From: Planctomycetota bacterium | GTDB lineage: Bacteria; Planctomycetota; UBA1135; GCA-002686595 | Direction: 5' to 3' | NCBI GenBank assembly: GCA_020638855.1 | Contig: JACKHT010000002.1 | Span: 430,154 to 494,153, forward strand | DNA length: 64,000 nt | Part shown: positions 1-64,000 of the stretch, in pieces | Position numbering within the stretch: the first letter of the stretch is position 1 | Layout: every line of letters starts with the position of its first letter | Notes under the pieces: generated by a model | Told to the model about the DNA's origin: nothing | Seen by the model: the letters and a program-made list of their open reading frames with translations, nothing else | Databases searched by the model: none | Made by a program: the position numbers and the translations under genes

Positions 1-74
1 CTGTGCGCCGTCGGGCAGGAAACCGTATCCTGGCCGCAGCCCTAGGTCCCTGCTCCCTGGTGGCGGCTTCCCCC

Positions 75-1388
75 ATGCATCGTTCCCTGCTCCTGCTCGC
101 CGGGCTGCTGCCGCTCGGTTGCCAGTCAGGTTCTCCTGGCTCCCCACCATCCCCTGCGGGCATCCCGGTCGAATCGCGGGCGGAGTGGTTCTTCGGATCG
201 CCCATTGGGGGTCCCGCCCAAACCCTAGCCGCCAGTGCCCAAGTGGGCGTGCCGTGGACTTTGGAAGTCGAGGCGTTTGCCATGCCGGGGCCTTCGGAAG
301 CGGGCGGGGAGGCTTTGACCCCCCGAGTGTCGATGGTGGCCGACCCGCGCCGCTCCAATCCGATCTTGCCTGCGGCTCGCGTCCTGGCGCGCGGGCGGTG
401 GTACGACCCGGCCACCGAATGGAAACACGCCGATCGTTCCCCCGTCCGAACCGAACGCGTGGCCCTGTACGCGGGGCAGTGCTTTCGATTGGTGATGCAA
501 GCCGAAGGGCTCCCGTACGAGATTGCCCTCCACGTCCAGCGAACCCAGGGCGCAGCTCGCGGATTCTTCCTGACGCTCTCGGCGCGGGAGGACCAAGTTC
601 CTATCGAGTTTCTGCAGCTCGCCGAGCCCTGGAGCCCTGAAACCGGCGCCGTGGCAATCGTCCTCGACCTGGGCGAAGCCCAAACCACCACGCTTGGTGT
701 GGTCCTTCGGCCTTGGAACCCCGCGCCCGGGGACCCGGAGTTCGATGCAGCCAAAACCCGTTCGCGCACACAGGACTCGACCCAAGCGGCCTTCTCCTTG
801 ACCCTGCCCGATCGAACCGAACCCCAGAGCCGTTTCCTGGCCGAGGCCGTCGACCGTTTGCGGCAAGGTCCGGATCGATCGATCCTGTATTCGATCGCCA
901 GCGAAGTCCAGGCCCCCCATGCCCAAGACTGGATCCTGATTTGCACCGATGACCAGCTCGCGAACCTGATCGGTGAATTGGGCAAAGGAACTGGGCGCCG
1001 CGTGCTGAGCGATCAACCCGGTCGCCTCAGCCGCAACCTCGAAGCCTGCAGCCTGCGTCAAGCCGCACGCAGCCTGCAAACAGAGTCCTTGCGCGATGTG
1101 GCCCTTGCCTACTTGATCCGGCAGGCGGGCCAATTGGCCTTCTACCCCGACGTGCTCGTGGAGCTGGTCGAGCGCGCGGAGACCACCGCCGAATTGAACG
1201 CACGCCTGGCGGCGGAAAACCGAATCTTCCTCGAGGATTCCGGGCGCTCGGCCCGACTGCGAGCCTTCGAATGGCTCCAGACCCAAGGCCTGGAACCCAA
1301 AGGCTACGACCCCCTGTCGCGCAGCAGCCAACGCCAAGCGGCGCTTGAGCGCTGGCGCGAAGCCCTCGATCAAGGGACCTCCCAATGA
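75..1388 (+). CDS. Lipoprotein of unknown function (437 aa), first gene of a two-gene operon with the AsmA-like protein
   Basis: The ORF 3..1388 carries an internal ATG at 75 followed by MHRSLLLLAGLLPLGCQSGS, a signal peptide with an LPLGC lipobox. Its stop overlaps the next start (ATGA at 1385-1388). The N-terminal extension to position 3 uses GTG and is probably not real. Confidence 0.55.
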   Translation: MHRSLLLLAGLLPLGCQSGSPGSPPSPAGIPVESRAEWFFGSPIGGPAQTLAASAQVGVPWTLEVEAFAMPGPSEAGGEALTPRVSMVADPRRSNPILPAARVLARGRWYDPATEWKHADRSPVRTERVALYAGQCFRLVMQAEGLPYEIALHVQRTQGAARGFFLTLSAREDQVPIEFLQLAEPWSPETGAVAIVLDLGEAQTTTLGVVLRPWNPAPGDPEFDAAKTRSRTQDSTQAAFSLTLPDRTEPQSRFLAEAVDRLRQGPDRSILYSIASEVQAPHAQDWILICTDDQLANLIGELGKGTGRRVLSDQPGRLSRNLEACSLRQAARSLQTESLRDVALAYLIRQAGQLAFYPDVLVELVERAETTAELNARLAAENRIFLEDSGRSARLRAFEWLQTQGLEPKGYDPLSRSSQRQAALERWREALDQGTSQ

Positions 1389-4300
1389 GCGACTTTGACA
1401 TCATCGACTTTGACTTGTCGCTTGGCGGGCCTTCGCGTCCGCGCCGTCGCGCCCTGTTGCTTCCTTGGCTGTGGCGTGGGATGTGGATCGTGCTGGGCTT
1501 GTTGGTGGTCGGTCGCGCCTCGCTATCGCTTTGGCTACCGCCCGCCCTGAAGCGCATGGGCCACCACTGGGGCCTGGAATTGGCGTACGAGCACTTGGAC
1601 CTTTCACTCTTAGGCGGACAGGTCACCTTGCGCGGACTCACCGCCCAAAACCGCGACGCGAAGGCGGAGGACGAGCCGCTGGTGGCAGTAGACTACGCGA
1701 TCCTGGACCTATCCCTGGCGAAGCTACTGCGCGGCCAGCTGCGCATCCATCGCGCCGAAATCGACGGGGGGCGCATGCACTGGGTCCGCGATTCGGCGGG
1801 GCATTGGAACACCGAAGCGCTTTGGAACGCGCTGGCCAGCGAGTCGGAGGGTGCTCCCAATTGGCTCGATCGTGCCCAATGGAACGATCTGCGGCTCCAG
1901 GACATCGCCCTCTTGGTGCGCGACGAAAGCCAAACGCCGGTCCAAGAGATCCGCACGCAAGTCGACATGACCTTGGCCGATGGTGGGTACCTCGACCGAC
2001 CGATGCGGATCGAACTGCGGGCACGGGCCAAGGACTGGCTCGATGGCCTGTTGGCCGACGCCACCGTGTGGCGCCACGACGGGCAACTCGAAGCCACCGC
2101 GCAGCTCGAGCTGTTTGGCCTGCGCAAGGACTTGGCGAATCGCTGGCTGGCCCCCTTGGGAGCCAAGGTGGACGCTGCTTCGCAGGACCTGCGCTTCCAG
2201 GCCCAAACCACGCTGCGCTACGCAGACGCGCAGGAAACCGCAGGGGGTTCGCGATTCGTGGAAGGCCCGCTCCTAGTGCGCGATTTGTTGTGGTCCACCG
2301 ATCACCGTCCTGCGCTGATGGTGGGCACCCTCGACACGACCTTGCACGCAAAGGGCTGGGCCGATTGGAATCTGGGTGCCACGCGCCTCGCCAACGCCGA
2401 AATCCACCTGGAGCGGCCGCTGCGAGGCGATGGAAGCGCTGGCAATTGGAGCCTCGCGGGCGGTTCGCTCGAACCCGGCTCTCCCCTGCGCCGCGGACTG
2501 GCGCAGTTCTCGATCGAGCGTCTCGATAGCGAGGCCTTGCGCTGGTTCGCCGAGGACGAAACCACCTCGCCCCCCACTCGCCTCGCAGGCGTTCTCGAGG
2601 GCAACGTGGAGGGCTTGGCCTTTGCACGTGCGAGCGGCTGGCAGCCCATGGCATTCGACTTGCAGGTTCCCCCATCGCGCGACCGCTCCGCGATCCAACT
2701 GGCCGGTTCGTTCCAACCGGGATCCAGCGGATCTTTGGACGTGAAACTGGCCGGAGCTCGCTGGAACCCTAGCCAACTCGCCGCCTACCTCGAACCCCTG
2801 GGCCTCCGTTGTGCCCCGGATCTCACCGTAGCGGCGGACCGCATGCGCGTCGCTTGGGTTCCAGGCCAGGGAGCCACCCAATGGGATGTGGTCTTGGAAC
2901 GTGCGGCTTGGTTCCAGGGTTCTAGCGCGACGACCCTCGAGGAAGTCACCTTGGAACGGGCCGTGCTCGCTTCGGACACTTGGCGGCTGGGCTCGTTGCG
3001 CTTGCGCGGCGGAAGCCTGGCCGGGGGGCGTACGCCTGGAGGCGAGTGGTACTTGGCGGGCTTGCAATCGGTGGGCCTGCGGACCACCCCCGCTGCCACT
3101 TGGGGCCCACAAGCCATGCGGGTCGATGAGGCGCAACTCGACGACCTCGCTCTTTCTTGGGAAGACCGGCGCGGGGGGTCCCAGGCAAACCCGTCCGTTT
3201 GCCATTTCGATGCGCTGCGCTTGACCGATTGGGCTTGGGATCGGGCGCAACAACCTGGACCGTTGCGGGGTCGGTGGGACGGAAACCTTGCTTGGCCTGG
3301 GCACGTCGCCAACGGTCGGAGCCAGGGCCAGTTCCTCGCGCCCCAAGGGGATGAACCCGGTCGAGTGATCGCCACGGTCGACCTGAAGAATTGGCAGGAC
3401 GCAACGCTGCTGGGCTGGCTAGCCGAGCGTGGGGTCGATCTGGATTGGATCGGCCACGATGTGCAAGCCAGCGGACAATTCGATTGGAGAAGCGAACAGG
3501 GCGGGGGTAGCGGTTCGCTGCAGTTGCGTGAAGTCCGCCTTGCCCAGGGCGACCAGACGCTGTGGGAACTGCAAGACTTGGACGCCACCGGTTTGGACTG
3601 GAGCTCCTCGGGTTGGACCTTGGCCCAACTCAGTCTGAACCAACCGGTGGGCCCCTGCATCGAGCAACCCAACGGGAGCTGGACAGCCTTCGGATGGCGC
3701 GGAATCCCAGCCCTTGGGAAGCAACCCTTCGTGGGAAATCCCGCCGGGTTCTTGGAGGCCCTTCCCATCCAATCGCTGGAAGTGCAGGGTGCGCGGATCA
3801 AGGTCCAACCCACGGGCCCGCCGGACCTTGCGGGTGTGTGGACCCTGGATGGGCGTTGGGAACGTCTAGCCGAAGGCGGAACCCAGGCCGGCTGGAAGGT
3901 CGACACCGAAATCGGCGTGCAAGGAAGCCTTGAGCGGGGTCAGTTGGCGGGAGAGGTGCATCGGTCCGACCAGGGCCTCGACTGGGACCTGGCGCTCGAA
4001 GCCGAGGGCCTGGTCGCAAGCCCTTGGACGCGCGCGCTGCTCGCGCCCTTGGTGCCCGAGTGGCAGAGTGCCCACCTGCAAGCCAAGCTACGTGGCCAGC
4101 TGCAACGCTTGGAATCCGGGGCGCTGCGCGGCAACTTGCAGGTTCGGGATGGGCAGCTTTCCGACGGGGACCCGGCGCATACGCTGTTCGCACTGCCGGC
4201 GTTGGATCTCGTCGTGGATCGCTGGGACGCTGGCTCGAAGGTCGCGCGGATTGGAAGCTCCGCGATCGGCAGTTCCTCGCTCGCTGGTTTGTCCGCACGC

Positions 4301-6508
4301 ATTCGACGCGACGCACGCGGAAACTGGCATGCGTTGGGTATGCAGTGGCCGAGCCTAGAGCCCGACCCAGCGCGGCCCATCGAAGCCAGCGTTCACCAGG
4401 AAGACCCACAAGCCGTGCCCACCTGGCTGCACGCGCTGGACTCCCTGGCCGACTTCGATGGGGCGTTGGGCCCCCACGATTGGCGCTTCGAGGACATCGT
4501 GATCGAAGATGCACTCCGCCCAGGTGCCCCGAGCTTGCAGGCACAAGGCCACTGGACGGCGGTCCAAGCTTGGTCAAGCCCACCGGCTCCGGGCACTCCC
4601 AGCATGCCCTACATCGCCCAAGTCACAGGGCGCCTGCTACCCGTGCTGGAAGCGTTCGAATTGGATGGATCCTTCGATCCCCTCGCCCCACGCCCTGCTT
4701 TGGACCTCACTTGGCGCTTCGATGGCATCCAAGGTGCGGCCTTGGGTACCTGGTGGCCTTCGGCTTGGTCCCAGGCCACGCCCACCGACCTTCAAGGCGC
4801 CCGCTCGAGCGGCCACTTGGAAGCGAAGCTCGATCTTCCATCGGGCCAAAGGCGTTGGTCGCGCCTGCCTGAGGAAGGCTTTGGAATCGAACTCCAGGCG
4901 CGCGATGCGGACCTCCAGGCCAATGCGCTCGCCGATCCGTTGTGCTCGATCGGCACCCTGGAAGCCAGGGCCACCTCCATCGTGCCCGCCACCGGGACCT
5001 ATCGGTGGGAGCGCCTCTTGCTGGCGGATCCCGAGCTGCACACTTGGCGCGATGGCTTGGGCTGGCACGCCCTGGGGCTCACCGTAGCCAACGCATCCGA
5101 ACAAACTCCCGCCACCGCATCGCCCTCCGAGGAACCCGAACCCCATCGGTTGGCTGCCCTGAGCGTCGAACGCATCCAGATCCAGGGCGCCCAATGGGAC
5201 CACGAAGACCGCACGGTCGAGCCTTCCATCTGGATCCCCATTCGAGGTGGCGAGGCCGAAATCTTGCACGCCTCGCTTGGCGACCCAGACGGCGCGCTCC
5301 CGATGCGCCTGCAGGCCAGCGCGGATTCCGCCAAGGTACGCGCCCCCATGCGCGCGCCGAGCAACGCGGTCGATCCGACCGTGGCTGGATCGCTCGAGTC
5401 CCGCAATGCCTTCGATCGCTTGGAGGCCCGCGCCCGGGTGACCCTAGGGCCGGCTCCCGAAGGTTGGTTCCAACTGGATGTGGTGGGCTTGGAGTTGGCG
5501 CCACTACGTGGTTGGCTAGCACCCCTGGGGCTGCGGCTGGAAGACGGTGTGCTCGACATGCGCAACACCCTGCGCTTCCAAGGCGAGCAGGGCTTGGCCG
5601 TGGACACGCGCAGCACCCTGGAGCACCTCTTCGTCCGCCCCTTGCCCGGGAGCCATGTGGAGCGCGACCTGGGTTTGCGGCACGATTGGGACTCCACCTT
5701 GGCCAGCCTGCGCGATGGCGAAGGCCGCATCCAGGTGCCGTTGCGCTTTGAGGTGAGCCAACAGGTGCTTTCACGATCCACCCTCCGGTCGGCAGCTCGC
5801 CGAGCGTTCACCGAACTCGCGCGGACCTCTGGAACCCAACCCGGTGGCGACGAAGTGCGAACTGCCGCCGCCTCCGCCCCCATCGAATCCGAAGTCGCGC
5901 TGCGGATCGTCTTTGTCCCCGGCCTGGCGGTGTGGGTACCCGAGGCCGAAAAGGAATGGACTCGCTGGGCTCGCTCGCACCCCCCTGGGGACTCCAACGT
6001 GTGGGTCCTGGAGCATCGCTTTGGCGCGCTGGACCTGGAACGAGCCGAGGCCCTGAGCTCCCCCCCACCGGCCTCCTTGATGGAGTTGCTCGAGAGCCTG
6101 CGTCGTCGCAAAGCCGACCTAGCCCAGCGCTACGTGAGCCAAGCGGCCGACGCTCGGGCGCGACTGCAATACGGCACTCGAGAGGAGGCGGATGCCTCCC
6201 GCAAGGCTCTGATCGAGTTGAATCGTCAGCGCGCCCAAACCGAACGAGCCATCGACCACGTGTTGGGCCTCTTGGCACCCGGTGCTGAACGACGGCAAGA
6301 GCGCCGCACCCGGGAGTCCGCCATGCAGCTGGCGGTTGAGCGCCAGCAAGCCGTTCTCGCGCTGTTGCGACGGGAGGGTTGGTCGGATGCGGTGGGCTCG
6401 ATCGAGTGTTCTAGTGCGGAACCCGAAGCGGCAACCGATTCTCCCAACGCGGTCATCGAACTTCGCTCGCGACCCCGCGCGGCAGGCCGCAACCCAAGCT
6501 CGAATTAG
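1385..6508 (+). CDS. Giant AsmA/DUF748-family envelope protein (1706 aa) with a C-terminal coiled-coil region
   Basis: A single uninterrupted 5.1-kb ORF. An N-terminal TM segment (WIVLGLLVVGRASLSLWL) follows a short cytoplasmic leader. The sequence is a long beta-rich repetitive body typical of AsmA/TamB-like proteins. It is translationally coupled to the upstream lipoprotein gene. Confidence 0.6.
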   Translation: MSDFDIIDFDLSLGGPSRPRRRALLLPWLWRGMWIVLGLLVVGRASLSLWLPPALKRMGHHWGLELAYEHLDLSLLGGQVTLRGLTAQNRDAKAEDEPLVAVDYAILDLSLAKLLRGQLRIHRAEIDGGRMHWVRDSAGHWNTEALWNALASESEGAPNWLDRAQWNDLRLQDIALLVRDESQTPVQEIRTQVDMTLADGGYLDRPMRIELRARAKDWLDGLLADATVWRHDGQLEATAQLELFGLRKDLANRWLAPLGAKVDAASQDLRFQAQTTLRYADAQETAGGSRFVEGPLLVRDLLWSTDHRPALMVGTLDTTLHAKGWADWNLGATRLANAEIHLERPLRGDGSAGNWSLAGGSLEPGSPLRRGLAQFSIERLDSEALRWFAEDETTSPPTRLAGVLEGNVEGLAFARASGWQPMAFDLQVPPSRDRSAIQLAGSFQPGSSGSLDVKLAGARWNPSQLAAYLEPLGLRCAPDLTVAADRMRVAWVPGQGATQWDVVLERAAWFQGSSATTLEEVTLERAVLASDTWRLGSLRLRGGSLAGGRTPGGEWYLAGLQSVGLRTTPAATWGPQAMRVDEAQLDDLALSWEDRRGGSQANPSVCHFDALRLTDWAWDRAQQPGPLRGRWDGNLAWPGHVANGRSQGQFLAPQGDEPGRVIATVDLKNWQDATLLGWLAERGVDLDWIGHDVQASGQFDWRSEQGGGSGSLQLREVRLAQGDQTLWELQDLDATGLDWSSSGWTLAQLSLNQPVGPCIEQPNGSWTAFGWRGIPALGKQPFVGNPAGFLEALPIQSLEVQGARIKVQPTGPPDLAGVWTLDGRWERLAEGGTQAGWKVDTEIGVQGSLERGQLAGEVHRSDQGLDWDLALEAEGLVASPWTRALLAPLVPEWQSAHLQAKLRGQLQRLESGALRGNLQVRDGQLSDGDPAHTLFALPALDLVVDRWDAGSKVARIGSSAIGSSSLAGLSARIRRDARGNWHALGMQWPSLEPDPARPIEASVHQEDPQAVPTWLHALDSLADFDGALGPHDWRFEDIVIEDALRPGAPSLQAQGHWTAVQAWSSPPAPGTPSMPYIAQVTGRLLPVLEAFELDGSFDPLAPRPALDLTWRFDGIQGAALGTWWPSAWSQATPTDLQGARSSGHLEAKLDLPSGQRRWSRLPEEGFGIELQARDADLQANALADPLCSIGTLEARATSIVPATGTYRWERLLLADPELHTWRDGLGWHALGLTVANASEQTPATASPSEEPEPHRLAALSVERIQIQGAQWDHEDRTVEPSIWIPIRGGEAEILHASLGDPDGALPMRLQASADSAKVRAPMRAPSNAVDPTVAGSLESRNAFDRLEARARVTLGPAPEGWFQLDVVGLELAPLRGWLAPLGLRLEDGVLDMRNTLRFQGEQGLAVDTRSTLEHLFVRPLPGSHVERDLGLRHDWDSTLASLRDGEGRIQVPLRFEVSQQVLSRSTLRSAARRAFTELARTSGTQPGGDEVRTAAASAPIESEVALRIVFVPGLAVWVPEAEKEWTRWARSHPPGDSNVWVLEHRFGALDLERAEALSSPPPASLMELLESLRRRKADLAQRYVSQAADARARLQYGTREEADASRKALIELNRQRAQTERAIDHVLGLLAPGAERRQERRTRESAMQLAVERQQAVLALLRREGWSDAVGSIECSSAEPEAATDSPNAVIELRSRPRAAGRNPSSN

Positions 6509-6636
6509 CGGCGCGGGCGATCGACTCGATGGCCACGCCGCAAATCGAACACAATCGCAGCCACGGCCAAAACCAAAACGCCAGCACCGACGAGCGAGAG
6601 AAGAGAGGGCATAGTTTGCAAGTACTGCGGGTCATT
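6505..6636 (-). CDS. Possible small single-TM membrane protein (about 44-64 aa)
   Basis: ORF 6505..6699 with a hydrophobic stretch SLLSLVGAGVLVLAVAAIVF followed by RRGHR. It sits in a locally lower-GC intergenic region convergent with the AsmA-like gene. There is no SD and the start is ambiguous (6636 ATG or 6699). Confidence 0.2.
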   Translation of the reverse strand, partial: NDPQYLQTMPSLLSLVGAGVLVLAVAAIVFDLRRGHRVDRPRR

Positions 6637-6885
6637 CATAGGACTCGAGTATTCGCGATCGAGTGCGAGATCACGCATGACAAGGCCGTCGGGCGGCAAG
6701 ACTCCGGATGACGATCCCGTTGGAAACCAGGCCTCCGGCTCCGGCCCCCCAAAGCGTCAACGACCAGGCCAGCAAGGGAACACCCGTTGGAAGCTTGAGC
6801 AGCCCCATCCGAGCCAGGAATTCCCCCGGTTTGGGGCCTGTCGCCTCCCTTTGAGGCAGGTGGTTGTTAACCTTGGGCACCGCCC

Positions 6886-7860
6886 ATGCCGACCCAATCG
6901 ACCGAGACCCGCCTGCGCGCCCAAGCCGAGTCCCCCAGCCCCGAGCACCAGGCCCGCATCGACGCCCTGGCCGCCAAGGCCGGGAGTCGCTTTCCGTACC
7001 AGCCCCACTTCCGGCGCTTTCGCGGCGCCCTGGGGGCCTACGTGGACGAAGGCCCGCGCGACGCCCCCGTGCTCTTGTGTGTGCATGGCAACCCGACTTG
7101 GTCCTTCTTCTACCGCACGCTGATCGATGCCTTTGCGGGCTCCATGCGGGTGGTGGTCCCCGACCACATTGGGATGGGCATGTCCGAAAAGCCCAAGAAC
7201 TTCGACTACCGCCTCGAAACGCGCATCGAAGCCCTGCTCGACCTGATCGAGCACCTGGACCTCCGGCGCATCACCCTGGTGGCGCACGATTGGGGCGGCG
7301 CCATCGGTTTGGGCGCTGCTGGACGACAGCCCGAGCGCTTCGAGCGGCTGGTCCTTTCCAACACGGCTGCTTTTCCGGGCGGCAAGGCCCACTCGCTGAT
7401 CCGCATCGCCCGCCTGCCTGGTTTGCACAGCCTGTTGATGGGTCGACTCGGCCTGTTCGAGCAAATCACCGTACACCGGGCGACCGAACGCGGGTTGCCC
7501 CCCGAGGTGCGGCGGGCCTACTTGGAGCCGTTTGCTGGGCCGGGCGAGCGCGTCGCGGTCCAAGCCTTTGTGCGCGACATCCCGCTCAACCCCAAGCACC
7601 CTAGCTACGCCACCTTGGTGGGCGTCGAGCGGGGATTGGCCTCGCTCAAGCATCTCCCCACGCTCTTGTTGTGGGGTGAAAAGGACTGGGTCTTCAACCC
7701 CAGCTTCCGAGCGGAGTTCCAGCGCCGCTTCCCGGAGGCAGAAGCCGACCCGCTCTACGATTGCGGTCACCTGCTCTGGGAAGACGCACCGGAAGCTTGC
7801 TTGTCCTCGGTGCAGAGCTTCTTCATCCGCCACCCGCTGCCCGACCGCGCTCCATCATGA
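6886..7860 (+). CDS. oleB: OleB-like alpha/beta hydrolase (haloalkane dehalogenase-like; beta-lactone decarboxylase in the olefin pathway)
   Basis: HGNPTWSFFYR motif, compared with the haloalkane dehalogenase HGNPTSSYLWR. Also DHIGMGMSEKP and the nucleophile elbow VAHDWGG. 324 aa. The stop overlaps the oleC start. Confidence 0.75.
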   Translation: MPTQSTETRLRAQAESPSPEHQARIDALAAKAGSRFPYQPHFRRFRGALGAYVDEGPRDAPVLLCVHGNPTWSFFYRTLIDAFAGSMRVVVPDHIGMGMSEKPKNFDYRLETRIEALLDLIEHLDLRRITLVAHDWGGAIGLGAAGRQPERFERLVLSNTAAFPGGKAHSLIRIARLPGLHSLLMGRLGLFEQITVHRATERGLPPEVRRAYLEPFAGPGERVAVQAFVRDIPLNPKHPSYATLVGVERGLASLKHLPTLLLWGEKDWVFNPSFRAEFQRRFPEAEADPLYDCGHLLWEDAPEACLSSVQSFFIRHPLPDRAPS

Positions 7861-9542
7861 GTGCGCAGCCCACCATGGAACCCGCCCCCGCGCGCGCGCT
7901 GAACATGGCCGATGCCCTGGCGCGGCGGTCCCGGAGCCACCCCGATCGCGACGCCATCCTCGCCAAGAAGGGCCGGGGCGAATGGACCCGTACAAGCTTC
8001 GGCGAACTGGAAGCGCGCGTGGCCGCGATCAGCGCCGGGCTCGCCGCTAGCGGAGTGACCCAGGGCATGCGCTGCGCCGTATTCGTGCGGCCTTCGGCAG
8101 ATTTGGTAGCCGTGGTCTATGCGCTCTTTCGCGTGGGGGCCATCCCGATCGTGGCCGACCCCGGCATGGGGCGCGAGCGCTTGCTCCAAGCCCTGGAGGA
8201 ATCCGAGCCCGAAGTCTTCATCGGAGTTCCCAAGGCCCACGCCGCGCGCAAGTTCTTCCCCAAGGCCTTCCAAAAGGTACGGCTCGCGATCACTTGCGGG
8301 CCGCGGCTGTTTTGGGGCGGCAAGACCCTGGCCCAAATCGAACGGCTTGGTCGCACGGCGCAACATCCGGTCGAGCCTTCCACCAGCGAGCACGACACAG
8401 CCGCGATCCTGTTCACCTCGGGCAGCACCGGTCCGCCCAAAGGCGTGGTCTACACCCACGGCATGTTCGCCGCCCAAGTCGAGGCCCTGCAAGCGCTCTA
8501 CCACTTCGAAGAAGGCGAAATCGACTTGGCCGGTTTGCCCCTGTTCGCCTTGTTCGACGTCGCCTTTGGCATGACCAGCGTGTTCCCCCCGCTGGACCCT
8601 AGCCGTCCGGGAGATTGCGACCCCAAAGCGATCTTTGAAACCCTGCGCGACCTGGGGGTGACGACGGCGTTTGGCTCCCCCGCCATTTGGCGGCGTGTGG
8701 TGCCGTGGTGCATCGATCAGGGCTACAGCCTGCCCCACATGCGCCGGGTTTTGTGCGCCGGAGCTCCGGTCCCCCCCGACTTGATTGCCGACTTCCACCG
8801 GGTCTTGCCGATCCACGCCGATGTGTTCACACCGTACGGGGCCACCGAAGCGTTGCCGGTGAGTTCGCTGGCAGGCCGTGACGTGGTTCCCAGCCTGCTG
8901 CCCCAAATCCAGGCGGGTGCGGGTACTTGCGTGGGCGCGCCGCGGCCGGGCATGCGGGTTGCGTTGATCCGGATCCAGGATGGCCCGATCGATGCCTGGG
9001 ACGAGTCCTTGTGCGTCGCCGAGGGCGAGATTGGCGAGGTCTGCGTGCAGGGCGACAGCGTGACCGAACAGTACGATCACCGCCCCGAAGCGACTCGCCT
9101 AGCCAAGATTCCCGACCCAGAAGGCGGTTTGTGGCATCGCATGGGCGATGCGGCCCGCTTCGATTCCGAAGGCCGCCTATGGTTCCAAGGACGCTTGGCG
9201 CACCGGGTGCAAACCACCGACGGGACGCGTTTCCCGGTGCCGGTGGAAAACATCTTCAACACCCATGAGCGGGTGCGCCGCACCGCCCTAGTGGGCGTGG
9301 GGCCGCCGGGAGCAGAGCGCCCGGTCGTCGTGGTCGAACCGCTCAAAGGCGAGATGCCAGGGGGCAAGGTGATGCGCGCAGGCTTCATCATGCAGCTCAA
9401 AACCATCGGCGCGCGTTGCCCGCTGACGGCTGACCTCGAAGAGTTCCTGTTCTACGAATCGTTCCCGGTGGACGTGCGGCACAACGCCAAGATCCACCGC
9501 GAAGAACTCAAAGTCTGGGCTGAGTCGCAGCTTCCCACCTGA
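7857..9542 (+). CDS. oleC: OleC-like AMP-dependent synthetase/ligase (beta-lactone synthetase)
   Basis: AMP-binding motif FTSGSTGPPKGVVYTH. 561 aa from the ATG at 7857, which overlaps the oleB stop (ATGA). The ORF-track extension back to 7761 lies inside oleB and was rejected. Confidence 0.75.
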   Translation: MSAQPTMEPAPARALNMADALARRSRSHPDRDAILAKKGRGEWTRTSFGELEARVAAISAGLAASGVTQGMRCAVFVRPSADLVAVVYALFRVGAIPIVADPGMGRERLLQALEESEPEVFIGVPKAHAARKFFPKAFQKVRLAITCGPRLFWGGKTLAQIERLGRTAQHPVEPSTSEHDTAAILFTSGSTGPPKGVVYTHGMFAAQVEALQALYHFEEGEIDLAGLPLFALFDVAFGMTSVFPPLDPSRPGDCDPKAIFETLRDLGVTTAFGSPAIWRRVVPWCIDQGYSLPHMRRVLCAGAPVPPDLIADFHRVLPIHADVFTPYGATEALPVSSLAGRDVVPSLLPQIQAGAGTCVGAPRPGMRVALIRIQDGPIDAWDESLCVAEGEIGEVCVQGDSVTEQYDHRPEATRLAKIPDPEGGLWHRMGDAARFDSEGRLWFQGRLAHRVQTTDGTRFPVPVENIFNTHERVRRTALVGVGPPGAERPVVVVEPLKGEMPGGKVMRAGFIMQLKTIGARCPLTADLEEFLFYESFPVDVRHNAKIHREELKVWAESQLPT

Positions 9543-9545
9543 GCC

Positions 9546-10550
9546 ATGGAAGTGCTGGTGACCGGGGGTGGCGGGTTCTTGGGATCGCACGTGGTCCGGG
9601 CACTCTTGGAGCGTGGACACCGGGTGCGCTCGTTCGCCCGGGGCCACTACCCGGAACTCGAAGCCTGGGGAGTCGCCACGTACCAGGGCGACTTGGCTGC
9701 GGGCGGTCGGGCATTGGAGGAAGCGCTTAAAGGCGCAGAGGCCATCGTGCATTGCGCCGCCAAGGCGGGGGTGCATGGCCCCGCCCAGGAGTTCGAACGG
9801 GCCAACCATCAAGGCACCTTGCGACTGCTCGAAGCGGCCCGGGCCTCTGGGGTGCGCAAGCTGGTCCACACCTCCTCGCCCAGTGTTTGCTTCGATGGAC
9901 GCGACCACCTCCAGGCTGGGCCGGACTTGCCCTACGCGCAGCGCTTCCTTTCCCCCTATCCGGAAAGCAAGGCCCGGGCGGAGCGCGCCGTGTTGGCCGC
10001 TCACGACCCCAAGGGGCTCTGCACGCTGGCCCTACGGCCGCACTTGATCTTTGGTCCGGGCGACCCGCACTTGATTCCGCGGCTCTTGGAGCGGGCCCGG
10101 GCGGGGCGCTTGATCCAAGTGGGGCGGGGAGACAACGAAGTCAGTCTGACCTTCGTCGAGAATGCCGCTTGGGCCCACGTCTTGGGGGTCGAGCAGCTCG
10201 GACCGGACTGCCCCGCCTCTGGCAAGGCGTACTTCGTGGGACAAACCGAGGCGGTGCGGCTTTGGGATTGGATCGGCGACCTGTTGCGGGCCCTGGACTT
10301 GCCCCCGGTGCGCCGCAGGATCCCCCAAGGGGTGGCCTATGCGCTGGGAGCGGTGTGTGAGGGAGCCTACCGCGTGCTTGGCAAGCAGGGCGATCCGCCC
10401 ATGTCACGCTTTGTCGCCCGGCAGTTGGCCACCAGCCATAGCTACGACATGGGACCCCTGGAGCGCGCATTGGGCTACCAGGAGCAGGTGCCCCTGGCCG
10501 AAGCCAATCGGCGCACCATCGCGGCGCTGCTCGAGCAACGGAAGGCCTGA
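9546..10550 (+). CDS. oleD: OleD-like NAD(P)-dependent 3-beta-HSD/epimerase-family reductase
   Basis: Rossmann motif VLVTGGGGFLGSHVV at the N-terminus. 334 aa. Starts 3 nt after the oleC stop. Confidence 0.75.
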   Translation: MEVLVTGGGGFLGSHVVRALLERGHRVRSFARGHYPELEAWGVATYQGDLAAGGRALEEALKGAEAIVHCAAKAGVHGPAQEFERANHQGTLRLLEAARASGVRKLVHTSSPSVCFDGRDHLQAGPDLPYAQRFLSPYPESKARAERAVLAAHDPKGLCTLALRPHLIFGPGDPHLIPRLLERARAGRLIQVGRGDNEVSLTFVENAAWAHVLGVEQLGPDCPASGKAYFVGQTEAVRLWDWIGDLLRALDLPPVRRRIPQGVAYALGAVCEGAYRVLGKQGDPPMSRFVARQLATSHSYDMGPLERALGYQEQVPLAEANRRTIAALLEQRKA

Positions 10551-10699
10551 GCAACCCGGCCTCCGGGCTGAGAATGCGGGGCTCTAAATTCCATCGCCAG
10601 TGTTCTACACCGGAGGCAAGACCGATATCTTTAGGGGGTCGATCAAACGGACGCATTTCGTCCAAAACGGCTCCCTACGCGGCTCCCAGCCCCCCTCCC

Positions 10700-12898
10700 A
10701 TGACCGCCCACTTGCGCCAGGAAGCGATCCGTCGCATCTCCAGTTCCTCCGAACGCGGCAAGCAAAGTCGCAACATCCAGACCACGGCAACCGATCGGTT
10801 GCCGGAGACCTTTGGGCTGTACGTCTTCGGTGACGCGGTCCAACGCGATCGCCTGCCGGCCGACGTGTACACCACCCTGCGCCGGGTGATCGAGACTGGA
10901 GCTCGCCTGGATCCCAGCATCGCCAACGAAGTGGCGCGCGCCATGAAGGATTGGGCCATCAGCCACGGCGCCACCCACTACACCCACTGGTTCCAGCCGA
11001 TGACCGGCTCGACCGCCGAGAAGCACGACTCCTTCCTGGAGCCCACGCCCCAAGGCGGCGCCGTGCTCAAGTTCTCGGGCAAGCAGCTGGTCCAGGGCGA
11101 ACCCGATGCGTCCTCGTTCCCTTCGGGCGGCTTGCGCGCGACGTTCGAAGCCCGTGGCTACACCGCCTGGGATCCGACCTCCCCGGCGTTCATCCGCAAA
11201 GGCCCCGGCGGAGCAACCCTGACCATCCCCACCGCGTTTTGCTCGTGGACGGGAGACGCGCTCGACAAGAAGACCCCCCTGCTGCGCTCCTGCCAAGCGG
11301 TTTCGCAGGCGGCCGTTCGGCTCCTGCACCTGATCGGCGACACGGCCGTCCATAGCGTGCATCCCCAAACTGGAGCCGAGCAGGAGTACTTCCTGATCGA
11401 CCGCGAATTCTTCAAACTGCGCCCCGACCTGATCGCTTGCAACCGAACGTTGTTTGGCGCGCCGCCCTACAAGGGTCAAGAATTCGACGACCACTACTTC
11501 GGCAACATCAGCACGCGGGTCTTGACCTTCATGCAAGACCTGGAGCGCGAACTGTGGCTCTTGGGCGTTCCCGTCAAAACGCGCCACAACGAAGTCGCTC
11601 CTTCGCAGTTCGAGCTGGCGCCGATCTACCAGTCGATCTCGGTCGCGGTCGATCAGAACATGCTCACCATGGAGGTCATCAAGGAAGTGGCCGCTCGCCA
11701 TGGATTGGCCGCCATCCTGCACGAAAAGCCGTTTGCGGGGCTGAATGGCAGCGGCAAGCACGTGAACTACTCGCTCGGAACCAACACCGGCCAAAACCTG
11801 TTTGAGCCGGGCACCACGCCCCATGAGAACCTCAAGTTCGTGCTCTTCCTGACCGCTTTCTTGCGCGGGGTGGACCTGCACCAGGACTTGCTGCGGGCCT
11901 CGATCGCGTCGGCCGGCAACGACCACCGACTGGGGGCCAACGAAGCGCCGCCGGCGATCATCTCGGTCTTCCTGGGCACGCAACTCGAGCAAGTGGTCGA
12001 AGCGCTGATGGAAGGCCGCGAGCAAAGTCGTGTCCCGGGGCAGACCTTGCGCCTAGGCGTCAACGCCCTTCCCGAATTGCCGCGGGACATTTCTGACCGC
12101 AACCGGACCTCGCCCATGGCCTTCACGGGCAACAAGTTCGAGTTCCGCGCGGTCGGTTCGAACCAAAGCGCGGCGTACCCGTGCACGTTCCTCAACCTGC
12201 TGCTGGCGGATTCGCTGGACTACCTGTCCGACCGCATCGAAGCCCATGGCGGGTTCAGCGAGCAAGTCGTCCAAGAGGTAGTTTCCGAGTGCTTGCGCAC
12301 CCACAAGCGCATCATGTTCTCGGGGGACAACTACACCGCCGAGTGGCGCGCGGAAGCCGAACGAAGGGGTCTGCTCAACCGACGCACCACCCCGGAAGCC
12401 TTGGCTGATTGGGCCTCCGAGGCCAACATCGCCCTGTACGAACGCTATGGGGTGTTCACGCGCAACGAAGCGGAATCCCGCTTCCACGTGCAGAACGAGA
12501 TCTACGCCAACAAGATCAAAGTCGAAGCCACCGCGGCCGTGGACATGGCCGAAACCATCGTCCTGCCGGCCGCCTACCAGTACCAGAGTCGCATGGCCGA
12601 ATCGATCGATCGGGTACGCGGCCTTTTGGGCAAGGAAGCGGGTGCGGGGCAATTGACCGAGCTCACCAACCTTTGCCAGCGCATCGAGCAGGTCCAGCAG
12701 GCCATCGAACAAGTGCGGGCAACGAAACGCGCGATCGCCCAGCGGGGCCTGCACGAAGCCGAGCTGGCCAAGGCCTACTGCACCGACTTGGTGCCCTCGA
12801 TGGCGCGCCTCCGCGAGGCCGTGGACAGTCTGGAGCTGTGGGTCGACGATGACCTGTGGCCCTTGCCCAAGTACCGCGAAATGCTCTTCATCCACTAG
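10700..12898 (+). CDS. glnN: Glutamine synthetase type III (GlnN)
   Basis: HYTHWFQPMTGSTAEKHDSF matches the GSIII signature THWFQPLTG. The 732-aa length fits GSIII (about 730 aa). Start chosen at the in-frame ATG 10700 (MTAHLRQE); the ORF-track start 10574 would add 42 poorly conserved residues. Confidence 0.8.
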   Translation: MTAHLRQEAIRRISSSSERGKQSRNIQTTATDRLPETFGLYVFGDAVQRDRLPADVYTTLRRVIETGARLDPSIANEVARAMKDWAISHGATHYTHWFQPMTGSTAEKHDSFLEPTPQGGAVLKFSGKQLVQGEPDASSFPSGGLRATFEARGYTAWDPTSPAFIRKGPGGATLTIPTAFCSWTGDALDKKTPLLRSCQAVSQAAVRLLHLIGDTAVHSVHPQTGAEQEYFLIDREFFKLRPDLIACNRTLFGAPPYKGQEFDDHYFGNISTRVLTFMQDLERELWLLGVPVKTRHNEVAPSQFELAPIYQSISVAVDQNMLTMEVIKEVAARHGLAAILHEKPFAGLNGSGKHVNYSLGTNTGQNLFEPGTTPHENLKFVLFLTAFLRGVDLHQDLLRASIASAGNDHRLGANEAPPAIISVFLGTQLEQVVEALMEGREQSRVPGQTLRLGVNALPELPRDISDRNRTSPMAFTGNKFEFRAVGSNQSAAYPCTFLNLLLADSLDYLSDRIEAHGGFSEQVVQEVVSECLRTHKRIMFSGDNYTAEWRAEAERRGLLNRRTTPEALADWASEANIALYERYGVFTRNEAESRFHVQNEIYANKIKVEATAAVDMAETIVLPAAYQYQSRMAESIDRVRGLLGKEAGAGQLTELTNLCQRIEQVQQAIEQVRATKRAIAQRGLHEAELAKAYCTDLVPSMARLREAVDSLELWVDDDLWPLPKYREMLFIH

Positions 12899-12906
12899 GG
12901 CTGGCC

Positions 12907-12947
12907 GCGGCGGCCCCCTGCGGGCCGCTGCCCCTCCCCACGTGGGG
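12907..12947 (+). terminator. Putative intrinsic terminator-like hairpins after glnN, with no U-tract
   Basis: A 10-bp stem gcggcggccc/gggccgctgc (one G-U pair, loop cctgc) starts 9 nt after the glnN stop. It is followed by the perfect 12-nt palindrome ccccacgtgggg. No T-run follows, as is common in high-GC genomes. Confidence 0.3.
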
Positions 12948-13017
12948 TCTGCCTAGATAGCGGGCGCCCCCGGCGCGGCCCTATCGGAGGTCCCTTCTAG
13001 GGATGGCCCCCAAGAAC

Positions 13018-13068
13018 GCCAGCAAGGAAAGCCAGCAACGGACGCCAGCAACGGACGCCAGCAAGGAA
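13018..13068. repeat. Four tandem 13-nt units (GCCAGCAA[G/C]G[G/A]A[A/C]) in an ABBA arrangement abutting the tRNA 3' end
   Basis: The plus-strand string gccagcaaggaaa gccagcaacggac gccagcaacggac gccagcaaggaa sits directly next to the tRNA-Met 3' CCA. Confidence 0.7.
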
Positions 13069-13145
13069 TGGTAGCGAGGGCGGGACTCGAACCCGCGACT
13101 TCAGGCTTATGAAGCCTGCGCTCTAACCGACTGAGCTACCTCGCC
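13069..13145 (-). tRNA. tRNA-Met (anticodon CAT), CCA encoded
   Basis: Reverse complement is GGCGAGGTAGCTCAGTCGGTTAGAGCGCAGGCTTCATAAGCCTGAAGTCGCGGGTTCGAGTCCCGCCCTCGCTACCA. It folds as a 77-nt cloverleaf with a 7-bp acceptor stem, D-arm GCTC/GAGC, anticodon stem CAGGC/GCCTG with loop TTCATAA, and T-arm GCGGG/CCCGC with loop TTCGAGT. It could equally be tRNA-Ile2 (lysidine-modified CAU); this cannot be distinguished here. Confidence 0.9.
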
Positions 13146-13255
13146 TTGGGGCGAGAAATGTAGCGAGGAGGCTCAAGAGGGTCAAGCTTGGGCGTGGTCA
13201 TCCGGCCGAATTGCAGACGGACGGGGACCCGAGACTTCGCCCTGAGGGATCGCCG

Positions 13256-13645
13256 CTACGCTTCAAGGACTTCCGTCCCTCCGCGCGCGCTCGCGAGCAA
13301 CAGGCACGCGGGATTGGTTTCACTGACCGGCTGGTTCGCATCGCCCAGGGCGATGGGATGGTGGTGGCTCTGGGGCTCGTAGCGCACGTACTCTCCTTGG
13401 AGGTATTCGCCCCGCTCATCACGGTAGCCCCCCGCAAGGATCCAGACTTCCTCCACATCCAAGTGTCGGTGGGCGGGGTACCCGCAGCCCGGTTCCATGC
13501 GGATCAGAACCGTGGCCCCAGCCCGCGCTCCCGCATGGGGCCCCCCCTCCGCAGCGACCAGGAACCAAGCGACTCCGGGGCTGGAAGTGCTCCTCCAAGC
13601 GATTCCCGCGTCTTTTGCCCCCAAAATGAGTCCAGGAATGCGCAT
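13256..13645 (-). CDS. ChrR-like cupin domain protein (anti-sigma factor C-terminal-type cupin, lacking the zinc-binding anti-sigma N-domain)
   Basis: MEPGCGYPAHRHLDVEEVWILAGGYRDERGEYLQGEYVRYEPQSHHHP matches the ChrR cupin core PG..P.H.H.G.EE.LVL.G.F.DE.G.Y..G.Y. The start is uncertain: ATG at 13645 (129 aa) or GTG at 13717 (153 aa). Confidence 0.55.
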   Translation of the reverse strand: MRIPGLILGAKDAGIAWRSTSSPGVAWFLVAAEGGPHAGARAGATVLIRMEPGCGYPAHRHLDVEEVWILAGGYRDERGEYLQGEYVRYEPQSHHHPIALGDANQPVSETNPACLLLASARGGTEVLEA

Positions 13646-13718
13646 AGGCTCCCAGTTATCGGCCACCCCAGGCCGGAGCGCAAGGATTTCCGGCACGGAT
13701 GTCGATAAGGGGGACACC

Positions 13719-14144
13719 GTGGACCCTCACCCCATCCTTCACGAGCCTTGGCTCGATCGCCTGGTCGCCCAGGCCGACCCGGAGAAGCGCCTGCGCTTCG
13801 CACTAGAAGCGGTCTTGGCCCTCGGGGAGTGCCAAGGGGTCGCCTTTTGGATGGAACACGAAGACGGCCACTTCACGCTCCAGCGGGAACTAGGGCCCGC
13901 GTCCGCCGTCCCGGCGGACGGGGTGATCGAAGCGGTCGCCGATGGCCGGCTGAGTCCCCGCACAGCAGGACTGCACCACATGGTTCTAGGCCTTCCCCCT
14001 GAGCGCATGGTTTGGTCCCTGGCAGAACCCACGACTTCCGAAGAACGCCTCGATTCGGTGGAGGCCTTCCTGTTCGTGGTCCAAACCCTGCACCCTCGGG
14101 ATGAAGACTTCGACTCACCTTCGCTCTTGCCGAGCGACTTTTAG
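13719..14144 (+). CDS. Hypothetical small protein (about 141 aa), possibly GAF-like
   Basis: Strong GC3 periodicity in ORF 13497..14144. The 5' part overlaps the cupin gene on the other strand, so the start was moved to the in-frame GTG at 13719. I recognise no diagnostic motif. Confidence 0.3.
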   Translation: MDPHPILHEPWLDRLVAQADPEKRLRFALEAVLALGECQGVAFWMEHEDGHFTLQRELGPASAVPADGVIEAVADGRLSPRTAGLHHMVLGLPPERMVWSLAEPTTSEERLDSVEAFLFVVQTLHPRDEDFDSPSLLPSDF

Positions 14145-14165
14145 ACTCGGTTCCGAGAACCGCTT

Positions 14166-15638
14166 CTAGAACTGCAGCGTCCAGTCGTGGACGCCCAAGC
14201 TCGACTCCAACACTTCGAGCCGCTGGCTGCCAGGAACGTAGGTCCAACTGAAGTTGGCGACTCCATCGCGCAACACCGCAACCGGCGCCGCGAGCACGTC
14301 ACGGAAGCGCACCACATCCCCCCCATCGGATGTCTCCAACTGCATGTGCAGAGTCAGCCCGGGAGCCGTGCTCAACCCCATTTCACTCGGACTGGCGGTC
14401 AACCGTTGCACGTTGGACAGCCCCAGCAGCGACAAGCTGTTGGACAAAGGAGTGAGCGAGAATTGGACCTTCGAGAACGTGCCCGGCGCGTCTTGAACCA
14501 AATCGAAGTACAGGAAACGCGCATCACGGTCCATGAGCAAATCGCCGCTCAAGGGCAATTGCAATTGGTACCCCGACAGCCAGTCGCACACCTGGAACTC
14601 GTCCAGTGCGGCCCAGCTGTGACCCGCATAGTTGCTCGTGTTCAGCTGGACAGGCCCTGTGCCATGGATCGAGAGCCAATCGAACAGTTGACTGTTCTGC
14701 TGGATCAAATGGAACTGAGGATCTTGGAGGCTGTAGAACACTTGAACCGGCAGATAGGCGTAGTTGGCGGCCATATGCTTACCGCCGGCTACCCAGAGGT
14801 GGTTGGCGTCGAGTTGCAGGACCGAAGCGCTCGCAAACTCAAAAGGAACGGCCGAAGGCGCTCCCCCGTACAGCAGCGAAAAGAAGGCTTGGCCGGCTGC
14901 GTCGGAAAACTGGTAGGCGTCCGCCATGTCCACCACGCCGGTGTGATCGACGAGCGCGGCGAACATCGGTTCACGCGGATCGAGGTATCGGCTCGCCATG
15001 CTCACGGCCAAAGCACCACCGCCCGAGAAACCCACGCCGTAGATGCGGTCCGAATCGATGGGATAGTGATCCACGACCCAGCGCATGGCTGCGCGGGCAT
15101 TCACCTGCGAAACCTTGTGGGAAAAGGCGGCGGTTTCCGGAGCAATCGGTCCTCGAGCGAGGGGCGCCACCATGTACCAACCGCGGGCCTGAGTCTCCGC
15201 CAAGAAGCTGGTGTTGTAGATCACGTCCCCGTGCGATGCGTTGCTTTGGTGGAACACCGTGAGCAAGGGAGCGGGGATGTTCGCGGGAGTACTGGGCACT
15301 CCCAAGATGAAGAGCTCGGTGTCCTGGGTCTCCGGAACGAAGATCGAAAGGTTGAACCAACCCGGGTATCCGGGGACCGGCAGGAGCGACCAGTCTTGGT
15401 CCACCGAAAGTGGAGCCAAGATTTGCCCATTGCGGTAGACCGTCAAGTCCACCGAAGGGTTCAAGTTCCAAGCCATCGGGCCGGGCTGGGTCGCCTGGCT
15501 GGCGGGGATGGGACCCGGGGTGGTCGTCGTCTGCGACGGTGTGACCACCGAGTCAGGCGGCTTGGGACTGCAAGCCCCAATAGCCAGCGCCAGGAGCCCT
15601 AGAGCGGCTCCCGCACCATACCTCCGATTCCGTCCCAT
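14166..15638 (-). CDS. Secreted alpha/beta-hydrolase esterase lipoprotein (PHB-depolymerase/esterase-like), 490 aa
   Basis: Serine hydrolase nucleophile elbow YGVGFSGGGALAV. The start was set at the ATG at 15638 (MGRNRRYGAGAALGLLALAIGACSPK), which gives a signal peptide with a lipobox-like IGAC. The 87-codon upstream extension in the ORF track was rejected. Confidence 0.6.
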   Translation of the reverse strand: MGRNRRYGAGAALGLLALAIGACSPKPPDSVVTPSQTTTTPGPIPASQATQPGPMAWNLNPSVDLTVYRNGQILAPLSVDQDWSLLPVPGYPGWFNLSIFVPETQDTELFILGVPSTPANIPAPLLTVFHQSNASHGDVIYNTSFLAETQARGWYMVAPLARGPIAPETAAFSHKVSQVNARAAMRWVVDHYPIDSDRIYGVGFSGGGALAVSMASRYLDPREPMFAALVDHTGVVDMADAYQFSDAAGQAFFSLLYGGAPSAVPFEFASASVLQLDANHLWVAGGKHMAANYAYLPVQVFYSLQDPQFHLIQQNSQLFDWLSIHGTGPVQLNTSNYAGHSWAALDEFQVCDWLSGYQLQLPLSGDLLMDRDARFLYFDLVQDAPGTFSKVQFSLTPLSNSLSLLGLSNVQRLTASPSEMGLSTAPGLTLHMQLETSDGGDVVRFRDVLAAPVAVLRDGVANFSWTYVPGSQRLEVLESSLGVHDWTLQF

Positions 15639-15729
15639 ACCCCTATTGTACGCTGCTCCCGAGCTTTCGGATGGGGGCTCAGAAGACTCCAAAACGAGGC
15701 GGTCCCAAAACGGGAAGTGAGACCACCCA

Positions 15730-18231
15730 CTAGCGACGTACGGTGAGGCGCAGGGACTCGCGCGCGCCGTCGAAACGGACCTCGCGCCGAATGTCTTTGT
15801 AGCCAGGTATGCGAACCAAGAGCCGCCAGCGGCCGCGCGGAATTCCCGCCGATTGGAACTCGGCGGTGCCCTTCGAAGCTCCGGTGGCTCGCAGGGCAAT
15901 CCGGCGTCCCTTCAACTCGGGTCGGTCGGCGGGGTCGGAAAGGTACTCGAGCCGGGCCAGGCTCCCCTTGGGCAACCCAGAATCGGGGATCCCCCGGACT
16001 TGCAGGGCAAACGTCGTCCCTGGCCAAACCCGGACGACTCCCAAGTCCATCTTGGCCCCGGGTGAGAGATCCACCGGCGGTAGATCCACGTACTCGAAGC
16101 CGGGTGTCCGGATGCGGGCGCGGAAACGGCCCGGTCGCAACCCCTGGATCTGGAAGCGCGTCCCCGAAGTGGTCAGGACCCCCCCTTGCAGCCCCTCAAA
16201 GCGCAGACGCGGCATCGGATCTTGGGTGTCGGCCAACAACACTTCCCCCTGAACCGATGCGGGGGCTCCGCGGAAGTCCGGCTCCATGGTCAAGATCAAG
16301 GGTTCGGGAAGCGGCAGCCCCATGGTCAGTTCCTTCGCTCCCGAGAGCTTCCAACCCGCCCGCTCCACGCGCATCACGACCTCGCCCGACTCGGGCCAAG
16401 CCGCACGCAGCGCGAACGAACCGGTGGGGTCGGAACGGTCGGTCGCGAGGTCGCGGGAAGACTCCCCGCGGACCCGTACCCTTGCCCCCCCCACGGCGTA
16501 GCCTTCCGGGTCAAGCACCCAACCGCGCACGACCCGCAAGCGCTCCAACTCGAAGTCCTTCTCGAGAACCAGCAAGTTGTCGGGATCCCCCGATCCAGCG
16601 CCTACGTCGGCATCCATCCGAAAGTTCCTCGCAGCGACGGCATCGCCGTCGCTTTCAAAACGCAGCACCAAGCCAGCATTCGGATACGTGGCAAATCCTT
16701 CGATCCGATAGCTCCCGTCGCTTTCCGTCCACCCCTCGCCCAGCACCTTGCCCCAATCCCCGCGCAGTTGCAGGTGCAAGCCCGCCCACGGCGTTTGGAA
16801 CGAATCGGTGATCGTGCCGAACAGCCTTCCTTGCCAGCCGCTGGTCAGGACCAAGTCCATGCGTGCTTCCCCCGCAGCCAACTGGACTCTCGTGCGCGGG
16901 CTCGCGGCGCTCCGCCCAGCTGCCTGGCCGTCCTTGGCTCCAGCAACCTGCACCCAGAGGTCAGCACCCGAGGGAAGCGAAGGGAATTCGAAGTGCCCCT
17001 TCCCGTCGGTTTCGGCGGTCCAAGTGGGATGGGCTCCACCCGATCGGCTCCCCCTGTTGCGCCGGGGGGGCGTCCATACGCATTCCACGACGCAACCCGC
17101 CACCGGTTTTCCGGTTGGATCCTGGACCACACCGCCCAGCCTTGCCGGCCGCGCAAGGTGCCAGACCCAGGGCGACTTGGCCTCCCAGTCCACGAGATCC
17201 AGGTACGGCTCTTCGATGGGAGCCCCGCCGGGGGGCAGCAAGCGCAGCCCCGTTCGCATCCCACGGGCCATGGGAATGGTGAATCGTCCGCTCGAGTCGC
17301 TGGTTGCCTGCGCCCCCGTGCCGACTTCCAGGTAGGTGGGCATGCCGAGGGCGTGGTAGGTGGCTTCGACGCGAACTCCCTCGACCGGGGTCTCGTCGTC
17401 TTGCCAAAGGACTCGGCCCTCCAACGGCGCAGTGGACTCACAGGTTTGCAAGGAAACTCGAACCTGCTCGCCAGCGGTCACGGCGATATCCTTGGCCACG
17501 GCATAAACCCCGGGCCCAAGCCGAATCGAGTAAACCCCCGCCTCGAGGCCGTCAAAGCGAAAGGCCCCTTGGGGGTCGAGGGGTACCTTCGCCAACTCGG
17601 AGAACGTGACGTTGGGTCCTGCCCCATACAGGAATGCTTGCACTTCCGGTGGCCCACCCGAGAACTCCCCTAGCAGGCTGGCCGCCTGTACCAGCAACAA
17701 AGTCAGCGCTTCCCCGCTGGTAGCGCGGGGCTTGGCGCGCGCGGTGTAGCCCGGCTTGGAAGCGATCAAGTCGCAGCCTTCCCCCAAAGGCACTTCCAAC
17801 ACAAAGCCACCTTGAGCGTCGCTTTGCGTTGCTACGCTGCCTTGCGCAAAACGGGCCTCGATACGAGCCCCTTCCAGGGGTTGCCCCGTGCGGCTGGCGA
17901 GCACGGTTCCATGCCAAGTTCCAAGGGTGGCTGCGCCCCAATCGACAGCGAGCGCTTGATCGACGGGGACGGGATCCGGGTCAGCGGCCGACGTGCGAGT
18001 GGAGGATTCCGGCGCTTGGCCGGCGAGTTGCGAGTCTCCGGCAGGGACCCCCGAGGATTCCTGCGACACGCTCTCGTTCTCCAATCCGGCGTGGGTGCCT
18101 GCTGCGCGCGGTCCGTCCAGCGCCCACCACACCAACCCGAACATCACGAAGAGTCCCAGCAGCACAAAGCCTACACTCCCCCGCACGGGGACCGAGCCCT
18201 TGGGATGCGGGTTGGAGCGAGCCATGACCAT
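15730..18231 (-). CDS. Membrane-anchored protein with multiple carboxypeptidase-regulatory-like (CarboxypepD_reg) beta-sandwich repeats, 833 aa
   Basis: The N-terminus MVMARSNPHPKG is followed by the TM segment VGFVLLGLFVMFGLVWWAL. Repeated motifs include GRVLWQDDETPVEGVRVEA, GVVQDPTGKPVAGCVVEC, GWVLDPEGYAVGGARVRVRG and GTVLASRTGQPLEGARIEA. The start ATG at 18229-18231 overlaps the upstream NHL gene stop (ATGA). The 228-codon Arg/Gly-rich extension up to 18915 was rejected. Confidence 0.6.
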   Translation of the reverse strand: MVMARSNPHPKGSVPVRGSVGFVLLGLFVMFGLVWWALDGPRAAGTHAGLENESVSQESSGVPAGDSQLAGQAPESSTRTSAADPDPVPVDQALAVDWGAATLGTWHGTVLASRTGQPLEGARIEARFAQGSVATQSDAQGGFVLEVPLGEGCDLIASKPGYTARAKPRATSGEALTLLLVQAASLLGEFSGGPPEVQAFLYGAGPNVTFSELAKVPLDPQGAFRFDGLEAGVYSIRLGPGVYAVAKDIAVTAGEQVRVSLQTCESTAPLEGRVLWQDDETPVEGVRVEATYHALGMPTYLEVGTGAQATSDSSGRFTIPMARGMRTGLRLLPPGGAPIEEPYLDLVDWEAKSPWVWHLARPARLGGVVQDPTGKPVAGCVVECVWTPPRRNRGSRSGGAHPTWTAETDGKGHFEFPSLPSGADLWVQVAGAKDGQAAGRSAASPRTRVQLAAGEARMDLVLTSGWQGRLFGTITDSFQTPWAGLHLQLRGDWGKVLGEGWTESDGSYRIEGFATYPNAGLVLRFESDGDAVAARNFRMDADVGAGSGDPDNLLVLEKDFELERLRVVRGWVLDPEGYAVGGARVRVRGESSRDLATDRSDPTGSFALRAAWPESGEVVMRVERAGWKLSGAKELTMGLPLPEPLILTMEPDFRGAPASVQGEVLLADTQDPMPRLRFEGLQGGVLTTSGTRFQIQGLRPGRFRARIRTPGFEYVDLPPVDLSPGAKMDLGVVRVWPGTTFALQVRGIPDSGLPKGSLARLEYLSDPADRPELKGRRIALRATGASKGTAEFQSAGIPRGRWRLLVRIPGYKDIRREVRFDGARESLRLTVRR

Positions 18232-19121
18232 CAGGAGACGAGCGCGGGGAACGCCCCGTAGCATACGCCCTGCAGGGTAAAGACTTGAACCCGATCCCCA
18301 AACGCATCCATGACAAAGACGCGCGCGGGCTGCAGGCCTTGGCTGGGGGCCAAGGCCAAGGCGCAGGGATCTTCCACTTGACCATCCTCGCGCCCCCCTT
18401 CCGCAATGCACGCGATGCGCCGGCCTTCGTCGTCGAACACCCACACGCTCGACCTTTCCCCGCCAAACCCCACGACCACATGACCATCGGGGGCCACCAC
18501 CATGCAACTGGGTCGAGCACCGGGTCCGGCTTCGTGCAGTGGAATGCTGAAGTGGTAGTCCCCGCCGCGGAAGACCTGAATCCGCGCAGCGGCGGCCTCC
18601 AACACCAAGAGTTCGCGGGTTCCCCGGGCAGCGATGGCGCAAACTTCCTCGAAGCGACCCTCGGGATCTCCCAACGGACGTAGCGACAGGTTGGTACCGC
18701 GAACCGTGTGCAAGACTTGCACCGCATGGCGCCGCCGTCCCCCGGAGGCCACCACCAACACCATGTCTTCGTCCTCGCCCAGGGCCAGGGTCGCCACCGG
18801 GTAGCCCAAGTCGCCGACTTGGTCGCGCCGTTCGGTTGCCGGCTCGAGGCAGACCACCTGGACACCAAACAACGTGTAACCGCGCACGCATCCGGCCGGC
18901 CCGTCGGCGATCCACAGGCGGTGGTCATGGTCGAGCGACAACCCGGTGGCGGCCGAGCGACCGGCCTTGGCATCCTGGAAGCGCACGATGGTCCGGATGG
19001 GGTGCCCATCCAAGTCGAATGCCGTGACGCTGGCGCTCTTGGCATGACGCCCCACGTAGAGCACTCCGCCCGCTTCGCACAATCCACCGTACATGGGACC
19101 ATCGTAGGACGCGGGTCGCAA
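18231..19121 (-). CDS. NHL-repeat / six-bladed beta-propeller protein, 296 aa
   Basis: Repeated blades of the form G.L..P.G.A.D..G..WV.D....R..VF (LWIADGPAGCVRGYTLFG, VFVMDAFGDRVQVFTLQG, VWVFDDEGRRIACI). Confidence 0.5.
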   Translation of the reverse strand: MRPASYDGPMYGGLCEAGGVLYVGRHAKSASVTAFDLDGHPIRTIVRFQDAKAGRSAATGLSLDHDHRLWIADGPAGCVRGYTLFGVQVVCLEPATERRDQVGDLGYPVATLALGEDEDMVLVVASGGRRRHAVQVLHTVRGTNLSLRPLGDPEGRFEEVCAIAARGTRELLVLEAAAARIQVFRGGDYHFSIPLHEAGPGARPSCMVVAPDGHVVVGFGGERSSVWVFDDEGRRIACIAEGGREDGQVEDPCALALAPSQGLQPARVFVMDAFGDRVQVFTLQGVCYGAFPALVS

Positions 19122-19173
19122 CCTGCCGAGCGAACGGCCCGTTTTCCTGATCTTGGACGGCCGGGAGCGGACC

Positions 19174-20076
19174 CTAAGTCGGACCTCGCGGGCGGCTCAT
19201 GCGACTGGTCGGTCGGGAATCGCTCGGGGATGCGGGAACCAACTCCAAGCACACGACTTCCGCCGGGACCCCCACGCGCACGGGAACCCCGACCACGCCT
19301 AGGCCTCGATTCACGTACAACGTGGTGGGTCCCAAGTTCACGCGCAGCCCCGGATGGCTGGGTCCCAGCGCTCGCAGCCCGGGCAAGTCGATTTGTCGAC
19401 CATGGGTATGACCCGCCAGGACCGCCACACACCCGGGTCGAACGAGGGCGGGTGCCCCGAGCGGATGATGGCACAACACCAATTCGAATTCGCCGGCTTC
19501 GAGTTCGGGGCGACACGGGGTAGCAGCCTCGGGCGGAGACTCCTCCAGATCGCTGATCCCGGTGACCCACAGCGGAAGCTCGCCCAACCGCACGCTCTTG
19601 TTTTCCAAACAGGTGATGTTCTGCTCGCGCAAAGCGGCGGCGATGCGCGCCTCTTGGTGCCCGCGGTAGTCGTGGTTGCCAAACACGGCGAAGCCACCTC
19701 GAGGCGGAACCAAGGCACCCAGATCGGGAGCGATCGCAAGCACGTCATCCCAGGCGTGGGTGATGTAGTCGCCGGTCAATACAAGCAAATCGGGCATCTG
19801 GCCTGCGATCCATTGCGCGATCGCCTTCAAGTCTCCCGCTCCCAAGAAGGGTCCCGCGTGCATGTCGGAGAGGTGCAAGATCCGAAAGCCGTGCAGCGCC
19901 CTGGGAAGGCCGGGGACGGGCAGACGCTCTTCGCGCAATTCCCAGCGGCCGGGCCCGAGGTAGCGGCTGCGGTACCAAGCCCTGCCACCCAACCAGCGCG
20001 CTGCATGTCGACACGAGGCAAACACCAAACGACGAACCAGCGAGTGTCGCCGGACGGGTTGCCGCAACGGGTCCAT
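19174..20076 (-). CDS. Calcineurin-like metallophosphoesterase, 300 aa
   Basis: GDYITHAWDD, GNHDY and GHTHGRQ metal-binding motifs. The start at ATG 20076 lies 4 nt after the anti-sigma gene stop. The longer ORF-track start 20235 would overlap the anti-sigma gene. Confidence 0.65.
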   Translation of the reverse strand: MDPLRQPVRRHSLVRRLVFASCRHAARWLGGRAWYRSRYLGPGRWELREERLPVPGLPRALHGFRILHLSDMHAGPFLGAGDLKAIAQWIAGQMPDLLVLTGDYITHAWDDVLAIAPDLGALVPPRGGFAVFGNHDYRGHQEARIAAALREQNITCLENKSVRLGELPLWVTGISDLEESPPEAATPCRPELEAGEFELVLCHHPLGAPALVRPGCVAVLAGHTHGRQIDLPGLRALGPSHPGLRVNLGPTTLYVNRGLGVVGVPVRVGVPAEVVCLELVPASPSDSRPTSRMSRPRGPT

Positions 20077-20080
20077 GGCC

Positions 20081-20863
20081 CTAGCGAGCGTCGGATGCAG
20101 CGAACGTTTGAGCCACACCTGCGACCAGCTGGGTCGAACCTTCGGCGTGCAACCACTCGGCTGTGCCGTCGAGAATCTCGACGGAGAGCCCGGCGGGGGT
20201 TTGCTGGAGGTTCGCCCGGCAGGCCGCTTTGGCAATCAGGACTCCTCCATCGCTGTAACAACGGAAGGGACCTTGCACCGCGACACGGCCTTGGAAGAGT
20301 CGCATGCTCACCGGGTGCATCGATTCCAGGCGCACTTCGGCGCCAGGATCCAAGTCCCACACGGTTTTGCCGCTCTGAACTTGCGCGTGCCCAGCGGGCC
20401 CCACGAACAAGCGCTCGCGCACGCGCATGCGAACCCCTTGGGCACCGGGGGCCAGCTCCTGGCCGCGCAGCCAAACGTCGGCGACCTGGGCTTGGACTTG
20501 AGCGCCACCGGGAGTCATCAGCTTGTGACTCAGGCCCCACATCAACAGGGCAAAGAAGGCGGGGTACACGAGGGTCCGCAGCCGACTGCGCATCCAGTTG
20601 CGCGAGGGCCCCGACTCGAAGACGTCTTGTCGAAGACTATGGCGTCGCAGGGCCTTTTCCTGGGCCAAGCGAGTGATCCGTTTTTCATGCCCGAGCCGGG
20701 CCAAAGTCCCGGCGACCCGTTCGAAGTGCTCGGCGCACCCGGGGCACCCCCCCAAATGCTCGCGCAAGGCGCCCCGCTCCTGGGGCGCCAAACTGGCGCT
20801 GGCGAAGCGCTGCACCAGGGCCTGGGCGGCCAGGCAATCGATTTCCGAAACGAGGGCAGACAT
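20081..20863 (-). CDS. Anti-sigma factor: N-terminal zf-HC2 zinc finger, one TM, periplasmic FecR-like domain
   Basis: REHLGGCPGCAEHFER forms a zf-HC2-type H..C..C motif. The TM segment is LVYPAFFALLMWGLS. The C-terminal domain carries FecR-like beta-strands (VRMRVRERLFVGPAGHAQVQSGKTVWDL). No sigma factor gene is adjacent. Confidence 0.6.
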   Translation of the reverse strand: MSALVSEIDCLAAQALVQRFASASLAPQERGALREHLGGCPGCAEHFERVAGTLARLGHEKRITRLAQEKALRRHSLRQDVFESGPSRNWMRSRLRTLVYPAFFALLMWGLSHKLMTPGGAQVQAQVADVWLRGQELAPGAQGVRMRVRERLFVGPAGHAQVQSGKTVWDLDPGAEVRLESMHPVSMRLFQGRVAVQGPFRCYSDGGVLIAKAACRANLQQTPAGLSVEILDGTAEWLHAEGSTQLVAGVAQTFAASDAR

Positions 20864-20942
20864 GGGACCGGATAGGCCTTCGGCAGGAATGCTGGGTTCC
20901 TGAAGCCGAATCCGCCCGGGAACGGGCCTAGCCCCAACGGGA

Positions 20943-22415
20943 TTAGGCCAGCCGGGCGGCCCCGGCCCGAATCCGGGCCAAGCTCGACGGGGTGCTCAAC
21001 AATTCGATGGTCTCGAACAGGTCCGGCCCCCCACCCATGCCGGTCAAGGCTAGGCGCAAGGGCTGGAACAAATCGGCCAACTTCGCCCCACGATCTTCGA
21101 GCCAGGCCTTGGTGGCACCGGCCATGTCCGCAGCTGTGTGGCCCAAACGCCCCGCTTCGAGCGCTTCGGCAAAGGCGAGCAGGATTTCCGCCCGGCCTTC
21201 GCGTTTGCGCGCCCCCTTCTCCGCCTTCTCGTCGTACACGATGGCGTCATCGGGTTGGAAGAAATGGGCCACCCAAGCCGGGAAGTCGCTGTACAGGCTC
21301 ATGCGATCCTGCACCGAGGCCACCACGCGCAGGAACCAGGGCCGCCGGGCTTCGATCGCTTCGGCGGTCATCAGCTGCGCCTCGATTGCGAAGGGCGCAA
21401 CGTGCTGCGCCAGTTCTTCGACCGTCTCACGCCGCAAGTATTCGCCCGCCATCCAAAGGAATTTGGCCGGATCGAACACCGCCCCAGCCTTCGAAACATC
21501 GCGGATATCGAAGTGCTCGACAAACTTGGCTCGATCGAACACATCGGTCTCACCATCCAAGGACCATCCTTGCAACGCCAGGAAGTTGAAAATGGCCTCT
21601 TTGGGGTATCCCTTGGCCTGGTAGTCGGGCAACGACGTGTCCCCCGTTCGCTTGCTGAGTTTTTTGCGATCGGTGCCCAACATCAGAGGCAAGTGGGCAA
21701 AGGCTGGCTCAGGCTTCCCGCAAGCGGCATACACCAAAAGCTGCTTGGGCGTGTTCACCAAGTGCTCCTCGCCCCGGAAGACGTGGGTGATCTGCATGTC
21801 CAGATCGTCGCACACCACGACGAAGTTGTAGGTCGGAGCTTCGCCTCCGCGGCGAACCATGACCCAGTCGTCGATCTCTTCGTGGGGAATGGTGACCTGA
21901 CCACGGATCAGATCCTCGAAGCGCGTTTCCCCGGCCGGGATACGGAAGCGAGTCGCGAAAGGCTCCCCCGCCTCGGCCCTGCGGCGGGAGACTTCCGGAT
22001 CCAGGTCACGATCGCTACCGCGGTACGCGACGCGTTGCTTGCGTGCCTCCTGTTCGGCCCGCCATGCATCCAAGGCCTCGGGGGTGCTGAAGTCCCGGTA
22101 GGCGTGGCCACTGGCCAGCAGCGCCTGGGCCATTTCCAAGTGCCGCGCCACCCGCTCGCTCTGACGATAGGGCGCGAAGGGTCCCCCCTTGCCGGGCCCC
22201 TCGTCGTAGTCGAGCCCAAGCCAATCCAAGGCGGCCAGGATCGCTTGCTCGGATACCTGGGTGTTGCGGTCGTGGTCGGTGTCTTCGATGCGCAGCACGA
22301 ATTGCCCCCCAAAACGGCGGGCATAGGCCCAGTTGAACAGGGCCGTACGGCAGAGGCCCAAGTGCACGGAACCGGTGGGGCTGGGCGCGATTCGAACGCG
22401 GATGGTTTTCGACAT
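20943..22415 (-). CDS. gltX: Glutamate--tRNA ligase
   Basis: RIAPSPTGSVHLGLCRTALFNWAYAR matches the class I HIGH-region of GluRS ([21 protein letters not shown]). The start is at ATG 22415 (MSKTIRVR) or 22424 (MDAMSK). The ORF-track extension to 22523 was rejected. Confidence 0.85.
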   Translation of the reverse strand: MSKTIRVRIAPSPTGSVHLGLCRTALFNWAYARRFGGQFVLRIEDTDHDRNTQVSEQAILAALDWLGLDYDEGPGKGGPFAPYRQSERVARHLEMAQALLASGHAYRDFSTPEALDAWRAEQEARKQRVAYRGSDRDLDPEVSRRRAEAGEPFATRFRIPAGETRFEDLIRGQVTIPHEEIDDWVMVRRGGEAPTYNFVVVCDDLDMQITHVFRGEEHLVNTPKQLLVYAACGKPEPAFAHLPLMLGTDRKKLSKRTGDTSLPDYQAKGYPKEAIFNFLALQGWSLDGETDVFDRAKFVEHFDIRDVSKAGAVFDPAKFLWMAGEYLRRETVEELAQHVAPFAIEAQLMTAEAIEARRPWFLRVVASVQDRMSLYSDFPAWVAHFFQPDDAIVYDEKAEKGARKREGRAEILLAFAEALEAGRLGHTAADMAGATKAWLEDRGAKLADLFQPLRLALTGMGGGPDLFETIELLSTPSSLARIRAGAARLA

Positions 22416-22641
22416 GGCATCCATGGAGTGGAAGTGGCGGCGGGCAAGAAGATACGGCCTGGGGAGGCTGCATCCACCCTGGAACCCATCATATTCGAGC
22501 AGCGCCGCGCGGCTCGAGGGCACTTCCCCGGCTTTGGACGCGATGGATTGGATTCGTTCGCCTTGGAAGTCGCCACCCGACGAACGGAAGACGAACGGAA
22601 TCGGAGGGGAAATGCCATTCGAGGTTTTCTAGCATGGAGGG

Positions 22642-23754
22642 ATGAGCACCCTTCCTACGAGCCCCGAATGGACCCAAGAACGGATCTTGAGCCTACCCAA
22701 AGTCAGCTTGCACGACCACTTGGACGGCAGCCTGCGCCCGTCCACGGTGCTCGAATTGGCGGCCGAGTGCGGCTACGCCGAACTTCCGGAACAGGATCCC
22801 GTCGCCCTAGGCCAGTGGTTCCACCGCGGGGCGGATCGGGGCAGTCTGCCTTTGTACCTGGAAGGCTTCGCGCACACCATCGCGGTCATGCAAAGCGCTA
22901 GCGCGCTCGAGCGCGTCGCTTTCGAGTATGCCGAAGACATGGCCCGCGATGGGGTCGTGTACTTCGAGGTCCGCTTCGCCCCCCACTTCCACACCCAGGG
23001 AGGCCTCGGACTCGACGCCGTGCTCGAGGCCGTGCTAGCCGGGCTGGCCCGCGGCCGTCGCGAGTATGGCGTCGAATCCGGGGTCATCGTTTGCGCCCTG
23101 CGCAACCAGCCCACCAGCCTCTCGCTCAAACTGGCCGAGCTGGCCGCGTCTTGGATGGACCGGGGCGTGTGTGGCTTCGACTTGGCCGGAGAAGAGGCCG
23201 GGCACCCCGCGAAGGAACACCTCGAAGCCTTCCAATTGATCAAGCGCCGCAATGGATCGATCACGATCCACGCCGGCGAGGGATTCGGTCCGGAGAGTAT
23301 CTGGCAAGCCCTGCAGTTCTGCGGCGCACACCGCATCGGCCACGGGACGCGACTGATCGAGGACATCGCGGTCTTTGGCGGCAAAGTGATCCAAGTGGGC
23401 AGCCTGGCGCGCTACGTGCTCGACCATCGCATCCCGCTCGAAATCTGCCTTTCGTCCAACGTCCACACAGGAGCCTGTGCGAGGATCGAAGACCACCCCT
23501 TCCCCTACTTCTTGAGCCACGGGTACCGGGTCACGCTCAACACCGACAACCGGCTGATGAGCAACACCACGCTCAGCAAGGAGTTCGCCTTGGCGGTCGC
23601 CACCTTCGGGCTCGAACTGAAGGATCTGGAGCGGTTGACCGTCAACGCGATGAACGCGGCCTTCTATCCCTATGCCGAGCGCAAACGGGTGGTCCACGAA
23701 CGGATTCTGCCCGTGTACCAAAAACTGCGAGGCACCAAGAATCGGGAGGCTTGA
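22642..23754 (+). CDS. add: Adenosine/adenine deaminase family protein
   Basis: LPKVSLHDHLDGSL and C-terminal VTLNTDN motifs of the adenosine deaminase metal-dependent hydrolase fold. 370 aa. Confidence 0.8.
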   Translation: MSTLPTSPEWTQERILSLPKVSLHDHLDGSLRPSTVLELAAECGYAELPEQDPVALGQWFHRGADRGSLPLYLEGFAHTIAVMQSASALERVAFEYAEDMARDGVVYFEVRFAPHFHTQGGLGLDAVLEAVLAGLARGRREYGVESGVIVCALRNQPTSLSLKLAELAASWMDRGVCGFDLAGEEAGHPAKEHLEAFQLIKRRNGSITIHAGEGFGPESIWQALQFCGAHRIGHGTRLIEDIAVFGGKVIQVGSLARYVLDHRIPLEICLSSNVHTGACARIEDHPFPYFLSHGYRVTLNTDNRLMSNTTLSKEFALAVATFGLELKDLERLTVNAMNAAFYPYAERKRVVHERILPVYQKLRGTKNREA

Positions 23755-23755
23755 A

Positions 23756-24778
23756 GTGAGGGCGGAATTCGATCGGACGCCGCTGGGCTTGGCCGGGCGG
23801 TTGGAAATGCGCCCCCTGGAAAGCAAGGTATTGGCAGGCAATCCGCTTGGGGATCCGAGTCTGCGCGAAGTCCCGGTCTACTTGCCCCCCCAAGCCAACG
23901 AGCGGCGCTTGCCCGTGGTGTGGCTGCTTTCGGCCTTCACGGGCACGCCCCAAGGCCTATTCGAATCCCATCCTTGGAAGCGCGGAGCCTTGTGGGAATG
24001 GGACCGAACCATGGCTTCGGGCGCGGCATCGCCAGCTATCGTGTGTATGCCCAACACCTTCACCCGGCTGGGCGGTAGCCAGTTCGTGAACTCCTCGGCC
24101 GTGGGCCGCTACCAGGACTATGTCCTCGACGAGTTGATCCCCTTTGTCGAAAGCCACTACCCCGTCCTCGAAGGCGCACGCGGAGTCGTGGGCAAGAGCT
24201 CGGGTGGTTTCGGGGCCCTGCACTTGTGCATGCAAAGACCGGGGACCTTCCAAGCAGCCGCTTCGATCGCGGGAGACTGTCACTTCGAAGCGAGCTTGGG
24301 GAACGACTTGCTCTGTGGCCTACGCGAAATCCAACGCTTGGGGGGCGATCCAAAGACGTTCTTGGAGGCGTTCTTCGTCAAGCCCAACCTCGAAGGCGAC
24401 GGACACGCCGCGCTCAACTTGTTGGCCATGGCGGCTTGCTACTCACCCAACCCCGAGTCTCCCTTGGGGTGGGACCTCCCCGTGGACTTGCACACGGGCG
24501 AGAGGATCGAAGCGGTGTGGGCGCGCTGGAAGGCATTCGATCCGATCGTCGCCTGCCGCCAACACTCCACCGGGCTGCGAGCGCTCCGCCTGCTCTACTT
24601 GGAGGCCGGCACGCGCGACGAATTCCACCTGCAGTTTGGCCTGCGGATCTTTTCGCGGACGCTGACCGAATTGGGGATTGCCCATCAGGTTCACGAATTC
24701 GAAGGGGGACACTTTGGCATGGACCGGCGCTATTCCGAAGTCCTCCCCCTACTCACCCAGGCCCTGGCAGCGATCTAG
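23756..24778 (+). CDS. Putative esterase (esterase D / enterochelin-esterase-like family)
   Basis: VGKSSGGFGALHLCMQRPGTF nucleophile region, compared with the GHSMGGHGAL of esterase D. A GTG start at 23756 follows a strong SD GGGAGG (23744-23749), 2 nt after the add stop. The alternative ATG at 23807 lacks an SD. Confidence 0.6.
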   Translation: MRAEFDRTPLGLAGRLEMRPLESKVLAGNPLGDPSLREVPVYLPPQANERRLPVVWLLSAFTGTPQGLFESHPWKRGALWEWDRTMASGAASPAIVCMPNTFTRLGGSQFVNSSAVGRYQDYVLDELIPFVESHYPVLEGARGVVGKSSGGFGALHLCMQRPGTFQAAASIAGDCHFEASLGNDLLCGLREIQRLGGDPKTFLEAFFVKPNLEGDGHAALNLLAMAACYSPNPESPLGWDLPVDLHTGERIEAVWARWKAFDPIVACRQHSTGLRALRLLYLEAGTRDEFHLQFGLRIFSRTLTELGIAHQVHEFEGGHFGMDRRYSEVLPLLTQALAAI

Positions 24779-24897
24779 GGCTTCCAGGAAAGGACCGGCC
24801 ACCGGGTTGGGGCCAGTCCGTGGATCGAAGCTGGATAGCCGAGGCTCCCCCGCAACTGGGTCCTGCCCCCGGCCCCTATCCGCCGTAGGATAGTGGT

Positions 24898-27393
24898 GTG
24901 ACCCTGCCCCCTTCCCCTGAAGACTCCGCGTGGCCCCAAGTGGGTGACTCGGTGGGACCCTGGCTCCTGATCCGGCCCTACCAGCTCGAGGGATCGGGGG
25001 AAATGTTCGTCGCCCGCCGCGCCGACGGCGCGTTCGATCGGGAAGTCTTGATCACCTTCCTGCGCCCCGATGCGGCCAACCCGTTTGCGCGCCAGGATTT
25101 TGAACGGGAAGTCGAACTCCAAGCCACCCTGGAGCATCCGGGGATCGCCAAGCTCTATGGTGCGGACACGACGGAGGGAGGCATCCCTTACATGGTCACG
25201 GAGTACCTTCCGGGCCAAGACATCGAGGTGTACCTGGACGCCAAGCGTGCCGGACTCCAAGAGCGCATCGAACTCTTCCTCGAACTCTGCCAAGCCGTGC
25301 AGCATGCTCACGAACAAGGCATTGTCGGACTCCACCTGCAAACCAACAACGTACACCTCTTGCCCGATGGAACCATTCGCACGGTGGTCTATGGCCTAGC
25401 ACACTCGAACCCATCCGCAGCGCGCGTCCTGGAACCCATTTGGCCGCAGTACGCCATCGAGTACGCCAGTCCCGAGGAATGGGCCGGTGCGCCGATCACG
25501 GGGGTGGCGGATGTGTACTCGTTGGGTGTGGTACTGCACGTGCTGCTCACGGGCGAGCTGGCCCACGACTTGCAGGGCTTGACTCCGGCCGAAGCGGCGG
25601 CGCAGGTGCATCAGGATTGGTTGGAGCCTGCGTCGGCACGGGTCCGACAGCGTGGGGATGCCACCCGTGCCCGTGCTCGAGGGTTGAACGTCAAACAATG
25701 GGCCCATGCCCTCGACGGCGACCTCGATCGCATCCTGGCCAAGGCCCTGGCGCAAGACTCCAGCCGGCGCTACCAAACGCCCCTCGCACTCGCCGAAGAC
25801 TTGGAGCGGCACCTCCAAGGCAAGCCGATCCGCGCGCGGGGACCCGCACCTTTCTACGCACTCCGAAGAGGGTTTGCGCGCCACCGCAGCGCGGTGCTTG
25901 CATCGGTCGCCGTGCTCGGGACCCTCGGTTGGGCGCTGAGTGCCAGCTATCGAAGCTCGGTCCGCGCCCAGATCGCCCTGGAGGATGCCAGGCGCGCCGA
26001 ATTGGAAGCGGACCACCAAAGCACCCGATTGCGCGAGTTGTGCATCCGCTTCCTGACCGAATTGGGTCCCACCATGCAAGGCCGCTCGGGGCTCGAAGAC
26101 GCCAGGCGCTATCTGTTGAACGTGGGGACCCCCCTGCTCGACCACCTCCAGGAAACCGGCTACGAAGATCCCCACCTGCGCGCGCAGATTGCCCAATCCT
26201 ATTCGCAGCTGGCCGAGGCAGATTGGATCGCCCAAGATGTGGGCAGCTTTGCCCGCACGCCCGACTCGGTTCGCCGGGCGCGGACCTTGACTCGCTCGGT
26301 CTTGCTATCGACCCAGGGACCGGCGACCGACCGCGGGATCATGTCTTGGGTTCGCTCGGTGCGCTGCGCGATTTGGTTTGCGGGTTTGATGCTCGACGAG
26401 CCCGCCGGCATGCAGGCCCTAGCGGAAAGCCAGCAGGAACTCGAGGAGGCGGGCTTGCGTGAATCCGACCTGCCCCCGCTCGCCATGGTGCATTGGCTGG
26501 AGGCGCGGCGGAGCCTGTTCGCCAGCCGCATGCACTACGACGAAGCCATCGACCTGTGGGATCTGCGGCGGATCCGTAGCTTGGCCGGCAGCGACCCGGC
26601 GATGGAGCCCTTCTTCAGGGGCGACTACCCGCGTTTTGAAGCGTATCGGGCCAACCTGTTGCTGCAATCTGGGCGCGAACGTGAGGCGCTCTTCGAACTT
26701 CCCACTTTGGTGTACCAGCTGCGCGAAGAGGCACGCTCCCATGACCCCCCGGTCGCAGACTTGGTGCAATTGGAAGCCAGCACGTGGCTGATGCTGGCCT
26801 TGGCTCGCACGCGGGTGGGACTTCCCCCCGGCGATGCTCTCTTGGAAGCCCGCTCGTCGCTGGAGCTCATCCAGAACTCGTTCACCGAACAACCGGGCTC
26901 GAGCCACGCCCTGGCCGGGGATTGGATTTGGTTGGCCGAGTGTACCTGGCGCATGGGCTCCGAGCACCGCGACGAAGCTCTAATAGCTTGCAATCGTGCC
27001 ATCGACGCCTGGCGAGAATTGCTGCGCAAAGGGGCGCGCTGGCCCGCATACCATGCCTACTTGGCCGAGGCGCTCGAGCTCAAGGGCCGCATCCTGGAAT
27101 CGGCCGATGACCGCACAGGAGCGGAAGCTTGCTGGATCGAGGCACAGAATGTGCTGGAAGGACTGCCGCTTCCCGCTGCGCAACACTCGCAGGTCCTGCT
27201 GCTCGGCAGCCGCGTCCGGATCGAACTGTGGCGCCTGCAAGGCGTGACCGACCCAAGCGCTTGGGCCAGCGTCGACCAAGTTCTCCAAACACTCCGCGAG
27301 CGCGGCGCTTGCGCGCAGCGAATCGAAGAAATCCAGACCTTAGGGAATCAAGCCTGGAAGCAGCGCCCAACCGAGACAGGAGCGGGTCGATGA
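24898..27393 (+). CDS. Predicted pseudokinase (degenerate Ser/Thr kinase domain) with TM segment and C-terminal helical/TPR-like repeat region, 831 aa
   Basis: The fold is a protein kinase but catalytic residues are replaced. The beta3 Lys is lost (EMFVARRADG versus VAIKV), HRDLKPSN becomes GLHLQTNN, and DFG becomes VYGLA, while the APE-like YASPEE is retained. The TM is AVLASVAVLGTLGWALSASY. GTG start at 24898. The stop overlaps the downstream kinase start. Confidence 0.6.
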   Translation: MTLPPSPEDSAWPQVGDSVGPWLLIRPYQLEGSGEMFVARRADGAFDREVLITFLRPDAANPFARQDFEREVELQATLEHPGIAKLYGADTTEGGIPYMVTEYLPGQDIEVYLDAKRAGLQERIELFLELCQAVQHAHEQGIVGLHLQTNNVHLLPDGTIRTVVYGLAHSNPSAARVLEPIWPQYAIEYASPEEWAGAPITGVADVYSLGVVLHVLLTGELAHDLQGLTPAEAAAQVHQDWLEPASARVRQRGDATRARARGLNVKQWAHALDGDLDRILAKALAQDSSRRYQTPLALAEDLERHLQGKPIRARGPAPFYALRRGFARHRSAVLASVAVLGTLGWALSASYRSSVRAQIALEDARRAELEADHQSTRLRELCIRFLTELGPTMQGRSGLEDARRYLLNVGTPLLDHLQETGYEDPHLRAQIAQSYSQLAEADWIAQDVGSFARTPDSVRRARTLTRSVLLSTQGPATDRGIMSWVRSVRCAIWFAGLMLDEPAGMQALAESQQELEEAGLRESDLPPLAMVHWLEARRSLFASRMHYDEAIDLWDLRRIRSLAGSDPAMEPFFRGDYPRFEAYRANLLLQSGREREALFELPTLVYQLREEARSHDPPVADLVQLEASTWLMLALARTRVGLPPGDALLEARSSLELIQNSFTEQPGSSHALAGDWIWLAECTWRMGSEHRDEALIACNRAIDAWRELLRKGARWPAYHAYLAEALELKGRILESADDRTGAEACWIEAQNVLEGLPLPAAQHSQVLLLGSRVRIELWRLQGVTDPSAWASVDQVLQTLRERGACAQRIEEIQTLGNQAWKQRPTETGAGR

Positions 27394-29867
27394 GTTCCAG
27401 CGATCCCCTGCTCGAAATCCTGGAGGCCGCCTTGCAGCTCGAGGGCGCCAAGCGAGAGGCCTACCTACAGGAGCGTTGTGGCCAAGATGCCGAGTTGTTG
27501 CGCCGCGTGCGCGACCTGTTGAGCGAGGACTCGCAGTCGGCAGAGTGGGATTTGCAGCGACCCCGTGACCTCTTGTCCCCGATCCTTTCGGTTCGCCAGT
27601 TTCCCCTCTTGGGCGCGAGGCTTGGACCCTGGAAGCTGGTGCGTGTCTTGGGCGAAGGGGGCATGGGAACGGTGTACCTGGGAGAGCGCATCGATGCAGC
27701 GTTCACCCAACAGGTGGCCATCAAGGTCATCCGCCAAGACGTGCGCCAAGGGCGCATGCTCGAACGCTTCGACCAGGAGCGTCACATCCATGCGGCCCTC
27801 GATCACCCATCGATTGCGGCGCTGCTGGATGCGGGGCGCACGCCCGATGGTCTGCCGTACCTCGTGATGGAATTCGTTCCTGGTGAACGGATCGACCACT
27901 ACTGTGAGCATCAAGACTTGGACGCCGTCGAACGGATCCGCCTGTTCCAGCAAGTGTGCCAAGTCGTCCAAGACGTGCACCAACTCGGGGTTTTGCACCG
28001 GGACCTCAAACCGAGCAACTTGGTGGTGCAGCCCAACGGCAAGGTCAAACTGTTGGATTTTGGAGTTGCACTTGTTTTGGGAGCCGGGGCCAACACAGAA
28101 AACGGTGAGTGGCCGTTTTTGACGCCCGCCTATGCCAGCCCGGAGTGCCTGCTGCGCAAGTCCATCACACGAGCCAGCGACCAGTATTCTCTAGGCATCA
28201 TCCTGCAGGAATTGCTCACCGATCGTCGCCCGCTGCTGGCGCGCTCCGGCGAAACTCCTGGAACCGACTCCACCAGCGGGTCCAGCCCTGGGTCGCCCCC
28301 CTCGCTGGGCCGACTACGCCGCGGGTCGCTCGCGATGTACCCCGACAATGGACGCTTCCTACGCGATCTGCGCGCGATTCTGTCGCGCAGTTTGGATCCA
28401 GATCCGCGCAATCGCTACGCGACCATCCGGGATTTGGAGCAGGACTTGGTGTGCCTCCTGGAAGGCGAAGCCGTCAAAGCCCGCCCGGTAGGTACCTGGG
28501 AAGGGCTGCGACGCAAGTGGTCGCTTTACCGACTGCCCATTGCGGGCGTGGGTCTGTTGTCCTTGCTCTTGGCGGGCAGTCTCGGGTACACCCAATACAA
28601 GGGCAAACAGTACCGCACGGCGCTCCAGCAGTCGAAGGTGGCCCGCGCCGACGCCGAGGAACATGCGCAGGTCATGGAGCGCTTTGCGCGCGAGATCCTG
28701 ACCGGACTGGAGCTGCGCTTGCGGCAAGTGCCCAATGCCTACGCGATCCGTGACATGTTGCTGTCGATCGGCACGCAATTTTTTGAGCGCGATCGCTATG
28801 CCAAGTCGATCCCGGAGGGGCTGCTGGTGACCGTTTTGGACGCCTATCGCAACCTAGCCCTGCTCCGGATGTACCCCATGGAGGGTGGAGGAACTCGCCT
28901 CCGTGACGCGATGGAGGCCTTTGGCAAGGCCTACGCGCTGATCCCAACCTTGGAGGCTGCCAATCCGCAACGTGGGCAACGCTACCGAGGCCTCCTGCTG
29001 CTCGACTGGGGCCTAGCGGAGACCGACAACCTCCATTTGGAGTCGGGGTTCCAGAAACTCCGGCAGGCTCAAGCGATTTTCGATGGCGCCGCCGATCGCA
29101 GCCAGCAACCCGCCCACCCGGAGGATGCGCTGCGCACCCTGCTGTCGATCGCCTCGAACCGCAACCAGGCTGGGGAGGCGAAAGCCGCGGTGGCGGCACT
29201 CGACCGCCTAGCCAAGGTCGAATCGCTGCTCAGTGCCGAGCGCCTGACCGACCCCTTCTTGGAAGGTACCTGCTTCATGGTCAACCTCAGCGCGGCCAAC
29301 CTATGGTGGGACTTGGGGCAAGAAGACCGCGCCCGCACGCTCTACACCGAGCTGCACCAAAAGAACTGGTCGCACCCCAGCGGCAATCCGAATCAGGACG
29401 TCATCAGCGCTTTGGGCTACATCAACCGGCTCAAACTCGACTGGCGCATGGATCCCAAGGCCCCCACCGAGTCCTTGCTGAACCGCTTGGATGGCGTCTT
29501 GCAAGGGCTTCTGCGAGCCGACGTGGAAGACACCCACTACGCGGAGGGGGTAGCCCAGCTGTACAGCTTGCGCGCGCGGATCTTGAACGGAGCGGGTGCT
29601 CCGAGGCAAGCTGCGGAAGCTTTGGAGGAAGCCTTCCGCTTCTGGCGCTTCTGCATCCGAGCCGATCCCGACAACGCCTCCGCCAAACGGGCGATGACGG
29701 AAGACTTGCTGCTCGGCGTGGACCTAGCCCGAAACGAAGGAGCCTCCCCCGCCCGCATCCAAGAACTACGCGAAGAGGCCCGGGCCTACCTGGAAGCCCT
29801 CAAGCACTTGGGAGTCGACCACCCCCTCGTCGCCCAACGAATCCGCGAACTCGACGCAGGGCGCTGA
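27390..29867 (+). CDS. Ser/Thr protein kinase (canonical) with conserved N-terminal leader, TM segment and C-terminal TPR-like repeats, 825 aa
   Basis: LGEGGMGTVYLG, VAIKVIRQD, HRDLKPSNLVV, LLDFGVA and AYASPECLL motifs. N-terminal DPLLEILEAALQLEGAKREAYLQERCGQDAELLRRVRDLL. TM LYRLPIAGVGLLSLLLAGSLGY. The ATG at 27390 overlaps the pseudokinase stop (ATGA). Confidence 0.85.
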   Translation: MSSSDPLLEILEAALQLEGAKREAYLQERCGQDAELLRRVRDLLSEDSQSAEWDLQRPRDLLSPILSVRQFPLLGARLGPWKLVRVLGEGGMGTVYLGERIDAAFTQQVAIKVIRQDVRQGRMLERFDQERHIHAALDHPSIAALLDAGRTPDGLPYLVMEFVPGERIDHYCEHQDLDAVERIRLFQQVCQVVQDVHQLGVLHRDLKPSNLVVQPNGKVKLLDFGVALVLGAGANTENGEWPFLTPAYASPECLLRKSITRASDQYSLGIILQELLTDRRPLLARSGETPGTDSTSGSSPGSPPSLGRLRRGSLAMYPDNGRFLRDLRAILSRSLDPDPRNRYATIRDLEQDLVCLLEGEAVKARPVGTWEGLRRKWSLYRLPIAGVGLLSLLLAGSLGYTQYKGKQYRTALQQSKVARADAEEHAQVMERFAREILTGLELRLRQVPNAYAIRDMLLSIGTQFFERDRYAKSIPEGLLVTVLDAYRNLALLRMYPMEGGGTRLRDAMEAFGKAYALIPTLEAANPQRGQRYRGLLLLDWGLAETDNLHLESGFQKLRQAQAIFDGAADRSQQPAHPEDALRTLLSIASNRNQAGEAKAAVAALDRLAKVESLLSAERLTDPFLEGTCFMVNLSAANLWWDLGQEDRARTLYTELHQKNWSHPSGNPNQDVISALGYINRLKLDWRMDPKAPTESLLNRLDGVLQGLLRADVEDTHYAEGVAQLYSLRARILNGAGAPRQAAEALEEAFRFWRFCIRADPDNASAKRAMTEDLLLGVDLARNEGASPARIQELREEARAYLEALKHLGVDHPLVAQRIRELDAGR

Positions 29868-29887
29868 GATTCGCCCCTGGCACGATC

Positions 29888-30460
29888 CTAAGCGCGCAAA
29901 CGATCGCGCAGCCAAATGCGCGCCACTTTCCAACGTCGCTCGACGGTGGCAGGAGAAAGCTCCAGGATGCGAGCGGTTTCTTCGATGGTCAGGCCCGCGA
30001 AGAAGCGCAGCTCTACCAAGCGGGCCAACTCCGCATCGGCCAACGCCAATTGGTCCAGAGCTTCGTGCAAGGCAATCACGTCGAGCGATTGCTCTTCGAA
30101 AGCCACCACGACTTGGTCGAGTGGCAAAGGACGCTCCGAACCGCCCCGCTTGACGGCGTTGCGCTTGCGAGCATGGTCCACCAAGACGTTGCGCATGGCC
30201 TTGGCTGCAACCCGGATGAAGTGCTGCCGGTCTTGCCAATGGGGCGTCTCATCGGTCCCCAACAGGCGCATGTAGGCCTCGTGGACCAGCGCGGTGGGTT
30301 GGAGCGTGTGGGATTCGCGCTCGCCCCGCATGCACGACGAAGCCACGCTACGCAGCTCCTGATAGACGTAGGGCAAGAGCGCCTCACCGGCCGACTCGTC
30401 CCCCGCACACAGCCGCGCGAGGAGCTGGGTGGCTTCGCTGGAACTAGGAGGGATGGGCAT
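29888..30460 (-). CDS. ECF-type sigma-70 family factor (regions 2 and 4), 190 aa
   Basis: Region 2 EALLPYVYQELRSVASSCMRGERESHTLQPTALVHEAYMRLL and region 4 HTH LVELRFFAGLTIEETARILELSPATVERRWKVARIWL. The start is at the internal ATG (MPIPPSSSEATQLL). The 127-codon upstream extension has no sigma-like sequence. Confidence 0.75.
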   Translation of the reverse strand: MPIPPSSSEATQLLARLCAGDESAGEALLPYVYQELRSVASSCMRGERESHTLQPTALVHEAYMRLLGTDETPHWQDRQHFIRVAAKAMRNVLVDHARKRNAVKRGGSERPLPLDQVVVAFEEQSLDVIALHEALDQLALADAELARLVELRFFAGLTIEETARILELSPATVERRWKVARIWLRDRLRA

Positions 30461-30620
30461 GGAAGGTGGCGAAGGGCTGGATCCCCAGTCTACCCCAAAC
30501 CACCTTGGCCCCGGGGCTACCAGCCCACCGGCCAGCATGGATTCCCCGTGAATGGGGCCGCCCTCCGGGTGTAGAGTAGGAGCCGTCCGGCACCCCCGGT
30601 GCCCCGAACGGAGAAACGCC
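30461..30620. promoter_or_regulatory. 160-bp divergent intergenic region shared by the ECF sigma gene and the nfeD-flotillin operon
   Basis: The only non-coding space between the divergently transcribed sigma (minus) and nfeD (plus) genes. A GGAGA SD lies 6 nt before the nfeD ATG. Promoter elements were not resolved by eye. Confidence 0.3.
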
Positions 30621-31172
30621 ATGGCTTGGATCCTTGAGAATTGGTCTTCCCAGACCCTGTTTGTGGGCTGCGCCATCGTGGGCGGGGCCATCCTGCTGCT
30701 CCAGCTCGTGTTGCTTCTATTCGGAGTCGACGGGGATGCAGACTTGGATGTGGACGGAGGCGACGGTTTTGGATTTGCCTCGATCCGGACCCTCTCCAGC
30801 TTGGTCGCCACCTTCGGACTGGTGGGCTGGTGGGCCCTCAACGAAGGCTACTCCCCGGCCGCGGCCACTGGCTTTGGCGCGGTGGCTGGGCTCCTGATGA
30901 TGTTCCTGGTCGCCTGGCTGTTCTCGCTGCAAAGCAAACTCTTCCAAGACGGCACAGTGGACAGCACCCGAGCGGTGGGCTTGGTGGCCACCGTCTACCT
31001 GCGCATCCCCGCCGCCGGAGAAGGCAAAGGCAAGATCACCGTAGCCCTGCAGGGCCGCACCCATGAGTTCGCCGCTTCGACCAAGGGCTCGGCCATCCCC
31101 ACCGGAGCCGAAGTCCGCGTGGTCGCACAAACTTCCCCCAACACTTTTGAAGTGGAGCCCCTATCCGAATGA
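30621..31172 (+). CDS. NfeD-like (YqiJ-type) membrane protein with C-terminal OB-fold
   Basis: Two N-terminal TM helices, an acidic loop DGDADLDVDGGDG and C-terminal beta-strands (KGKITVALQGRTHEFAAS...VRVV). The stop overlaps the flotillin start (ATGA), the canonical nfeD-floT arrangement. Confidence 0.65.
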   Translation: MAWILENWSSQTLFVGCAIVGGAILLLQLVLLLFGVDGDADLDVDGGDGFGFASIRTLSSLVATFGLVGWWALNEGYSPAAATGFGAVAGLLMMFLVAWLFSLQSKLFQDGTVDSTRAVGLVATVYLRIPAAGEGKGKITVALQGRTHEFAASTKGSAIPTGAEVRVVAQTSPNTFEVEPLSE

Positions 31173-32821
31173 CATCCAGCATGATGCCCCTCGCTTTCGC
31201 CAAGTCCGCGTTCCCCGAGAACGCCGTACCGGCCCTGATCGCCCTCTTGGTGATCGTTGTTTTGGCCGGTTTCTTCCTGATCATAGCCCGGCGCTACAAG
31301 CGCTGCCCCTCCAACAAGATCCTGGTGATCTACGGGCGCACCTCGCGGGGGCAAACCGCCAAAACGGTCCACGGGGGCGGTACCTTCGTGTGGCCCTTGC
31401 TCCAAAGCTACGACTACATCTCGCTCGAGCCCATGCAGATCGAGATCCCGTTGCAAGGGGCTCTTTCGCTCGAGAACATCCGCGTTTCGGTGCCCAGCGT
31501 GTTCACGGTCGCGGTGGGAACCGAAACCGAACAGATGAACAACGCCGCCGTGCGCCTCTTGTCGCTCACCCGCGGTGAGATCATGAAGCAAGCCGAAGAC
31601 ATCATCTTTGGCCAGCTCCGCCAGGTGATCGCCTCGATGAAAATCGAGGAGATCAACAAGGATCGCGACGTGTTCTTGACCAAGGTCCAATCGAGCTTGG
31701 AGCCCGAACTTTCGAAGATCGGCCTCGTGCTGATCAACGTCAACATCAAGGACCTCACCGACGAGTCGGGCTACATCGAAGCCATCGGCCGCAAGGCCGC
31801 TTCGGAGGCCATCAACCAGGCCGAAATCGACGTGGCCAAGCAGGAGCAGCTGGGCGCCATTGGGGTGGCCGCGGCGGACAAGGAGCGTTCGATCCAGGTG
31901 GCCGAACTAGAGAAGGTCCGCGACGTGGGGACCAAGTCCGCCGAGCGGGATCGAAGCGTGGAAATCGCCGAACTCGACCGCGACCGTATCATCGGGGAGA
32001 AACGCGCGGAGTTCACCCGGGAATCCGCCGTGCGCGACGCCCAGCGCGAAATGCGTATCCAAGTGGCCGACGCCGATGCCCACGCGGTGACCGGTGAGAA
32101 CGAGGCGCGCGCCTTGATCGCCAAGACCAACGCCGACCTGCAGGTGCAGGAAGCCAACGCCTACCAAATCGGGGAAACCCGCCAGCGCGAGGCCAAGGCG
32201 GCGGTGCTCGAAGCCGAGTACCTCGCCCAGGCCAAGGCCGCCGAGGCCCAAGGCAAGAAGATCGAAGCCGAAAAGCGCGCCGAGTTGGAGGCAACTGCGC
32301 GGGCCGTTAAGGCCCAAACCATCGTCGACGCCGAAGCCGCTGCCGAACGCGACCGCATCCGCGCCGAAGGCGAAGCCAAGGCCAACTTTGCGCGCCTCGA
32401 GGCCGAAGCCCGGGGCCAATACGAAATCTTGGCCAAGAAGGGTCAGGGTCTGCGCGAGATCATCGAAAGCTGCGGCGGTGCCGACCAAGCCTTCCGCATG
32501 CTGATGCTCGAGCACATCGACCACATCGCCGAAACCGCCGCCAACGCTATCTCCAACATCAAGTTCGACAAGATCGTGGTGTGGGATGGGGCCCAAGGCG
32601 GCGACGGAACCGGAGGAACGGGAACCAGCCGTTTCCTGCGCGGGCTGGCGGGTTCGTTGCCCCCGGCTTTGCAAATGATGCGTGATATCGGTGGAGTCGA
32701 AATGCCCGACTTCTTCGGCAAGTTGATCCTCGAAGACGACCAGCCCAAAGCGCCCGATGCGGACTCCGAGGCCCCGGATGGCGACGCCAAACCCGGCAAG
32801 ACTCCGCCTAAGGGCTCCTGA
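31169..32821 (+). CDS. Flotillin / SPFH (band 7) domain protein, YqiK-like, 550 aa
   Basis: N-terminal TM, an SPFH core (CPSNKILVIYGRTSRG...GGTFVWPLLQSYDYISLEPMQIEIP) and a long EA-rich coiled-coil flotillin tail. Confidence 0.8.
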   Translation: MTSSMMPLAFAKSAFPENAVPALIALLVIVVLAGFFLIIARRYKRCPSNKILVIYGRTSRGQTAKTVHGGGTFVWPLLQSYDYISLEPMQIEIPLQGALSLENIRVSVPSVFTVAVGTETEQMNNAAVRLLSLTRGEIMKQAEDIIFGQLRQVIASMKIEEINKDRDVFLTKVQSSLEPELSKIGLVLINVNIKDLTDESGYIEAIGRKAASEAINQAEIDVAKQEQLGAIGVAAADKERSIQVAELEKVRDVGTKSAERDRSVEIAELDRDRIIGEKRAEFTRESAVRDAQREMRIQVADADAHAVTGENEARALIAKTNADLQVQEANAYQIGETRQREAKAAVLEAEYLAQAKAAEAQGKKIEAEKRAELEATARAVKAQTIVDAEAAAERDRIRAEGEAKANFARLEAEARGQYEILAKKGQGLREIIESCGGADQAFRMLMLEHIDHIAETAANAISNIKFDKIVVWDGAQGGDGTGGTGTSRFLRGLAGSLPPALQMMRDIGGVEMPDFFGKLILEDDQPKAPDADSEAPDGDAKPGKTPPKGS

Positions 32822-32939
32822 GGCACGAGTCCTGAGGCATGACGGCAAGGCCCATGCGGCCACCCACGGGGGGATTCGGTGCGACCGAGTCCCCCCGCTT
32901 CTTTTTTGCTTGTGGGCAGCGCCTCGCTAGACTCCCGCC

Positions 32940-33617
32940 ATGGGTATCCTCCTTGAGGCGCGTGGCGCGGCATTTGGCTACCGGGGCCGAGCCGTCATCT
33001 CTGACATCCACCTGGCGTTGCGCTCGGGCGAGCTGATCGGAATCGCTGGCCCCAACGGGGCGGGCAAATCCACCTTGTTCCGCGGGTTGCTTGGCTTGAT
33101 TCCCCCACTGCGGGGATCGCTGGAGCGCCACGCCCGTGCCATCGGCTACGTCCCCCAGAACGAGGTGCTCGACGCCCTCTATCCCCTGAGCGCGCTCGAA
33201 GTGGTTTGCATGGGCAGCTTCACCCGGCTCAAGGGCTTGCGTCGAGTTTCCAGCGCCGACCGCGAACTGGCCCGCGCCTGCTTGGTCCGCGTCGAACTCC
33301 CCGATGTGGGTTCGAAGCCCTACGCCAGCCTCTCCGGCGGCCAGCGCCAGCGGGTGCTGATCGCCCGAGCCCTGATGATCCGACCCGACCTGATGCTGCT
33401 CGACGAGCCCACCTCCGGGGTCGACGACCGCGCGGCGCAAATCATCTTGGGGCTCTTGGCCAACCTCGCTACCGAGGAGGGAGTCGGCGTGGCGATCGTC
33501 TCGCACCAGTTGGATCTCTTGCGCAGCCACTGCAGCCAGGTCGCCTGGGTCGCCGACGGGACGGTGCGTGTCGGCGCTCCAGCGACTATCCTGGCCCCCA
33601 TCGGAGGATCGCTATGA
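32940..33617 (+). CDS. ABC transporter ATP-binding protein, metal (Zn/Mn) uptake ZnuC-like
   Basis: Walker A GPNGAGKST, signature LSGGQRQR, Walker B LMLLDEPTSGVD. 225 aa. Confidence 0.8.
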   Translation: MGILLEARGAAFGYRGRAVISDIHLALRSGELIGIAGPNGAGKSTLFRGLLGLIPPLRGSLERHARAIGYVPQNEVLDALYPLSALEVVCMGSFTRLKGLRRVSSADRELARACLVRVELPDVGSKPYASLSGGQRQRVLIARALMIRPDLMLLDEPTSGVDDRAAQIILGLLANLATEEGVGVAIVSHQLDLLRSHCSQVAWVADGTVRVGAPATILAPIGGSL

Positions 33618-34495
33618 GCTGGTCGCTCGCCTTCGAGCTGTTCGGCTTGTCGATCGCCGCCGCGCTCATTGCGGGTTGGGTGGTGCCGCACATGGGCTGC
33701 TACCTGTTCCTTCGCCGCACGAGCTTCTACGGGTTGGCCTTGCCCCAGTTGGCGGCCTGCGGGGTCGCCTGCGGCTTTGCGGTCATGCCTTGGTGGATCC
33801 ACCACGTGGGATTGGCGGACCTGGACCTTTCGACCGCCATGGAGGACACCCACGCCGCCATGAACTACCACCTGGGATGGGCATCTTTGTTCACCTTTGG
33901 CGGACTAGGAATCCTCGTGGTGCTCGGACGCCATCGCGGATCGGAGGTGGCCCGGGTGGCGGGCCTATTCGTACTGGCCAGCGCCGCTACGGTCCTGTTC
34001 GCCCACCTGTCTCCAACCGGCGAGATCTTTGTCAGCGAACTCCTGCGGGGCGAGATTCTTTCGGTCGGGCGCCACGAGTTGGAAACCCTGGGCGTCGTCC
34101 TCGGACTCGCCTACTTGCTTTTGCTCTGGCTGCAGAACGATCTGCTTCTGGTGAGTTACGACCGTGAGAGCGCCCAAGTTGCGGGCAAACGCGTACTGGC
34201 TTTGGAAACCCTGCTAGCGATCCTGATCGGAGCCACGGTTGCTGCGGGCACGATGACCGTGGGGCCGGTGGTCCTGTTCGGACTGTTGGTGTTGCCCCCC
34301 ATCGCGGCCCGCCCCTTCGCCCGATCGATGAACCAATTCCTTTTGCTTTCGGGCGGAATGGGGCTCTTGGGTTCGAGCTTAGGCCTCTTGGCCTCGTTCG
34401 GGTGGGACCTTCCGCTGGGGCCCTGCGTGGTCTTGGGCTGTGGCGTGTGCACGGCCCCGGGCTGGATCGTAGCGCGCATTTGGCGCGAGGCGTAG
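33614..34495 (+). CDS. ABC-3 family metal transporter permease (ZnuB-like)
   Basis: Polytopic membrane protein. The ATG at 33614 overlaps the ATPase stop (ATGA). The ORF-track N-terminal extension to 33206 is in-frame Arg-rich junk that overlaps the ATPase gene. Confidence 0.7.
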   Translation: MSWSLAFELFGLSIAAALIAGWVVPHMGCYLFLRRTSFYGLALPQLAACGVACGFAVMPWWIHHVGLADLDLSTAMEDTHAAMNYHLGWASLFTFGGLGILVVLGRHRGSEVARVAGLFVLASAATVLFAHLSPTGEIFVSELLRGEILSVGRHELETLGVVLGLAYLLLLWLQNDLLLVSYDRESAQVAGKRVLALETLLAILIGATVAAGTMTVGPVVLFGLLVLPPIAARPFARSMNQFLLLSGGMGLLGSSLGLLASFGWDLPLGPCVVLGCGVCTAPGWIVARIWREA

Positions 34496-34506
34496 GTCCC
34501 TCGCAC

Positions 34507-34857
34507 CTAGGGGTGCTGGACTTCGATCACCGTACCGATCCCACCGCGCACGTAGAAGTCGCCTTCGACCGTCATCGAGCGCGGTTGGACTGCGGCCACG
34601 AGGTCATCCAGAATTTGGTTGGTCACCGCCTCATGGAAGGCCCCCTTGTCGCGGAAGGACCACAGGTACAGCTTGAGGCTTTTGAGTTCGACACAGCGCT
34701 GATCAGGCACGTACGCAATGCGCAGCGTGGCAAAGTCCGGTTGCCCAGTCTTTGGGCACAGACAGGTGAACTCGGGGCACTCGAACCGAATCTCGTAATC
34801 CCGCTCCGGGTTGGGGTTCGGGAAGGACTCGAGCGAAGTGTTCGGTTGGGTACTCAT
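34507..34857 (-). CDS. queF: NADPH-dependent 7-cyano-7-deazaguanine reductase QueF (unimodular type), 116 aa
   Basis: Catalytic Cys region [13 protein letters not shown] and the QueF motif [12 protein letters not shown]. The ATG is at 34857. The 58-codon upstream extension was rejected. Confidence 0.85.
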
Positions 34858-34916
34858 GGTGGCGGCGCGGGGTTGGGCGGATGGGGCGAAGAGGATCGGC
34901 GAAGTCGGCCCTAGGG

Positions 34917-37103
34917 TCAAGGCCCCAGCTCGCGCCGTCCCCTCGCGCGCGCCATGGTGACCCCATCCACGCGAGCCTCGAGGCGCCACACCAAGGGTCC
35001 TTGCCCCTTCTTCAGCAGGCCTTCGGTCCACTCCGCCATACCCGGCGCGCTGAGCCGACCCCGTTGGCTCGGCCCCAGGTCAAACTCGGCGTAGCGCAGG
35101 AAGTCGAGATCCAATAGTTCCAAGTACCACTGGGGCGCGGCTAGGTCTTGCGGCCAATTCACGCGCGAGACGTCGAACACCCAATCGTTGCCCACGCGCC
35201 GGGGCACGACTTCGGGCGGCAGGCTTTCGGGATCGCGGGCAAGTCGCAGCGACTGCTCCTCGCCCACGTGGCCAGGCAGCCAAAGCGCGGAGATCTCCCC
35301 GCCCAACAACCAAGCGAGGTGGTGCGAGAGGTCGAACACCGCTTCGGTCGCGCCGCCTGCGTGCCTACGCCACAACCCGAAGACTTCGTTGACCCCGGTC
35401 AATCCCGTTTCGCTCTTCCAGCGCAGCACCGGGGGCCCTTCCTCCTCGGAAGCGCGGGTGTTGGCCAACGTGAGCTGCACTTGTCGGTAGGTCAACGCAT
35501 GGAACTGCAGGTCTTCCTCGCCCGCTGAGCCCACCAGCTCCAGGGGTCGCGCTGCGGTAGGAAACAGGCCCACTTCGATCCCTTGCAAGGGGCTGGCGGA
35601 CCGGTTGGCGGGGGGTCCGTCGAACCAATCTTCCGCACCCAACACGACCAAGCCCCGTTGGCACTGCCGGCGGAACTCGGGCTCCGCGGAGAACAGCGCA
35701 AACGCCCCGGCGTTGCCCGCCCCCAGCCAGGGTTGGCGCGGGGGACGCGGGGTCACTTCGTACAGGAACATCGGGTCGAGCAGGTGCCGAACCGCCCCCT
35801 CCAGGGGCCGCACTCCAGCCACTTGATCGGGGAAGTCGAGCAAGAAGAACCCGGTCTTCCAGTCGCGCGCTTGGGCCTGCTCTACCAGGTTGCGTCGCAA
35901 TTCGGTGACGCGGTCGGCGGCGCGCTCGAAGGGCCGGGCGTGGCCGCGCCCCAGCAACGCAAAGGCGACACAAACCACCGCCGGGATCAAAGTACGGCGT
36001 ACCCCATGAATCGCGGTGGCAGCGATCGCCGATCCCACCGCCATCACAAACGTGGCTGGGAACAGGACTTGGGAGCCCGCCAAACTCCCCGGCTCGACGC
36101 GTCGCCCGAGCGAGTACACCTCGGCCAGGATCAAGGCTGCGGCCCAGCCGAGCAGGATGCGTCCCCACAAACGCGGGGCCGACCGGGCCGCTACGAAACC
36201 CGGATGCAACGCCAGCAGCAGTGCGATCACCGCCAACGCATAACCCACTTTGCCGATGCCGTAGGTATCGACCGGCAGGAGCAAGACTCCTAGTTTTTCC
36301 AGGGCTAGCGCCACGCCCCCCAATTGCCGCCAAGGCCCCAAGGGTGGGCCCAGGGTTTCGGGCGCGAAGCGGTGACGCAAGACCCATTCGATCGAGACCA
36401 GCGCCAAACAAACCACTGCGGTGACCAGCGCGGTACGCAATCGGGCGCCGATCGGGCGATGGCGCCGCGCGGAGAGGAACTCGAGTAGGCCCGCGAGCGG
36501 GGGCAGCAAGTACGCGATGCGCCCCGCAAAGGCCGCCACCAAGGCCAACAACACGGCGGCCAGCATGATGCGCGGGGCGCGGTCTTGGCGAGCCTTGAGG
36601 AAGAACCCCATGGACAGTGCCCCGCTCGCCGCCGCCATGAGTTCGCCGCGCTCGGCCACTTGAGCAGCGGTGCTGACCCCCAGCGGGTGCAGGAACAAAA
36701 ACAGCGCCGCGGTGACCCCCGCGCTGCGCGCTTGCTCGGCTCCGAGAAACGGCTGCAAGGCCTTTTGCAGCACCCCCCGCAGGGCGGCAGCGGCAATCAG
36801 CAGATACACCAGATTTTCGATGCGCAGCCACGTGGCTCCAAACTCCGACCAAGTCACCTCGGCGGTTCCACCGCCACGCGCCCAAAGGCGCTCGGAGAGC
36901 AGGAGCGACAGCGAAGCCAAAGGCCGGCCATCGATCTCGGGCACGGCATACAGGCCCCGCAAGCTCCCATCCCAGCGAGCCACAGCCGAAAGCACGGCGA
37001 AGTCCGAGCCAAAGAAGCCAGCAGGCAAAAGCGGGGCGTACACGTACAAGGCCAGGGCCAGGACGAGGAGGAGGATGCTCACCTTGCGCGCGCGCTCGGA
37101 CAT
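34917..37103 (-). CDS. Large polytopic membrane protein (728 aa), possibly a GT-C-type (PMT/ArnT-like) glycosyltransferase with C-terminal soluble domain
   Basis: About 12 predicted TM helices over the first 400 aa, followed by a 300-aa hydrophilic domain. The function is inferred only from architecture. Confidence 0.35.
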
Positions 37104-37193
37104 GGCGGGATTCTACCCATTCGACGGCTTGGTCCCCCGCTTCCGATGGGATACAAATGGACCTGTGGGATATCGAACCGCCCACAAAATGCC

Positions 37194-37646
37194 ATGATCG
37201 AACACTTTGCTCCCCTTTTGAAAGCCGCCCAAGGCCTCGACCTGTCCGACCCCAAAGCTGCGGAAACCGAGCTGCAGGCGCGCTGGGATCCCCAAGGCCC
37301 CGGCGCGCAAGCGTTGAAGACCGATCTGCTCAGGCTCCTGGAGGAAGGCAAAATCTGCGAGAACGGCGCCATGCCCGTGCGTTGGGGAAGGGTCAGCAAG
37401 GCCACGCCCGAATCGCTCGACTTCTCGATCGACGTGGTCTTGATGGATGGAGCGGGTCCACGCCACCGTCACCCTGGTGGCGAAGTCGACTATTGCATCG
37501 CGCTGGATGGCGTCCCAACCTTCGACGGGCGTGCCCCGGGTTGGGTGGTGTTTGGACCCGACTCGGTCCACATCCCAACCGTGGCCGGCGGGACCATGTT
37601 GATCGTCTACCTCCTGCCCCAAGGGGCCATGGAGTTTCTGAAATAG
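37194..37646 (+). CDS. Small cupin-like metalloprotein of unknown function (DUF4863-like), 150 aa
   Basis: RHRHPGGEVDYCIALDG carries a cupin-type H.H...E metal-binding pattern. The ATG at 37194 was chosen. The ORF-track start 36585 lies inside the upstream membrane-protein gene on the other strand. Confidence 0.4.
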   Translation: MIEHFAPLLKAAQGLDLSDPKAAETELQARWDPQGPGAQALKTDLLRLLEEGKICENGAMPVRWGRVSKATPESLDFSIDVVLMDGAGPRHRHPGGEVDYCIALDGVPTFDGRAPGWVVFGPDSVHIPTVAGGTMLIVYLLPQGAMEFLK

Positions 37647-37674
37647 CCCGCGCAATCCCGCGCGCAATCCCTCG

Positions 37675-38709
37675 CTAGGCCCTCGGCGCTGCGGCCGGGT
37701 CGGCAAACGGCTCGGCCAAAAAATACCCTTCGCTGCCCTGGGCTTGGTACAGCGGCATGATCAGGTACCCATCGCGCGGGGCCTCGATGGGCCCCAAACG
37801 GTTTTGGGCCAAGCGCTCGCCCTTGCGCACGAAGTCAAAGCTCTGAAAGCGCCGGGTGCGGGCTTCCCCCATGGCGAATCCCAGGTCTTCGGTCGCTTCA
37901 CGGTGGAAGACGCGCACGTGCGTTGGCAAGGACTCGCTGGCTTGGGCCAGGATCTGGCGACTGTGCCGAACCCGATCGTCTTGCTCAGGAAGCAGGCCGG
38001 TAGCCGCCAACCCGCTGTAAACCGCGGACTCTAGGTGACGCACGGTTTCGGGCTGGCCGCTCTGACCGCCCTCGATCACCATCGAAGCCCCCAACTCGTT
38101 CGCGAACCAGGCGGCCAAGGTGCCGCGGATCGACTCGTTCAAACCATGCACGCACGGGACGCCGACGCGCGAGGCCAACGCCTCGCTCCGATCGGACCCC
38201 AAAACGACCGCAAAGGGCGGCCCCTTGCCGGAGGTACTGTGCAAGTCCAAAAGGAACAGGGGGCGACCACTCGCCTTCCAGCCCAGCATGATCTGCCACA
38301 GATCGCGCAGCTCGCGGTCGGTGCCGTCGTCGTGTTCGCTGCCCTGGACCGACAAGCGATCCAAGTCTTGGTGACTCCAGACCCGGTTGAGATCCCGCTC
38401 GACGGCCCTACGGCCCAGCATCAGAGCCGGACGGTTGCCCCGCAAGGCGACCAGGGTTCCCGTCATAGCTCCCGGATCCTTGCGCAACGACCGGCAAACC
38501 CGCTCCAAGGCCAACATCCCGCCGGGCTCGTTGCCGTGCAGTCCGCCCACGCAGATCAAGACCGGGCCGGTCCCATCGATTTGGTCGATGAGGCGCTCAG
38601 GCAGGTAGCCGGCTTCGGAGCCCGAAGCGCGAAGCTCGGACGCTGGGGATCCGTGGGCAGAGTCAGGCTCCACGCAGCGATTCCTCCAGGAGCTTGGCGG
38701 CGACCGCAA
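37675..38709 (-). CDS. Succinylglutamate desuccinylase/aspartoacylase (AstE/AspA) family zinc hydrolase
   Basis: VLICVGGLHGNEPGG matches the family's zinc-binding HGNE motif. 344 aa. The 5' end overlaps the upstream GCS2-CBS gene by up to 47 nt, so the start is uncertain. Confidence 0.6.
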   Translation of the reverse strand: MRSPPSSWRNRCVEPDSAHGSPASELRASGSEAGYLPERLIDQIDGTGPVLICVGGLHGNEPGGMLALERVCRSLRKDPGAMTGTLVALRGNRPALMLGRRAVERDLNRVWSHQDLDRLSVQGSEHDDGTDRELRDLWQIMLGWKASGRPLFLLDLHSTSGKGPPFAVVLGSDRSEALASRVGVPCVHGLNESIRGTLAAWFANELGASMVIEGGQSGQPETVRHLESAVYSGLAATGLLPEQDDRVRHSRQILAQASESLPTHVRVFHREATEDLGFAMGEARTRRFQSFDFVRKGERLAQNRLGPIEAPRDGYLIMPLYQAQGSEGYFLAEPFADPAAAPRA

Positions 38710-40621
38710 TGAAATCGTGCTCGGTCACGATTCCCACCAACCGGTCCCCCTCGACCACGGGCAGCGACCCGACCTTGTGGGCGCGCATCAACTCGATCGC
38801 ATCCAGGGTCGAAGCCCCGGGTTCGACGGTGATCAAAGGCGTCGGCTTCATGATCTCGCGCACCGCCACCGCCCGGCCCGCGAGCGTGCGCTGGGCCAAC
38901 ACGCGCAGCAAGGATCGCTGCGAGATCATGCCGACCAATCGGCCGTCTTTGTCTTCCACGGGCACGCGGTGCAGGTGTTCCCAGTCCATCAAGCTGGCCA
39001 CCAAGTCCACCACATCCTCCGGGCCCACGGTGAACACATCGCGGGTCATGACTTGGCGTACCGTGCGGTAGCTGTGGCGCCAGTCGGTCTTGGTTTCCAA
39101 ACCGGCCAACGGCCACTTGTGGACCGGCTCGTCGGTGTGTTGGCCCGCGTACATGGCGGCCGTCAACGCCCGGTGGCGGCTATCGGGCGTTCCGCGCCCG
39201 CCCATGTCCGCCAACGAGTCGAGCGCCCACTTCGCGCCGGTCCGCCCGCTGCGCACGCGCTCCTCCACGACCCCCAAGTAGCGATCGATGTCGCCGGGGT
39301 CGATGCGCTTCTCTTGCAGACCTTCGCGCGCCATCGGCAAGAGGCGCTCGAGGATCAGCGCCCGCGCTGGAACCTGTTCCCCTTCGACCCAACGGAATTG
39401 CGCATCGAGGCCATAGCGCGCCGCGGCCAGGAAATTGGTGCGGGCATCGTCGAAGGCCATTTTCGTGCGCACATCCCCGAGCGTTTCGCCCAGGGCCACC
39501 ATCAAACCGAAGTACAAGGCCGCACCCGCCATCTCATCGAGCACGGTCGGGCCGGCGGGGAATGCGCGGCTTTCGATGCGCAAGTGAGCCTTGCCATCCT
39601 TGACCCCGTAGCAGGGTCGGTTCCAGCGGTACACGGTCCCGTTGAAGAGACACAGGGCCTTGAGCGGCGGAATCTCCCCGCGATCGAGCATGGCCAACGA
39701 CGATTCGCCTAAATCCGAAGACAGCAACACGCGAAAGCGCGCCACGTCTTCGCGGAAGATCTCGAGCACCGACTTCTGCACCCACCCGGCACCAAAGGTC
39801 ACCCGTCGCCGGGAACCCCGCCGTTGTTGGCTTTCGTTACGCGCATCGAGCGACTGCTGGAAGAGCGCCACGCGCGTCTCATGCCACAATCGGTGCTGCA
39901 AGAAAACGGGCGAGTTGACCGAACAGGCGAGCACCGGCGCGATGACCACTTGGGCCAGGTTGTACAGGAACGGAAACTCGTCGGGCCCCGTTTGGAAGTG
40001 CAGTTGGAAGCTCGTGTTGCAAGCCTCGAGCATCACGTTGTCATGGGTCACGCGCAGTTCATCGAGCCCCTTGATGTGGGCCGTGAATTCGCTGCCACGC
40101 ATTTCCGAGAGGATCTGGTTGAGCGCCAGGTAGCGCGGCTCCTGGACCATGGCATCCAGGCCGAGCTCGTGTTGGTGCAGGGTCGGGAGGATGCCGCACA
40201 GGACCGCGCGGCTGCCTACCTCGCCGGCCGCCCGCTCGACCTCCGCCACCATGCCCGAGAGCTCACGTTCCATAGCCCCCAAACAATCCCCCGTCAGGAG
40301 TTGGGGCGAGGCGTTGGCTTCGACGTTGAAGCGGGCTAGCTCCGGGGTGAAGTTGCCCTTCAGTCGGGCCAGGACCTGGTCCGCCACGCAGTGGGCCTCA
40401 AACGAGGGATTGACCAGAAACAGCTCCTGTTCGGCCCCGATGCGCCGGACCCCCGTTTCGATACGGCCCTCGGCGATCATGCGTTCGAGGGCTCGAACAT
40501 CCTCCAGAAGCGCCTGGCTAAAGGCCCGGCGCTCTTCCTCGCTCGGCCCGGTGACATCGTGCTCTCCCATGCGGGGGGCGATCCTAGCAAACCTGGGGCT
40601 GTGCCCGGAAATCTGTATCAA
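38663..40621 (-). CDS. Carboxylate-amine ligase (glutamate-cysteine ligase family 2, YbdK-like) fused to a C-terminal CBS pair
   Basis: N-terminal GCS2-like region (IGAEQELFLVNPSF...). C-terminal two CBS motifs (VMTRDVFTVGPEDVVDLVASLM...VPVEDKDGRLVGMISQRSLL and REIMKPTPLITVEPGASTLDAIELMRAHKVGSLPVVEGDRLVGIVTEHDF). Alternative start ATG at 40570. Confidence 0.55.
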   Translation of the reverse strand: MIQISGHSPRFARIAPRMGEHDVTGPSEEERRAFSQALLEDVRALERMIAEGRIETGVRRIGAEQELFLVNPSFEAHCVADQVLARLKGNFTPELARFNVEANASPQLLTGDCLGAMERELSGMVAEVERAAGEVGSRAVLCGILPTLHQHELGLDAMVQEPRYLALNQILSEMRGSEFTAHIKGLDELRVTHDNVMLEACNTSFQLHFQTGPDEFPFLYNLAQVVIAPVLACSVNSPVFLQHRLWHETRVALFQQSLDARNESQQRRGSRRRVTFGAGWVQKSVLEIFREDVARFRVLLSSDLGESSLAMLDRGEIPPLKALCLFNGTVYRWNRPCYGVKDGKAHLRIESRAFPAGPTVLDEMAGAALYFGLMVALGETLGDVRTKMAFDDARTNFLAAARYGLDAQFRWVEGEQVPARALILERLLPMAREGLQEKRIDPGDIDRYLGVVEERVRSGRTGAKWALDSLADMGGRGTPDSRHRALTAAMYAGQHTDEPVHKWPLAGLETKTDWRHSYRTVRQVMTRDVFTVGPEDVVDLVASLMDWEHLHRVPVEDKDGRLVGMISQRSLLRVLAQRTLAGRAVAVREIMKPTPLITVEPGASTLDAIELMRAHKVGSLPVVEGDRLVGIVTEHDFIAVAAKLLEESLRGA

Positions 40622-40733
40622 TTCTGTGAAGGTCCGCTACCGGGGCGCGGCCGAACGGTTCCACCCCGTGCTACCATCGCGGGTCTAGGCCAGCCTTCGT
40701 GCTCATTTCTGCCATCGGCCTTCCGGAGTTCCT

Positions 40734-41516
40734 ATGAAAACCCTCCCTCTCATCCTTGTCTGCCTTGCCAGTGGAGCCGTTGGCGCCACCGCGACCCACT
40801 TCCTCAACCCGGCCCAGAAGCCGGCGGGAACCAGCGAGTCCGTGGCCGACCTGCGCGATGCCATTGCCTCATTGCGAAGCGATATGCAGAGCCGCGACGA
40901 AACGATCCGCACCCTGTCCGCATCGCTCGATCGCATGGAGAGCGAAGCGAGCCTGGTCGGCTTCATGCCGGAGCGCACCCAAGTGCCCCAATCCAGCGAC
41001 GAACCCCGTGGTGACGCGATTCCTGCGGCCGTGGGCTCCCAACGCATCCAAATCGGCGATACGGTCATTCCCCAGGCCCAATTCGAGAATTGGGTCCGCC
41101 AAGCTTCGGACAACATCCGCGAGCAAGAGCGCTTGCAACGGGAAGCCGAGCGCAAGATTCGCGAAGGCGAGCGCACCGAAGAACGCATTGCCCAGCTCAC
41201 CACCGAATTGGGCTTGGATGTGCGCCAACAGAGTGAATTCCGCCGCTTCTTCGAGGAGCAAAACACCAAGCGCACCGAGATGATGGATCAAATGCGCAAC
41301 GGCGGCGCCGGCGGCGATCGCCAGGCCATGCGCGAGACGTTCCAGAAGCTCCGTGACGAGGCCAACGCCGACTTGCAGACCTTCCTCTCGGGGGATCAGT
41401 ACGAGCGCTACCAAGCCTCCAACCAAGACTTTGGCGGCTTCGGCGGAGGTCCCGGTGGCGGTCGCCGTGGTGGCGGTGGCGGAGGCGGCGGCCAACGGGG
41501 CGGTGGCGGCAACTAG
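40734..41516 (+). CDS. Secreted coiled-coil protein with Gly-rich C-terminal tail, 260 aa, function unknown
   Basis: Signal peptide MKTLPLILVCLASGAVGATA. A GGAG SD lies 8 nt upstream. The ER-rich coiled coil ends in ...GGGPGGGRRGGGGGGGGQRGGGGN. Confidence 0.55.
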   Translation: MKTLPLILVCLASGAVGATATHFLNPAQKPAGTSESVADLRDAIASLRSDMQSRDETIRTLSASLDRMESEASLVGFMPERTQVPQSSDEPRGDAIPAAVGSQRIQIGDTVIPQAQFENWVRQASDNIREQERLQREAERKIREGERTEERIAQLTTELGLDVRQQSEFRRFFEEQNTKRTEMMDQMRNGGAGGDRQAMRETFQKLRDEANADLQTFLSGDQYERYQASNQDFGGFGGGPGGGRRGGGGGGGGQRGGGGN

Positions 41517-41556
41517 CTCCCAGTTTCTCCTGCGGAACGTCGAACCGACCCAAATC

Positions 41557-41961
41557 TTGTGGCAAGGGGCCCTGGGCCCCCTATCCACCCAAACCCAGGG
41601 CCTCCTGGGGGCTTGGTCCCAAGCGGCCCTGCCCCGGGAGGCCTGCGGTTTGCTGGTGGGATGCTGGCGGGGTGGGCGGCTCGAAATCCGGCACGTGACC
41701 CTGGCGCGCAACGTCGCGACCAAGCCCGAAGCAGCCTTTCGTGTGGATGCGGGGCACTTGATGGAGGTCGACCGCTGGGCCGTGGGCCAGGGGTTGCGGT
41801 TGGTCGGGGCCTGGCATAGCCACCCTACCGGAGACTCCGCTCCCTCGTCGGCGGATCACGAGGGCCTGCAGCCCGGATGGCTGGGGCTCTTGGTGGTACC
41901 AGGAGGCGAACCTTTGAGCCCCCGGGTTGTGGACTACGGCTCCCCGTACGAGCCCTGTTAG
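41557..41961 (+). CDS. JAMM/MPN (Mov34) family metalloprotease-like protein, about 134 aa
   Basis: The JAMM motif EACGLLVG...HSHPTGDSAPSSAD has the pattern E...H.H.{7}S..D. There is no in-frame ATG; the start was placed at TTG 41557 (alternative CTG 41530). The ORF-track start 41353 overlaps the upstream gene in another frame. Confidence 0.5.
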   Translation: MWQGALGPLSTQTQGLLGAWSQAALPREACGLLVGCWRGGRLEIRHVTLARNVATKPEAAFRVDAGHLMEVDRWAVGQGLRLVGAWHSHPTGDSAPSSADHEGLQPGWLGLLVVPGGEPLSPRVVDYGSPYEPC

Positions 41962-42025
41962 ACCCGCTCTTTGGGGAGGAGGTCGGGCACGCAAGTCCTT
42001 AAGCTAAGGTCCCGAATCCCCCCCT

Positions 42026-44452
42026 ATGAAGTACTCGCCTTCCGCCCCCCTGCGCCGCTGGATCCTGGCCGGTGCATCGCTGTCCACCCTAGCCGTTGTC
42101 TACGCCCTGAGCCCCGAAGGCGAAGGCGTTCCCGACCCCTTCCGCCAGCTCGGTAGCGAACTTCCGACCCCAGGAGTCTACCGCACCGCCTCGGGGGCAC
42201 CGGGGCACGCCTACTGGCAGCAACAGGTGGACTACACGATCGAGATTCGACTCGACGAGGACGCTAGGCACCTGTACGGCAACGAGGCGATTGTCTACCA
42301 CAACCAATCCCCCGACACACTCGATTACCTGTGGGTCGCGATCGACCCCAACATCTTCGCCCCCACGTCCCACGCGGTGGCGACGTCGCTGGCACCTGAC
42401 CTGGATTCGCCAAGCGTGGGATCGATGCAGCGGATGCTCGCCCGACAGACCTTCGACGGATCGTGCAAGCTCGAAGGGGTTCGTTTGCCCGATGGCACGC
42501 CCCTGCACACAGCGCAGCAGGACACCATGCTGCGGGTCGATTTGCCGGAACCGCTGGCCCCGGGGGCTCGCTTCGAATTCTCGATCCAGTGGAACTACGC
42601 GATCAACGATTCGGACAAGGTCGGTGGCCGCACGGGTTTCGAGCACTTCGAGGAGGACGACAACTGCATCTTCGAGCTAGCCCAATGGTTCCCGCGCCTG
42701 TGCGCCTACACCGACTACACCGGCTGGCAGAACAAGGAATTCCTGGGGAGCGGCGAGTTCACCCTCGAGTTTGGCAACTACGACGTACACATCACGGTGC
42801 CGGACGACCACGTCGTGGCCGCCACGGGCGTACTGCAGAATCCCGGGGAGGTGCTGCTCCCGGTGTGGCGCGAGCGACTCGCACAAGCCGAGAAGACCGG
42901 AGACTTGACGCTGATCGTCACTCCCGAAGAAGCCAAAGCCAACGAATCCCACAAGCCCGAGGGGCAGAAGACCTGGCACTTCCAGGCGCAAAACGTGCGC
43001 GACTTCGCTTGGGCCAGTTCGCGCAAATTTGCCTGGGACGCCCTGCGGCATCCCATCGAAGGCACCGAGCCGGTTTGGGCCATGTCGTACTTCCCGAACG
43101 AAGGCGAGCCACTCTGGAGCCGCTATTCGACCCGGGTCGTGGCGCATACGCTGACCGAGTACTCGAAACACACCTTCCCCTACCCCTACCCGGTGGCGAT
43201 TTCGGTCAACGGGCCGGTGGGCGGCATGGAGTACCCCATGATCTGCTTCAACGGGCCGCGCCCGGAAAAGGACGGCACCTATTCGAAGCGCACCAAGTAC
43301 GGGCTGATCACGGTCATCATCCATGAGGTAGGCCACAACTGGTTCCCCATGATCGTCAACTCCGACGAGCGGCAGTGGACTTGGATGGACGAGGGGCTCA
43401 ACACCTACTGCCAATTCCTAGCCGAGCAGAGTTGGGAAAAGGGCTACGAGTCCTCGCGCGGGGAAGCGCGCCGGATGGTGCGCTACATGACGTCGGAAAA
43501 CCAGCGACCCATCATGACCGGATCGGAGGAAATCCTGCAGTTCGGCAACAACGCCTACGGCAAGCCGGCGACCGCCTTGAACGTCTTGCGCGAAACCGTC
43601 GTCGGTCGCGAGTTGTTTGATTTTGCTTTCCAACAGTACGCGCGCCGCTGGAAGTTCAAGCGCCCCGAGCCCGCCGACCTGTTCCGCACCCTCGAGGACG
43701 CCACGGCGGTCGACCTGGATTGGTTTTGGCGCGGCTGGTTCTTCCAGACCGACGCCTGCGATCAAGCCCTGACGGGGGTCACCCGCTATCGCATGGGTAG
43801 CAAGGACCCAGCCGTTTCCAAGGCCCTGGCCAAGGCCAAGCGCGAAGCGGAACCCGAATCCATCACCATGCTGCGCAACGCGGGGCTCGAGCGAATGGTC
43901 GATCGCTATCCCGAGCTGCTCGACTTCTACAACGACTTCGACGAACTCAACGTTACGCCGGAAGACTTGGAGGCCTACGACAAATTCCTGAATGACAAGA
44001 AGCTCAAGGACGAAGACCGAGCGATCTACGCCCTCGACGACAACTTCTACGTGGTTTCGATCGAGCGCGTGCGCGATTTGGTCATGCCTGTGATCCTCGA
44101 GGCGCACTTCACCGACGGCACGACCCAGGAGTTCCGCTGGCCGGCCCAGGTTTGGAAGGGCTCGGGCCGCAGTATCCAGAAGCTGATCGTGACCGAACGC
44201 GAAATCGATTCGTTGGTGCTCGACCCGCACCAAGAAATCGCCGATGCCGACACCAAGAACAACTTCTGGCCGCCGAAGGTCGAGGAAAAGACCATCGAGC
44301 TACGCGGGGATTCGCGGCGCGGCGGTGGCGGCAAGAACCCCATGCAAGCCGCCCTCGAAGCCGAGAAGAAGGCGCGCGACGCAGAATCGGGCAAGAGTGG
44401 CGAAAGCGATGCGACCGGCGACGTCCCCCCCGCCGGCGACGAACCCCGCTGA
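42026..44452 (+). CDS. Secreted M1-like zinc metallopeptidase (gluzincin) with acidic/basic C-terminal tail, 808 aa
   Basis: Signal peptide. A GGMEYP motif resembling the M1 GxMEN exopeptidase motif. Zinc site IIHEVGHNWF followed 18 residues later by WMDEGLNTY (HExxH-x18-E). Confidence 0.65.
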   Translation: MKYSPSAPLRRWILAGASLSTLAVVYALSPEGEGVPDPFRQLGSELPTPGVYRTASGAPGHAYWQQQVDYTIEIRLDEDARHLYGNEAIVYHNQSPDTLDYLWVAIDPNIFAPTSHAVATSLAPDLDSPSVGSMQRMLARQTFDGSCKLEGVRLPDGTPLHTAQQDTMLRVDLPEPLAPGARFEFSIQWNYAINDSDKVGGRTGFEHFEEDDNCIFELAQWFPRLCAYTDYTGWQNKEFLGSGEFTLEFGNYDVHITVPDDHVVAATGVLQNPGEVLLPVWRERLAQAEKTGDLTLIVTPEEAKANESHKPEGQKTWHFQAQNVRDFAWASSRKFAWDALRHPIEGTEPVWAMSYFPNEGEPLWSRYSTRVVAHTLTEYSKHTFPYPYPVAISVNGPVGGMEYPMICFNGPRPEKDGTYSKRTKYGLITVIIHEVGHNWFPMIVNSDERQWTWMDEGLNTYCQFLAEQSWEKGYESSRGEARRMVRYMTSENQRPIMTGSEEILQFGNNAYGKPATALNVLRETVVGRELFDFAFQQYARRWKFKRPEPADLFRTLEDATAVDLDWFWRGWFFQTDACDQALTGVTRYRMGSKDPAVSKALAKAKREAEPESITMLRNAGLERMVDRYPELLDFYNDFDELNVTPEDLEAYDKFLNDKKLKDEDRAIYALDDNFYVVSIERVRDLVMPVILEAHFTDGTTQEFRWPAQVWKGSGRSIQKLIVTEREIDSLVLDPHQEIADADTKNNFWPPKVEEKTIELRGDSRRGGGGKNPMQAALEAEKKARDAESGKSGESDATGDVPPAGDEPR

Positions 44453-44490
44453 TCGCTCGAATGGCGCGGCTCCGTCGCCGCAGCCTTCGA

Positions 44491-45357
44491 TCAATCGGTG
44501 AACAGGTCGCCCACGAACCAAAGTAGGTCCCAAACCGCTTCGAGCGCCCAGGCAGTTGGGCTGTGCGAAGCGTCGAACCGCGGATTGGGATTGGCGGGAG
44601 GGCTGTATTGGGCCATGGGCGCTGGGCTGATTGCTTGGTTGGGCCGGTGGGTTCGCAAGAACTCCAAAACCTGCCCGAGCTCCTGGTAATCGAGCCAAAC
44701 CCCGTGCCTGCGGCAGTGATCGAGGACGATGCGGCTGTTGCCGCCAGCATGCCGGAACACCCGCCGCTGCATGAAGTCGCTGCATCGCAAACAGGGGATG
44801 TACGCCACCTTGGCCTCGACGGCTTGGCTACTCGAGGCCCGCATGTCCTCGGGTAAGAACGACAAGCCCGGGGCTCGCAAGGCCGAATGGCACACACGAT
44901 CGAAATCCTGGGGTTCGAACCACAGCCCCCCGCAATCGGCGCATTCGATCACATCCCAGGGTACCGTGTCCGAAGCCCCCAACACGCGGACCCGAAGCTG
45001 GCCTCGACAGCGAGGGCAGCGGGTCCCCTCGGGGAGCGCCAGCAAAGCCTGAGGGCGCAATTCGATGGCACAACCCCTGCAGTAGCGCGAGTCATCGGGC
45101 AGGCGTACCCCGCAGGCTGGACACAAAAGAGTGGCCTTGCGGTCCAGCTCGGAAAGGGCCACGCCGCAGTGCGTACACGCCAGGCTACCCGGCCCACATG
45201 GCGCTCCGCAGTGGGCACACACCAAGCCCTGGACAGGCAAGTCGCGAGCCAGCCCCACGTCGAGCAACGCGTCGCAAACGCAGCGTACCTGGCTACCCGG
45301 GTCCAAACCCGCCACGTTGTGTTGGCGGCGGCATTCGGGACACGCGATGAGCTTCAT
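44491..45357 (-). CDS. Multi-zinc-ribbon protein with two C-terminal zf-TFIIB-type domains, 288 aa
   Basis: Seven CxxC pairs. Two copies of the pattern CP.C...[15-20]...C..C.G.W.D..E (CPRCRGQL...CADCGGLWFEPQDF and CLRCSDFM...DHCRRHGVWLDYQEL). ATG at 45357. The 62-codon upstream extension was rejected. Confidence 0.5.
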   Translation of the reverse strand: MKLIACPECRRQHNVAGLDPGSQVRCVCDALLDVGLARDLPVQGLVCAHCGAPCGPGSLACTHCGVALSELDRKATLLCPACGVRLPDDSRYCRGCAIELRPQALLALPEGTRCPRCRGQLRVRVLGASDTVPWDVIECADCGGLWFEPQDFDRVCHSALRAPGLSFLPEDMRASSSQAVEAKVAYIPCLRCSDFMQRRVFRHAGGNSRIVLDHCRRHGVWLDYQELGQVLEFLRTHRPNQAISPAPMAQYSPPANPNPRFDASHSPTAWALEAVWDLLWFVGDLFTD

Positions 45358-45475
45358 TCCGTGCGAGCCTACGCCCGGGGTCCCGCCTGATTCGAGCCCC
45401 CTGCCGAGAAAAGACGCCCAAGGCGGCTCCGTTCCCGCAAGATCGAGACCCGCTAGGGCTTCAGGTGGCCCACCC

Positions 45476-47212
45476 CTATGCGAGGCGCTGGATAGGCGGC
45501 TCCGCCTTGGGCATCCAAGGTTGCAGCAGGTACCCCAAGGCAATCACGAGCCCACACCCGACGGCGTTGTACCAGAGGTAGCCCATGGTCAACCACCCCG
45601 GGGCGGTCCCCGCCGCGTTGGCAAAGTGGATCCAGACGACCAGGGCCTCCGCCAACAAAGCCGCCAAAAACACAGCGTGCCCTTGGATCGATTTGCAGTA
45701 GAAGGCCACCAAGAAGATCCCCAAGATCGTCCCGTAGAACAGCGACCCAAGCAGATTCACCGCCTGGATCAAGTTTTCGAACAACGATGCGTAGGTGGCA
45801 AACAAGATCGCCAACAGGCCCCAGGCCAGGGTGAACAGCTTGGACGAACGCAGGTAGTGTCTTTCGTCGGCATGCTTGCGCACCGAGCGTTTGTACAAGT
45901 CGATGGTGGTGGTCGATGCGAGGGCGTTGAGCTCGGAGGCCGTGCTACTCATGGCTGCGCAGAACATCACAGCGAACAAGAGCCCGATCATTCCGATGGG
46001 CAGATTGCCCATCACAAAGCCCATGAAGACGTAGTCCTTGTCGTTGGTCTCCGCCGTGGGCACGGCCGAGCGAATCAATGCTTTGGCTTCGGTGCGCAAG
46101 CCCTCGGCCGCCTGCAAGAGCCGCGTCGCTTCGGCTTGGTGCATGCGCACCTGAGCGTCTTCCCCAGTCCGCGCTGCGGTCACGAGCCCATACAGCTCAG
46201 CCCGCTTCTGGTCGTGGAGCTTGTAGTAGGCCGCCTCCACATCGGCGTAGGCACCCCCCTGGGGAGATGCTTTGACCTGCGCTTCCACCACTTGGTTGAA
46301 GAACACCGGCGGCCGATCGAACTGGTAGAACACGAACACCATGACCCCGATGAAGAGGATCAGGAACTGCATGGGCACCTTGAGCAGTCCGTTCATGATC
46401 AAACCCAAGCGGCTTTCGGCCAGCGAGCGCCCACCCAAGTAGCGCTGAACCTGGCTCTGGTCCGTGCCGAAGTACGATAGGAACAGGAACAGCGCGGCAG
46501 TGATACCCGACCAAAAGTTGTAGCGCTCGCCCAACCGAAAATCGAAGTCGACCACGTTGAGGTGCCCCAGCTTTCCCGCTACCTGCAGCGCGTCCCCAAA
46601 CCCAATGTCTGGGGGCAGCATGCGAATGACCATGACCCCCGCCAGGACCATGCCCCCCATCATCACCGCCATCTGCTGCTTTTGCGTCTGGGTGACGGCC
46701 TTGGTGCCCCCGGTCACGGTGTAGAGGATCACGAGCACCCCAATGAACACGTTGGTGGCCGTCAGGTTCCAACCCAGAAGGGTCGAGAGGATGATCGCCG
46801 GCGCATAGATGGTGATGCCCGCTGCCAGCCCGCGCTGCACCAGGAACAACAGCGCCGCCAGGCTACGGGTTTTCAGGTCGAAGCGCTGTTCGAGGAACTC
46901 ATAGGCGGTGAAGACCTTAAGCCGGTAGTACATCGGCACAAACGTCACCGACAGGATCACCATGGCGATCGGCAGCCCAAAATAGAACTGCACGAAGCCC
47001 ATGCCGTCGGCGTAGGCCTGGCCCGGCGTCGACAGGAAGGTGATCGCGCTGGCCTGGGTGGCCATGATGGAAATCCCGATCCCCCACCACTGTGCCGTGT
47101 TGCCGCCCTTGAGGTAGCCCTCCAGATCCTGGGCCCCGCGCGTCTTCCAAGCTCCATACACCACGATGAAGACGAGCGTGCCGATCAGGACCACCCAATC
47201 GATGACGCTCAT
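45476..47212 (-). CDS. Sodium:solute symporter (SSS) family transporter, 578 aa
   Basis: Thirteen-TM-like profile with GGNTAQWWGIGISIMATQASAITFLSTPG characteristic of SSS transporters. The ATG at 47212 overlaps the micro-ORF stop. Confidence 0.8.
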   Translation of the reverse strand: MSVIDWVVLIGTLVFIVVYGAWKTRGAQDLEGYLKGGNTAQWWGIGISIMATQASAITFLSTPGQAYADGMGFVQFYFGLPIAMVILSVTFVPMYYRLKVFTAYEFLEQRFDLKTRSLAALLFLVQRGLAAGITIYAPAIILSTLLGWNLTATNVFIGVLVILYTVTGGTKAVTQTQKQQMAVMMGGMVLAGVMVIRMLPPDIGFGDALQVAGKLGHLNVVDFDFRLGERYNFWSGITAALFLFLSYFGTDQSQVQRYLGGRSLAESRLGLIMNGLLKVPMQFLILFIGVMVFVFYQFDRPPVFFNQVVEAQVKASPQGGAYADVEAAYYKLHDQKRAELYGLVTAARTGEDAQVRMHQAEATRLLQAAEGLRTEAKALIRSAVPTAETNDKDYVFMGFVMGNLPIGMIGLLFAVMFCAAMSSTASELNALASTTTIDLYKRSVRKHADERHYLRSSKLFTLAWGLLAILFATYASLFENLIQAVNLLGSLFYGTILGIFLVAFYCKSIQGHAVFLAALLAEALVVWIHFANAAGTAPGWLTMGYLWYNAVGCGLVIALGYLLQPWMPKAEPPIQRLA

Positions 47213-47325
47213 GCGTAGTGCTCCGTCAACAGGTGGAAGCACCACACGAGCAGCACCAGCACTCCGATCAACAGCGCGTACCAACCGTTCCAGGAACGGA
47301 ACAGCGGGATCGGATCCTCATTCAT
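47209..47325 (-). CDS. 38-aa single-TM micro-protein translationally coupled to the SSS transporter (DUF3311/DUF4212-like small subunit candidate)
   Basis: Not in the ORF track (under 60 aa). Reverse-strand translation is MNEDPIPLFRSWNGWYALLIGVLVLLVWCFHLLTEHYA. Its TGA overlaps the symporter ATG (GCATGAGC), and its ATG lies 2 nt past the PIG-L gene stop. Confidence 0.5.
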   Translation of the reverse strand: MNEDPIPLFRSWNGWYALLIGVLVLLVWCFHLLTEHYA

Positions 47326-49792
47326 GGCCCAGGCTCAACAAGTTGACGAGCAGGCGGTAGGCTCCCGGGACCCCAGCCGGCAACTCGCGGAAGAACGAAA
47401 TGCCGGTGTAGACGTAGGTCCCCTTCCCGTAAGTAGCGACTAGAAGCGCCCCATCCTTGGGGGACTCCCCGGTGTCATTCCAGCTGAGGATGGCTTGGTA
47501 CGGCTGGGCCCAGGTTCCGGGGAAATACAAACCGCGCTCTTGCACCCAGCCTTCAAAGTCCGCCTGGGTGATTTCGTTGGGCCGATGCAACACGGGGTGG
47601 TCGGGGAGCAAGAAACGCACCGGGGCATCCTCTTCGGTCACCCGATCCCGCGACAAGGTGAGCGGATAGGGCCCGAAGGAGTCGGTCTTGAGGCCCCCGG
47701 TGGTGTTGTACTGCACCACCAAAGTGCCCCCCGCCTCGCAGTAGGCCAACAGCTCGGGCATCCACCCCGCGATGCGGTCCTCCACATTGAAGAGCCGAAT
47801 GCCCGTGATGACCGCGTCGTACTTGGCCAGGTCGGCTGCGGTCACTTCGGACTCGGTCAGCACGTCGACCGTGTAGCCCACCCGCCGCAGGGCTTCGGGG
47901 ATGGTGTCCCCCGCGCCGGGCAAGTACCCAATGCGTTGCCCTAGGCGCTGGAGATCCATGGACACCAAGTGCGTCGTGGCCCTAGGCAAGTAGATCTGGG
48001 GCACGATGTGCTCGTAATCGATCGTCACGAGCGACCGCTCGCAGAGGCGCCCGTCGACTTGCACCTGGGCCTGGAGTTCGCAGGGCTTGGCGCCGGATCC
48101 GGGGGTGACGCGGACCGAGAAGTGCTGTTCTTCACCCGGCGCGAGGCTGCCCAACTCGATCGAGGCGGGCTCCAGGGTCCAGCTTTCCCCAGCCGTGAGT
48201 TGTAGGGTTCCCGCGGTTTCGGCCGCCAGGCCTTTCACGACCACGTCGACGCTTCGCGTCTCTGTTCCAGGGAAGAGGTAGCTCGACTCGCCAAACGCCA
48301 CAAAGACGGGCGGGACCACGTCGAAGGGTCGGTAGCGCTCGCCTTGGACCGGGTCGTTCCACTTGTAGATCACGGGGATCGGGAAGGCCAGCGCCTCGCC
48401 TGCCACCACCAGGTGCAAGATCCATTCGAGGGTGGGAGGGTTCTGCGGCCTTCCAAGCAGCGCCGGATCGTCGACCCGGTAGGTGCCCAAGGTCCCCGTT
48501 TCCTGCAACCAATAGGGCCCGTCGGATTCGACCGCTGCGGGGGCCTGGAACGAACGATTGAGGACGAGTTTGCGGTTGCGCTCGAGCGCGGTGTCCTCAA
48601 CAAGCGCCCAGCCCAGCGCTGCGCAATCGATCCCGACGAGGTGACAGTCGCTGGCGTTGCGGGCCACCAATTCCAGTTGGACCGCCACCTCTTCGCCGGG
48701 CGCGGCCAGGGGACGATCGGCAGCGGCCTCGAGGTACAGCCCCGCGCAGGCCCGGATGAGCCCTTCCACTTCGAAGCGCTTGCGCGCCTTCCAGTAGCGA
48801 TCGCTGCACCCATCCAGGGCGCGGTGGACTTCGACCAATCCGGGCAAGCTCGCCTCCGGATGGGCCGCGTCAAAGTTCGCTCGCACGGCTTGGATCTTGG
48901 CGCCGATCGCTTCGCCCCCGGGAATCCGGCTCCAATCGGAGCGCACACCATCGAACAACGAGTGTTCGGCCTGGCTACCTGCGAGGTGTTCGAAGAATTC
49001 GAGCTCTTCGCCGCGGCTCCCCGTGGATCCGAAGCCCTGGCTTTTGTGGTTGGTTCGGCTGCGCGCCGCGATTTCGGTGTACGAAGTCCCGAGCACGGGG
49101 TTGTAGGCCCCCACGTCGAGCGCCACCACGCCGGGGTCGTCGGCCGAAATGTCGGTCTTCCACCAGCGCCCCGTGTTGACCACGATGCGCAGGGGCTGCC
49201 AAGGTTCCAAGCCTTGAACCAACTGCTCGGGGTAAGCGTTGGCGTCCCCGGCCAAGCCGAAGGCTTCCAGCCCCAAGAGCGCCGAGGCCGCGTGGTGCCC
49301 ATGGCCTCCACCGCCGTCGGTTGGGAAGCGGCACACGATCACGTCGGGCCGCACCATGCGGATCACCCGCACCACGTCCGAGAGGATTGCGTCCTTATCC
49401 CAGATCGCCAGGGTCTCGGCGGGGGTCTTCGAATAGCCGAAGTCGTTCGCCCGAGTGAAGTACTGCTCGGCCCCATCGACTCGCCGTGCGGCGAGCAATT
49501 CCTGGGTGCGGATGATGCCCAGCTCCTCGCGCAATTCCGGACCGATCAGGTTTTGGCCCCCATCCCCGCGGGTGAGCGAAAGGTAGGCGGCGCCCATGTG
49601 CTTTTCCCCCGCCACGTAGGCCAAGAAGCGCGTGTTCTCGTCGTCCGGATGGGCCGCCAGGTAGAGCACATTGCCAAGCACTTCGAGCTTCTCAAGGCCC
49701 TGCAAAATCTCGGCGGAAGACGGTTGGTGCGGTCGCTGCGCCGATGCGTAGGGAACCAGCAAGCAAGCGATCAGGACCAGGGAGGCGCGCAT
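47318..49792 (-). CDS. PIG-L/LmbE-family deacetylase fused to a large C-terminal region with ThuA/GATase1-like fold, secreted, 824 aa
   Basis: Signal peptide MRASLVLIACLLVPYASAQ. LmbE signature LYLAAHPDDE with HGHH. C-terminal GYLPGAGDTIPEALRRVGYTVDVLTE...YDAVITGIRLF is Rossmann-like. Confidence 0.6.
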   Translation of the reverse strand: MRASLVLIACLLVPYASAQRPHQPSSAEILQGLEKLEVLGNVLYLAAHPDDENTRFLAYVAGEKHMGAAYLSLTRGDGGQNLIGPELREELGIIRTQELLAARRVDGAEQYFTRANDFGYSKTPAETLAIWDKDAILSDVVRVIRMVRPDVIVCRFPTDGGGGHGHHAASALLGLEAFGLAGDANAYPEQLVQGLEPWQPLRIVVNTGRWWKTDISADDPGVVALDVGAYNPVLGTSYTEIAARSRTNHKSQGFGSTGSRGEELEFFEHLAGSQAEHSLFDGVRSDWSRIPGGEAIGAKIQAVRANFDAAHPEASLPGLVEVHRALDGCSDRYWKARKRFEVEGLIRACAGLYLEAAADRPLAAPGEEVAVQLELVARNASDCHLVGIDCAALGWALVEDTALERNRKLVLNRSFQAPAAVESDGPYWLQETGTLGTYRVDDPALLGRPQNPPTLEWILHLVVAGEALAFPIPVIYKWNDPVQGERYRPFDVVPPVFVAFGESSYLFPGTETRSVDVVVKGLAAETAGTLQLTAGESWTLEPASIELGSLAPGEEQHFSVRVTPGSGAKPCELQAQVQVDGRLCERSLVTIDYEHIVPQIYLPRATTHLVSMDLQRLGQRIGYLPGAGDTIPEALRRVGYTVDVLTESEVTAADLAKYDAVITGIRLFNVEDRIAGWMPELLAYCEAGGTLVVQYNTTGGLKTDSFGPYPLTLSRDRVTEEDAPVRFLLPDHPVLHRPNEITQADFEGWVQERGLYFPGTWAQPYQAILSWNDTGESPKDGALLVATYGKGTYVYTGISFFRELPAGVPGAYRLLVNLLSLGHE

Positions 49793-49918
49793 GGGAGGCT
49801 AGCGGCAACCGTTTTGGATGCCTGCTTTGGGAAGAGGTGAGGGCGAGCAGCCCGTAGCATGCACCGGGGGCCTGGAGATGGCCATCTCCAGGCCCCCGGA
49901 AAACGAACTCGCAGCCGG

Positions 49919-50806
49919 CTACTTGCCCGAGGCAGTGCCGTCGATTTGCTTGAGCAGCGCTTGGCACTTCGCAATGTAGCCGAAGTCGCCGCCCTTGGCA
50001 TCCTGGGCGACCTTGAGGGCCTTGGCGGTGCATTCCTTGGCTTTGGCCTTGTCACCCAAGGTCAACGCCAGCGATCCCTGCTGGTACATCATCCAAAAGG
50101 CTTCGGGAGACATCGCAACCGCCTTGTCCATCCAAGTGGCGGCCAGGGGCAGGTCTTTGTTCTTTTCGACGTAGAACATCGCCGCGTCGAAGTAGGTGCG
50201 CGCGCTGATCTCCCCTTCGGCCTTCAAGATCTTCTGGTCAATCTCTTCGAACACCATCGCATCGCTGTCGAGGAAGATCGGCACCGAAATCTGGGTCTTC
50301 TCCCATGCAATGACCAAATCCGCGCCGTTCGAGTGGAACCCTGCAAAATCAATCGTCAAGGTTTCGCGCAGGTCGGAAAGCGGCTGCACCTTGGTTTCAA
50401 ACCGCATCTGATCCTCGGCGGGGTCGTACCCACTCGCACCCCACAAGGTGGTGTTCTTGTTCAGGATGAAGGTCCAGGACTCCTTGCCGGGAATGGTGTA
50501 CAGCGAGTAGGTGCCCTTGGGCACATCCTGGCCGCCGACTTGGACGTTGCTGTCAAAGGTGATCGTGGTGCAACCGTTGGCACCCGTACGCCAAACCTGG
50601 CCGAAGGGCTCCAACTCGCCAAAGATCGTGCGACCTTTGACGCCGGGGCGACCGTAGTCGACGGTGACCTGGGTCAGGCCCACCTGCTGGGTGAGCTTGC
50701 CGCGCGGGCTGGCCGGAGCTTTGTTGATTTGGGCGGAAGCGGTTCCAGCCAAGGCAACCAGGGAAAGGGACAGGAGAGCGGGCGCGAGCCGAAGAATCGA
50801 TTTCAT
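49919..50806 (-). CDS. Secreted DUF2911-like protein with C-terminal TPR-like helical region, 295 aa
   Basis: Signal peptide MKSILRLAPALLSLSLVALAGTASAQ. Beta-rich N-domain. The C-terminal lysine-rich helices give a locally lower-GC, Lys-rich composition. Confidence 0.45.
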   Translation of the reverse strand: MKSILRLAPALLSLSLVALAGTASAQINKAPASPRGKLTQQVGLTQVTVDYGRPGVKGRTIFGELEPFGQVWRTGANGCTTITFDSNVQVGGQDVPKGTYSLYTIPGKESWTFILNKNTTLWGASGYDPAEDQMRFETKVQPLSDLRETLTIDFAGFHSNGADLVIAWEKTQISVPIFLDSDAMVFEEIDQKILKAEGEISARTYFDAAMFYVEKNKDLPLAATWMDKAVAMSPEAFWMMYQQGSLALTLGDKAKAKECTAKALKVAQDAKGGDFGYIAKCQALLKQIDGTASGK

Positions 50807-51057
50807 GGGGCAAACTTGGGGGTGGTGCCTACCCAGACGTGGGCAAGCGGGCAAAGAGGGTATGCCGCCCAACCCAAAATGCGACTCCGCTTTACCCAAG
50901 ATTAGCCTTTCGGCGACCCTGGCAGCCTGTCGGCGGGATGGGCGCGAGCGGACTGGGAACCAACCCATCCAGACCCCCATTCGGGCGAAGCACCAAGCCG
51001 TCGCCACGGGGGCAAGGGAAGCCGCAGAGCGCTCCCCACCCGGACCCTAGCACCCGC

Positions 51058-52935
51058 TCAGCGCGCCGCGTCCATGGTGGTCTTGCACTCGATGGCGTGG
51101 CCATCGCGCATCACGGTCAGGGTGACTTCGTCCCCGGGCTTGAGCTTCATCAGGCTCGTACGCCAAGCCTCCAAGCCGGTGACGGCTTCGCCTTGCCAAC
51201 GAACCAACACGTCTCCCTCCTGCAATCCCGCCCGTGCGGCCGAGCTAGCTTCGACGATGTTGGAGAAAACCACGCCCTGCGTATCCGGCGCCGCCGCGAC
51301 GCTCACCCCCAGCCGAACCGTTGGACCCGCCGGGGCCCGACGCGCTTGCATCTGGGGTTCGACGAAAGGGAATTTTTCTGGGCGCAGGGCGGCCTCCAAG
51401 GCCAACTCGTGCACCCACAGGGTGGCCCATAGGGCATCCTCGGGTTGGATGCGATCGACCGTGTCGCGCGTGGTGTGGTAGTCGTTGTGGATGCCATCCA
51501 TGCTCATGAAGACCGACGGCACCTTGGCTTGCACAAAGGTCCAATGGTCGGAAGCCGGTTGGACCCCCGCGTCGGCCACCAGGGTCAGCGGAGTACGCGT
51601 GGCCAGCCCTTCCACGAACGCTTGGAGGCCATCCCCCGTGCTCAGGCAAGAGGCCGAAAGACGCCGCTTCTCGATGCGCCCGATCATGTCGAAGTTGATC
51701 ATCAGGCTGGTTTGATCGAGCGGGTAGACCGGTTCGCGCGTGTAGTGCCGCGCGCCGTTGAGGCCCGATTCCTCGGCGCTGAAAGCGGCGAAGAGGATGG
51801 TCCGCGCGGGGGTTTCGTCCGGCATATCGGCATAGGCCGCGCCCAAGCTTTCCGCCAACAGGATCAACGCCGAGCAACCGGTCGCGTTGTCGTCGGCCCC
51901 AGGGTGGACCGCCTTGCCGCGCAGTTCGTTGTCGCGCGAGCCAAATCCACCCATGCCCAAGTGGTCCAGGTGCGCGCCGATGATCACCACTTCGTTGGCT
52001 AGAGTCCCCTTGCCCGGCAGCACACCCAAGACGTTCTCAGCCATCACGCCCCGCGACTCGCCTTCGCAATCGACCGTGAGACGGGTGCCCAAATCGCGCA
52101 CGACCCCGTGCTCGTTGGCCTCTTGGGTGAGCGCTTCGATCGTCGTAGCCTGCCCCGCCTGGGCCAGGATGCGATTGGCGGTCTCGGGCGACACAAGGAG
52201 CACGGGCTGCTCGGTCAGGTTGTTCGACCAGGAGACTTCGTGGGACAAGCGCTTGGTGCGCGAGTCATCGGCGCCCGGAGTGTTGACCACCAGGACCGCG
52301 CTCGCACCGCGCTGGGTCAGGGCCCGAAACTTGTCTTCGAAGCCAGCGGCGCTGCTCCAGCGGCGGGCGCCGAACGCGCTGCGGCCTTCGGCGTTCATGG
52401 GTTCGAAGCGCAACATCAGCGCCACCTTGCCGGTCAAGTCCACCGCCTCGGGGAAACCCTGATAGTCGTAGCCTTCCGGCCCGGACTCGACCGCATAGCC
52501 GACAAACACCACCGGCCCCTCGACCCGGCCGAAGCCTCCCCAGCCCGGGACCGAAAAGTCTTCGCGCGCTTCGAGTTCGGTTCCATCCGCCAGGGTCAGC
52601 CCCACCCGTTGCAGTTCGTGGCGACCCGCCAAGGCAAAGGGCTGGCGCCAGGTCGGCCCCTCGGGTCCTTCGGCACCGGGCTGCAGCCCGGCTTGGGCCA
52701 AGTAGTACTGCATGTAGTCCTTGGCGATCTCCATGCCTTCGGTACCGGGCAAGCGACCACCCAAGAAGGGGGACCCCAAAAAGGTCACATGGGTCATGTA
52801 GCGCGCCACCAAGGCGGGGTCCGCGGGGACCTCATCCACGAAGGCGGCTACTTCTGCGGCTACGCTCTCCGTTTGTGCGAGCACGGGGGTCCCAAGGCCG
52901 GCAAGGGCCACCAAGTACCAAAGCTGGATGTTCAT
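51058..52935 (-). CDS. M28-family zinc aminopeptidase with PA-like insert and C-terminal PDZ domain, secreted, 625 aa
   Basis: Signal peptide MNIQLWYLVALAGLGTPVLAQ. M28 metal ligands (IIGAHLDHLG, DDNATGCS, AAFSAEESGLNGARHY). C-terminal PDZ (GVVFSNIVEASSAARAGLQEGDVLVRWQGEAV). The 137-codon upstream extension was rejected. Confidence 0.7.
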   Translation of the reverse strand: MNIQLWYLVALAGLGTPVLAQTESVAAEVAAFVDEVPADPALVARYMTHVTFLGSPFLGGRLPGTEGMEIAKDYMQYYLAQAGLQPGAEGPEGPTWRQPFALAGRHELQRVGLTLADGTELEAREDFSVPGWGGFGRVEGPVVFVGYAVESGPEGYDYQGFPEAVDLTGKVALMLRFEPMNAEGRSAFGARRWSSAAGFEDKFRALTQRGASAVLVVNTPGADDSRTKRLSHEVSWSNNLTEQPVLLVSPETANRILAQAGQATTIEALTQEANEHGVVRDLGTRLTVDCEGESRGVMAENVLGVLPGKGTLANEVVIIGAHLDHLGMGGFGSRDNELRGKAVHPGADDNATGCSALILLAESLGAAYADMPDETPARTILFAAFSAEESGLNGARHYTREPVYPLDQTSLMINFDMIGRIEKRRLSASCLSTGDGLQAFVEGLATRTPLTLVADAGVQPASDHWTFVQAKVPSVFMSMDGIHNDYHTTRDTVDRIQPEDALWATLWVHELALEAALRPEKFPFVEPQMQARRAPAGPTVRLGVSVAAAPDTQGVVFSNIVEASSAARAGLQEGDVLVRWQGEAVTGLEAWRTSLMKLKPGDEVTLTVMRDGHAIECKTTMDAAR

Positions 52936-53042
52936 GGGCCCATTGTAGCGTGGGCTCCGAGCGGTGCACGAGTCCTGGGCTACACGGCGGGTTTGTCGAG
53001 CGGGAGGAGCGTTGCTCGGAGCTCTGGGATACCCTGGGCACC

Positions 53043-54317
53043 ATGCTGGGACGGACATGCTGGATCGTGTGGGTGGCGGGTTGCCTCTTGGGCTGGGTGG
53101 GTGCGGGCACTTCCTTGCGCAGCGCGCTGCATCCCATGGATGGCCCCGACGCAGAACTGCGTCTGTTGCACACGCAAGCGGGGCTGCGCCTGTCGGTGCG
53201 GGTGAACTTGGCTTGGCTGGACGAAGTCTTGGCCGAGCCCCGGGAAAATCCGAACGTGGTCGCTCCCACCGAGCGCATCGAACTCGAAGGCGCCGCTTGG
53301 GATTGGATTCAGGCCCAGGAACTCCTGCGCAGCGACAGCGCTGCACTGGTCGGGCGGCTGGAAAGCGCCGAGTGGGTCGAGGCCGATCCGGAGCGGGCCA
53401 TGTACTTCCCGCGCACCGGGGTTCGTGCGCTGACCTACCTCGAACTCAAAGTGGTCTATCCCTTTGAGGCCAACACCGATGCGGTGATCCTGGGCTGGCC
53501 CGCCTACCCGATCGATCCCGTGCTGGCCGGTCCTAGCGGTTCGCCCACCGTCCAAGTCCAAGCCACCCTGCTTTCGGGCGCCGAAGAGCGCATCGTGAAT
53601 CTAAGCGAAGAGTCTCCCAACTACCGTTGGCGCCTGCCGCAAAGCGGTGGGGCCGACCACCTGCTGCCCTTGCCCCCGGGCCCCGCTTCGATCCCCGGCC
53701 CCAAGCCACGCACGGTGTACCTGATCGCCTTTGTCGCTGCGGTGGTTGCCGTCGGTGGTCTCTACCGTCATCGGCTGAGGCTCCTGTTCGCCCTGGGCGG
53801 CATCGCGGGCATCCTCGTCACCTACCAACGACAGGTGCAAACCGTACCCCCAATTGGAGTCCCCGAGGGCGAAGCGGTCTTCGCCGCTCTGCAGCAAAAC
53901 CTCTATCGTGCGTTTGACTTCCACGAACGCGAAGCCATCTACGACGCACTCGAGAAAACCGTAGCGGGCGACCTGCTGCCGGTCCTGTACGAGGAAATCC
54001 ACGCGAGCCTCGTACTCGAAGAAGAAGGCGGCGCCCTATGCCGCGTAGAAAAAGTCACTCCCCTAGATGCGCACATCACCCCCAAGCCCACGCTCCTCGC
54101 CGCGCGCCTCGAGCCCTTCGGAGTCGATGCGACCTGGCGCGTCGAAGGGGTTCTCCACCACTGGGGCCACAGCCACCGGCAAGCCCAACAGATGAAGGCC
54201 CACTTCGAGGTGGCCTACACCGAAGCGGGCTGGCGATTCCTAAGCGCACAAATCCGTGAATCCGTGCGCATCCCGCCGCCCGAAGAGGCGCCCGCCGCCG
54301 TGGAGGCCGTGTACTGA
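53043..54317 (+). CDS. Hypothetical membrane protein (424 aa) co-operonic with a LolD/FtsX-type ABC transporter
   Basis: N-terminal signal/TM MLGRTCWIVWVAGCLLGWVGAG and two central TM helices (VYLIAFVAAVVAVGGLY, LLFALGGIAGILVTY). The stop overlaps the ABC ATPase start (TGATG). No recognisable motif. Confidence 0.45.
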   Translation: MLGRTCWIVWVAGCLLGWVGAGTSLRSALHPMDGPDAELRLLHTQAGLRLSVRVNLAWLDEVLAEPRENPNVVAPTERIELEGAAWDWIQAQELLRSDSAALVGRLESAEWVEADPERAMYFPRTGVRALTYLELKVVYPFEANTDAVILGWPAYPIDPVLAGPSGSPTVQVQATLLSGAEERIVNLSEESPNYRWRLPQSGGADHLLPLPPGPASIPGPKPRTVYLIAFVAAVVAVGGLYRHRLRLLFALGGIAGILVTYQRQVQTVPPIGVPEGEAVFAALQQNLYRAFDFHEREAIYDALEKTVAGDLLPVLYEEIHASLVLEEEGGALCRVEKVTPLDAHITPKPTLLAARLEPFGVDATWRVEGVLHHWGHSHRQAQQMKAHFEVAYTEAGWRFLSAQIRESVRIPPPEEAPAAVEAVY

Positions 54318-55006
54318 TGCAGCCCGCCCCCCTGCTCCTGTTGGAAGGCGTGCGACATGGCTACGGCCCCGAGGGGCCCGCGTGGGCTTGGCCGCACCTG
54401 GAGTTGGCGGCGGGGCAGAGCATCGCTTGCACCGGACCGAGCGGGAGTGGCAAGACCACCTTGCTGGAATTGCTCGCGGGCCTGCAAACGCCCCAAGCGG
54501 GGCTGGTTGCCTGCATGGGCACCCCCTGGAGTACGCTCGCGAACCGAGAACGCCAGCGCAAACGGCTCGAACACTTGGGTTTGGTCTTTCAAGGGTTTGA
54601 ATTGCTCGCGGCGCTCGATGTGCGCGAGAACGTGCGCTTGCCCCTACGCCTGCTGGGCTACGCGCCCAGCGACTTCGATGTGCGCTTGGGAGAGCTGCTC
54701 GAAAGGGCCGGGATTCCGAACCTCGCCCGCCGCAAACCCGCCGCGCTGTCGCATGGCGAACAGCAGCGCGTGGCCCTTTGCCGCGCTTTGATCCACAAAC
54801 CCCGGATCCTGCTCGCCGACGAACCCACCGCCAACCTCGACGCCGAAAATGCAGAGGCTGTGATCGAGCTATTGTTGCACGCGGTGCACGACGACGGGGC
54901 TGGACTGGTGTGCGTGACCCACGACCGCAGCTTGATCACGCGCTTCGACCAAGAATGGGCCGTCGCTGGATTCCAAGTGCGCGCTGGAGGCGAGCCCAAA
55001 GCATGA
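54317..55006 (+). CDS. ABC transporter ATP-binding protein, LolD/MacB-type
   Basis: Walker A GPSGSGKTT, signature LSHGEQQR, Walker B ILLADEPTANLD. 229 aa. Confidence 0.8.
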   Translation: MQPAPLLLLEGVRHGYGPEGPAWAWPHLELAAGQSIACTGPSGSGKTTLLELLAGLQTPQAGLVACMGTPWSTLANRERQRKRLEHLGLVFQGFELLAALDVRENVRLPLRLLGYAPSDFDVRLGELLERAGIPNLARRKPAALSHGEQQRVALCRALIHKPRILLADEPTANLDAENAEAVIELLLHAVHDDGAGLVCVTHDRSLITRFDQEWAVAGFQVRAGGEPKA

Positions 55007-56178
55007 AGGCGTTGCGCTTTTTGGCTTTCAAGCAGCTGGTCCACCATCCCGCGCGGAACGTGCTGGTGATGGGTTGCCTGGCGCTGGTGGTCTTCTTGCC
55101 GCTCTTGGGTGGTGGGCTGCTGCGACGTTACGACCACGACCTGCATCAGCGTGCCAACGCCACGCCCTTGGTGCTGGGCAAACCGGGCAACCGCTTCGAC
55201 CTTTGCCTGGGCGCGCTCTTCTTCCGGCAAACCCATTTGGCGCCGCTCACGATGGGCGATTTGGAACCCTGGTCCGCTCGTCAAGACTTGGTGGCGGTTC
55301 CCATTTCGCTCGGCGCCACGGTGCAAGGGCAACCTTTGGTGGGCACCACGCCCGAATACTTCGAACGGCGCGGCCTGGGCTTCGCGCAGGGACGGCTGCC
55401 GCTGAAGCCCGGGGAGATTGTTCTGGGTGCGCGGGTGGCCAAGAGCTTGGGCGCCGAACTCGGTGCAAGGCTGCGGTCGGATCCGCCCATGGGGTTTGGC
55501 CTGGTAGGCAATGCAACGCAGGTGCTGGTGGTCACGGGGATTTTGCAAACAACCCACGGGCCCGACGACCGCGCGGTGTTCGGAGCGCTGCAAACCTGTT
55601 GGCTCTTGGACGGCTGGCTCCACGGACATGCGGATGCGCAATCGATCGCCCAGGATCATCCCGAGCAGGTGTTGGCCAAGGCCGAGAACGGAGTGCTGCT
55701 TTCGGGTGCTTTGGTACCCGATCAGGACGTAGCTCAAGTCGCCACCGAACGCCTGCATCTGCATGCGGACCCGGCCAGCCTGCCCATCAGTGCGATCCTG
55801 CTTTGGCCCGCTAGCGACAAGGTGCTCACCATCGTGCAGGCCGATACCAACGCGCAAGGGCTGCTCAGTGCTCTCCGCCCAACCCAGGTCGTCGATGATC
55901 TCCTGGCGCTCACCTTGCGCATCAAGAGTTTGATCGACCGTCTGATTTGGTTGCTGGGCCTGGGAATGGCGCTCTTGTTCCTGGTGGTGTGTGTGCTTTC
56001 GGCCCAGCTACGGGCCGGGGAATTGCGCACGCTGGCTCGCATGGGCGCCCGGCCCGGATTTGCCACGGGCCTATTGGCCACCGAGGCGGCTCTTTTGGGA
56101 CTCGGTGCGATTGCCGTGGCGGCCCTAGCAGCGGCGTTGGCCTTGCGGTTGCTACCGGATTTGGTGCATGTGTTGTAA
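55003..56178 (+). CDS. ABC transporter permease, FtsX/MacB/LolC-like (4 TM plus periplasmic domain), 391 aa
   Basis: The ATG at 55003 overlaps the ATPase stop (ATGA). N-terminal TM, a 200-aa periplasmic domain, then three C-terminal TM helices typical of the FtsX fold. Confidence 0.65.
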   Translation: MKALRFLAFKQLVHHPARNVLVMGCLALVVFLPLLGGGLLRRYDHDLHQRANATPLVLGKPGNRFDLCLGALFFRQTHLAPLTMGDLEPWSARQDLVAVPISLGATVQGQPLVGTTPEYFERRGLGFAQGRLPLKPGEIVLGARVAKSLGAELGARLRSDPPMGFGLVGNATQVLVVTGILQTTHGPDDRAVFGALQTCWLLDGWLHGHADAQSIAQDHPEQVLAKAENGVLLSGALVPDQDVAQVATERLHLHADPASLPISAILLWPASDKVLTIVQADTNAQGLLSALRPTQVVDDLLALTLRIKSLIDRLIWLLGLGMALLFLVVCVLSAQLRAGELRTLARMGARPGFATGLLATEAALLGLGAIAVAALAAALALRLLPDLVHVL

Positions 56179-56220
56179 ACAAGCTTCTGGCAAGGCGCAC
56201 GACGCGTTTAGAATGATCGC

Positions 56221-57144
56221 ATGCGAATAGGTACTCGGATCTTGTTGGCCGTCGCGTTGGCGGTTGCTGGTTGCGGCGACGCGAAGTCCAAACAGGCGGC
56301 CCCGGGCCCGCAGCGGACCGGCCCGATCGTGGCATCCACATGGCCGTTGCAAGGATTGGCCGAGGCCGTCATCGGAAGTGGACCAGCAATCCGCTGCCTG
56401 GTGCCGCCCGGCGAAGACCCGGCCTTTTGGCAGCCCACCGACGCCGACCTGCAGGCCTTAGCCGATGCGTCTTGGATCCTGCTCAACGGCGCCAACTTCG
56501 AGCCCTGGGCAACCACCACCAACCTACCTCCGAGTCGCGTCACCCAAACCAGCGCGCCCTTCCGCTCAGCATGGGTCGAAATCAAGGACGCCAAGGTTCA
56601 CAGCCACGGGACCCAGGGCCCCCACAGCCATACAGGGTTCGATCCACACTTTTGGATGGACCCGTTGCTGGCCCTCGAGCAAGCGCGCACGATCCGCGAC
56701 GGTGCCATCGCCCGCGATTTTGTCGACCCGAGCGGCGCCGCCCAGAATTTTCAAACGCTGGAGACTTCGCTGCGCGCTTTGGACGCCGCTTGGGTCCGCC
56801 TGGCCGCAGTCCTCAAGGACCAGACGGTGCTCGCCAACCATCCCACGTACACGTACCCCGCGCAGCGCTACGGCTTGGTGATTCAAGTGGTCGATGTGGA
56901 CCCGACCTCGCCGCCCACCCCCGAGGCGCTGGCCGAAATCGCTGCCCTTTGCAGCCAAGGGCGCACCCACGCGATGCTCTTCGAGGCTGCCCCCAACCCG
57001 GCGCTCGAACGTTTGCTGCGCGAGAAATGGGGCATCCAATCGATCCTGATCCGCCCCGCCGAGTCCCCCATCGCTGGTGCCGCGAACGCAATGGATATCT
57101 GGCGCAGCGACCTCCAAAAGGCGCTCGACTTGCTCGGCGCCTAA
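56221..57144 (+). CDS. TroA/ZnuA-like (cluster A) metal-binding periplasmic lipoprotein of an ABC transporter
   Basis: Lipobox LAVALAVAGCGD. The cluster A substrate-binding protein signature HTGFDPHFWMDP is present, together with a two-lobe alpha/beta layout. Confidence 0.7.
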   Translation: MRIGTRILLAVALAVAGCGDAKSKQAAPGPQRTGPIVASTWPLQGLAEAVIGSGPAIRCLVPPGEDPAFWQPTDADLQALADASWILLNGANFEPWATTTNLPPSRVTQTSAPFRSAWVEIKDAKVHSHGTQGPHSHTGFDPHFWMDPLLALEQARTIRDGAIARDFVDPSGAAQNFQTLETSLRALDAAWVRLAAVLKDQTVLANHPTYTYPAQRYGLVIQVVDVDPTSPPTPEALAEIAALCSQGRTHAMLFEAAPNPALERLLREKWGIQSILIRPAESPIAGAANAMDIWRSDLQKALDLLGA

Positions 57145-57153
57145 TCCTTTCCC

Positions 57154-57594
57154 ATGCCGATTCCCACCATCTTCGATCGCATCCTCGACGGCGAGATTCC
57201 CTGCCACCGTGTGTACGAGGACGAGCACGTGCTGAGTTTCCTCGACGTCAGCCCGATCAGCCGCGGGCACGCCTTGGTCATCCCTAAGGAGCGCAAGGCG
57301 CACCTGCACGAGCTCAGCGACGAATCGGCCGCTGCCATCGGACGCGTGTTGCCGCGCATTGCGCGGGCGGTCATGGCCGCGACGGGTTGCGAACACTACA
57401 ACGTTCTCCAAAACAACGGCGCACAAGCCCACCAATCGGTCTTCCACGTCCATTTCCACGTCATCCCGCACATCGGTGACCAGGGTTTGGGCGTCGACTG
57501 GAAACCCGGCACCCTCGCCGACGGCGAAGCCCTCGCCCAAGCCATCCGCGCGCACCTCGAACCCAACGGCACCCAGCCCCCCTACACCCTGTGA
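57154..57594 (+). CDS. HIT-family (histidine triad) nucleotide hydrolase
   Basis: HVHFHVIPH histidine triad and N-terminal IPCHRVYEDEHVLSFLD. 146 aa. Confidence 0.85.
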   Translation: MPIPTIFDRILDGEIPCHRVYEDEHVLSFLDVSPISRGHALVIPKERKAHLHELSDESAAAIGRVLPRIARAVMAATGCEHYNVLQNNGAQAHQSVFHVHFHVIPHIGDQGLGVDWKPGTLADGEALAQAIRAHLEPNGTQPPYTL

Positions 57595-58928
57595 ACCAAG
57601 CCCAAAACCTATGGCTGCGCGGCGGCCAAGTCGTCACCCCCAAGGGCCTCGAGAAGGCCGACGTTTGGATCCAAGATGGTCGGGTCGTGGGGGTCGGGAG
57701 CCAGTTGTCCGTCCCCGAAGGCACCCCCGAGCGCGACTGCAGCGGGTTGTGGGTGTTTCCGGGGCTGATCGACCCGCAGGTGCACTTCCGTGAGCCGGGA
57801 CTGACCCACAAGGAAGACCTCGAGAGCGGGTCCCGCGCGGCATTGGCGGGAGGCATTACGGCGTTCATGGAAATGCCCAACACGAACCCGATGACCACCG
57901 ATCCGATCGCGCTGCAGGACAAACTCAGCCGCGCCGAGGACCACTCCGTCGCCGACTACGCGTTCTTCCTGGGCGCCACCACCGACAACGCCGACGTGCT
58001 CGGGGATTGGGAAGCCTTACCCGGCTGTGCGGGGATCAAGGTGTTCATGGGCTCGTCGACCGGCGACCTCTTGGTGCGCGATGACGCCACGCTCGAGCGC
58101 ATCCTGCGCGGCGGCACACGACGCGTGACGGTGCACTCCGAGGACGATTACCGCCTCAAGCAGCGCTACTCGGATTTGGCCCCCAAAGCCCAGGTCACCG
58201 AACACCACCACATCCGCGACATCGAGTGTGCGGTGCTCGCCACGCGCCGCTTGCTCGACCTGGTCGAGCGCACGCACCGCCCGGTGCACATCTTGCACGT
58301 GTCGACCGCCGAAGAATTGGCGTTGGTGCGCGAGCGCGATTTGGGCGAGCTCGTTACGCTCGAAGCGACTCCCAACCACCTCTTCCTGCATGCCCCGGAT
58401 TGCTACGAGCAGTTTGGCAGCTACGCGCAGATGAACCCGCCCGTCCGCGAACGGCGCCACCAAGAGGCCTTGCGCAGGGCCTGCGCCGATGGATTGATCA
58501 CCTGCATCGGCTCGGACCACGCACCGCACACCAAGGAAGAGAAGGCCAAGCCCTATCCCAACAGCCCCTCCGGCATCCCGGGCACGCAAACCATCCTGCC
58601 CTTGCTGCTCACCGCGGTGCGCGATGGCTGGTTGCGGATCGAGGACATCCTGCGGCTGAGCCTCCAGGGTCCCATCCAGGTCTACGGGGTGACCGATCGC
58701 GGGCCGCTCGCTCCCGGAGTGCAGGGCAACGTCACCCTGGTGGACCCCCGTTTCCAGGATCCGCTCCCGCTCGAATGGCTGCAGAGCAAGACCGGCTGGA
58801 GTCCCTTTGCAGGTCGCCCCATGGCGGGGTTGCCGGTCACCACCATCCTGCGCGGCCAGGTGGCCTACGACCAAGGTCACTTCCACCCGACCGCTTGCGA
58901 ACCGATTCGGTTTGCGGCGGGCCACTGA
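57591..58928 (+). CDS. pyrC: Dihydroorotase (cyclic amidohydrolase superfamily)
   Basis: FPGLIDPQVHFREPG carries the HxH metal site, followed by GITAF and the C-terminal DHAPH. 445 aa. GTG start overlapping the HIT gene stop (GTGA). Allantoinase or dihydropyrimidinase cannot be excluded without alignment. Confidence 0.7.
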   Translation: MNQAQNLWLRGGQVVTPKGLEKADVWIQDGRVVGVGSQLSVPEGTPERDCSGLWVFPGLIDPQVHFREPGLTHKEDLESGSRAALAGGITAFMEMPNTNPMTTDPIALQDKLSRAEDHSVADYAFFLGATTDNADVLGDWEALPGCAGIKVFMGSSTGDLLVRDDATLERILRGGTRRVTVHSEDDYRLKQRYSDLAPKAQVTEHHHIRDIECAVLATRRLLDLVERTHRPVHILHVSTAEELALVRERDLGELVTLEATPNHLFLHAPDCYEQFGSYAQMNPPVRERRHQEALRRACADGLITCIGSDHAPHTKEEKAKPYPNSPSGIPGTQTILPLLLTAVRDGWLRIEDILRLSLQGPIQVYGVTDRGPLAPGVQGNVTLVDPRFQDPLPLEWLQSKTGWSPFAGRPMAGLPVTTILRGQVAYDQGHFHPTACEPIRFAAGH

Positions 58929-58941
58929 TCCGCGTGCCCCA

Positions 58942-59541
58942 TCACTTGGGCAGCGAGCGGCCTTCGGGATCTTGAGCGCGCCAACGCTCGGCGGACAAAC
59001 GATACAGGCAATGCGCGCGCAAACGATGCCCGACCGGGAGACTGGGATGCTCGAACGGTAGCGGATCGCGCACCATCGCGAGCCGTTCCATGACGGCTTG
59101 CGATGGGAGGTTGTCGAGCGCGGTGAAGCTCACGACTTCGGGCAGTTCCAAGCGTTCGAACCCAAAGCGCAACGCAGCCCGCGCGGCCTCGGTGGCAAAG
59201 CCCTGGCCCCAGAACTCGACCGCCAACCGCCAACCTACTTCTACGCAGGGTTGGAAAGGTACGCAGGGTTGGAAAGGCAGCAGCGCCTTGGGGATCCCCA
59301 ATCCCGTGAATCCCAAGAAGTGCCCATCGCTCCGCCGTTCTAGCGCCCAAAGCCCCCACCCCCGTTCGCGAATCAGCCCGTCGATGCGATCCACCAAGGC
59401 CTCGCTCTGTGCCCGCGAAAGCGGTTCTGGGAAGTAGCGCATGACCCTTGGGTCCGCATTGAGCGCAGCAAACGGTTCGCGGTCCGCAGCCCGCCAGGGG
59501 CGCAAGACCAAGCGCTGAGTGGAAAGCACGATGGGCTCCAT
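58942..59541 (-). CDS. GNAT-family N-acetyltransferase (RimJ/RimL-like), 199 aa, containing an in-frame 18-bp tandem duplication
   Basis: LVLRPWRAADREPFAALNADPRVMRYF and the acetyl-CoA site VEFWGQGFATEAARAALRFGF. The duplication gives PFQPCVPFQPCV in the protein. The ATG is at 59541. Confidence 0.7.
   Translation of the reverse strand: MEPIVLSTQRLVLRPWRAADREPFAALNADPRVMRYFPEPLSRAQSEALVDRIDGLIRERGWGLWALERRSDGHFLGFTGLGIPKALLPFQPCVPFQPCVEVGWRLAVEFWGQGFATEAARAALRFGFERLELPEVVSFTALDNLPSQAVMERLAMVRDPLPFEHPSLPVGHRLRAHCLYRLSAERWRAQDPEGRSLPK
59243..59278. repeat. Perfect-phase 2 x 18-nt tandem duplication inside the GNAT gene
   Basis: acgcagggttggaaaggt followed by acgcagggttggaaaggc, 17 of 18 positions identical. 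It encodes the duplicated hexapeptide PFQPCV on the minus strand. Confidence 0.8.
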
Positions 59542-59650
59542 CGACGCACGGTACCATGGGGCGCTCCCTGCCCCCACCCCCGTGATTGAGCGCCCGAAAC
59601 GGTCCCATTTCCCCCTCCATCCCAGCCTCCCCATCCCGCAACTTCTCCCC

Positions 59651-59971
59651 ATGCCCGAACCCGTCATCGCCCTCTACCGTCCCCACCCCGGCAAAGAAGA
59701 AGCGCTGCTCAACTTGGTGCGCATGCACCATGGGGTTCTGCTCGACGAAGGTCTAGCAACCGACGAACACCCGCAGGTGCTCAAGAGCCAAAACGGAACC
59801 TTGCTGGAAATCTTCGAATGGAAAGACGCCGAGGCGGTTCAAGCGGCCCACTCCAACCCGGCAGTGTTGGCGCTCTGGGATGCCTTCAGCGCCGTTTGCG
59901 ATTTCGTCCCGCTCTCCAGCTTGCCCGAGGCCGAGCGCCCCTTCCCCCACTTCGAACGGGTCGACGCCTGA
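59651..59971 (+). CDS. ABM-domain (antibiotic biosynthesis monooxygenase / Dabb-like) small protein, 106 aa
   Basis: VIALYRPHPGKEEALLNLVRMHH...LLEIFEWKDAEAVQAAHSNPAV shows a ferredoxin-like beta-alpha-beta-beta pattern typical of ABM proteins. The ATG is at 59651. The upstream extension overlaps the GNAT gene. Confidence 0.5.
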   Translation: MPEPVIALYRPHPGKEEALLNLVRMHHGVLLDEGLATDEHPQVLKSQNGTLLEIFEWKDAEAVQAAHSNPAVLALWDAFSAVCDFVPLSSLPEAERPFPHFERVDA

Positions 59972-60066
59972 ACCCTGGGAAAAAAACATCCTCCGCACCA
60001 CATGCCTGGGCTGTGGTATCCCTCAAGGCCGATCAACGGGCGAGGAAATCCAAGTACCGCAACCTA

Positions 60067-63066
60067 TCACTGGAGTCCGAGTGCTCGGGCGGCTTCGGCA
60101 CGGTACCACAAGTTGTGGCTACTCCCCGCATCGGGCTCGATCGCCAAGTACGTCAAGCCTCGGTCGTACCAAGACCGCGCTTCGACTTTCTCGTCGAGGC
60201 CCGCATGGGCCATGGCCAACGCAAACCACCGGGCCGGATAGGTGCCATCGCCGATTTTGTCGCCTTGCTTGAGGTCGGCAATCGCTTCCGAGTACTCTCC
60301 AAGAAACAAGTGTGCCATGCCGCTCGTTGTCCAGAGGAAGTCTCGGTTCGAATCGATGTCGAGCCCCTTGCGTGCCATTTTGATGCTTTCGAGGAGCAGC
60401 AACCGATTGCCTTCGGGTGTGCCATTGATTGGGATCAACCAATTCTTGCCTTGTCGGTTGGCAGCCATGAGCAGGAACCCCGCATACCTTTGATACGCTT
60501 CTGCGTAGCCGTCGAATTCAAACTCCATTCGCTGGCTCGCTTCGGCGATGGGGGCGGGGTCTGCGGTTGCGCTCGCGACCAGGAGAAACGGCGAGAACAT
60601 CGCGGTTCGGATGAAGTACCCACGACTCGTCCAGGAGTCCAAACCCCGCCGCCCGAACTCCAGTGCCCGTGCGTACTCTCCTTTGCTGGCAGCAATCGAA
60701 CCCAGCACCGTATTGCCCCAGCCCACCGTCCAAGTGCCTTGCCCATCCGCGACACACCGTTCGAACAGCTCGCGCGCCTCGTCCACTCGACCCAGGCGAA
60801 GCAGGTCTTGGCCCTTTCGAAACCAAAAATCGGGGGTACTCGGATCTAGCTTGATCGCATGGTCTTGCTCCAACAGAGCCTCCTCCAGATAACCCAATTT
60901 GCTCAAGTTCCGTGCGAGGTAGTGATAGGCAAGAGCCGAAGAAGGATCGATCGCAACAACCGCCCGAAAATGCTGCAGAGCCTCGCGCATCTCATCATCC
61001 GGAGCGATCTCGTCGGGACCCGGGGTGAGTTCGCTCGCGAGCATGTAATGCAACTGAAAGTCGTCCGCATGCGCTTCGAGCCCCTTCCGGAAGACGGAGA
61101 GCCCGAGGTCTCGGTCGCCTAGCCGAATGAGCGAACTCGCGAGCAACGCGAAGGTGCTGGCCGGCTGGTTCTCAAACCCCCCTTGGGCTAGGTAGCGCAG
61201 CTCGTCCAAATCCCGCACCGCCATGGCTTCGCGCAGGTGGGCACGGTCGGGATCCGGGTCCACGATGTGCGCAATTTCCAACAAACGCAGGGCTCCCTCA
61301 TCATTGCCATCGGTTCGCCGGACATCGCCCCAATGGTCGAGAAGCAAAGCCACCTCGGAGCCGAGCCCCCTAGCATGGAGTTGCGCCGCGGCATCCTCGA
61401 CTTCGCCTTCCGCCAGATCGATTCCGTGGCCAAGGAAGGCATCGTGAAACAGCTGCTCCTTTGCCGTACCACCCTCTTCCGACGTCTGTCGGGTGATCTC
61501 CCGCAGGCTGGCCAGCAAGCGCTGCGTATCCAGCTTGAGCTCTTCCTGCTTGCGAGCATCCTCCAAGCCTATGCGAAGCCGCGTGAGCGTTTCGTTGACC
61601 GAAGCCGTGAGGTCGGTACCTGCACCACCTGCTTCCGCCAGGGCACGGGCCCGCTCGGCGGCCGCGATCGCCTCCTCCCAGCGAGCCTTCCCCTCCAAAA
61701 CCGCGGCCTCGTTCAAGGCCGCGTGAATTTCCAAACCAAGCGAGGCCTCCCGTTCTGCCGCCGCTTGGCGCTGCTCGGACTCTTGGCGTTGGCGCCCCGC
61801 ACGCTCGTTCTGCACCCACAGCCAGCCTCCGCTGCCAATCAGCACGGCGGCGACGACTGCGGCACCCAGCGCCAGGGTCAGGCGCCGCGCGCGACGATCC
61901 TCCTCCGCACGCACCCGGGCCTCCGCCGCTTCCACGTTGGCTTTGTGCGCGCGTTCTTCGTTCGAAACCACGTAATTGTGGATGATTTCCGCCAAGACTC
62001 CAGCATCCGCCGGACGGGCGGCAGGCGCAGCGATCAGACATTGCTTGGCGGCCTTTACCAGCACAGGATCGGCATCGCATTGGTCCAAGCGCTCAAACGC
62101 ATCGTCGAGTTCGGCGTTGGCCGCGGCGCCAATGATTTGATCGAAGTCTCCCACGTAGGGCGGGGAACCCGTGAGGATTTCGCACAGGATGGCGCCTAGG
62201 GCGAACACGTCGGAGCGTTCATCAAGCCGATCCACCTGGCCTCTTGCCTGCTCAGGAGGCATGTAAGCCGGCGTCCCAAGGACCGAGCCGACCAGGGATT
62301 GCGACCCCGCCGCCGTGCCTTCACTGCGGACGGTTTCCAAAATCGTCATGTGCGTTTGCGCATCGCGCGAACGTTTTTCGTCGGCAACCCCACCACGCAC
62401 CAGGACTTTCGCAAGCCCCCAGTCGACCACTTGCACCTCGCCAAAGGCGCCCACCATGATGTTCGCAGGCTTCAGGTCCCGGTGCAGCACGCCGCGCGAG
62501 TGCGCATAGCCCATCGTTTGGCAGACGGACTCGAAGACGTCCAGCAGTTTGCCTCGATTTGCGCTCGGCCCTTCCCGCTGCGTGAGCAGGGCGGCGAGCG
62601 TGCGCCCCTTCACAAGCTTCATGGTGAAGTAGGGACGCTCGTCCTCCATCATCCCGAGCTCATACACCGGGACGATCCCCGGGTGTTGGAGCTGGCCACC
62701 GATCTGCGCCTCCTCGACAAAGCGTTGCACGATGTCCGTACGGCCGCAGAGCTGCTTTGCCAGCACTTTGACCGCGATGTCGCGGCCGAGGTCGGTGTCG
62801 TGCCCCTTAAGGATCACGCCCATGCCCCCACGGGCGATCTCCCCCATGAATTGGTAATTCCCCCGCCCCTGGGGTACCGACAACTTCTCCTTGGAGCTTG
62901 GGTCGATGACGGGCTCCGATACGGCACCCGAGTCCTCGGCGCGCAAGTTGATCCTCGGCGCTTCGCCCGTCTTCGCCTCTAAGAACTTCAGCACCGATTG
63001 TCCCGCATCACCGGCAACTCGCGGAACTGGGTCGCCGCTTTGGGCGTTTTTGTCGGATGATTCCAT
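60067..63066 (-). CDS. Ser/Thr protein kinase with TM segment and extensive C-terminal TPR repeat domain, 999 aa
   Basis: [38 protein letters not shown] and [10 protein letters not shown] motifs. [25 protein letters not shown]. Multiple TPR-like repeats follow. The ATG is at 63066. The 82-codon upstream extension was rejected. Confidence 0.85.
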
Positions 63067-63290
63067 AGCCTGACCCGCTGAGCGGAAATCGTTGGGAGAA
63101 GTGGTGTCGTGGAGATGGCCAACTGCCGGGCGAATCCTAGGCCTTCGGACGCGAATCGGTGCCCTCGGTAGCCTGGAGGCGCATGCGAAGCTCGCCCCGC
63201 CTTCTGAGCTGCGCCCGTGTTTTTCTGGGAGCCTCGGTTCCGCCCACTTCCAGGCTAGCATAGAATCGGGCCTCACGTCACTCGAGTCCA

Positions 63291-64000
63291 TGCGCGCATT
63301 AGCGGACGCCAATTACGCCATGAGCATCATCGCCATCCTTAGCCTCGCGGTCCTTTCCCCGTGCCCCCCCATCCAGGCTGGACAGCTCGAGCAGGCTTCC
63401 ACGGTCGGCGTCCAAGACGACGACGTGACAAAGGCAATCCGAGCCGCTGGACAAGATGTCGCGAAACTCATCGCGCTTGCGACCAGCTACGAAGAAGCCT
63501 CCAAGCCCGATGAGGCCAAGCGCGTGTACCAGCGCGTGATCGAGATCGACGTAGACAACGAACTCGCACGCAAAGCATTGCGCCACGAGCGCTACGATGG
63601 GCGCTGGTTTGAGAGCTATGTCGAGCTCGCAAGATACAAGCGTGAGGAAGCCAAGCGCATGAAAGCGAAAGGCCTCGTCAGCTTCGAGGACGGATGGGTA
63701 CCCGAAGCCGACCTTCCATTCCTTCGCATGGGTTGGGTGCACGACGACAAGGGAGCCTGGGTGCACCCGGGAGACCTAGCCCAAGCCAAGAAAGTGGCGG
63801 AATGGGAGGCAGCGGGTTACCAGTTCCGACCCGATGATTTCAGCTGGATTGCACCCGAGGATCTCGAAAAGTGGACGGCTCTCCTGTGGAAGTGTGGCGA
63901 CGAGTGGCTGCCCACCGAACAGGCCGATGCCTACCATTCTGACGTCAAACGTCCGTGGGTCTTGGCCGGTGAACACTTCGAGGTATCCACGACTTGCCCT
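63291..64000 (+). CDS. Partial (3'-truncated by the window edge) secreted protein with a TPR-like helical N-domain, lower-GC gene
   Basis: An open frame from ATG 63291 to the window end, absent from the ORF track because no stop falls in the window. It carries the signal peptide [22 protein letters not shown] and reads as real protein ([34 protein letters not shown]). It is preferred over the antisense ORF 63299..63766. The alternative start is ATG 63321. Confidence 0.5.

Follow-up and report, generated by a model that had tools for sequence, protein, structure and literature searches.

A conserved pseudokinase gene directly upstream of a PknS-like kinase gene and beside an ECF43-like sigma factor gene in uncultured Planctomycetota

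Introduction

PknS of Xanthomonas citri, which is built of an N-terminal extension (83 aa), a kinase domain, a transmembrane (TM) helix and a TPR region, phosphorylates the ECF43 sigma factor EcfK, and the ECF43 consensus at region sigma2.2 is QTTA with a phospho-Thr (PMC13147305). Activation of ECF43 sigma factors by Ser/Thr phosphorylation is a recent discovery, and the two systems studied, PknS-EcfK and PknT-EcfP of Vibrio parahaemolyticus, each employ one kinase; PknT-EcfP has also been studied with a reporter in E. coli.

Bacterial pseudokinases are numerous, and almost none of them has a known role. In eukaryotes, pseudokinase-kinase pairs are found in which a catalytically dead relative acts together with a live kinase. 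A 2025 review describes seven bacterial pseudokinase families "with unknown functions" and mentions neither a kinase partner nor a link to a sigma factor; our search for a pseudokinase tied to an ECF sigma module found no relevant paper in the literature accessible to it. Among the described cases, the Mycobacterium tuberculosis pseudokinase MviN serves as a substrate of PknB and recruits FhaA, and the GLW family carries GLW in place of HRD and LLLL/W at beta3 (PMC12599244).

Analysis of a 64,000-nucleotide stretch of Planctomycetota DNA (the window, to which all positions refer) revealed a dead membrane kinase (PSK) encoded directly upstream of a live kinase (KIN), beside a sigma factor. The three genes form a conserved unit in an uncultured Planctomycetota group. 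The original prediction considered the kinase pair alone and left out the ECF43-type sigma-factor phosphorylation module around it.

Organization of the locus

The genes and their junction are located as follows, according to the ORF list and the sequence.

24898..27393, plus strand: PSK (ORF1), pseudokinase gene, 831 aa, starting at GTG, with an AGGA 7 nt before it
27378..27382, plus strand: AGGAG, Shine-Dalgarno-like, within the PSK 3' end and 7 nt ahead of the KIN ATG
27390..27393, plus strand: ATGA, in which the PSK stop and the KIN start overlap
27390..29867, plus strand: KIN (ORF2), active Ser/Thr kinase gene, PknS/PknT-like, 825 aa, ATG start
29888..30460, minus strand: ECF sigma factor gene, ECF43-like, 190 aa, convergent with KIN, 20 nt between the two genes

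The two adjacent products share, as predicted, one architecture of about 830 aa, consisting of a kinase domain, one TM helix and an all-helical ectodomain of about 470 aa; Pkinase matches, hydropathy and matches to TPR-superhelix folds support these three parts. The stop/start overlap is also present as predicted, but the stoichiometric co-expression that had been read from it does not follow. ATGA overlaps are routine in this genome (another joins the genes at 31169-31172) and KIN has its own AGGAG, so that co-transcription and translational coupling of PSK and KIN are plausible and a 1:1 stoichiometry is unsupported. Similar purine-rich sites are present at orthologous PSK/KIN junctions. A scan for promoters and terminators between 24500 and 31200 yielded nothing beyond the shuffled expectation.

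The dead active site of PSK

The Pkinase family (PF00069) matches PSK with 59 bits and KIN with 140 bits (cut-off 31.7). The features of PSK that bear on catalysis are as follows.

24940..25842, plus strand: pseudokinase domain (residues 15-315, approximately), folded as a kinase, active site dead
25045..25056, plus strand: beta3 motif VLIT for VAIK (Lys53 to Thr, Ala51 to Leu)
25327..25350, plus strand: catalytic loop GLHLQTNN for HRDLKPSN (retains Asn151 but not His, Arg, Asp or Lys)
25387..25395, plus strand: VYG for DFG (Asp164 to Val)

Column-by-column alignment to the HMM places Thr53, His146 and Val164 of PSK in the columns of the catalytic Lys, Asp and Asp. All three losses proposed in the original prediction are therefore real, and its reading of the catalytic loop is exact, but two of its substitutions are corrected. 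The beta3 Lys is replaced by Thr and not by Arg, as the FVARR taken for this motif is the preceding beta2 strand, and the triplet aligned with DFG is VYG, the proposed YGL being one residue out of register. Across the orthologs, all PSKs carry T, H/N and V at these three positions and all KINs the canonical residues; the motifs of the PSK orthologs are VLIT at beta3 and GLH, GLN or GIN at HRD, where the Asp column varies between His and Asn. As the operational definition of a pseudokinase asks that one or more of these three residues (Lys of beta3, Asp of HRD, Asp of DFG) be absent, PSK falls under the residue part of it; the other part, absence of ATP binding and of phosphotransfer, is suggested by the P-loop and C-spine changes given below.

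Degradation extends beyond these motifs. PSK has lost two P-loop glycines (with a Gly-to-Glu change in the P-loop), its C-spine carries Val36 to Met and Ala51 to Leu, the gatekeeper has changed from Met to Thr, and the activation-loop Thr has become Ala. Since bulky Met36 and Leu51 occupy the adenine-contacting C-spine and P-loop Gly is lost, the sequence argues against ATP binding by PSK. The alphaC Glu71, Asn151 of the catalytic loop, ASPE and the alphaF Asp are retained. Retention of YASPEE and of the kinase fold, likewise anticipated, is borne out by the sequence and by an AF2 model with a full-length mean pLDDT of 90; in 10-residue blocks, the kinase domain is mostly above 90, with lower values at the activation loop and in a few other blocks. 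The best PDB match of this model is PknS (9eed, TM 0.86).

The back-to-back N-lobe dimer of PknB was considered as a mode of contact, with L33, D76 and R10 (PknB numbering) as its interface positions. The equivalent of L33 is Phe46 of PSK, invariant across the aligned relatives, and the position of R10 is not conserved in the PSK/KIN kinase family. The equivalent of D76, which is Asp in 99% of the family, is Gly88 and invariant in PSKs. Because the interface Asp is Gly in all PSKs, a canonical PknB-type dimer appears not to be assured for PSK.

KIN and the two ectodomains

The remaining parts of the two kinase-like proteins are listed below.

25888..25950, plus strand: PSK TM helix, residues 331-351, hydropathy peak with an Arg-rich N-flank (model helix 330-348)
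25963..27378, plus strand: PSK extracytoplasmic domain, an all-alpha solenoid of TPR type with about 20 helices (AF2 pLDDT 89, pTM 0.87)
27390..27614, plus strand: KIN N-terminal extension, about 75 aa, absent from PSK in the alignments
27624..28484, plus strand: KIN kinase domain (VAIK 27714-27725, HRDLKPSN 27996-28019, DFG 28056-28064)
28521..28589, plus strand: KIN TM helix, residues 378-400, from hydropathy, with an Arg-rich cytoplasmic flank
28596..29864, plus strand: KIN extracytoplasmic helical domain, distant homolog of the PSK ectodomain

KIN retains the full set of kinase motifs (GEGGMG, VAIK, HRDLKPSN, DFG and LTPAYASPE). Its N-terminal extension, which matched no Pfam family, its active kinase domain, its single TM helix and its periplasmic TPR-type domain together constitute the PknS/PknT-like build. 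PSK has neither the extension nor the catalytic residues, and on its sequence it is classed as a relative of the PknS/PknT-like kinases and not as a member.

Foldseek matches of the PSK ectodomain are the TPR domains of APC5, LGN, NprR and Rap (E 1e-4 to 2e-3, TM 0.4-0.58). No Pfam TPR family matched PSK or KIN at E<=0.1, and many relatives do have such matches. Comparison of the two ectodomains by hhalign gave a probability of 77% (E 2e-5, 19% identity, 382 columns); the fold was modelled for PSK and is carried over to KIN through this alignment.

The sigma factor

The convergent gene product matches PF07638 (195 bits) and TIGR02999 (208 bits, cut-off 126), and is 72-85% identical across lineages. 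TIGR02999 presumably corresponds to ECF43.

30290..30301, minus strand: sigma2.2 motif QPTA (Thr56) replacing the acidic DxxD, candidate phospho-acceptor

The register of sigma2.2 is fixed by the LV[QH]E that follows, and the segment spanning the motif, HTLQPTALVHEAY (QPTALVHE), is invariant in all five aligned orthologs. A search of PDB sequences with the sigma factor matched nothing but designed repeat proteins and a capsid, and so gave no guide to the location of sigma2.2. The traits of ECF43 found here are the TIGR02999/PF07638 type, Q-x-T-A with Thr, a Hanks-type kinase nearby and no adjacent anti-sigma factor, the nearest zf-HC2 protein being about 9 kb away. TIGR02999 and the motif together assign the sigma factor as ECF43-like.

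Conservation, selection and origin

Intact PSK orthologs of about 830 aa with the same dead motifs occur in at least eight lineages of Planctomycetota metagenome-assembled genomes (MAGs), with 41-59% identity across lineages. PSK, KIN and the sigma factor are found together in every complete locus. The orthologs of PSK and those of KIN make up one small clade apiece, with about ten members located on the same contigs, beyond which the scores drop sharply. The search for the tandem elsewhere that had been suggested revealed a 1:1 co-occurrence of PSK and KIN with a junction that always lies between -4 and +3 nt: ATGA in four lineages (including L003, L004 and L005), an overlap of a single nucleotide in L044, and in L006, L042 and L043 a gap of 3 nt. 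The overlapping or abutting stop and start, as expected of a translationally coupled pair, are thus kept in the orthologs. Because synteny across these MAGs extends over the entire neighbourhood, GltX through QueF, conserved gene order by itself is weak evidence of functional linkage. The genetic data support a pairing of PSK with the downstream KIN.

The dN/dS of the kinase-like domain of PSK is 0.10-0.15. A pseudogene, which the original prediction had named as a possible objection, was rejected on the intact orthologs and the low dN/dS, and the sequences strongly support PSK as an intact pseudokinase under selection. Separately, the dS of the PSK ectodomain between L006 and L043 is 0.27, compared with 0.05-0.09 in the flanking segments.

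The two proteins had been described as a paralog pair with similar juxtamembrane regions. They do belong to the same family and share its architecture, but the tree lends no support to a recent tandem duplication, and the juxtamembrane similarity is family-wide, since it recurs in the consensus of 89 relatives. In a neighbor-joining tree of kinase domains, PSK and KIN are each monophyletic with 100% bootstrap and are sisters in 23%, although the long branches leave a tandem duplication some probability; the mean distance from PSK to KIN is 1.48, versus 1.33 from PSK to other family members. The closest relatives outside the PSK clade are all active PknS-like kinases, with no pseudokinase among them.

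Proposed mechanism and alternative roles of PSK

The reading that we favor, as somewhat more probable than otherwise, is a three-part signalling module in which PSK serves KIN as a co-receptor or regulatory subunit without catalysis of its own, and KIN controls phosphorylation of the sigma factor. We infer that PSK binds KIN and either activates or restrains it, and that KIN phosphorylates the sigma factor. The sigma factor would be intrinsically inactive because its sigma2.2 reads QPTA, without the acidic DxxD. KIN would most likely phosphorylate Thr56 and thereby activate the sigma factor, phospho-Thr56 supplying the negative charge needed for binding to RNA polymerase. PSK, presumably made from the same transcript as KIN and immediately before it, would most likely join KIN in the inner membrane, where its ectodomain may add or modify signal recognition and its conserved pseudokinase domain may set KIN activity through contact with the KIN kinase domain.

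A bolder version, which we put forward tentatively and would not yet call probable, holds that PSK and KIN are an obligate receptor pseudokinase-kinase heteromer, the first in bacteria, in which the membrane-anchored PSK, with a fast-evolving TPR sensor of its own, allosterically gates ECF43 sigma phosphorylation, and that PSK represents a new pseudokinase family (VLIT / GL[HN]LQxxN / V[YF]G) beyond the seven catalogued. If true, prokaryotes would have their own equivalent of HER3-EGFR or STRAD-LKB1, with a direct line to transcription.

PSK could instead be a decoy or competing receptor that binds the periplasmic cue of KIN or a related one, or the same partner, with no output, and that damps or gates signalling without touching the kinase domain of KIN. 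The identical topology of the two proteins, their homologous yet very diverged ectodomains, the fast evolution of the PSK ectodomain (dN/dS 0.27-0.43, the highest of its segments) and the missing N-terminal extension all agree with this role. A pure decoy, however, needs no kinase-like domain held as tightly as a live one, and the dN of this domain is 0.051 in PSK compared with 0.058 in KIN; we therefore regard a decoy as rather unlikely.

PSK as a substrate or scaffold, phosphorylated by KIN and then recruiting other proteins, has a bacterial precedent in MviN (PMC12599244) and would suit the conserved cytoplasmic domain. It is nevertheless a reading to which we give little weight, as PSK has lost its activation-loop Thr, the sequence allows no phosphosite to be deduced, and a scan of neighbouring genes turned up neither an FHA-domain nor a PP2C gene. 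An atypical activity of PSK, either phosphotransfer by relocated residues (WNK-like) or other chemistry (SelO, SidJ), could be suspected from the retained Glu71, Asn151, ASPE and alphaF Asp and from the small gatekeeper, but the variable HRD-Asp position, the absence of a conserved compensating Lys or Asp and an adenine pocket filled by Met36 and Leu51 under a P-loop with Gly changed to Glu make it very improbable. That PSK is a decaying, functionless duplicate held by linkage alone is hardly credible: its overall dN/dS (0.23-0.39) does exceed that of KIN (0.12-0.16), but this is far below 1, the dead motifs themselves are invariant, and eight or more lineages keep the 2.5-kb ORF intact despite the divergence of GltX to about 74% identity.

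The co-receptor or regulatory-subunit reading has the merit of being explicit. The hypothesis drawn from the genome names a pseudokinase, a partner kinase and a substrate with a predictable phospho-site (Thr56), and therefore the role of a bacterial pseudokinase becomes directly testable. If the pairing is real, it would add an extra regulatory layer to ECF signalling.

Comparison with known systems

EssB/YukC of type VIIb secretion, which has a scaffolding role, resembles PSK in being a pseudokinase that crosses the membrane once and whose motifs are all degraded; unlike PSK, it has no partner kinase, carries an unrelated extracellular domain and belongs to Firmicutes. The GLW pseudokinases (Kannan/Eyers classification, PMC12599244) resemble PSK in that each of the three catalytic motifs is degraded. 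However, the third residue of the HRD position is His or Asn in PSK and not Trp, beta3 reads VLIT and not LLLL/W, the hosts are Proteobacteria there and Planctomycetota here, and the nearest relatives of PSK are active PknS-like kinases. PSK thus failed the motif test for membership of GLW, as set by the published description of that family.

MviN with PknB and FhaA (ActPs3 family) is likewise a membrane-anchored bacterial pseudokinase that has a bulky-filled ATP pocket and works with an active Hanks kinase; it differs from PSK in its fusion to a flippase, its activation-loop deletions, a gene located apart from that of its kinase and the lack of a sigma-factor link.

In the eukaryotic pairs HER3-EGFR/HER2, STRAD-LKB1, KSR-RAF and JAK JH2-JH1, a live kinase is co-expressed with a dead relative whose fold is conserved, and an allosteric or co-receptor role is proposed, a comparison that draws on established knowledge and on PMC12599244. 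The PSK/KIN pairing, known here from the genes, would have an independent origin and a sigma factor as its output instead of a kinase cascade. If it is real, bacteria came independently to employ dead kinases as allosteric partners or co-receptors.

The closest systems are PknS-EcfK and PknT-EcfP. KIN has the build of PknS (825 versus 833 aa), the top match in the PDB, by sequence as well as by model, is PknS, and the sigma factors share the TIGR02999/PF07638 type and Q-x-T-A in place of the sigma2.2 DxxD. A difference from the two described systems is that the PSK and KIN ectodomains escape the Pfam TPR models. Pairs of a sigma factor and a kinase recur in Acidobacteriota and at other loci, each with one active kinase only; in the Acidobacteriota-type loci the sigma gene is co-directional, whereas here it is convergent. 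Where PknS-EcfK and PknT-EcfP have one kinase, the locus described here has in addition a dead relative, encoded upstream of KIN and overlapping its gene.

Organization of the gene pair

The three genes discussed here lie next to each other in the window.

24898-27393 (+): ORF1, pseudokinase gene (PSK); GTG start, AGGA 7 nt 5' of the start
27390-29867 (+): ORF2, active Ser/Thr kinase gene (KIN); ATG start, AGGAG 7 nt 5' of the start
29888-30460 (-): ECF sigma gene, 190 aa, 20 nt past ORF2 on the opposite strand

The TGA stop of ORF1 is made up of the last base of the ORF2 ATG and the two bases after it, so that the overlap claimed in the original prediction (ATGA at 27390-27393) is real. A longer form of ORF1 is ruled out by an in-frame TAG at 24886-24888, 5' of its GTG. 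The kinase domain and single transmembrane (TM) helix described for both proteins were recovered: each has a Pkinase match (59 bits for ORF1, 140 bits for ORF2) and one hydrophobic helix (residues 331-351 and 378-400, respectively) preceded by an Arg-rich stretch, which makes the kinase domains cytoplasmic and puts the C-terminal ~470 residues on the outer side of the membrane. Alignments revealed an N-terminal extension of ~75 residues in ORF2 that is absent from ORF1, the start of which aligns in every ortholog with the WPxVG/FPLLG segment right before the kinase domain.

No Pfam TPR model matched either protein. The ORF1 ectodomain, modelled alone, forms ~20 stacked helices (pLDDT 89, pTM 0.87), for which Foldseek retrieved the TPR superhelices of APC5, APPBP2, LGN and the peptide-sensing NprR/Rap proteins (E 1e-4 to 2e-3, TM 0.4-0.58), in agreement with the helical/TPR-like region proposed earlier for this protein. 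The ectodomains of ORF1 and ORF2 matched in a profile-profile comparison (77% probability, E 2e-5, 19% identity over 382 columns), and the cytoplasmic parts are 29% identical by BLASTP; by these comparisons the ectodomains are probably homologous, and have diverged much further than the cytoplasmic regions.

The dead active site of PSK

The catalytic columns of ORF1 were assigned from four concordant alignments: BLASTP against ORF2, phmmer to PknS and PknB, MAFFT with relatives, and an HMM built from five active relatives. All four confirmed the predicted change of the catalytic loop from HRDLKPSN to GLHLQTNN. The two other substitutions had been misplaced: FVARR, in which the beta3 Lys was read as Arg, is strand beta2, and the true column changes VAIK to VLIT (Lys53 to Thr), while the DFG replacement given as YGL was one residue out of register, the aligned motif being VYG (Asp164 to Val). 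These dead motifs are common to all PSK orthologs as VLIT (VLCT in one), G[LI][HN]LQxxN and V[YF]G. When eight PSK sequences were compared with 79 active relatives at positions 82-100% conserved in the active kinases, further changes were invariant in PSK, namely P-loop Gly31 to Glu, Val36 to Met and Ala51 to Leu (the two adenine-sandwiching residues), Asp88 to Gly, gatekeeper Met101 to Thr and activation-loop Thr186 to Ala. Retained are alphaC Glu71, Asn151, ASPE, alphaF Asp205 and Arg291. An AlphaFold2 model of ORF1 (89 sequences, mean pLDDT 90) has a confidently bilobal kinase domain and is weak only at the activation loop (pLDDT 69-77) and the post-TM linker; the nearest solved structure is PknS (PDB 9eed, TM 0.86).

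Distribution, origin and selection

A search of 5.8 billion proteins yielded about ten full-length or fragmentary PSK orthologs (44-53% identity), all from metagenome-assembled genomes (MAGs) of Planctomycetota or of unclassified 'bacterium', beyond which the score falls from 446 to 211 bits. When a profile was run against 1.84 billion cluster representatives, ordinary kinases followed after only two full-length representatives and four fragments. Among 388 collected sequences (386 database proteins and the two window proteins), the catalytic triad is missing only in the PSK clade, the exceptions being some fragments and a single protein that has AFG for DFG. A clear ortholog fragment with the same dead motifs (L008, JBLFXY010000250.1, 49% identity) is binned as the gammaproteobacterium 'Glaciecola sp.'; this contig is probably a mis-binned Planctomycetota contig.

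The two proteins had been described as a paralog pair with clearly paralogous juxtamembrane regions, but the cited motif belongs to the family consensus. Common family membership and shared architecture stand. A neighbour-joining tree built from 82 kinase domains recovers PSK as one clade and KIN as another (100% bootstrap each) but unites the two in only 23% of replicates, and the mean distance of PSK to KIN exceeds that to other family members; direct tandem duplication, although it may be their origin, is not supported.

Nei-Gojobori estimates were obtained from three closely related loci.

dN/dS in three closely related loci
PSK, whole gene: 0.23-0.39
PSK, pseudokinase domain: 0.10-0.15
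PSK, ectodomain: 0.27-0.43
KIN, whole gene: 0.12-0.16
Sigma factor: 0.05-0.21

At 0.051, dN in the pseudokinase domain is equal to that in the live KIN domain (0.058). Judged from the orthologs with their common motifs, the confident fold and these rates, PSK is functional and not decaying. Between two very close MAGs (L006 and L043), the PSK ectodomain (codon 356 to the end) has dS 0.27 and dN 0.116, against dS of ~0.02-0.09 in the PSK kinase domain, KIN and the sigma factor, a pattern suggestive of recombination, or of rapid diversification, in the sensor domain of the pseudokinase alone.

Genomic context

The sigma factor scores 195 bits with PF07638 and 208 bits with TIGR02999 (cut-off 126). 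The order pseudokinase, kinase, convergent sigma gene was found in every locus with enough contig, namely four GTDB species representatives (L003-L006) and three individual look-ups (L042-L044), so that, with the window, the tandem is conserved in eight lineages, as the original prediction had proposed to check. The PSK-KIN junction is an ATGA overlap in four of them, a 1-nt overlap in one and a 3-nt gap in three. There are about eleven KIN orthologs before the score falls from 598 to 302 bits, and the contigs that carry them are those of the PSK orthologs; PSK and KIN therefore co-occur one to one. Since the whole neighbourhood is syntenic in these MAGs (GltX, adenosine deaminase, esterase, NfeD-like protein, flotillin and QueF), gene order alone is weak evidence, and the matched clade sizes, tight junctions and selection data carry more weight.

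Other genes of the window were recorded as follows.

15730-18924 (-): 1064-aa protein, repeated CarboxypepD_reg domains and a PEGA domain; upstream of the metallophosphoesterase gene; partly conserved in L003 and L004
19174-20235: metallophosphoesterase
20081-20863 (-): 260-aa protein, N-terminal zf-HC2 motif (anti-sigma-factor type), ~9 kb from the ECF sigma gene; kept in L003 and L004
30552-31172 (+): 206-aa membrane protein without a Pfam match, NfeD-like by position
31169-32821 (+): SPFH/Band 7 flotillin-like protein; overlaps the preceding gene by 4 nt (ATGA type, as PSK and KIN do); the two genes run divergently from the sigma gene and are kept in all orthologous loci
60067-63312 (-): third Ser/Thr kinase, 1081 aa, Pfam-detectable TPR repeats; site canonical except DWG for DFG

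Proposed mechanism

In the best-supported model, which follows the one established for EcfP and EcfK, KIN would sense a periplasmic cue via its TPR-like domain and phosphorylate the sigma factor at Thr56, and the phosphorylated factor could then bind RNA polymerase. PSK would be made from the mRNA of KIN, just ahead of it, and serve as a non-catalytic co-receptor or regulatory subunit. Selection on the pseudokinase domain as strong as that on the live kinase points to a protein-contact role, and the diverged, fast-evolving ectodomain to a distinct or modulating sensory input. That PSK is a decoy receptor is unlikely. It is less probable still that PSK is a phosphorylated scaffold of the MviN type, and very improbable that it is an atypical enzyme. 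A dead remnant is effectively excluded. For the co-receptor or regulatory subunit, we infer binding of PSK to KIN, its geometry and the sign of the PSK effect. One may speculate that PSK, lacking the N-terminal extension, does not engage the binding partner of that extension, possibly the sigma factor.

Comparison with known systems

Seven bacterial pseudokinase families were listed in a 2025 review (ActPs1-3, GLW, CP1, DYD and DLHK), and none was connected there with the gene of a partner kinase, with a sigma factor or with Planctomycetota. Superficially, GLW (PMC12599244) comes nearest, since it resembles PSK in having Gly-Leu in the HRD columns and a TM helix that follows the domain, but its defining Trp and LLLL/W beta3 motif are missing in PSK. 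Full-text literature searches returned no paper linking a pseudokinase to an ECF module, and the PSK clade seems to represent a pseudokinase family of narrow distribution that had not been described. In a Myxococcaceae MAG (L030), a degenerate kinase homolog with HRA.. and PGG for HRD and DFG (beta3 not alignable) adjoins an active kinase divergently (genes at 5200-7944 (-) and 7677-9101 (+)); the two may represent an independent case of a pseudokinase gene beside a kinase gene.

The best PDB sequence match of ORF1 is the kinase domain of Xanthomonas citri PknS (9eed, E 2.5e-30), an 833-aa protein with an 83-aa N-terminal extension, kinase domain, TM helix and periplasmic TPRs, which directly phosphorylates the ECF43 sigma factor EcfK (PMC13147305). 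ORF2 has the same build, with N-terminal extension, kinase domain, TM helix and TPR-like ectodomain. ECF43 factors carry in sigma2.2 a QTTA-type motif in place of the acidic DxxDxxQE, the Thr of which accepts the phosphate and is found in 88% of members; variants are STTA in EcfP and QATE in EcfK (PMC13147305). The sigma factor here has QPTALVHE, invariant in an alignment of five orthologs. In seven loci from Acidobacteriota, Gammaproteobacteria and other MAGs (L010, L012, L015, L018, L020, L023 and L026), a TIGR02999-like sigma gene, the product of which is 43-49% identical to the sigma factor of the window, lies directly upstream of a single co-directional kinase. These loci contain no dead partner, and their kinase is canonical; in a Planctomycetaceae MAG with this layout (L011), the catalytic loop of the kinase has HGD for HRD. 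This co-directional arrangement is the usual layout, in contrast to the convergent three-gene layout of the window, and the occurrence elsewhere of a sigma factor with a single active kinase implies that the pseudokinase is an addition specific to the PSK clade. We regard the module of the window as an ECF43-kinase module, of a known kind, with an added dead subunit.

Follow-up and report, generated by a model that had tools for sequence, protein, structure and literature searches.

Results

Gene organisation of the locus

The locus described here lies in a stretch of 64,000 nucleotides of a Planctomycetota bacterium, hereafter the window, and includes an ECF sigma factor gene, a convergent gene for a receptor Ser/Thr kinase and, overlapping the kinase start, a gene for a receptor pseudokinase. 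Two context genes, NfeD-like and flotillin, are found on the promoter side of the sigma gene (Table 1).

Table 1. Features of the sigma/kinase locus and its context, with positions in the window
Feature	Position	Strand	Basis
ECF sigma factor, 190 aa, TIGR02999/PF07638 (ECF43-type)	29888..30460	-	profile matches, comparison with EcfK
Thr56 codon within LQPTALVHEAY, predicted regulatory phospho-acceptor, sigma region 2.2	30293..30295	-	alignment to EcfK T51; phosphosite from PMC13147305
20-bp gap between convergent stop codons	29868..29887		coordinates
Hanks-type receptor Ser/Thr kinase with active-type motifs, 825 aa	27390..29867	+	profile and motifs
Kinase N-terminal leader, residues 5-51, three-helix module	27402..27542	+	leader HMM, AlphaFold2, PknS homology
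Kinase catalytic domain, residues 76-358, catalytic motifs all intact	27615..28463	+	motif alignment
Kinase single predicted transmembrane helix, residues 382-400	28533..28589	+	prediction
Kinase extracytoplasmic C-terminal domain, about 425 aa	28590..29864	+	Pfam, without significant family
Receptor pseudokinase paralogue, 831 aa, leaderless	24898..27393	+	Pkinase match, motif loss
Pseudokinase predicted transmembrane helix, residues 331-349	25888..25944	+	prediction
Divergent intergenic region, sigma gene/NfeD-like gene	30461..30611		three-way alignment; interpretation
NfeD-like membrane protein (context; candidate only for membership of the system)	30612..31172	+	weak Pfam match, transmembrane prediction
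Band_7/flotillin gene (context)	31169..32821	+	PF01145 match

The stop codons of the kinase and sigma genes occupy positions 29865-29867 and 29888-29890, respectively, in agreement with the original prediction that 20 bp separate them; no terminator-like hairpin was found in this gap, and the locus yielded neither sigma-70 consensus sites nor noteworthy terminators. The sigma gene starts at the ATG at 30460. A longer, TTG-started open reading frame of 317 aa was rejected as an over-extension, because the start position shared by the homologues agrees with the 190-aa model.

As for the promoter side of the sigma gene, which had been described as facing an nfeD-flotillin operon, the flotillin assignment holds (PF01145, 4e-29), while the neighbouring open reading frame at 30612-31172, with two predicted transmembrane helices, matches NfeD only weakly (E = 0.18). 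The three-way alignment of the region between the sigma gene and nfeD shows a conserved block that resembles a housekeeping-type -10 element serving nfeD, not an ECF promoter. No ECF-type promoter could be defined either in the intergenic alignment or in the region upstream of the pseudokinase, which showed no conservation.

Assignment of the sigma factor and region 2.2

The sigma factor matches PF07638 over residues 8-189 (3e-58), with region-4 matches as well, and scores 208.3 bits on TIGR02999 (Sig-70_X6), against a curated cut-off of 126.15 bits; on TIGR02984 (Planctomycete-specific subfamily 1) it reaches only 19 bits. Its architecture is that of an ECF protein with sigma2 and sigma4 domains only, and its length falls within the roughly 180-200 aa expected of ECF43. 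For comparison we used EcfK of Xanthomonas citri, an ECF43 sigma factor directly phosphorylated at T51 by the kinase PknS (PMC13147305), whose sequence was rebuilt from published MS peptides. The rebuilt EcfK reaches 164 bits on TIGR02999, which places it in the NCBIfam subfamily of the window sigma factor, and 87 bits on PF07638.

Specifically, region 2.2 of the window sigma factor reads LQPTALVHEAY in place of the acidic DAED motif of other ECFs, and its uncharged QPTA with a conserved Thr corresponds to the ECF43 consensus QTTA. When the window segment HTLQPTALVHEAYMR was aligned with the EcfK segment AGLQATELVHEAWMR, T56 fell opposite the phospho-threonine T51, in a context common to both proteins (LQxT-LVHEA[WY]MR). 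The Thr56 column holds T in 66 of 70 aligned sequences and is invariant among the paralogues of alignment A1. By analogy with EcfK, Thr56 would be the residue phosphorylated in the source organism. The second regulatory site of EcfK differs: T106 is Pro113 in the window protein, so that any two-site EcfK mechanism does not carry over, and EcfK S108 is a fixed Asp115. In conclusion, homology to EcfK and the region 2.2 motif support the assignment of this sigma factor to the ECF43 type.

The receptor kinase and its relation to PknS

The kinase matches Pkinase (Pfam) at 1.6e-40 and carries the full active set of a Hanks-type enzyme, namely the Gly-rich loop (GxGxxG), the VAIK-Lys, the HRD-Asp and catalytic Asn within HRDLKPSN, and the DFG-Asp (motif string GGGKEHRDKNDFG). 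It had been named a TPR kinase; the kinase part of this name stands, whereas the TPR label was not confirmed, since the best Pfam TPR match of the C-terminal domain is weak (E = 0.54) and no significant family emerged for this domain in the Pfam search. The best PDB match is 9EED, corresponding to PknS(1-364), with E = 3e-47 and an alignment that spans the leader, compared to 5e-35 for PknB. PknS is thus the closest solved relative of the window kinase, with which it shares an N-terminal leader, a Hanks domain, one transmembrane helix and a large periplasmic domain. Unlike the EcfK/PknS system, the window genes are convergent, are encoded together with a pseudokinase and lie outside a type VI secretion (T6SS) context, and no TPR was detected by Pfam in the periplasmic domain.

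Genomic coupling of the sigma factor and the kinase

The original prediction viewed the sigma gene as belonging to a family genomically linked to Ser/Thr kinases, and the Hanks-type kinase gene 20 bp away is the co-location expected of ECF43. Coupling was assessed on 84 TIGR02999-type sigma factors from species-representative genomes, within a distance of 500 bp, and a metagenome scan was run with the kinase alignment as query. A kinase was found within 500 bp of the sigma gene in 66/84 cases, and the leader, whose conservation among sigma-adjacent kinases had been put forward as a check, is present on 62 of those 66 kinases. Conversely, such a sigma factor lies within 500 bp of 47 of the 59 leader-bearing kinases (12 of the 59 being without an adjacent one), against 6 of the 17 leaderless kinases (Fisher p = 9e-4). 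Kinase co-occurrence therefore holds in both directions, the opposite of the lack of co-occurrence that the original prediction had named as speaking against it. The pairing itself fits the kinase-linked pattern and, at this frequency, is characteristic of the family and not a chance neighbourhood, while the convergent layout is an exception, seen in 2 of the 84 cases. An apparent sigma-kinase fusion (P0212) was rejected as Rosetta-stone evidence, because a further frameshift in the kinase on the same contig makes an assembly error probable.

The N-terminal leader of the kinase

A leader HMM built from homologue-search matches recognises the N-terminus of the window kinase (1.1e-12), with no second match elsewhere in the 64-kb window. 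AlphaFold2 places helices at residues 6-15, 19-30 and 34-51 with a pLDDT of about 90, and a leader profile searched against the PDB retrieved only PknS, at residues 9-55 (E = 4.5e-8); like PknS, the window kinase bears a helical leader N-terminal to its kinase domain. The conserved leader reported earlier is thus real, but it is not peculiar to this locus: the module, of about 48 aa, occurs in more than 62,000 protein clusters (50% identity), in arrays of up to ten copies per kinase. The kinase with ten leaders (P0241) has no adjacent TIGR02999 sigma gene at its locus, which indicates that leader number does not simply mirror the neighbouring sigma factors.

Leader distances correlate with sigma distances (r = 0.46) more than with those of the leader's own kinase domain (r = 0.14), and the partial leader-sigma correlation is 0.45 (permutation p = 5e-4). 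Hence, the leader appears to evolve with the sigma factor rather than with the kinase domain to which it is attached. The phosphosite segment is invariant among the sigma paralogues, so that specificity must come from elsewhere. On the strength of the co-variation, the leader is most likely a recognition or docking module for the cognate sigma factor. The 2026 study of PknS states of the leader only that it "may play a functional role" (PMC13147305).

A different origin of such co-variation can be envisaged, in which sigma gene and leader are inherited together as a single stretch of DNA and recombination takes place in the disordered linker.

The co-variation would also be compatible with the leader being a built-in anti-sigma domain, which sequesters the sigma factor at the membrane and releases it on kinase activation, the kinase being an anti-sigma/kinase hybrid. 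A helical bundle of about 50 aa is close in size to minimal anti-sigma domains, and there is a faint resemblance between L-P-x-E-R...C-x-x-D of the leader and L-x-P-E-E...C-x-x-C of zf-HC2 (hhalign P = 0.022). However, the hhalign probability against a small alignment of zinc-binding anti-sigma (ZAS) domains is only 2%, the PDB profile search points to PknS alone, and Pfam, which has no model for the leader, gave neither a zf-HC2 nor any other match for 37 leaders at E up to 10. In addition, the literature describes ECF43 sigma factors as intrinsically inactive, so that no sequestration would be needed. We therefore regard an anti-sigma function of the leader as unlikely and favour its role in docking.

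Search for an anti-sigma factor

The open reading frame list and the Pfam searches of the locus revealed no anti-sigma gene flanking the sigma gene, as originally proposed and as expected of ECF43; yet a gene for a zf-HC2 anti-sigma-like protein is located at a distance of 9 kb (20081-20863, minus strand). A conventional anti-sigma factor encoded elsewhere, such as this membrane protein, could hold the sigma factor, the kinase being incidental or acting on the anti-sigma factor, in the manner of mycobacterial PknB and RshA/RseA. This gene carries the motif HLGGCPGC, scores exactly at the gathering threshold (22.2 bits, E = 1.5e-4) and has no sigma gene adjacent to it. No other sigma gene was detected in the 64-kb window by phmmer with ECF seeds or by a relaxed HMM search, both of low sensitivity, the seeds having missed even the known sigma factor. 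In L002 and L003, an orthologue of the zf-HC2 gene is present within the corresponding block, but the whole block is syntenic among these close relatives, which makes this conservation uninformative. Moreover, the gene adjoins gltX, five genes and 9 kb away from the sigma gene, and a ZAS-like open reading frame occurs within 10 kb at only 4 of 80 family loci, compared to an adjacent kinase in 66 of 84. Finally, according to the published ECF43 model, a sigma factor without DAED should be inactive even when free. Control by this or another distant anti-sigma factor is, in our opinion, very unlikely, and phosphorylation by the adjacent kinase is the reading that we retain.

The pseudokinase

The pseudokinase that the original prediction added to the locus is borne out by the sequence: the protein has a kinase fold (Pkinase, 5.8e-16) in which the catalytic Lys, the HRD-Asp and the DFG-Asp are lost (K to T, HRD to GLH, catalytic-loop K to Q, DFG to VYG), while E91 and N171 are retained. 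It scores 216 bits on the HMM of the leader-kinase subfamily. Its TGA stop codon overlaps the kinase ATG as ATGA, and L001-L004 and L166 share both this 4-bp overlap and the order of the genes.

The pseudokinase clade consists of about 8 clusters from one Planctomycetota lineage, all with full-length intact open reading frames that share T, GL[HN], Q and V[YF]G at 45-53% identity. Estimates of dN/dS, rough because dS is saturated, are 0.27-0.39 for the pseudokinase and 0.31-0.33 for the kinase, and the pseudokinase appears to be under purifying selection. That it is a functionless, decaying duplicate beside a standard sigma/kinase pair, as its paralogy with the kinase (30% identity over 411 aa), its confinement to one narrow lineage and its split over two open reading frames in the MAG L001 might suggest, is highly improbable given the intact and identically substituted open reading frames, these dN/dS values, saturated as dS is, the conserved overlap and the retained E91 and N171. 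The pseudokinase is most likely a non-catalytic co-receptor or allosteric modulator paired with the kinase.

Discussion

Kinase-linked sigma factors form a very large family in Acidobacteriota, Planctomycetota and their relatives. [quoted passage not shown]

The data presented above are compatible with a model in which the locus encodes an ECF43-type sigma/kinase signalling module. The sigma factor alone would be unable to bind the RNA polymerase core productively, because, as we propose in line with the DAED-loss model for ECF43 sigma factors (PMC13147305, PMC8999054), region 2.2 has QPTA in place of its acidic DAED patch. The adjacent membrane receptor kinase would use its C-terminal domain of 425 aa to sense a signal outside the cytoplasm, and would then autoactivate and phosphorylate Thr56, supplying the missing negative charge and switching on the regulon. 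The three-helix leader would most likely recognise or dock the cognate sigma factor, and the co-translated pseudokinase, of the same membrane topology and devoid of leader and catalytic residues, would most likely modulate the kinase allosterically or serve it as a co-receptor without catalytic function. Taken as a whole, we consider this model probable, although the leader-bearing kinases with no sigma gene beside them, the Pro at the second EcfK site and the zf-HC2 gene within the conserved block count against it. The originally proposed control by phosphorylation, instead of sequestration by an anti-sigma factor, finds support in the subfamily shared with EcfK, the loss of DAED together with a near-invariant Thr, the likeness to PknS and the two-way co-occurrence with kinases.

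As summarised in two reviews (PMC8999054, PMC7826278), EcfP/PknT of Vibrio parahaemolyticus is a comparable ECF43 system, in which an intrinsically inactive sigma factor is activated by its cognate threonine kinase, an anti-sigma factor being absent from the system as described there. On that description, a single regulatory Thr lies in a non-acidic region 2.2 in both cases, STTA in EcfP and QPTA in the window, the phylum and the genomic context being different. Other kinase-associated ECF groups, ECF59-62 and ECF217, are found in Planctomycetes (PMC7826278), the phylum of the window, and likewise have an adjacent Ser/Thr kinase and no anti-sigma factor. However, these groups keep a DAED-like acidic motif (PMC8999054), and the window sigma factor appears to be set apart from them by this description and by its TIGR02984 score.

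The pseudokinases of the bSTK atlas (bioRxiv 10.1101/2025.01.12.632604) likewise lack the VAIK-Lys, the HRD-Asp and the DFG-Asp while keeping the kinase fold, and they are presumed, as is the window protein here, to act allosterically or as non-catalytic scaffolds; the atlas does not mention sigma factors. Compared to the families of the atlas, the window clade is very small, with 8 clusters; it arose from the leader-kinase subfamily and is always translationally coupled to its active paralogue.

In conclusion, the locus belongs to a known class of kinase-switched sigma factors and is a rather ordinary example, its unusual parts being the dead-kinase partner and the unannotated leader. It adds to the family a predicted single-site member, with Thr56 only, and its conserved pseudokinase/kinase pair, which would feed one sigma factor, offers a bacterial case for pseudokinase-based receptor modulation. 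The comparative evidence indicates that the kinase leader belongs evolutionarily with the sigma factor. As a tentative extension, which we hold to be possible rather than probable, the leader could serve kinase-regulated ECF sigma factors in general as an adaptor for sigma-specific docking, evolving with the sigma factor while kinase and sensor domains are exchanged, and in this lineage the leaderless pseudokinase could be a co-receptor that does not recognise the sigma factor and tunes its active partner. If true, this would explain how many paralogous pairs remain insulated despite an invariant phosphosite segment, and the leader, as a docking and specificity element, could be used to predict and rewire sigma-kinase pairs.

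Gene Organization and Identity of the Sigma Factor

The sigma and kinase genes are convergent, with only 20 bp between their stop codons, which confirms the arrangement put forward in the original prediction, and upstream the kinase-like gene (pseudokinase) ends with a stop codon overlapping the kinase start within an ATGA sequence. A longer sigma ORF of 317 aa was rejected as an over-extension, since 34 out of 34 homologues begin at the position matching the ATG at 30460.

Features of the sigma–kinase locus and its surroundings (window positions)
Feature	Position	Strand	Remarks
zf-HC2 anti-sigma-like ORF, 260 aa	20081-20863	minus	HLGGCPGC; score exactly at zf-HC2 gathering
Kinase-like gene (pseudokinase), 831 aa	24898-27393	plus	
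Kinase gene, 825 aa	27390-29867	plus	stop codon 29865-29867
Sigma gene, 190 aa	29888-30460	minus	ATG at 30460; stop codon 29888-29890
Sigma/nfeD intergenic block	30540-30600		
Third Ser/Thr kinase	60070-63312	minus	TPR_2 2.4e-20

As predicted, none of the ORFs adjoining the sigma gene displays anti-sigma features. Its promoter side faces a two-helix membrane protein, which matches NfeD only at E = 0.18, and then, as expected, a Band_7/flotillin gene. The intergenic block, common to the window and the related contigs L001 and L004, consists of CGTGAATGGGG, about 18 nt and TA[GC]A[GC]T (plus strand), and looks like a housekeeping promoter (-10 element) for the NfeD-like/flotillin operon. An inverted repeat near this block, GGCACCGGGGGTGCC, is present only in the window among the three.

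The sigma protein matches Pfam PF07638 (3e-58) and NCBIfam TIGR02999 with 208 bits, the cut-off of the latter being 126 bits. The sequence of EcfK, a Xanthomonas citri ECF43 sigma directly phosphorylated by the kinase PknS (PMC13147305), was 94% reconstructed from the mass-spectrometry peptides of that study, and passes both models (TIGR02999, 164 bits; PF07638, 87 bits). Therefore, the TIGRFAM classification proposed as a check places a bona fide ECF43 member and the window sigma in one curated subfamily. A PDB profile search with the sigma returned a partial match at best (1e-5), the family having no solved structure.

Specifically, the EcfK peptide AGLQATELVHEAWMR, which contains phospho-T51 (PMC13147305), aligns to HTLQPTALVHEAYMR of the window sigma, indicating Thr56 as the equivalent of T51. 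This column holds Thr in 66 of 70 family members and is invariant in a 35-sequence alignment. The position belongs to region 2.2, where other ECFs carry an acidic DAED patch contacting the beta-prime subunit, whereas ECF43 members lack the patch and gain charge through phosphorylation (PMC13147305, PMC8999054). The window sigma reads QPTA in region 2.2 and so fits the ECF43 pattern. In contrast to EcfK, it has Pro113 in place of the second functional site T106 and a fixed Asp115 in place of S108, which suggests a switch with one site, as in EcfP from Vibrio parahaemolyticus.

Association of the Sigma Factor with Leader-Bearing Kinases

The kinase retains all catalytic motifs and one predicted transmembrane helix (residues 382–400). 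Its 425-aa C-terminal domain gave no significant Pfam match (best TPR, E = 0.54), and the TPR label of the original prediction is unconfirmed. The closest solved relative is 9EED (E = 3e-47; PknB, 5e-35), corresponding to PknS(1–364) (PMC13147305), and the alignment begins at residue 10, so that it covers the leader, the N-terminal three-helix module (residues 5–51). The third kinase of the window, with genuine TPR repeats, has neither a leader nor an adjacent TIGR02999 sigma, and offers a contrast, within the window, to the kinase paired with the sigma.

Scanning one genome per species with the sigma alignment yielded 84 TIGR02999-type sigmas, 66 of which have a kinase within 500 bp; 58 of these loci show the canonical order, in which the sigma comes first and a kinase with the leader follows on its strand, and only 2 loci of the scan show the convergent layout of the window. 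In the reverse test, on 80 metagenome loci picked solely by kinase similarity, a TIGR02999-type sigma lies within 500 bp of 47 of the 59 leader-bearing kinases, compared to 6 of the 17 without a detectable leader (odds ratio 7; Fisher p = 9e-4). Therefore, the pairing recurs in both directions, which contradicts the possibility, raised with the original prediction, that kinases do not co-occur with such sigmas in related genomes. Six kinases scored as leaderless (L148, L142, L124, L144, L160, L143) have the sigma 220–430 bp upstream, a gap that can encode an N-terminal segment missed by the leader HMM, so that divergent leader variants probably exist.

The Leader Module and Its Co-Variation with the Sigma Factor

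A 48-position leader profile retrieved 62,346 cluster representatives at E <=1e-3 and 13,695 at E <=1e-10, among 1.84 billion, and matches PknS residues 9–55 (4.5e-8), in agreement with the conservation originally claimed. No Pfam model matches the leader. AlphaFold2 predicts helices at residues 6–15, 19–30 and 34–51 (pLDDT ~90), followed by a disordered linker; in another protein the module reaches pLDDT 93–97. Tandem copies, two, three or even ten, precede the kinase domain in some proteins, arrays of 2–3 being present in many. The 1156-aa kinase P0241 (L085 546–4016) carries ten; its locus has no TIGR02999 sigma in the 545 bp upstream, and the genes called in the 8 kb downstream have no sigma Pfam match. 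The protein P0212 (L167 261–1925) appears as a single-ORF fusion of TIGR02999 sigma, leader and kinase; the same contig carries a further frameshift inside the kinase, so this candidate Rosetta-stone protein was discarded as a probable assembly artefact.

Six loci (L043, L046, L051, L099, L127, L143) contain 2–3 sigma/leader-kinase pairs per 10–20 kb, and with paralogous modules clustered in this way, pair specificity becomes a pressing question. By comparing pairwise distances over 69 sigma/kinase pairs, the leader was found to correlate with the sigma next to it (overall r = 0.46; sigma2 alone, 0.38; sigma4 alone, 0.43), the sigma2 and sigma4 domains of the same pairs correlating at r = 0.54. 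The leader hardly follows its own kinase domain (r = 0.11–0.15), whereas the two kinase lobes follow each other (r = 0.86). The sigma–leader partial correlation given the kinase domain is 0.45 (permutation p = 5e-4). Since paralogues do not differ in the segment around the phosphosite, this segment cannot give pair specificity; from this invariance and the co-variation we infer that the leader is probably the sigma-recognition module. The same co-variation signal would arise if sigma and leader were inherited together on a single stretch of DNA, recombination taking place in the linker. On the window-type HMM, the sigma-adjacent kinase domains of L005–L165 form at least two classes by score (~170–200 and ~400–450 bits), which do not follow sigma or leader similarity, pointing to an exchange of kinase and sensor modules around a sigma–leader unit that remains stable.

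With regard to an anti-sigma factor, the zf-HC2 protein could in principle serve the window sigma: it carries HLGGCPGC, with the exact zf-HC2 gathering score, no sigma lies alongside it, and none further was detected in the window by searches that are insensitive. However, this ORF, directly downstream of gltX and beside a Metallophos gene, sits five genes and 9 kb from the sigma, and among 80 family loci only 4 showed ORFs resembling zinc-binding anti-sigmas. Synteny extends over the whole block, so that the presence of its orthologue at the same place in the related contigs L002 and L003 carries no information. Tests of the leader as a possible degenerate anti-sigma domain gave no support for this idea.

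A Conserved Pseudokinase Partner

The pseudokinase shares 30% identity with the kinase over 411 residues, in an alignment that runs from the kinase domain through the transmembrane helix and past it, and scores 216 bits on the leader-kinase subfamily HMM. It starts ~20 residues ahead of the kinase domain, without a leader, and shows Thr for the catalytic Lys, GLH for HRD, Gln for the catalytic-loop Lys and VYG for DFG. A search of 5.8 billion proteins returned only eight full-length relatives (45–100% identity), all with T, GL[HN], Q and V[YF]G and none with a leader; the next matches are ordinary active kinases (<=211 bits). The ORFs are intact, with dN/dS of 0.27–0.39, near the 0.31–0.33 of the kinase, albeit at saturated dS. 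All five of the related contigs that were examined have the same gene order: esterase, pseudokinase, kinase with the 4-bp overlap, and convergent sigma. A pseudokinase is found in 0 of 80 species-representative loci. Thus, the pseudokinase of the window is a conserved, lineage-specific addition in a Planctomycetota clade, and by analogy may act on the kinase as a co-receptor lacking catalysis or as an allosteric partner.

In conclusion, the ECF43-type region 2.2, Thr56 and the kinase pairing support, at the sequence level, the original prediction of a kinase-linked ECF sigma probably controlled by phosphorylation rather than by an anti-sigma factor. The core of the locus, a kinase-regulated ECF43-type sigma, is known biology, of which this locus is mainly a new member. 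What goes beyond the known picture is the conserved pseudokinase partner and the rare convergent layout, together with the comparative evidence of a widespread, unannotated leader evolving with the sigma.
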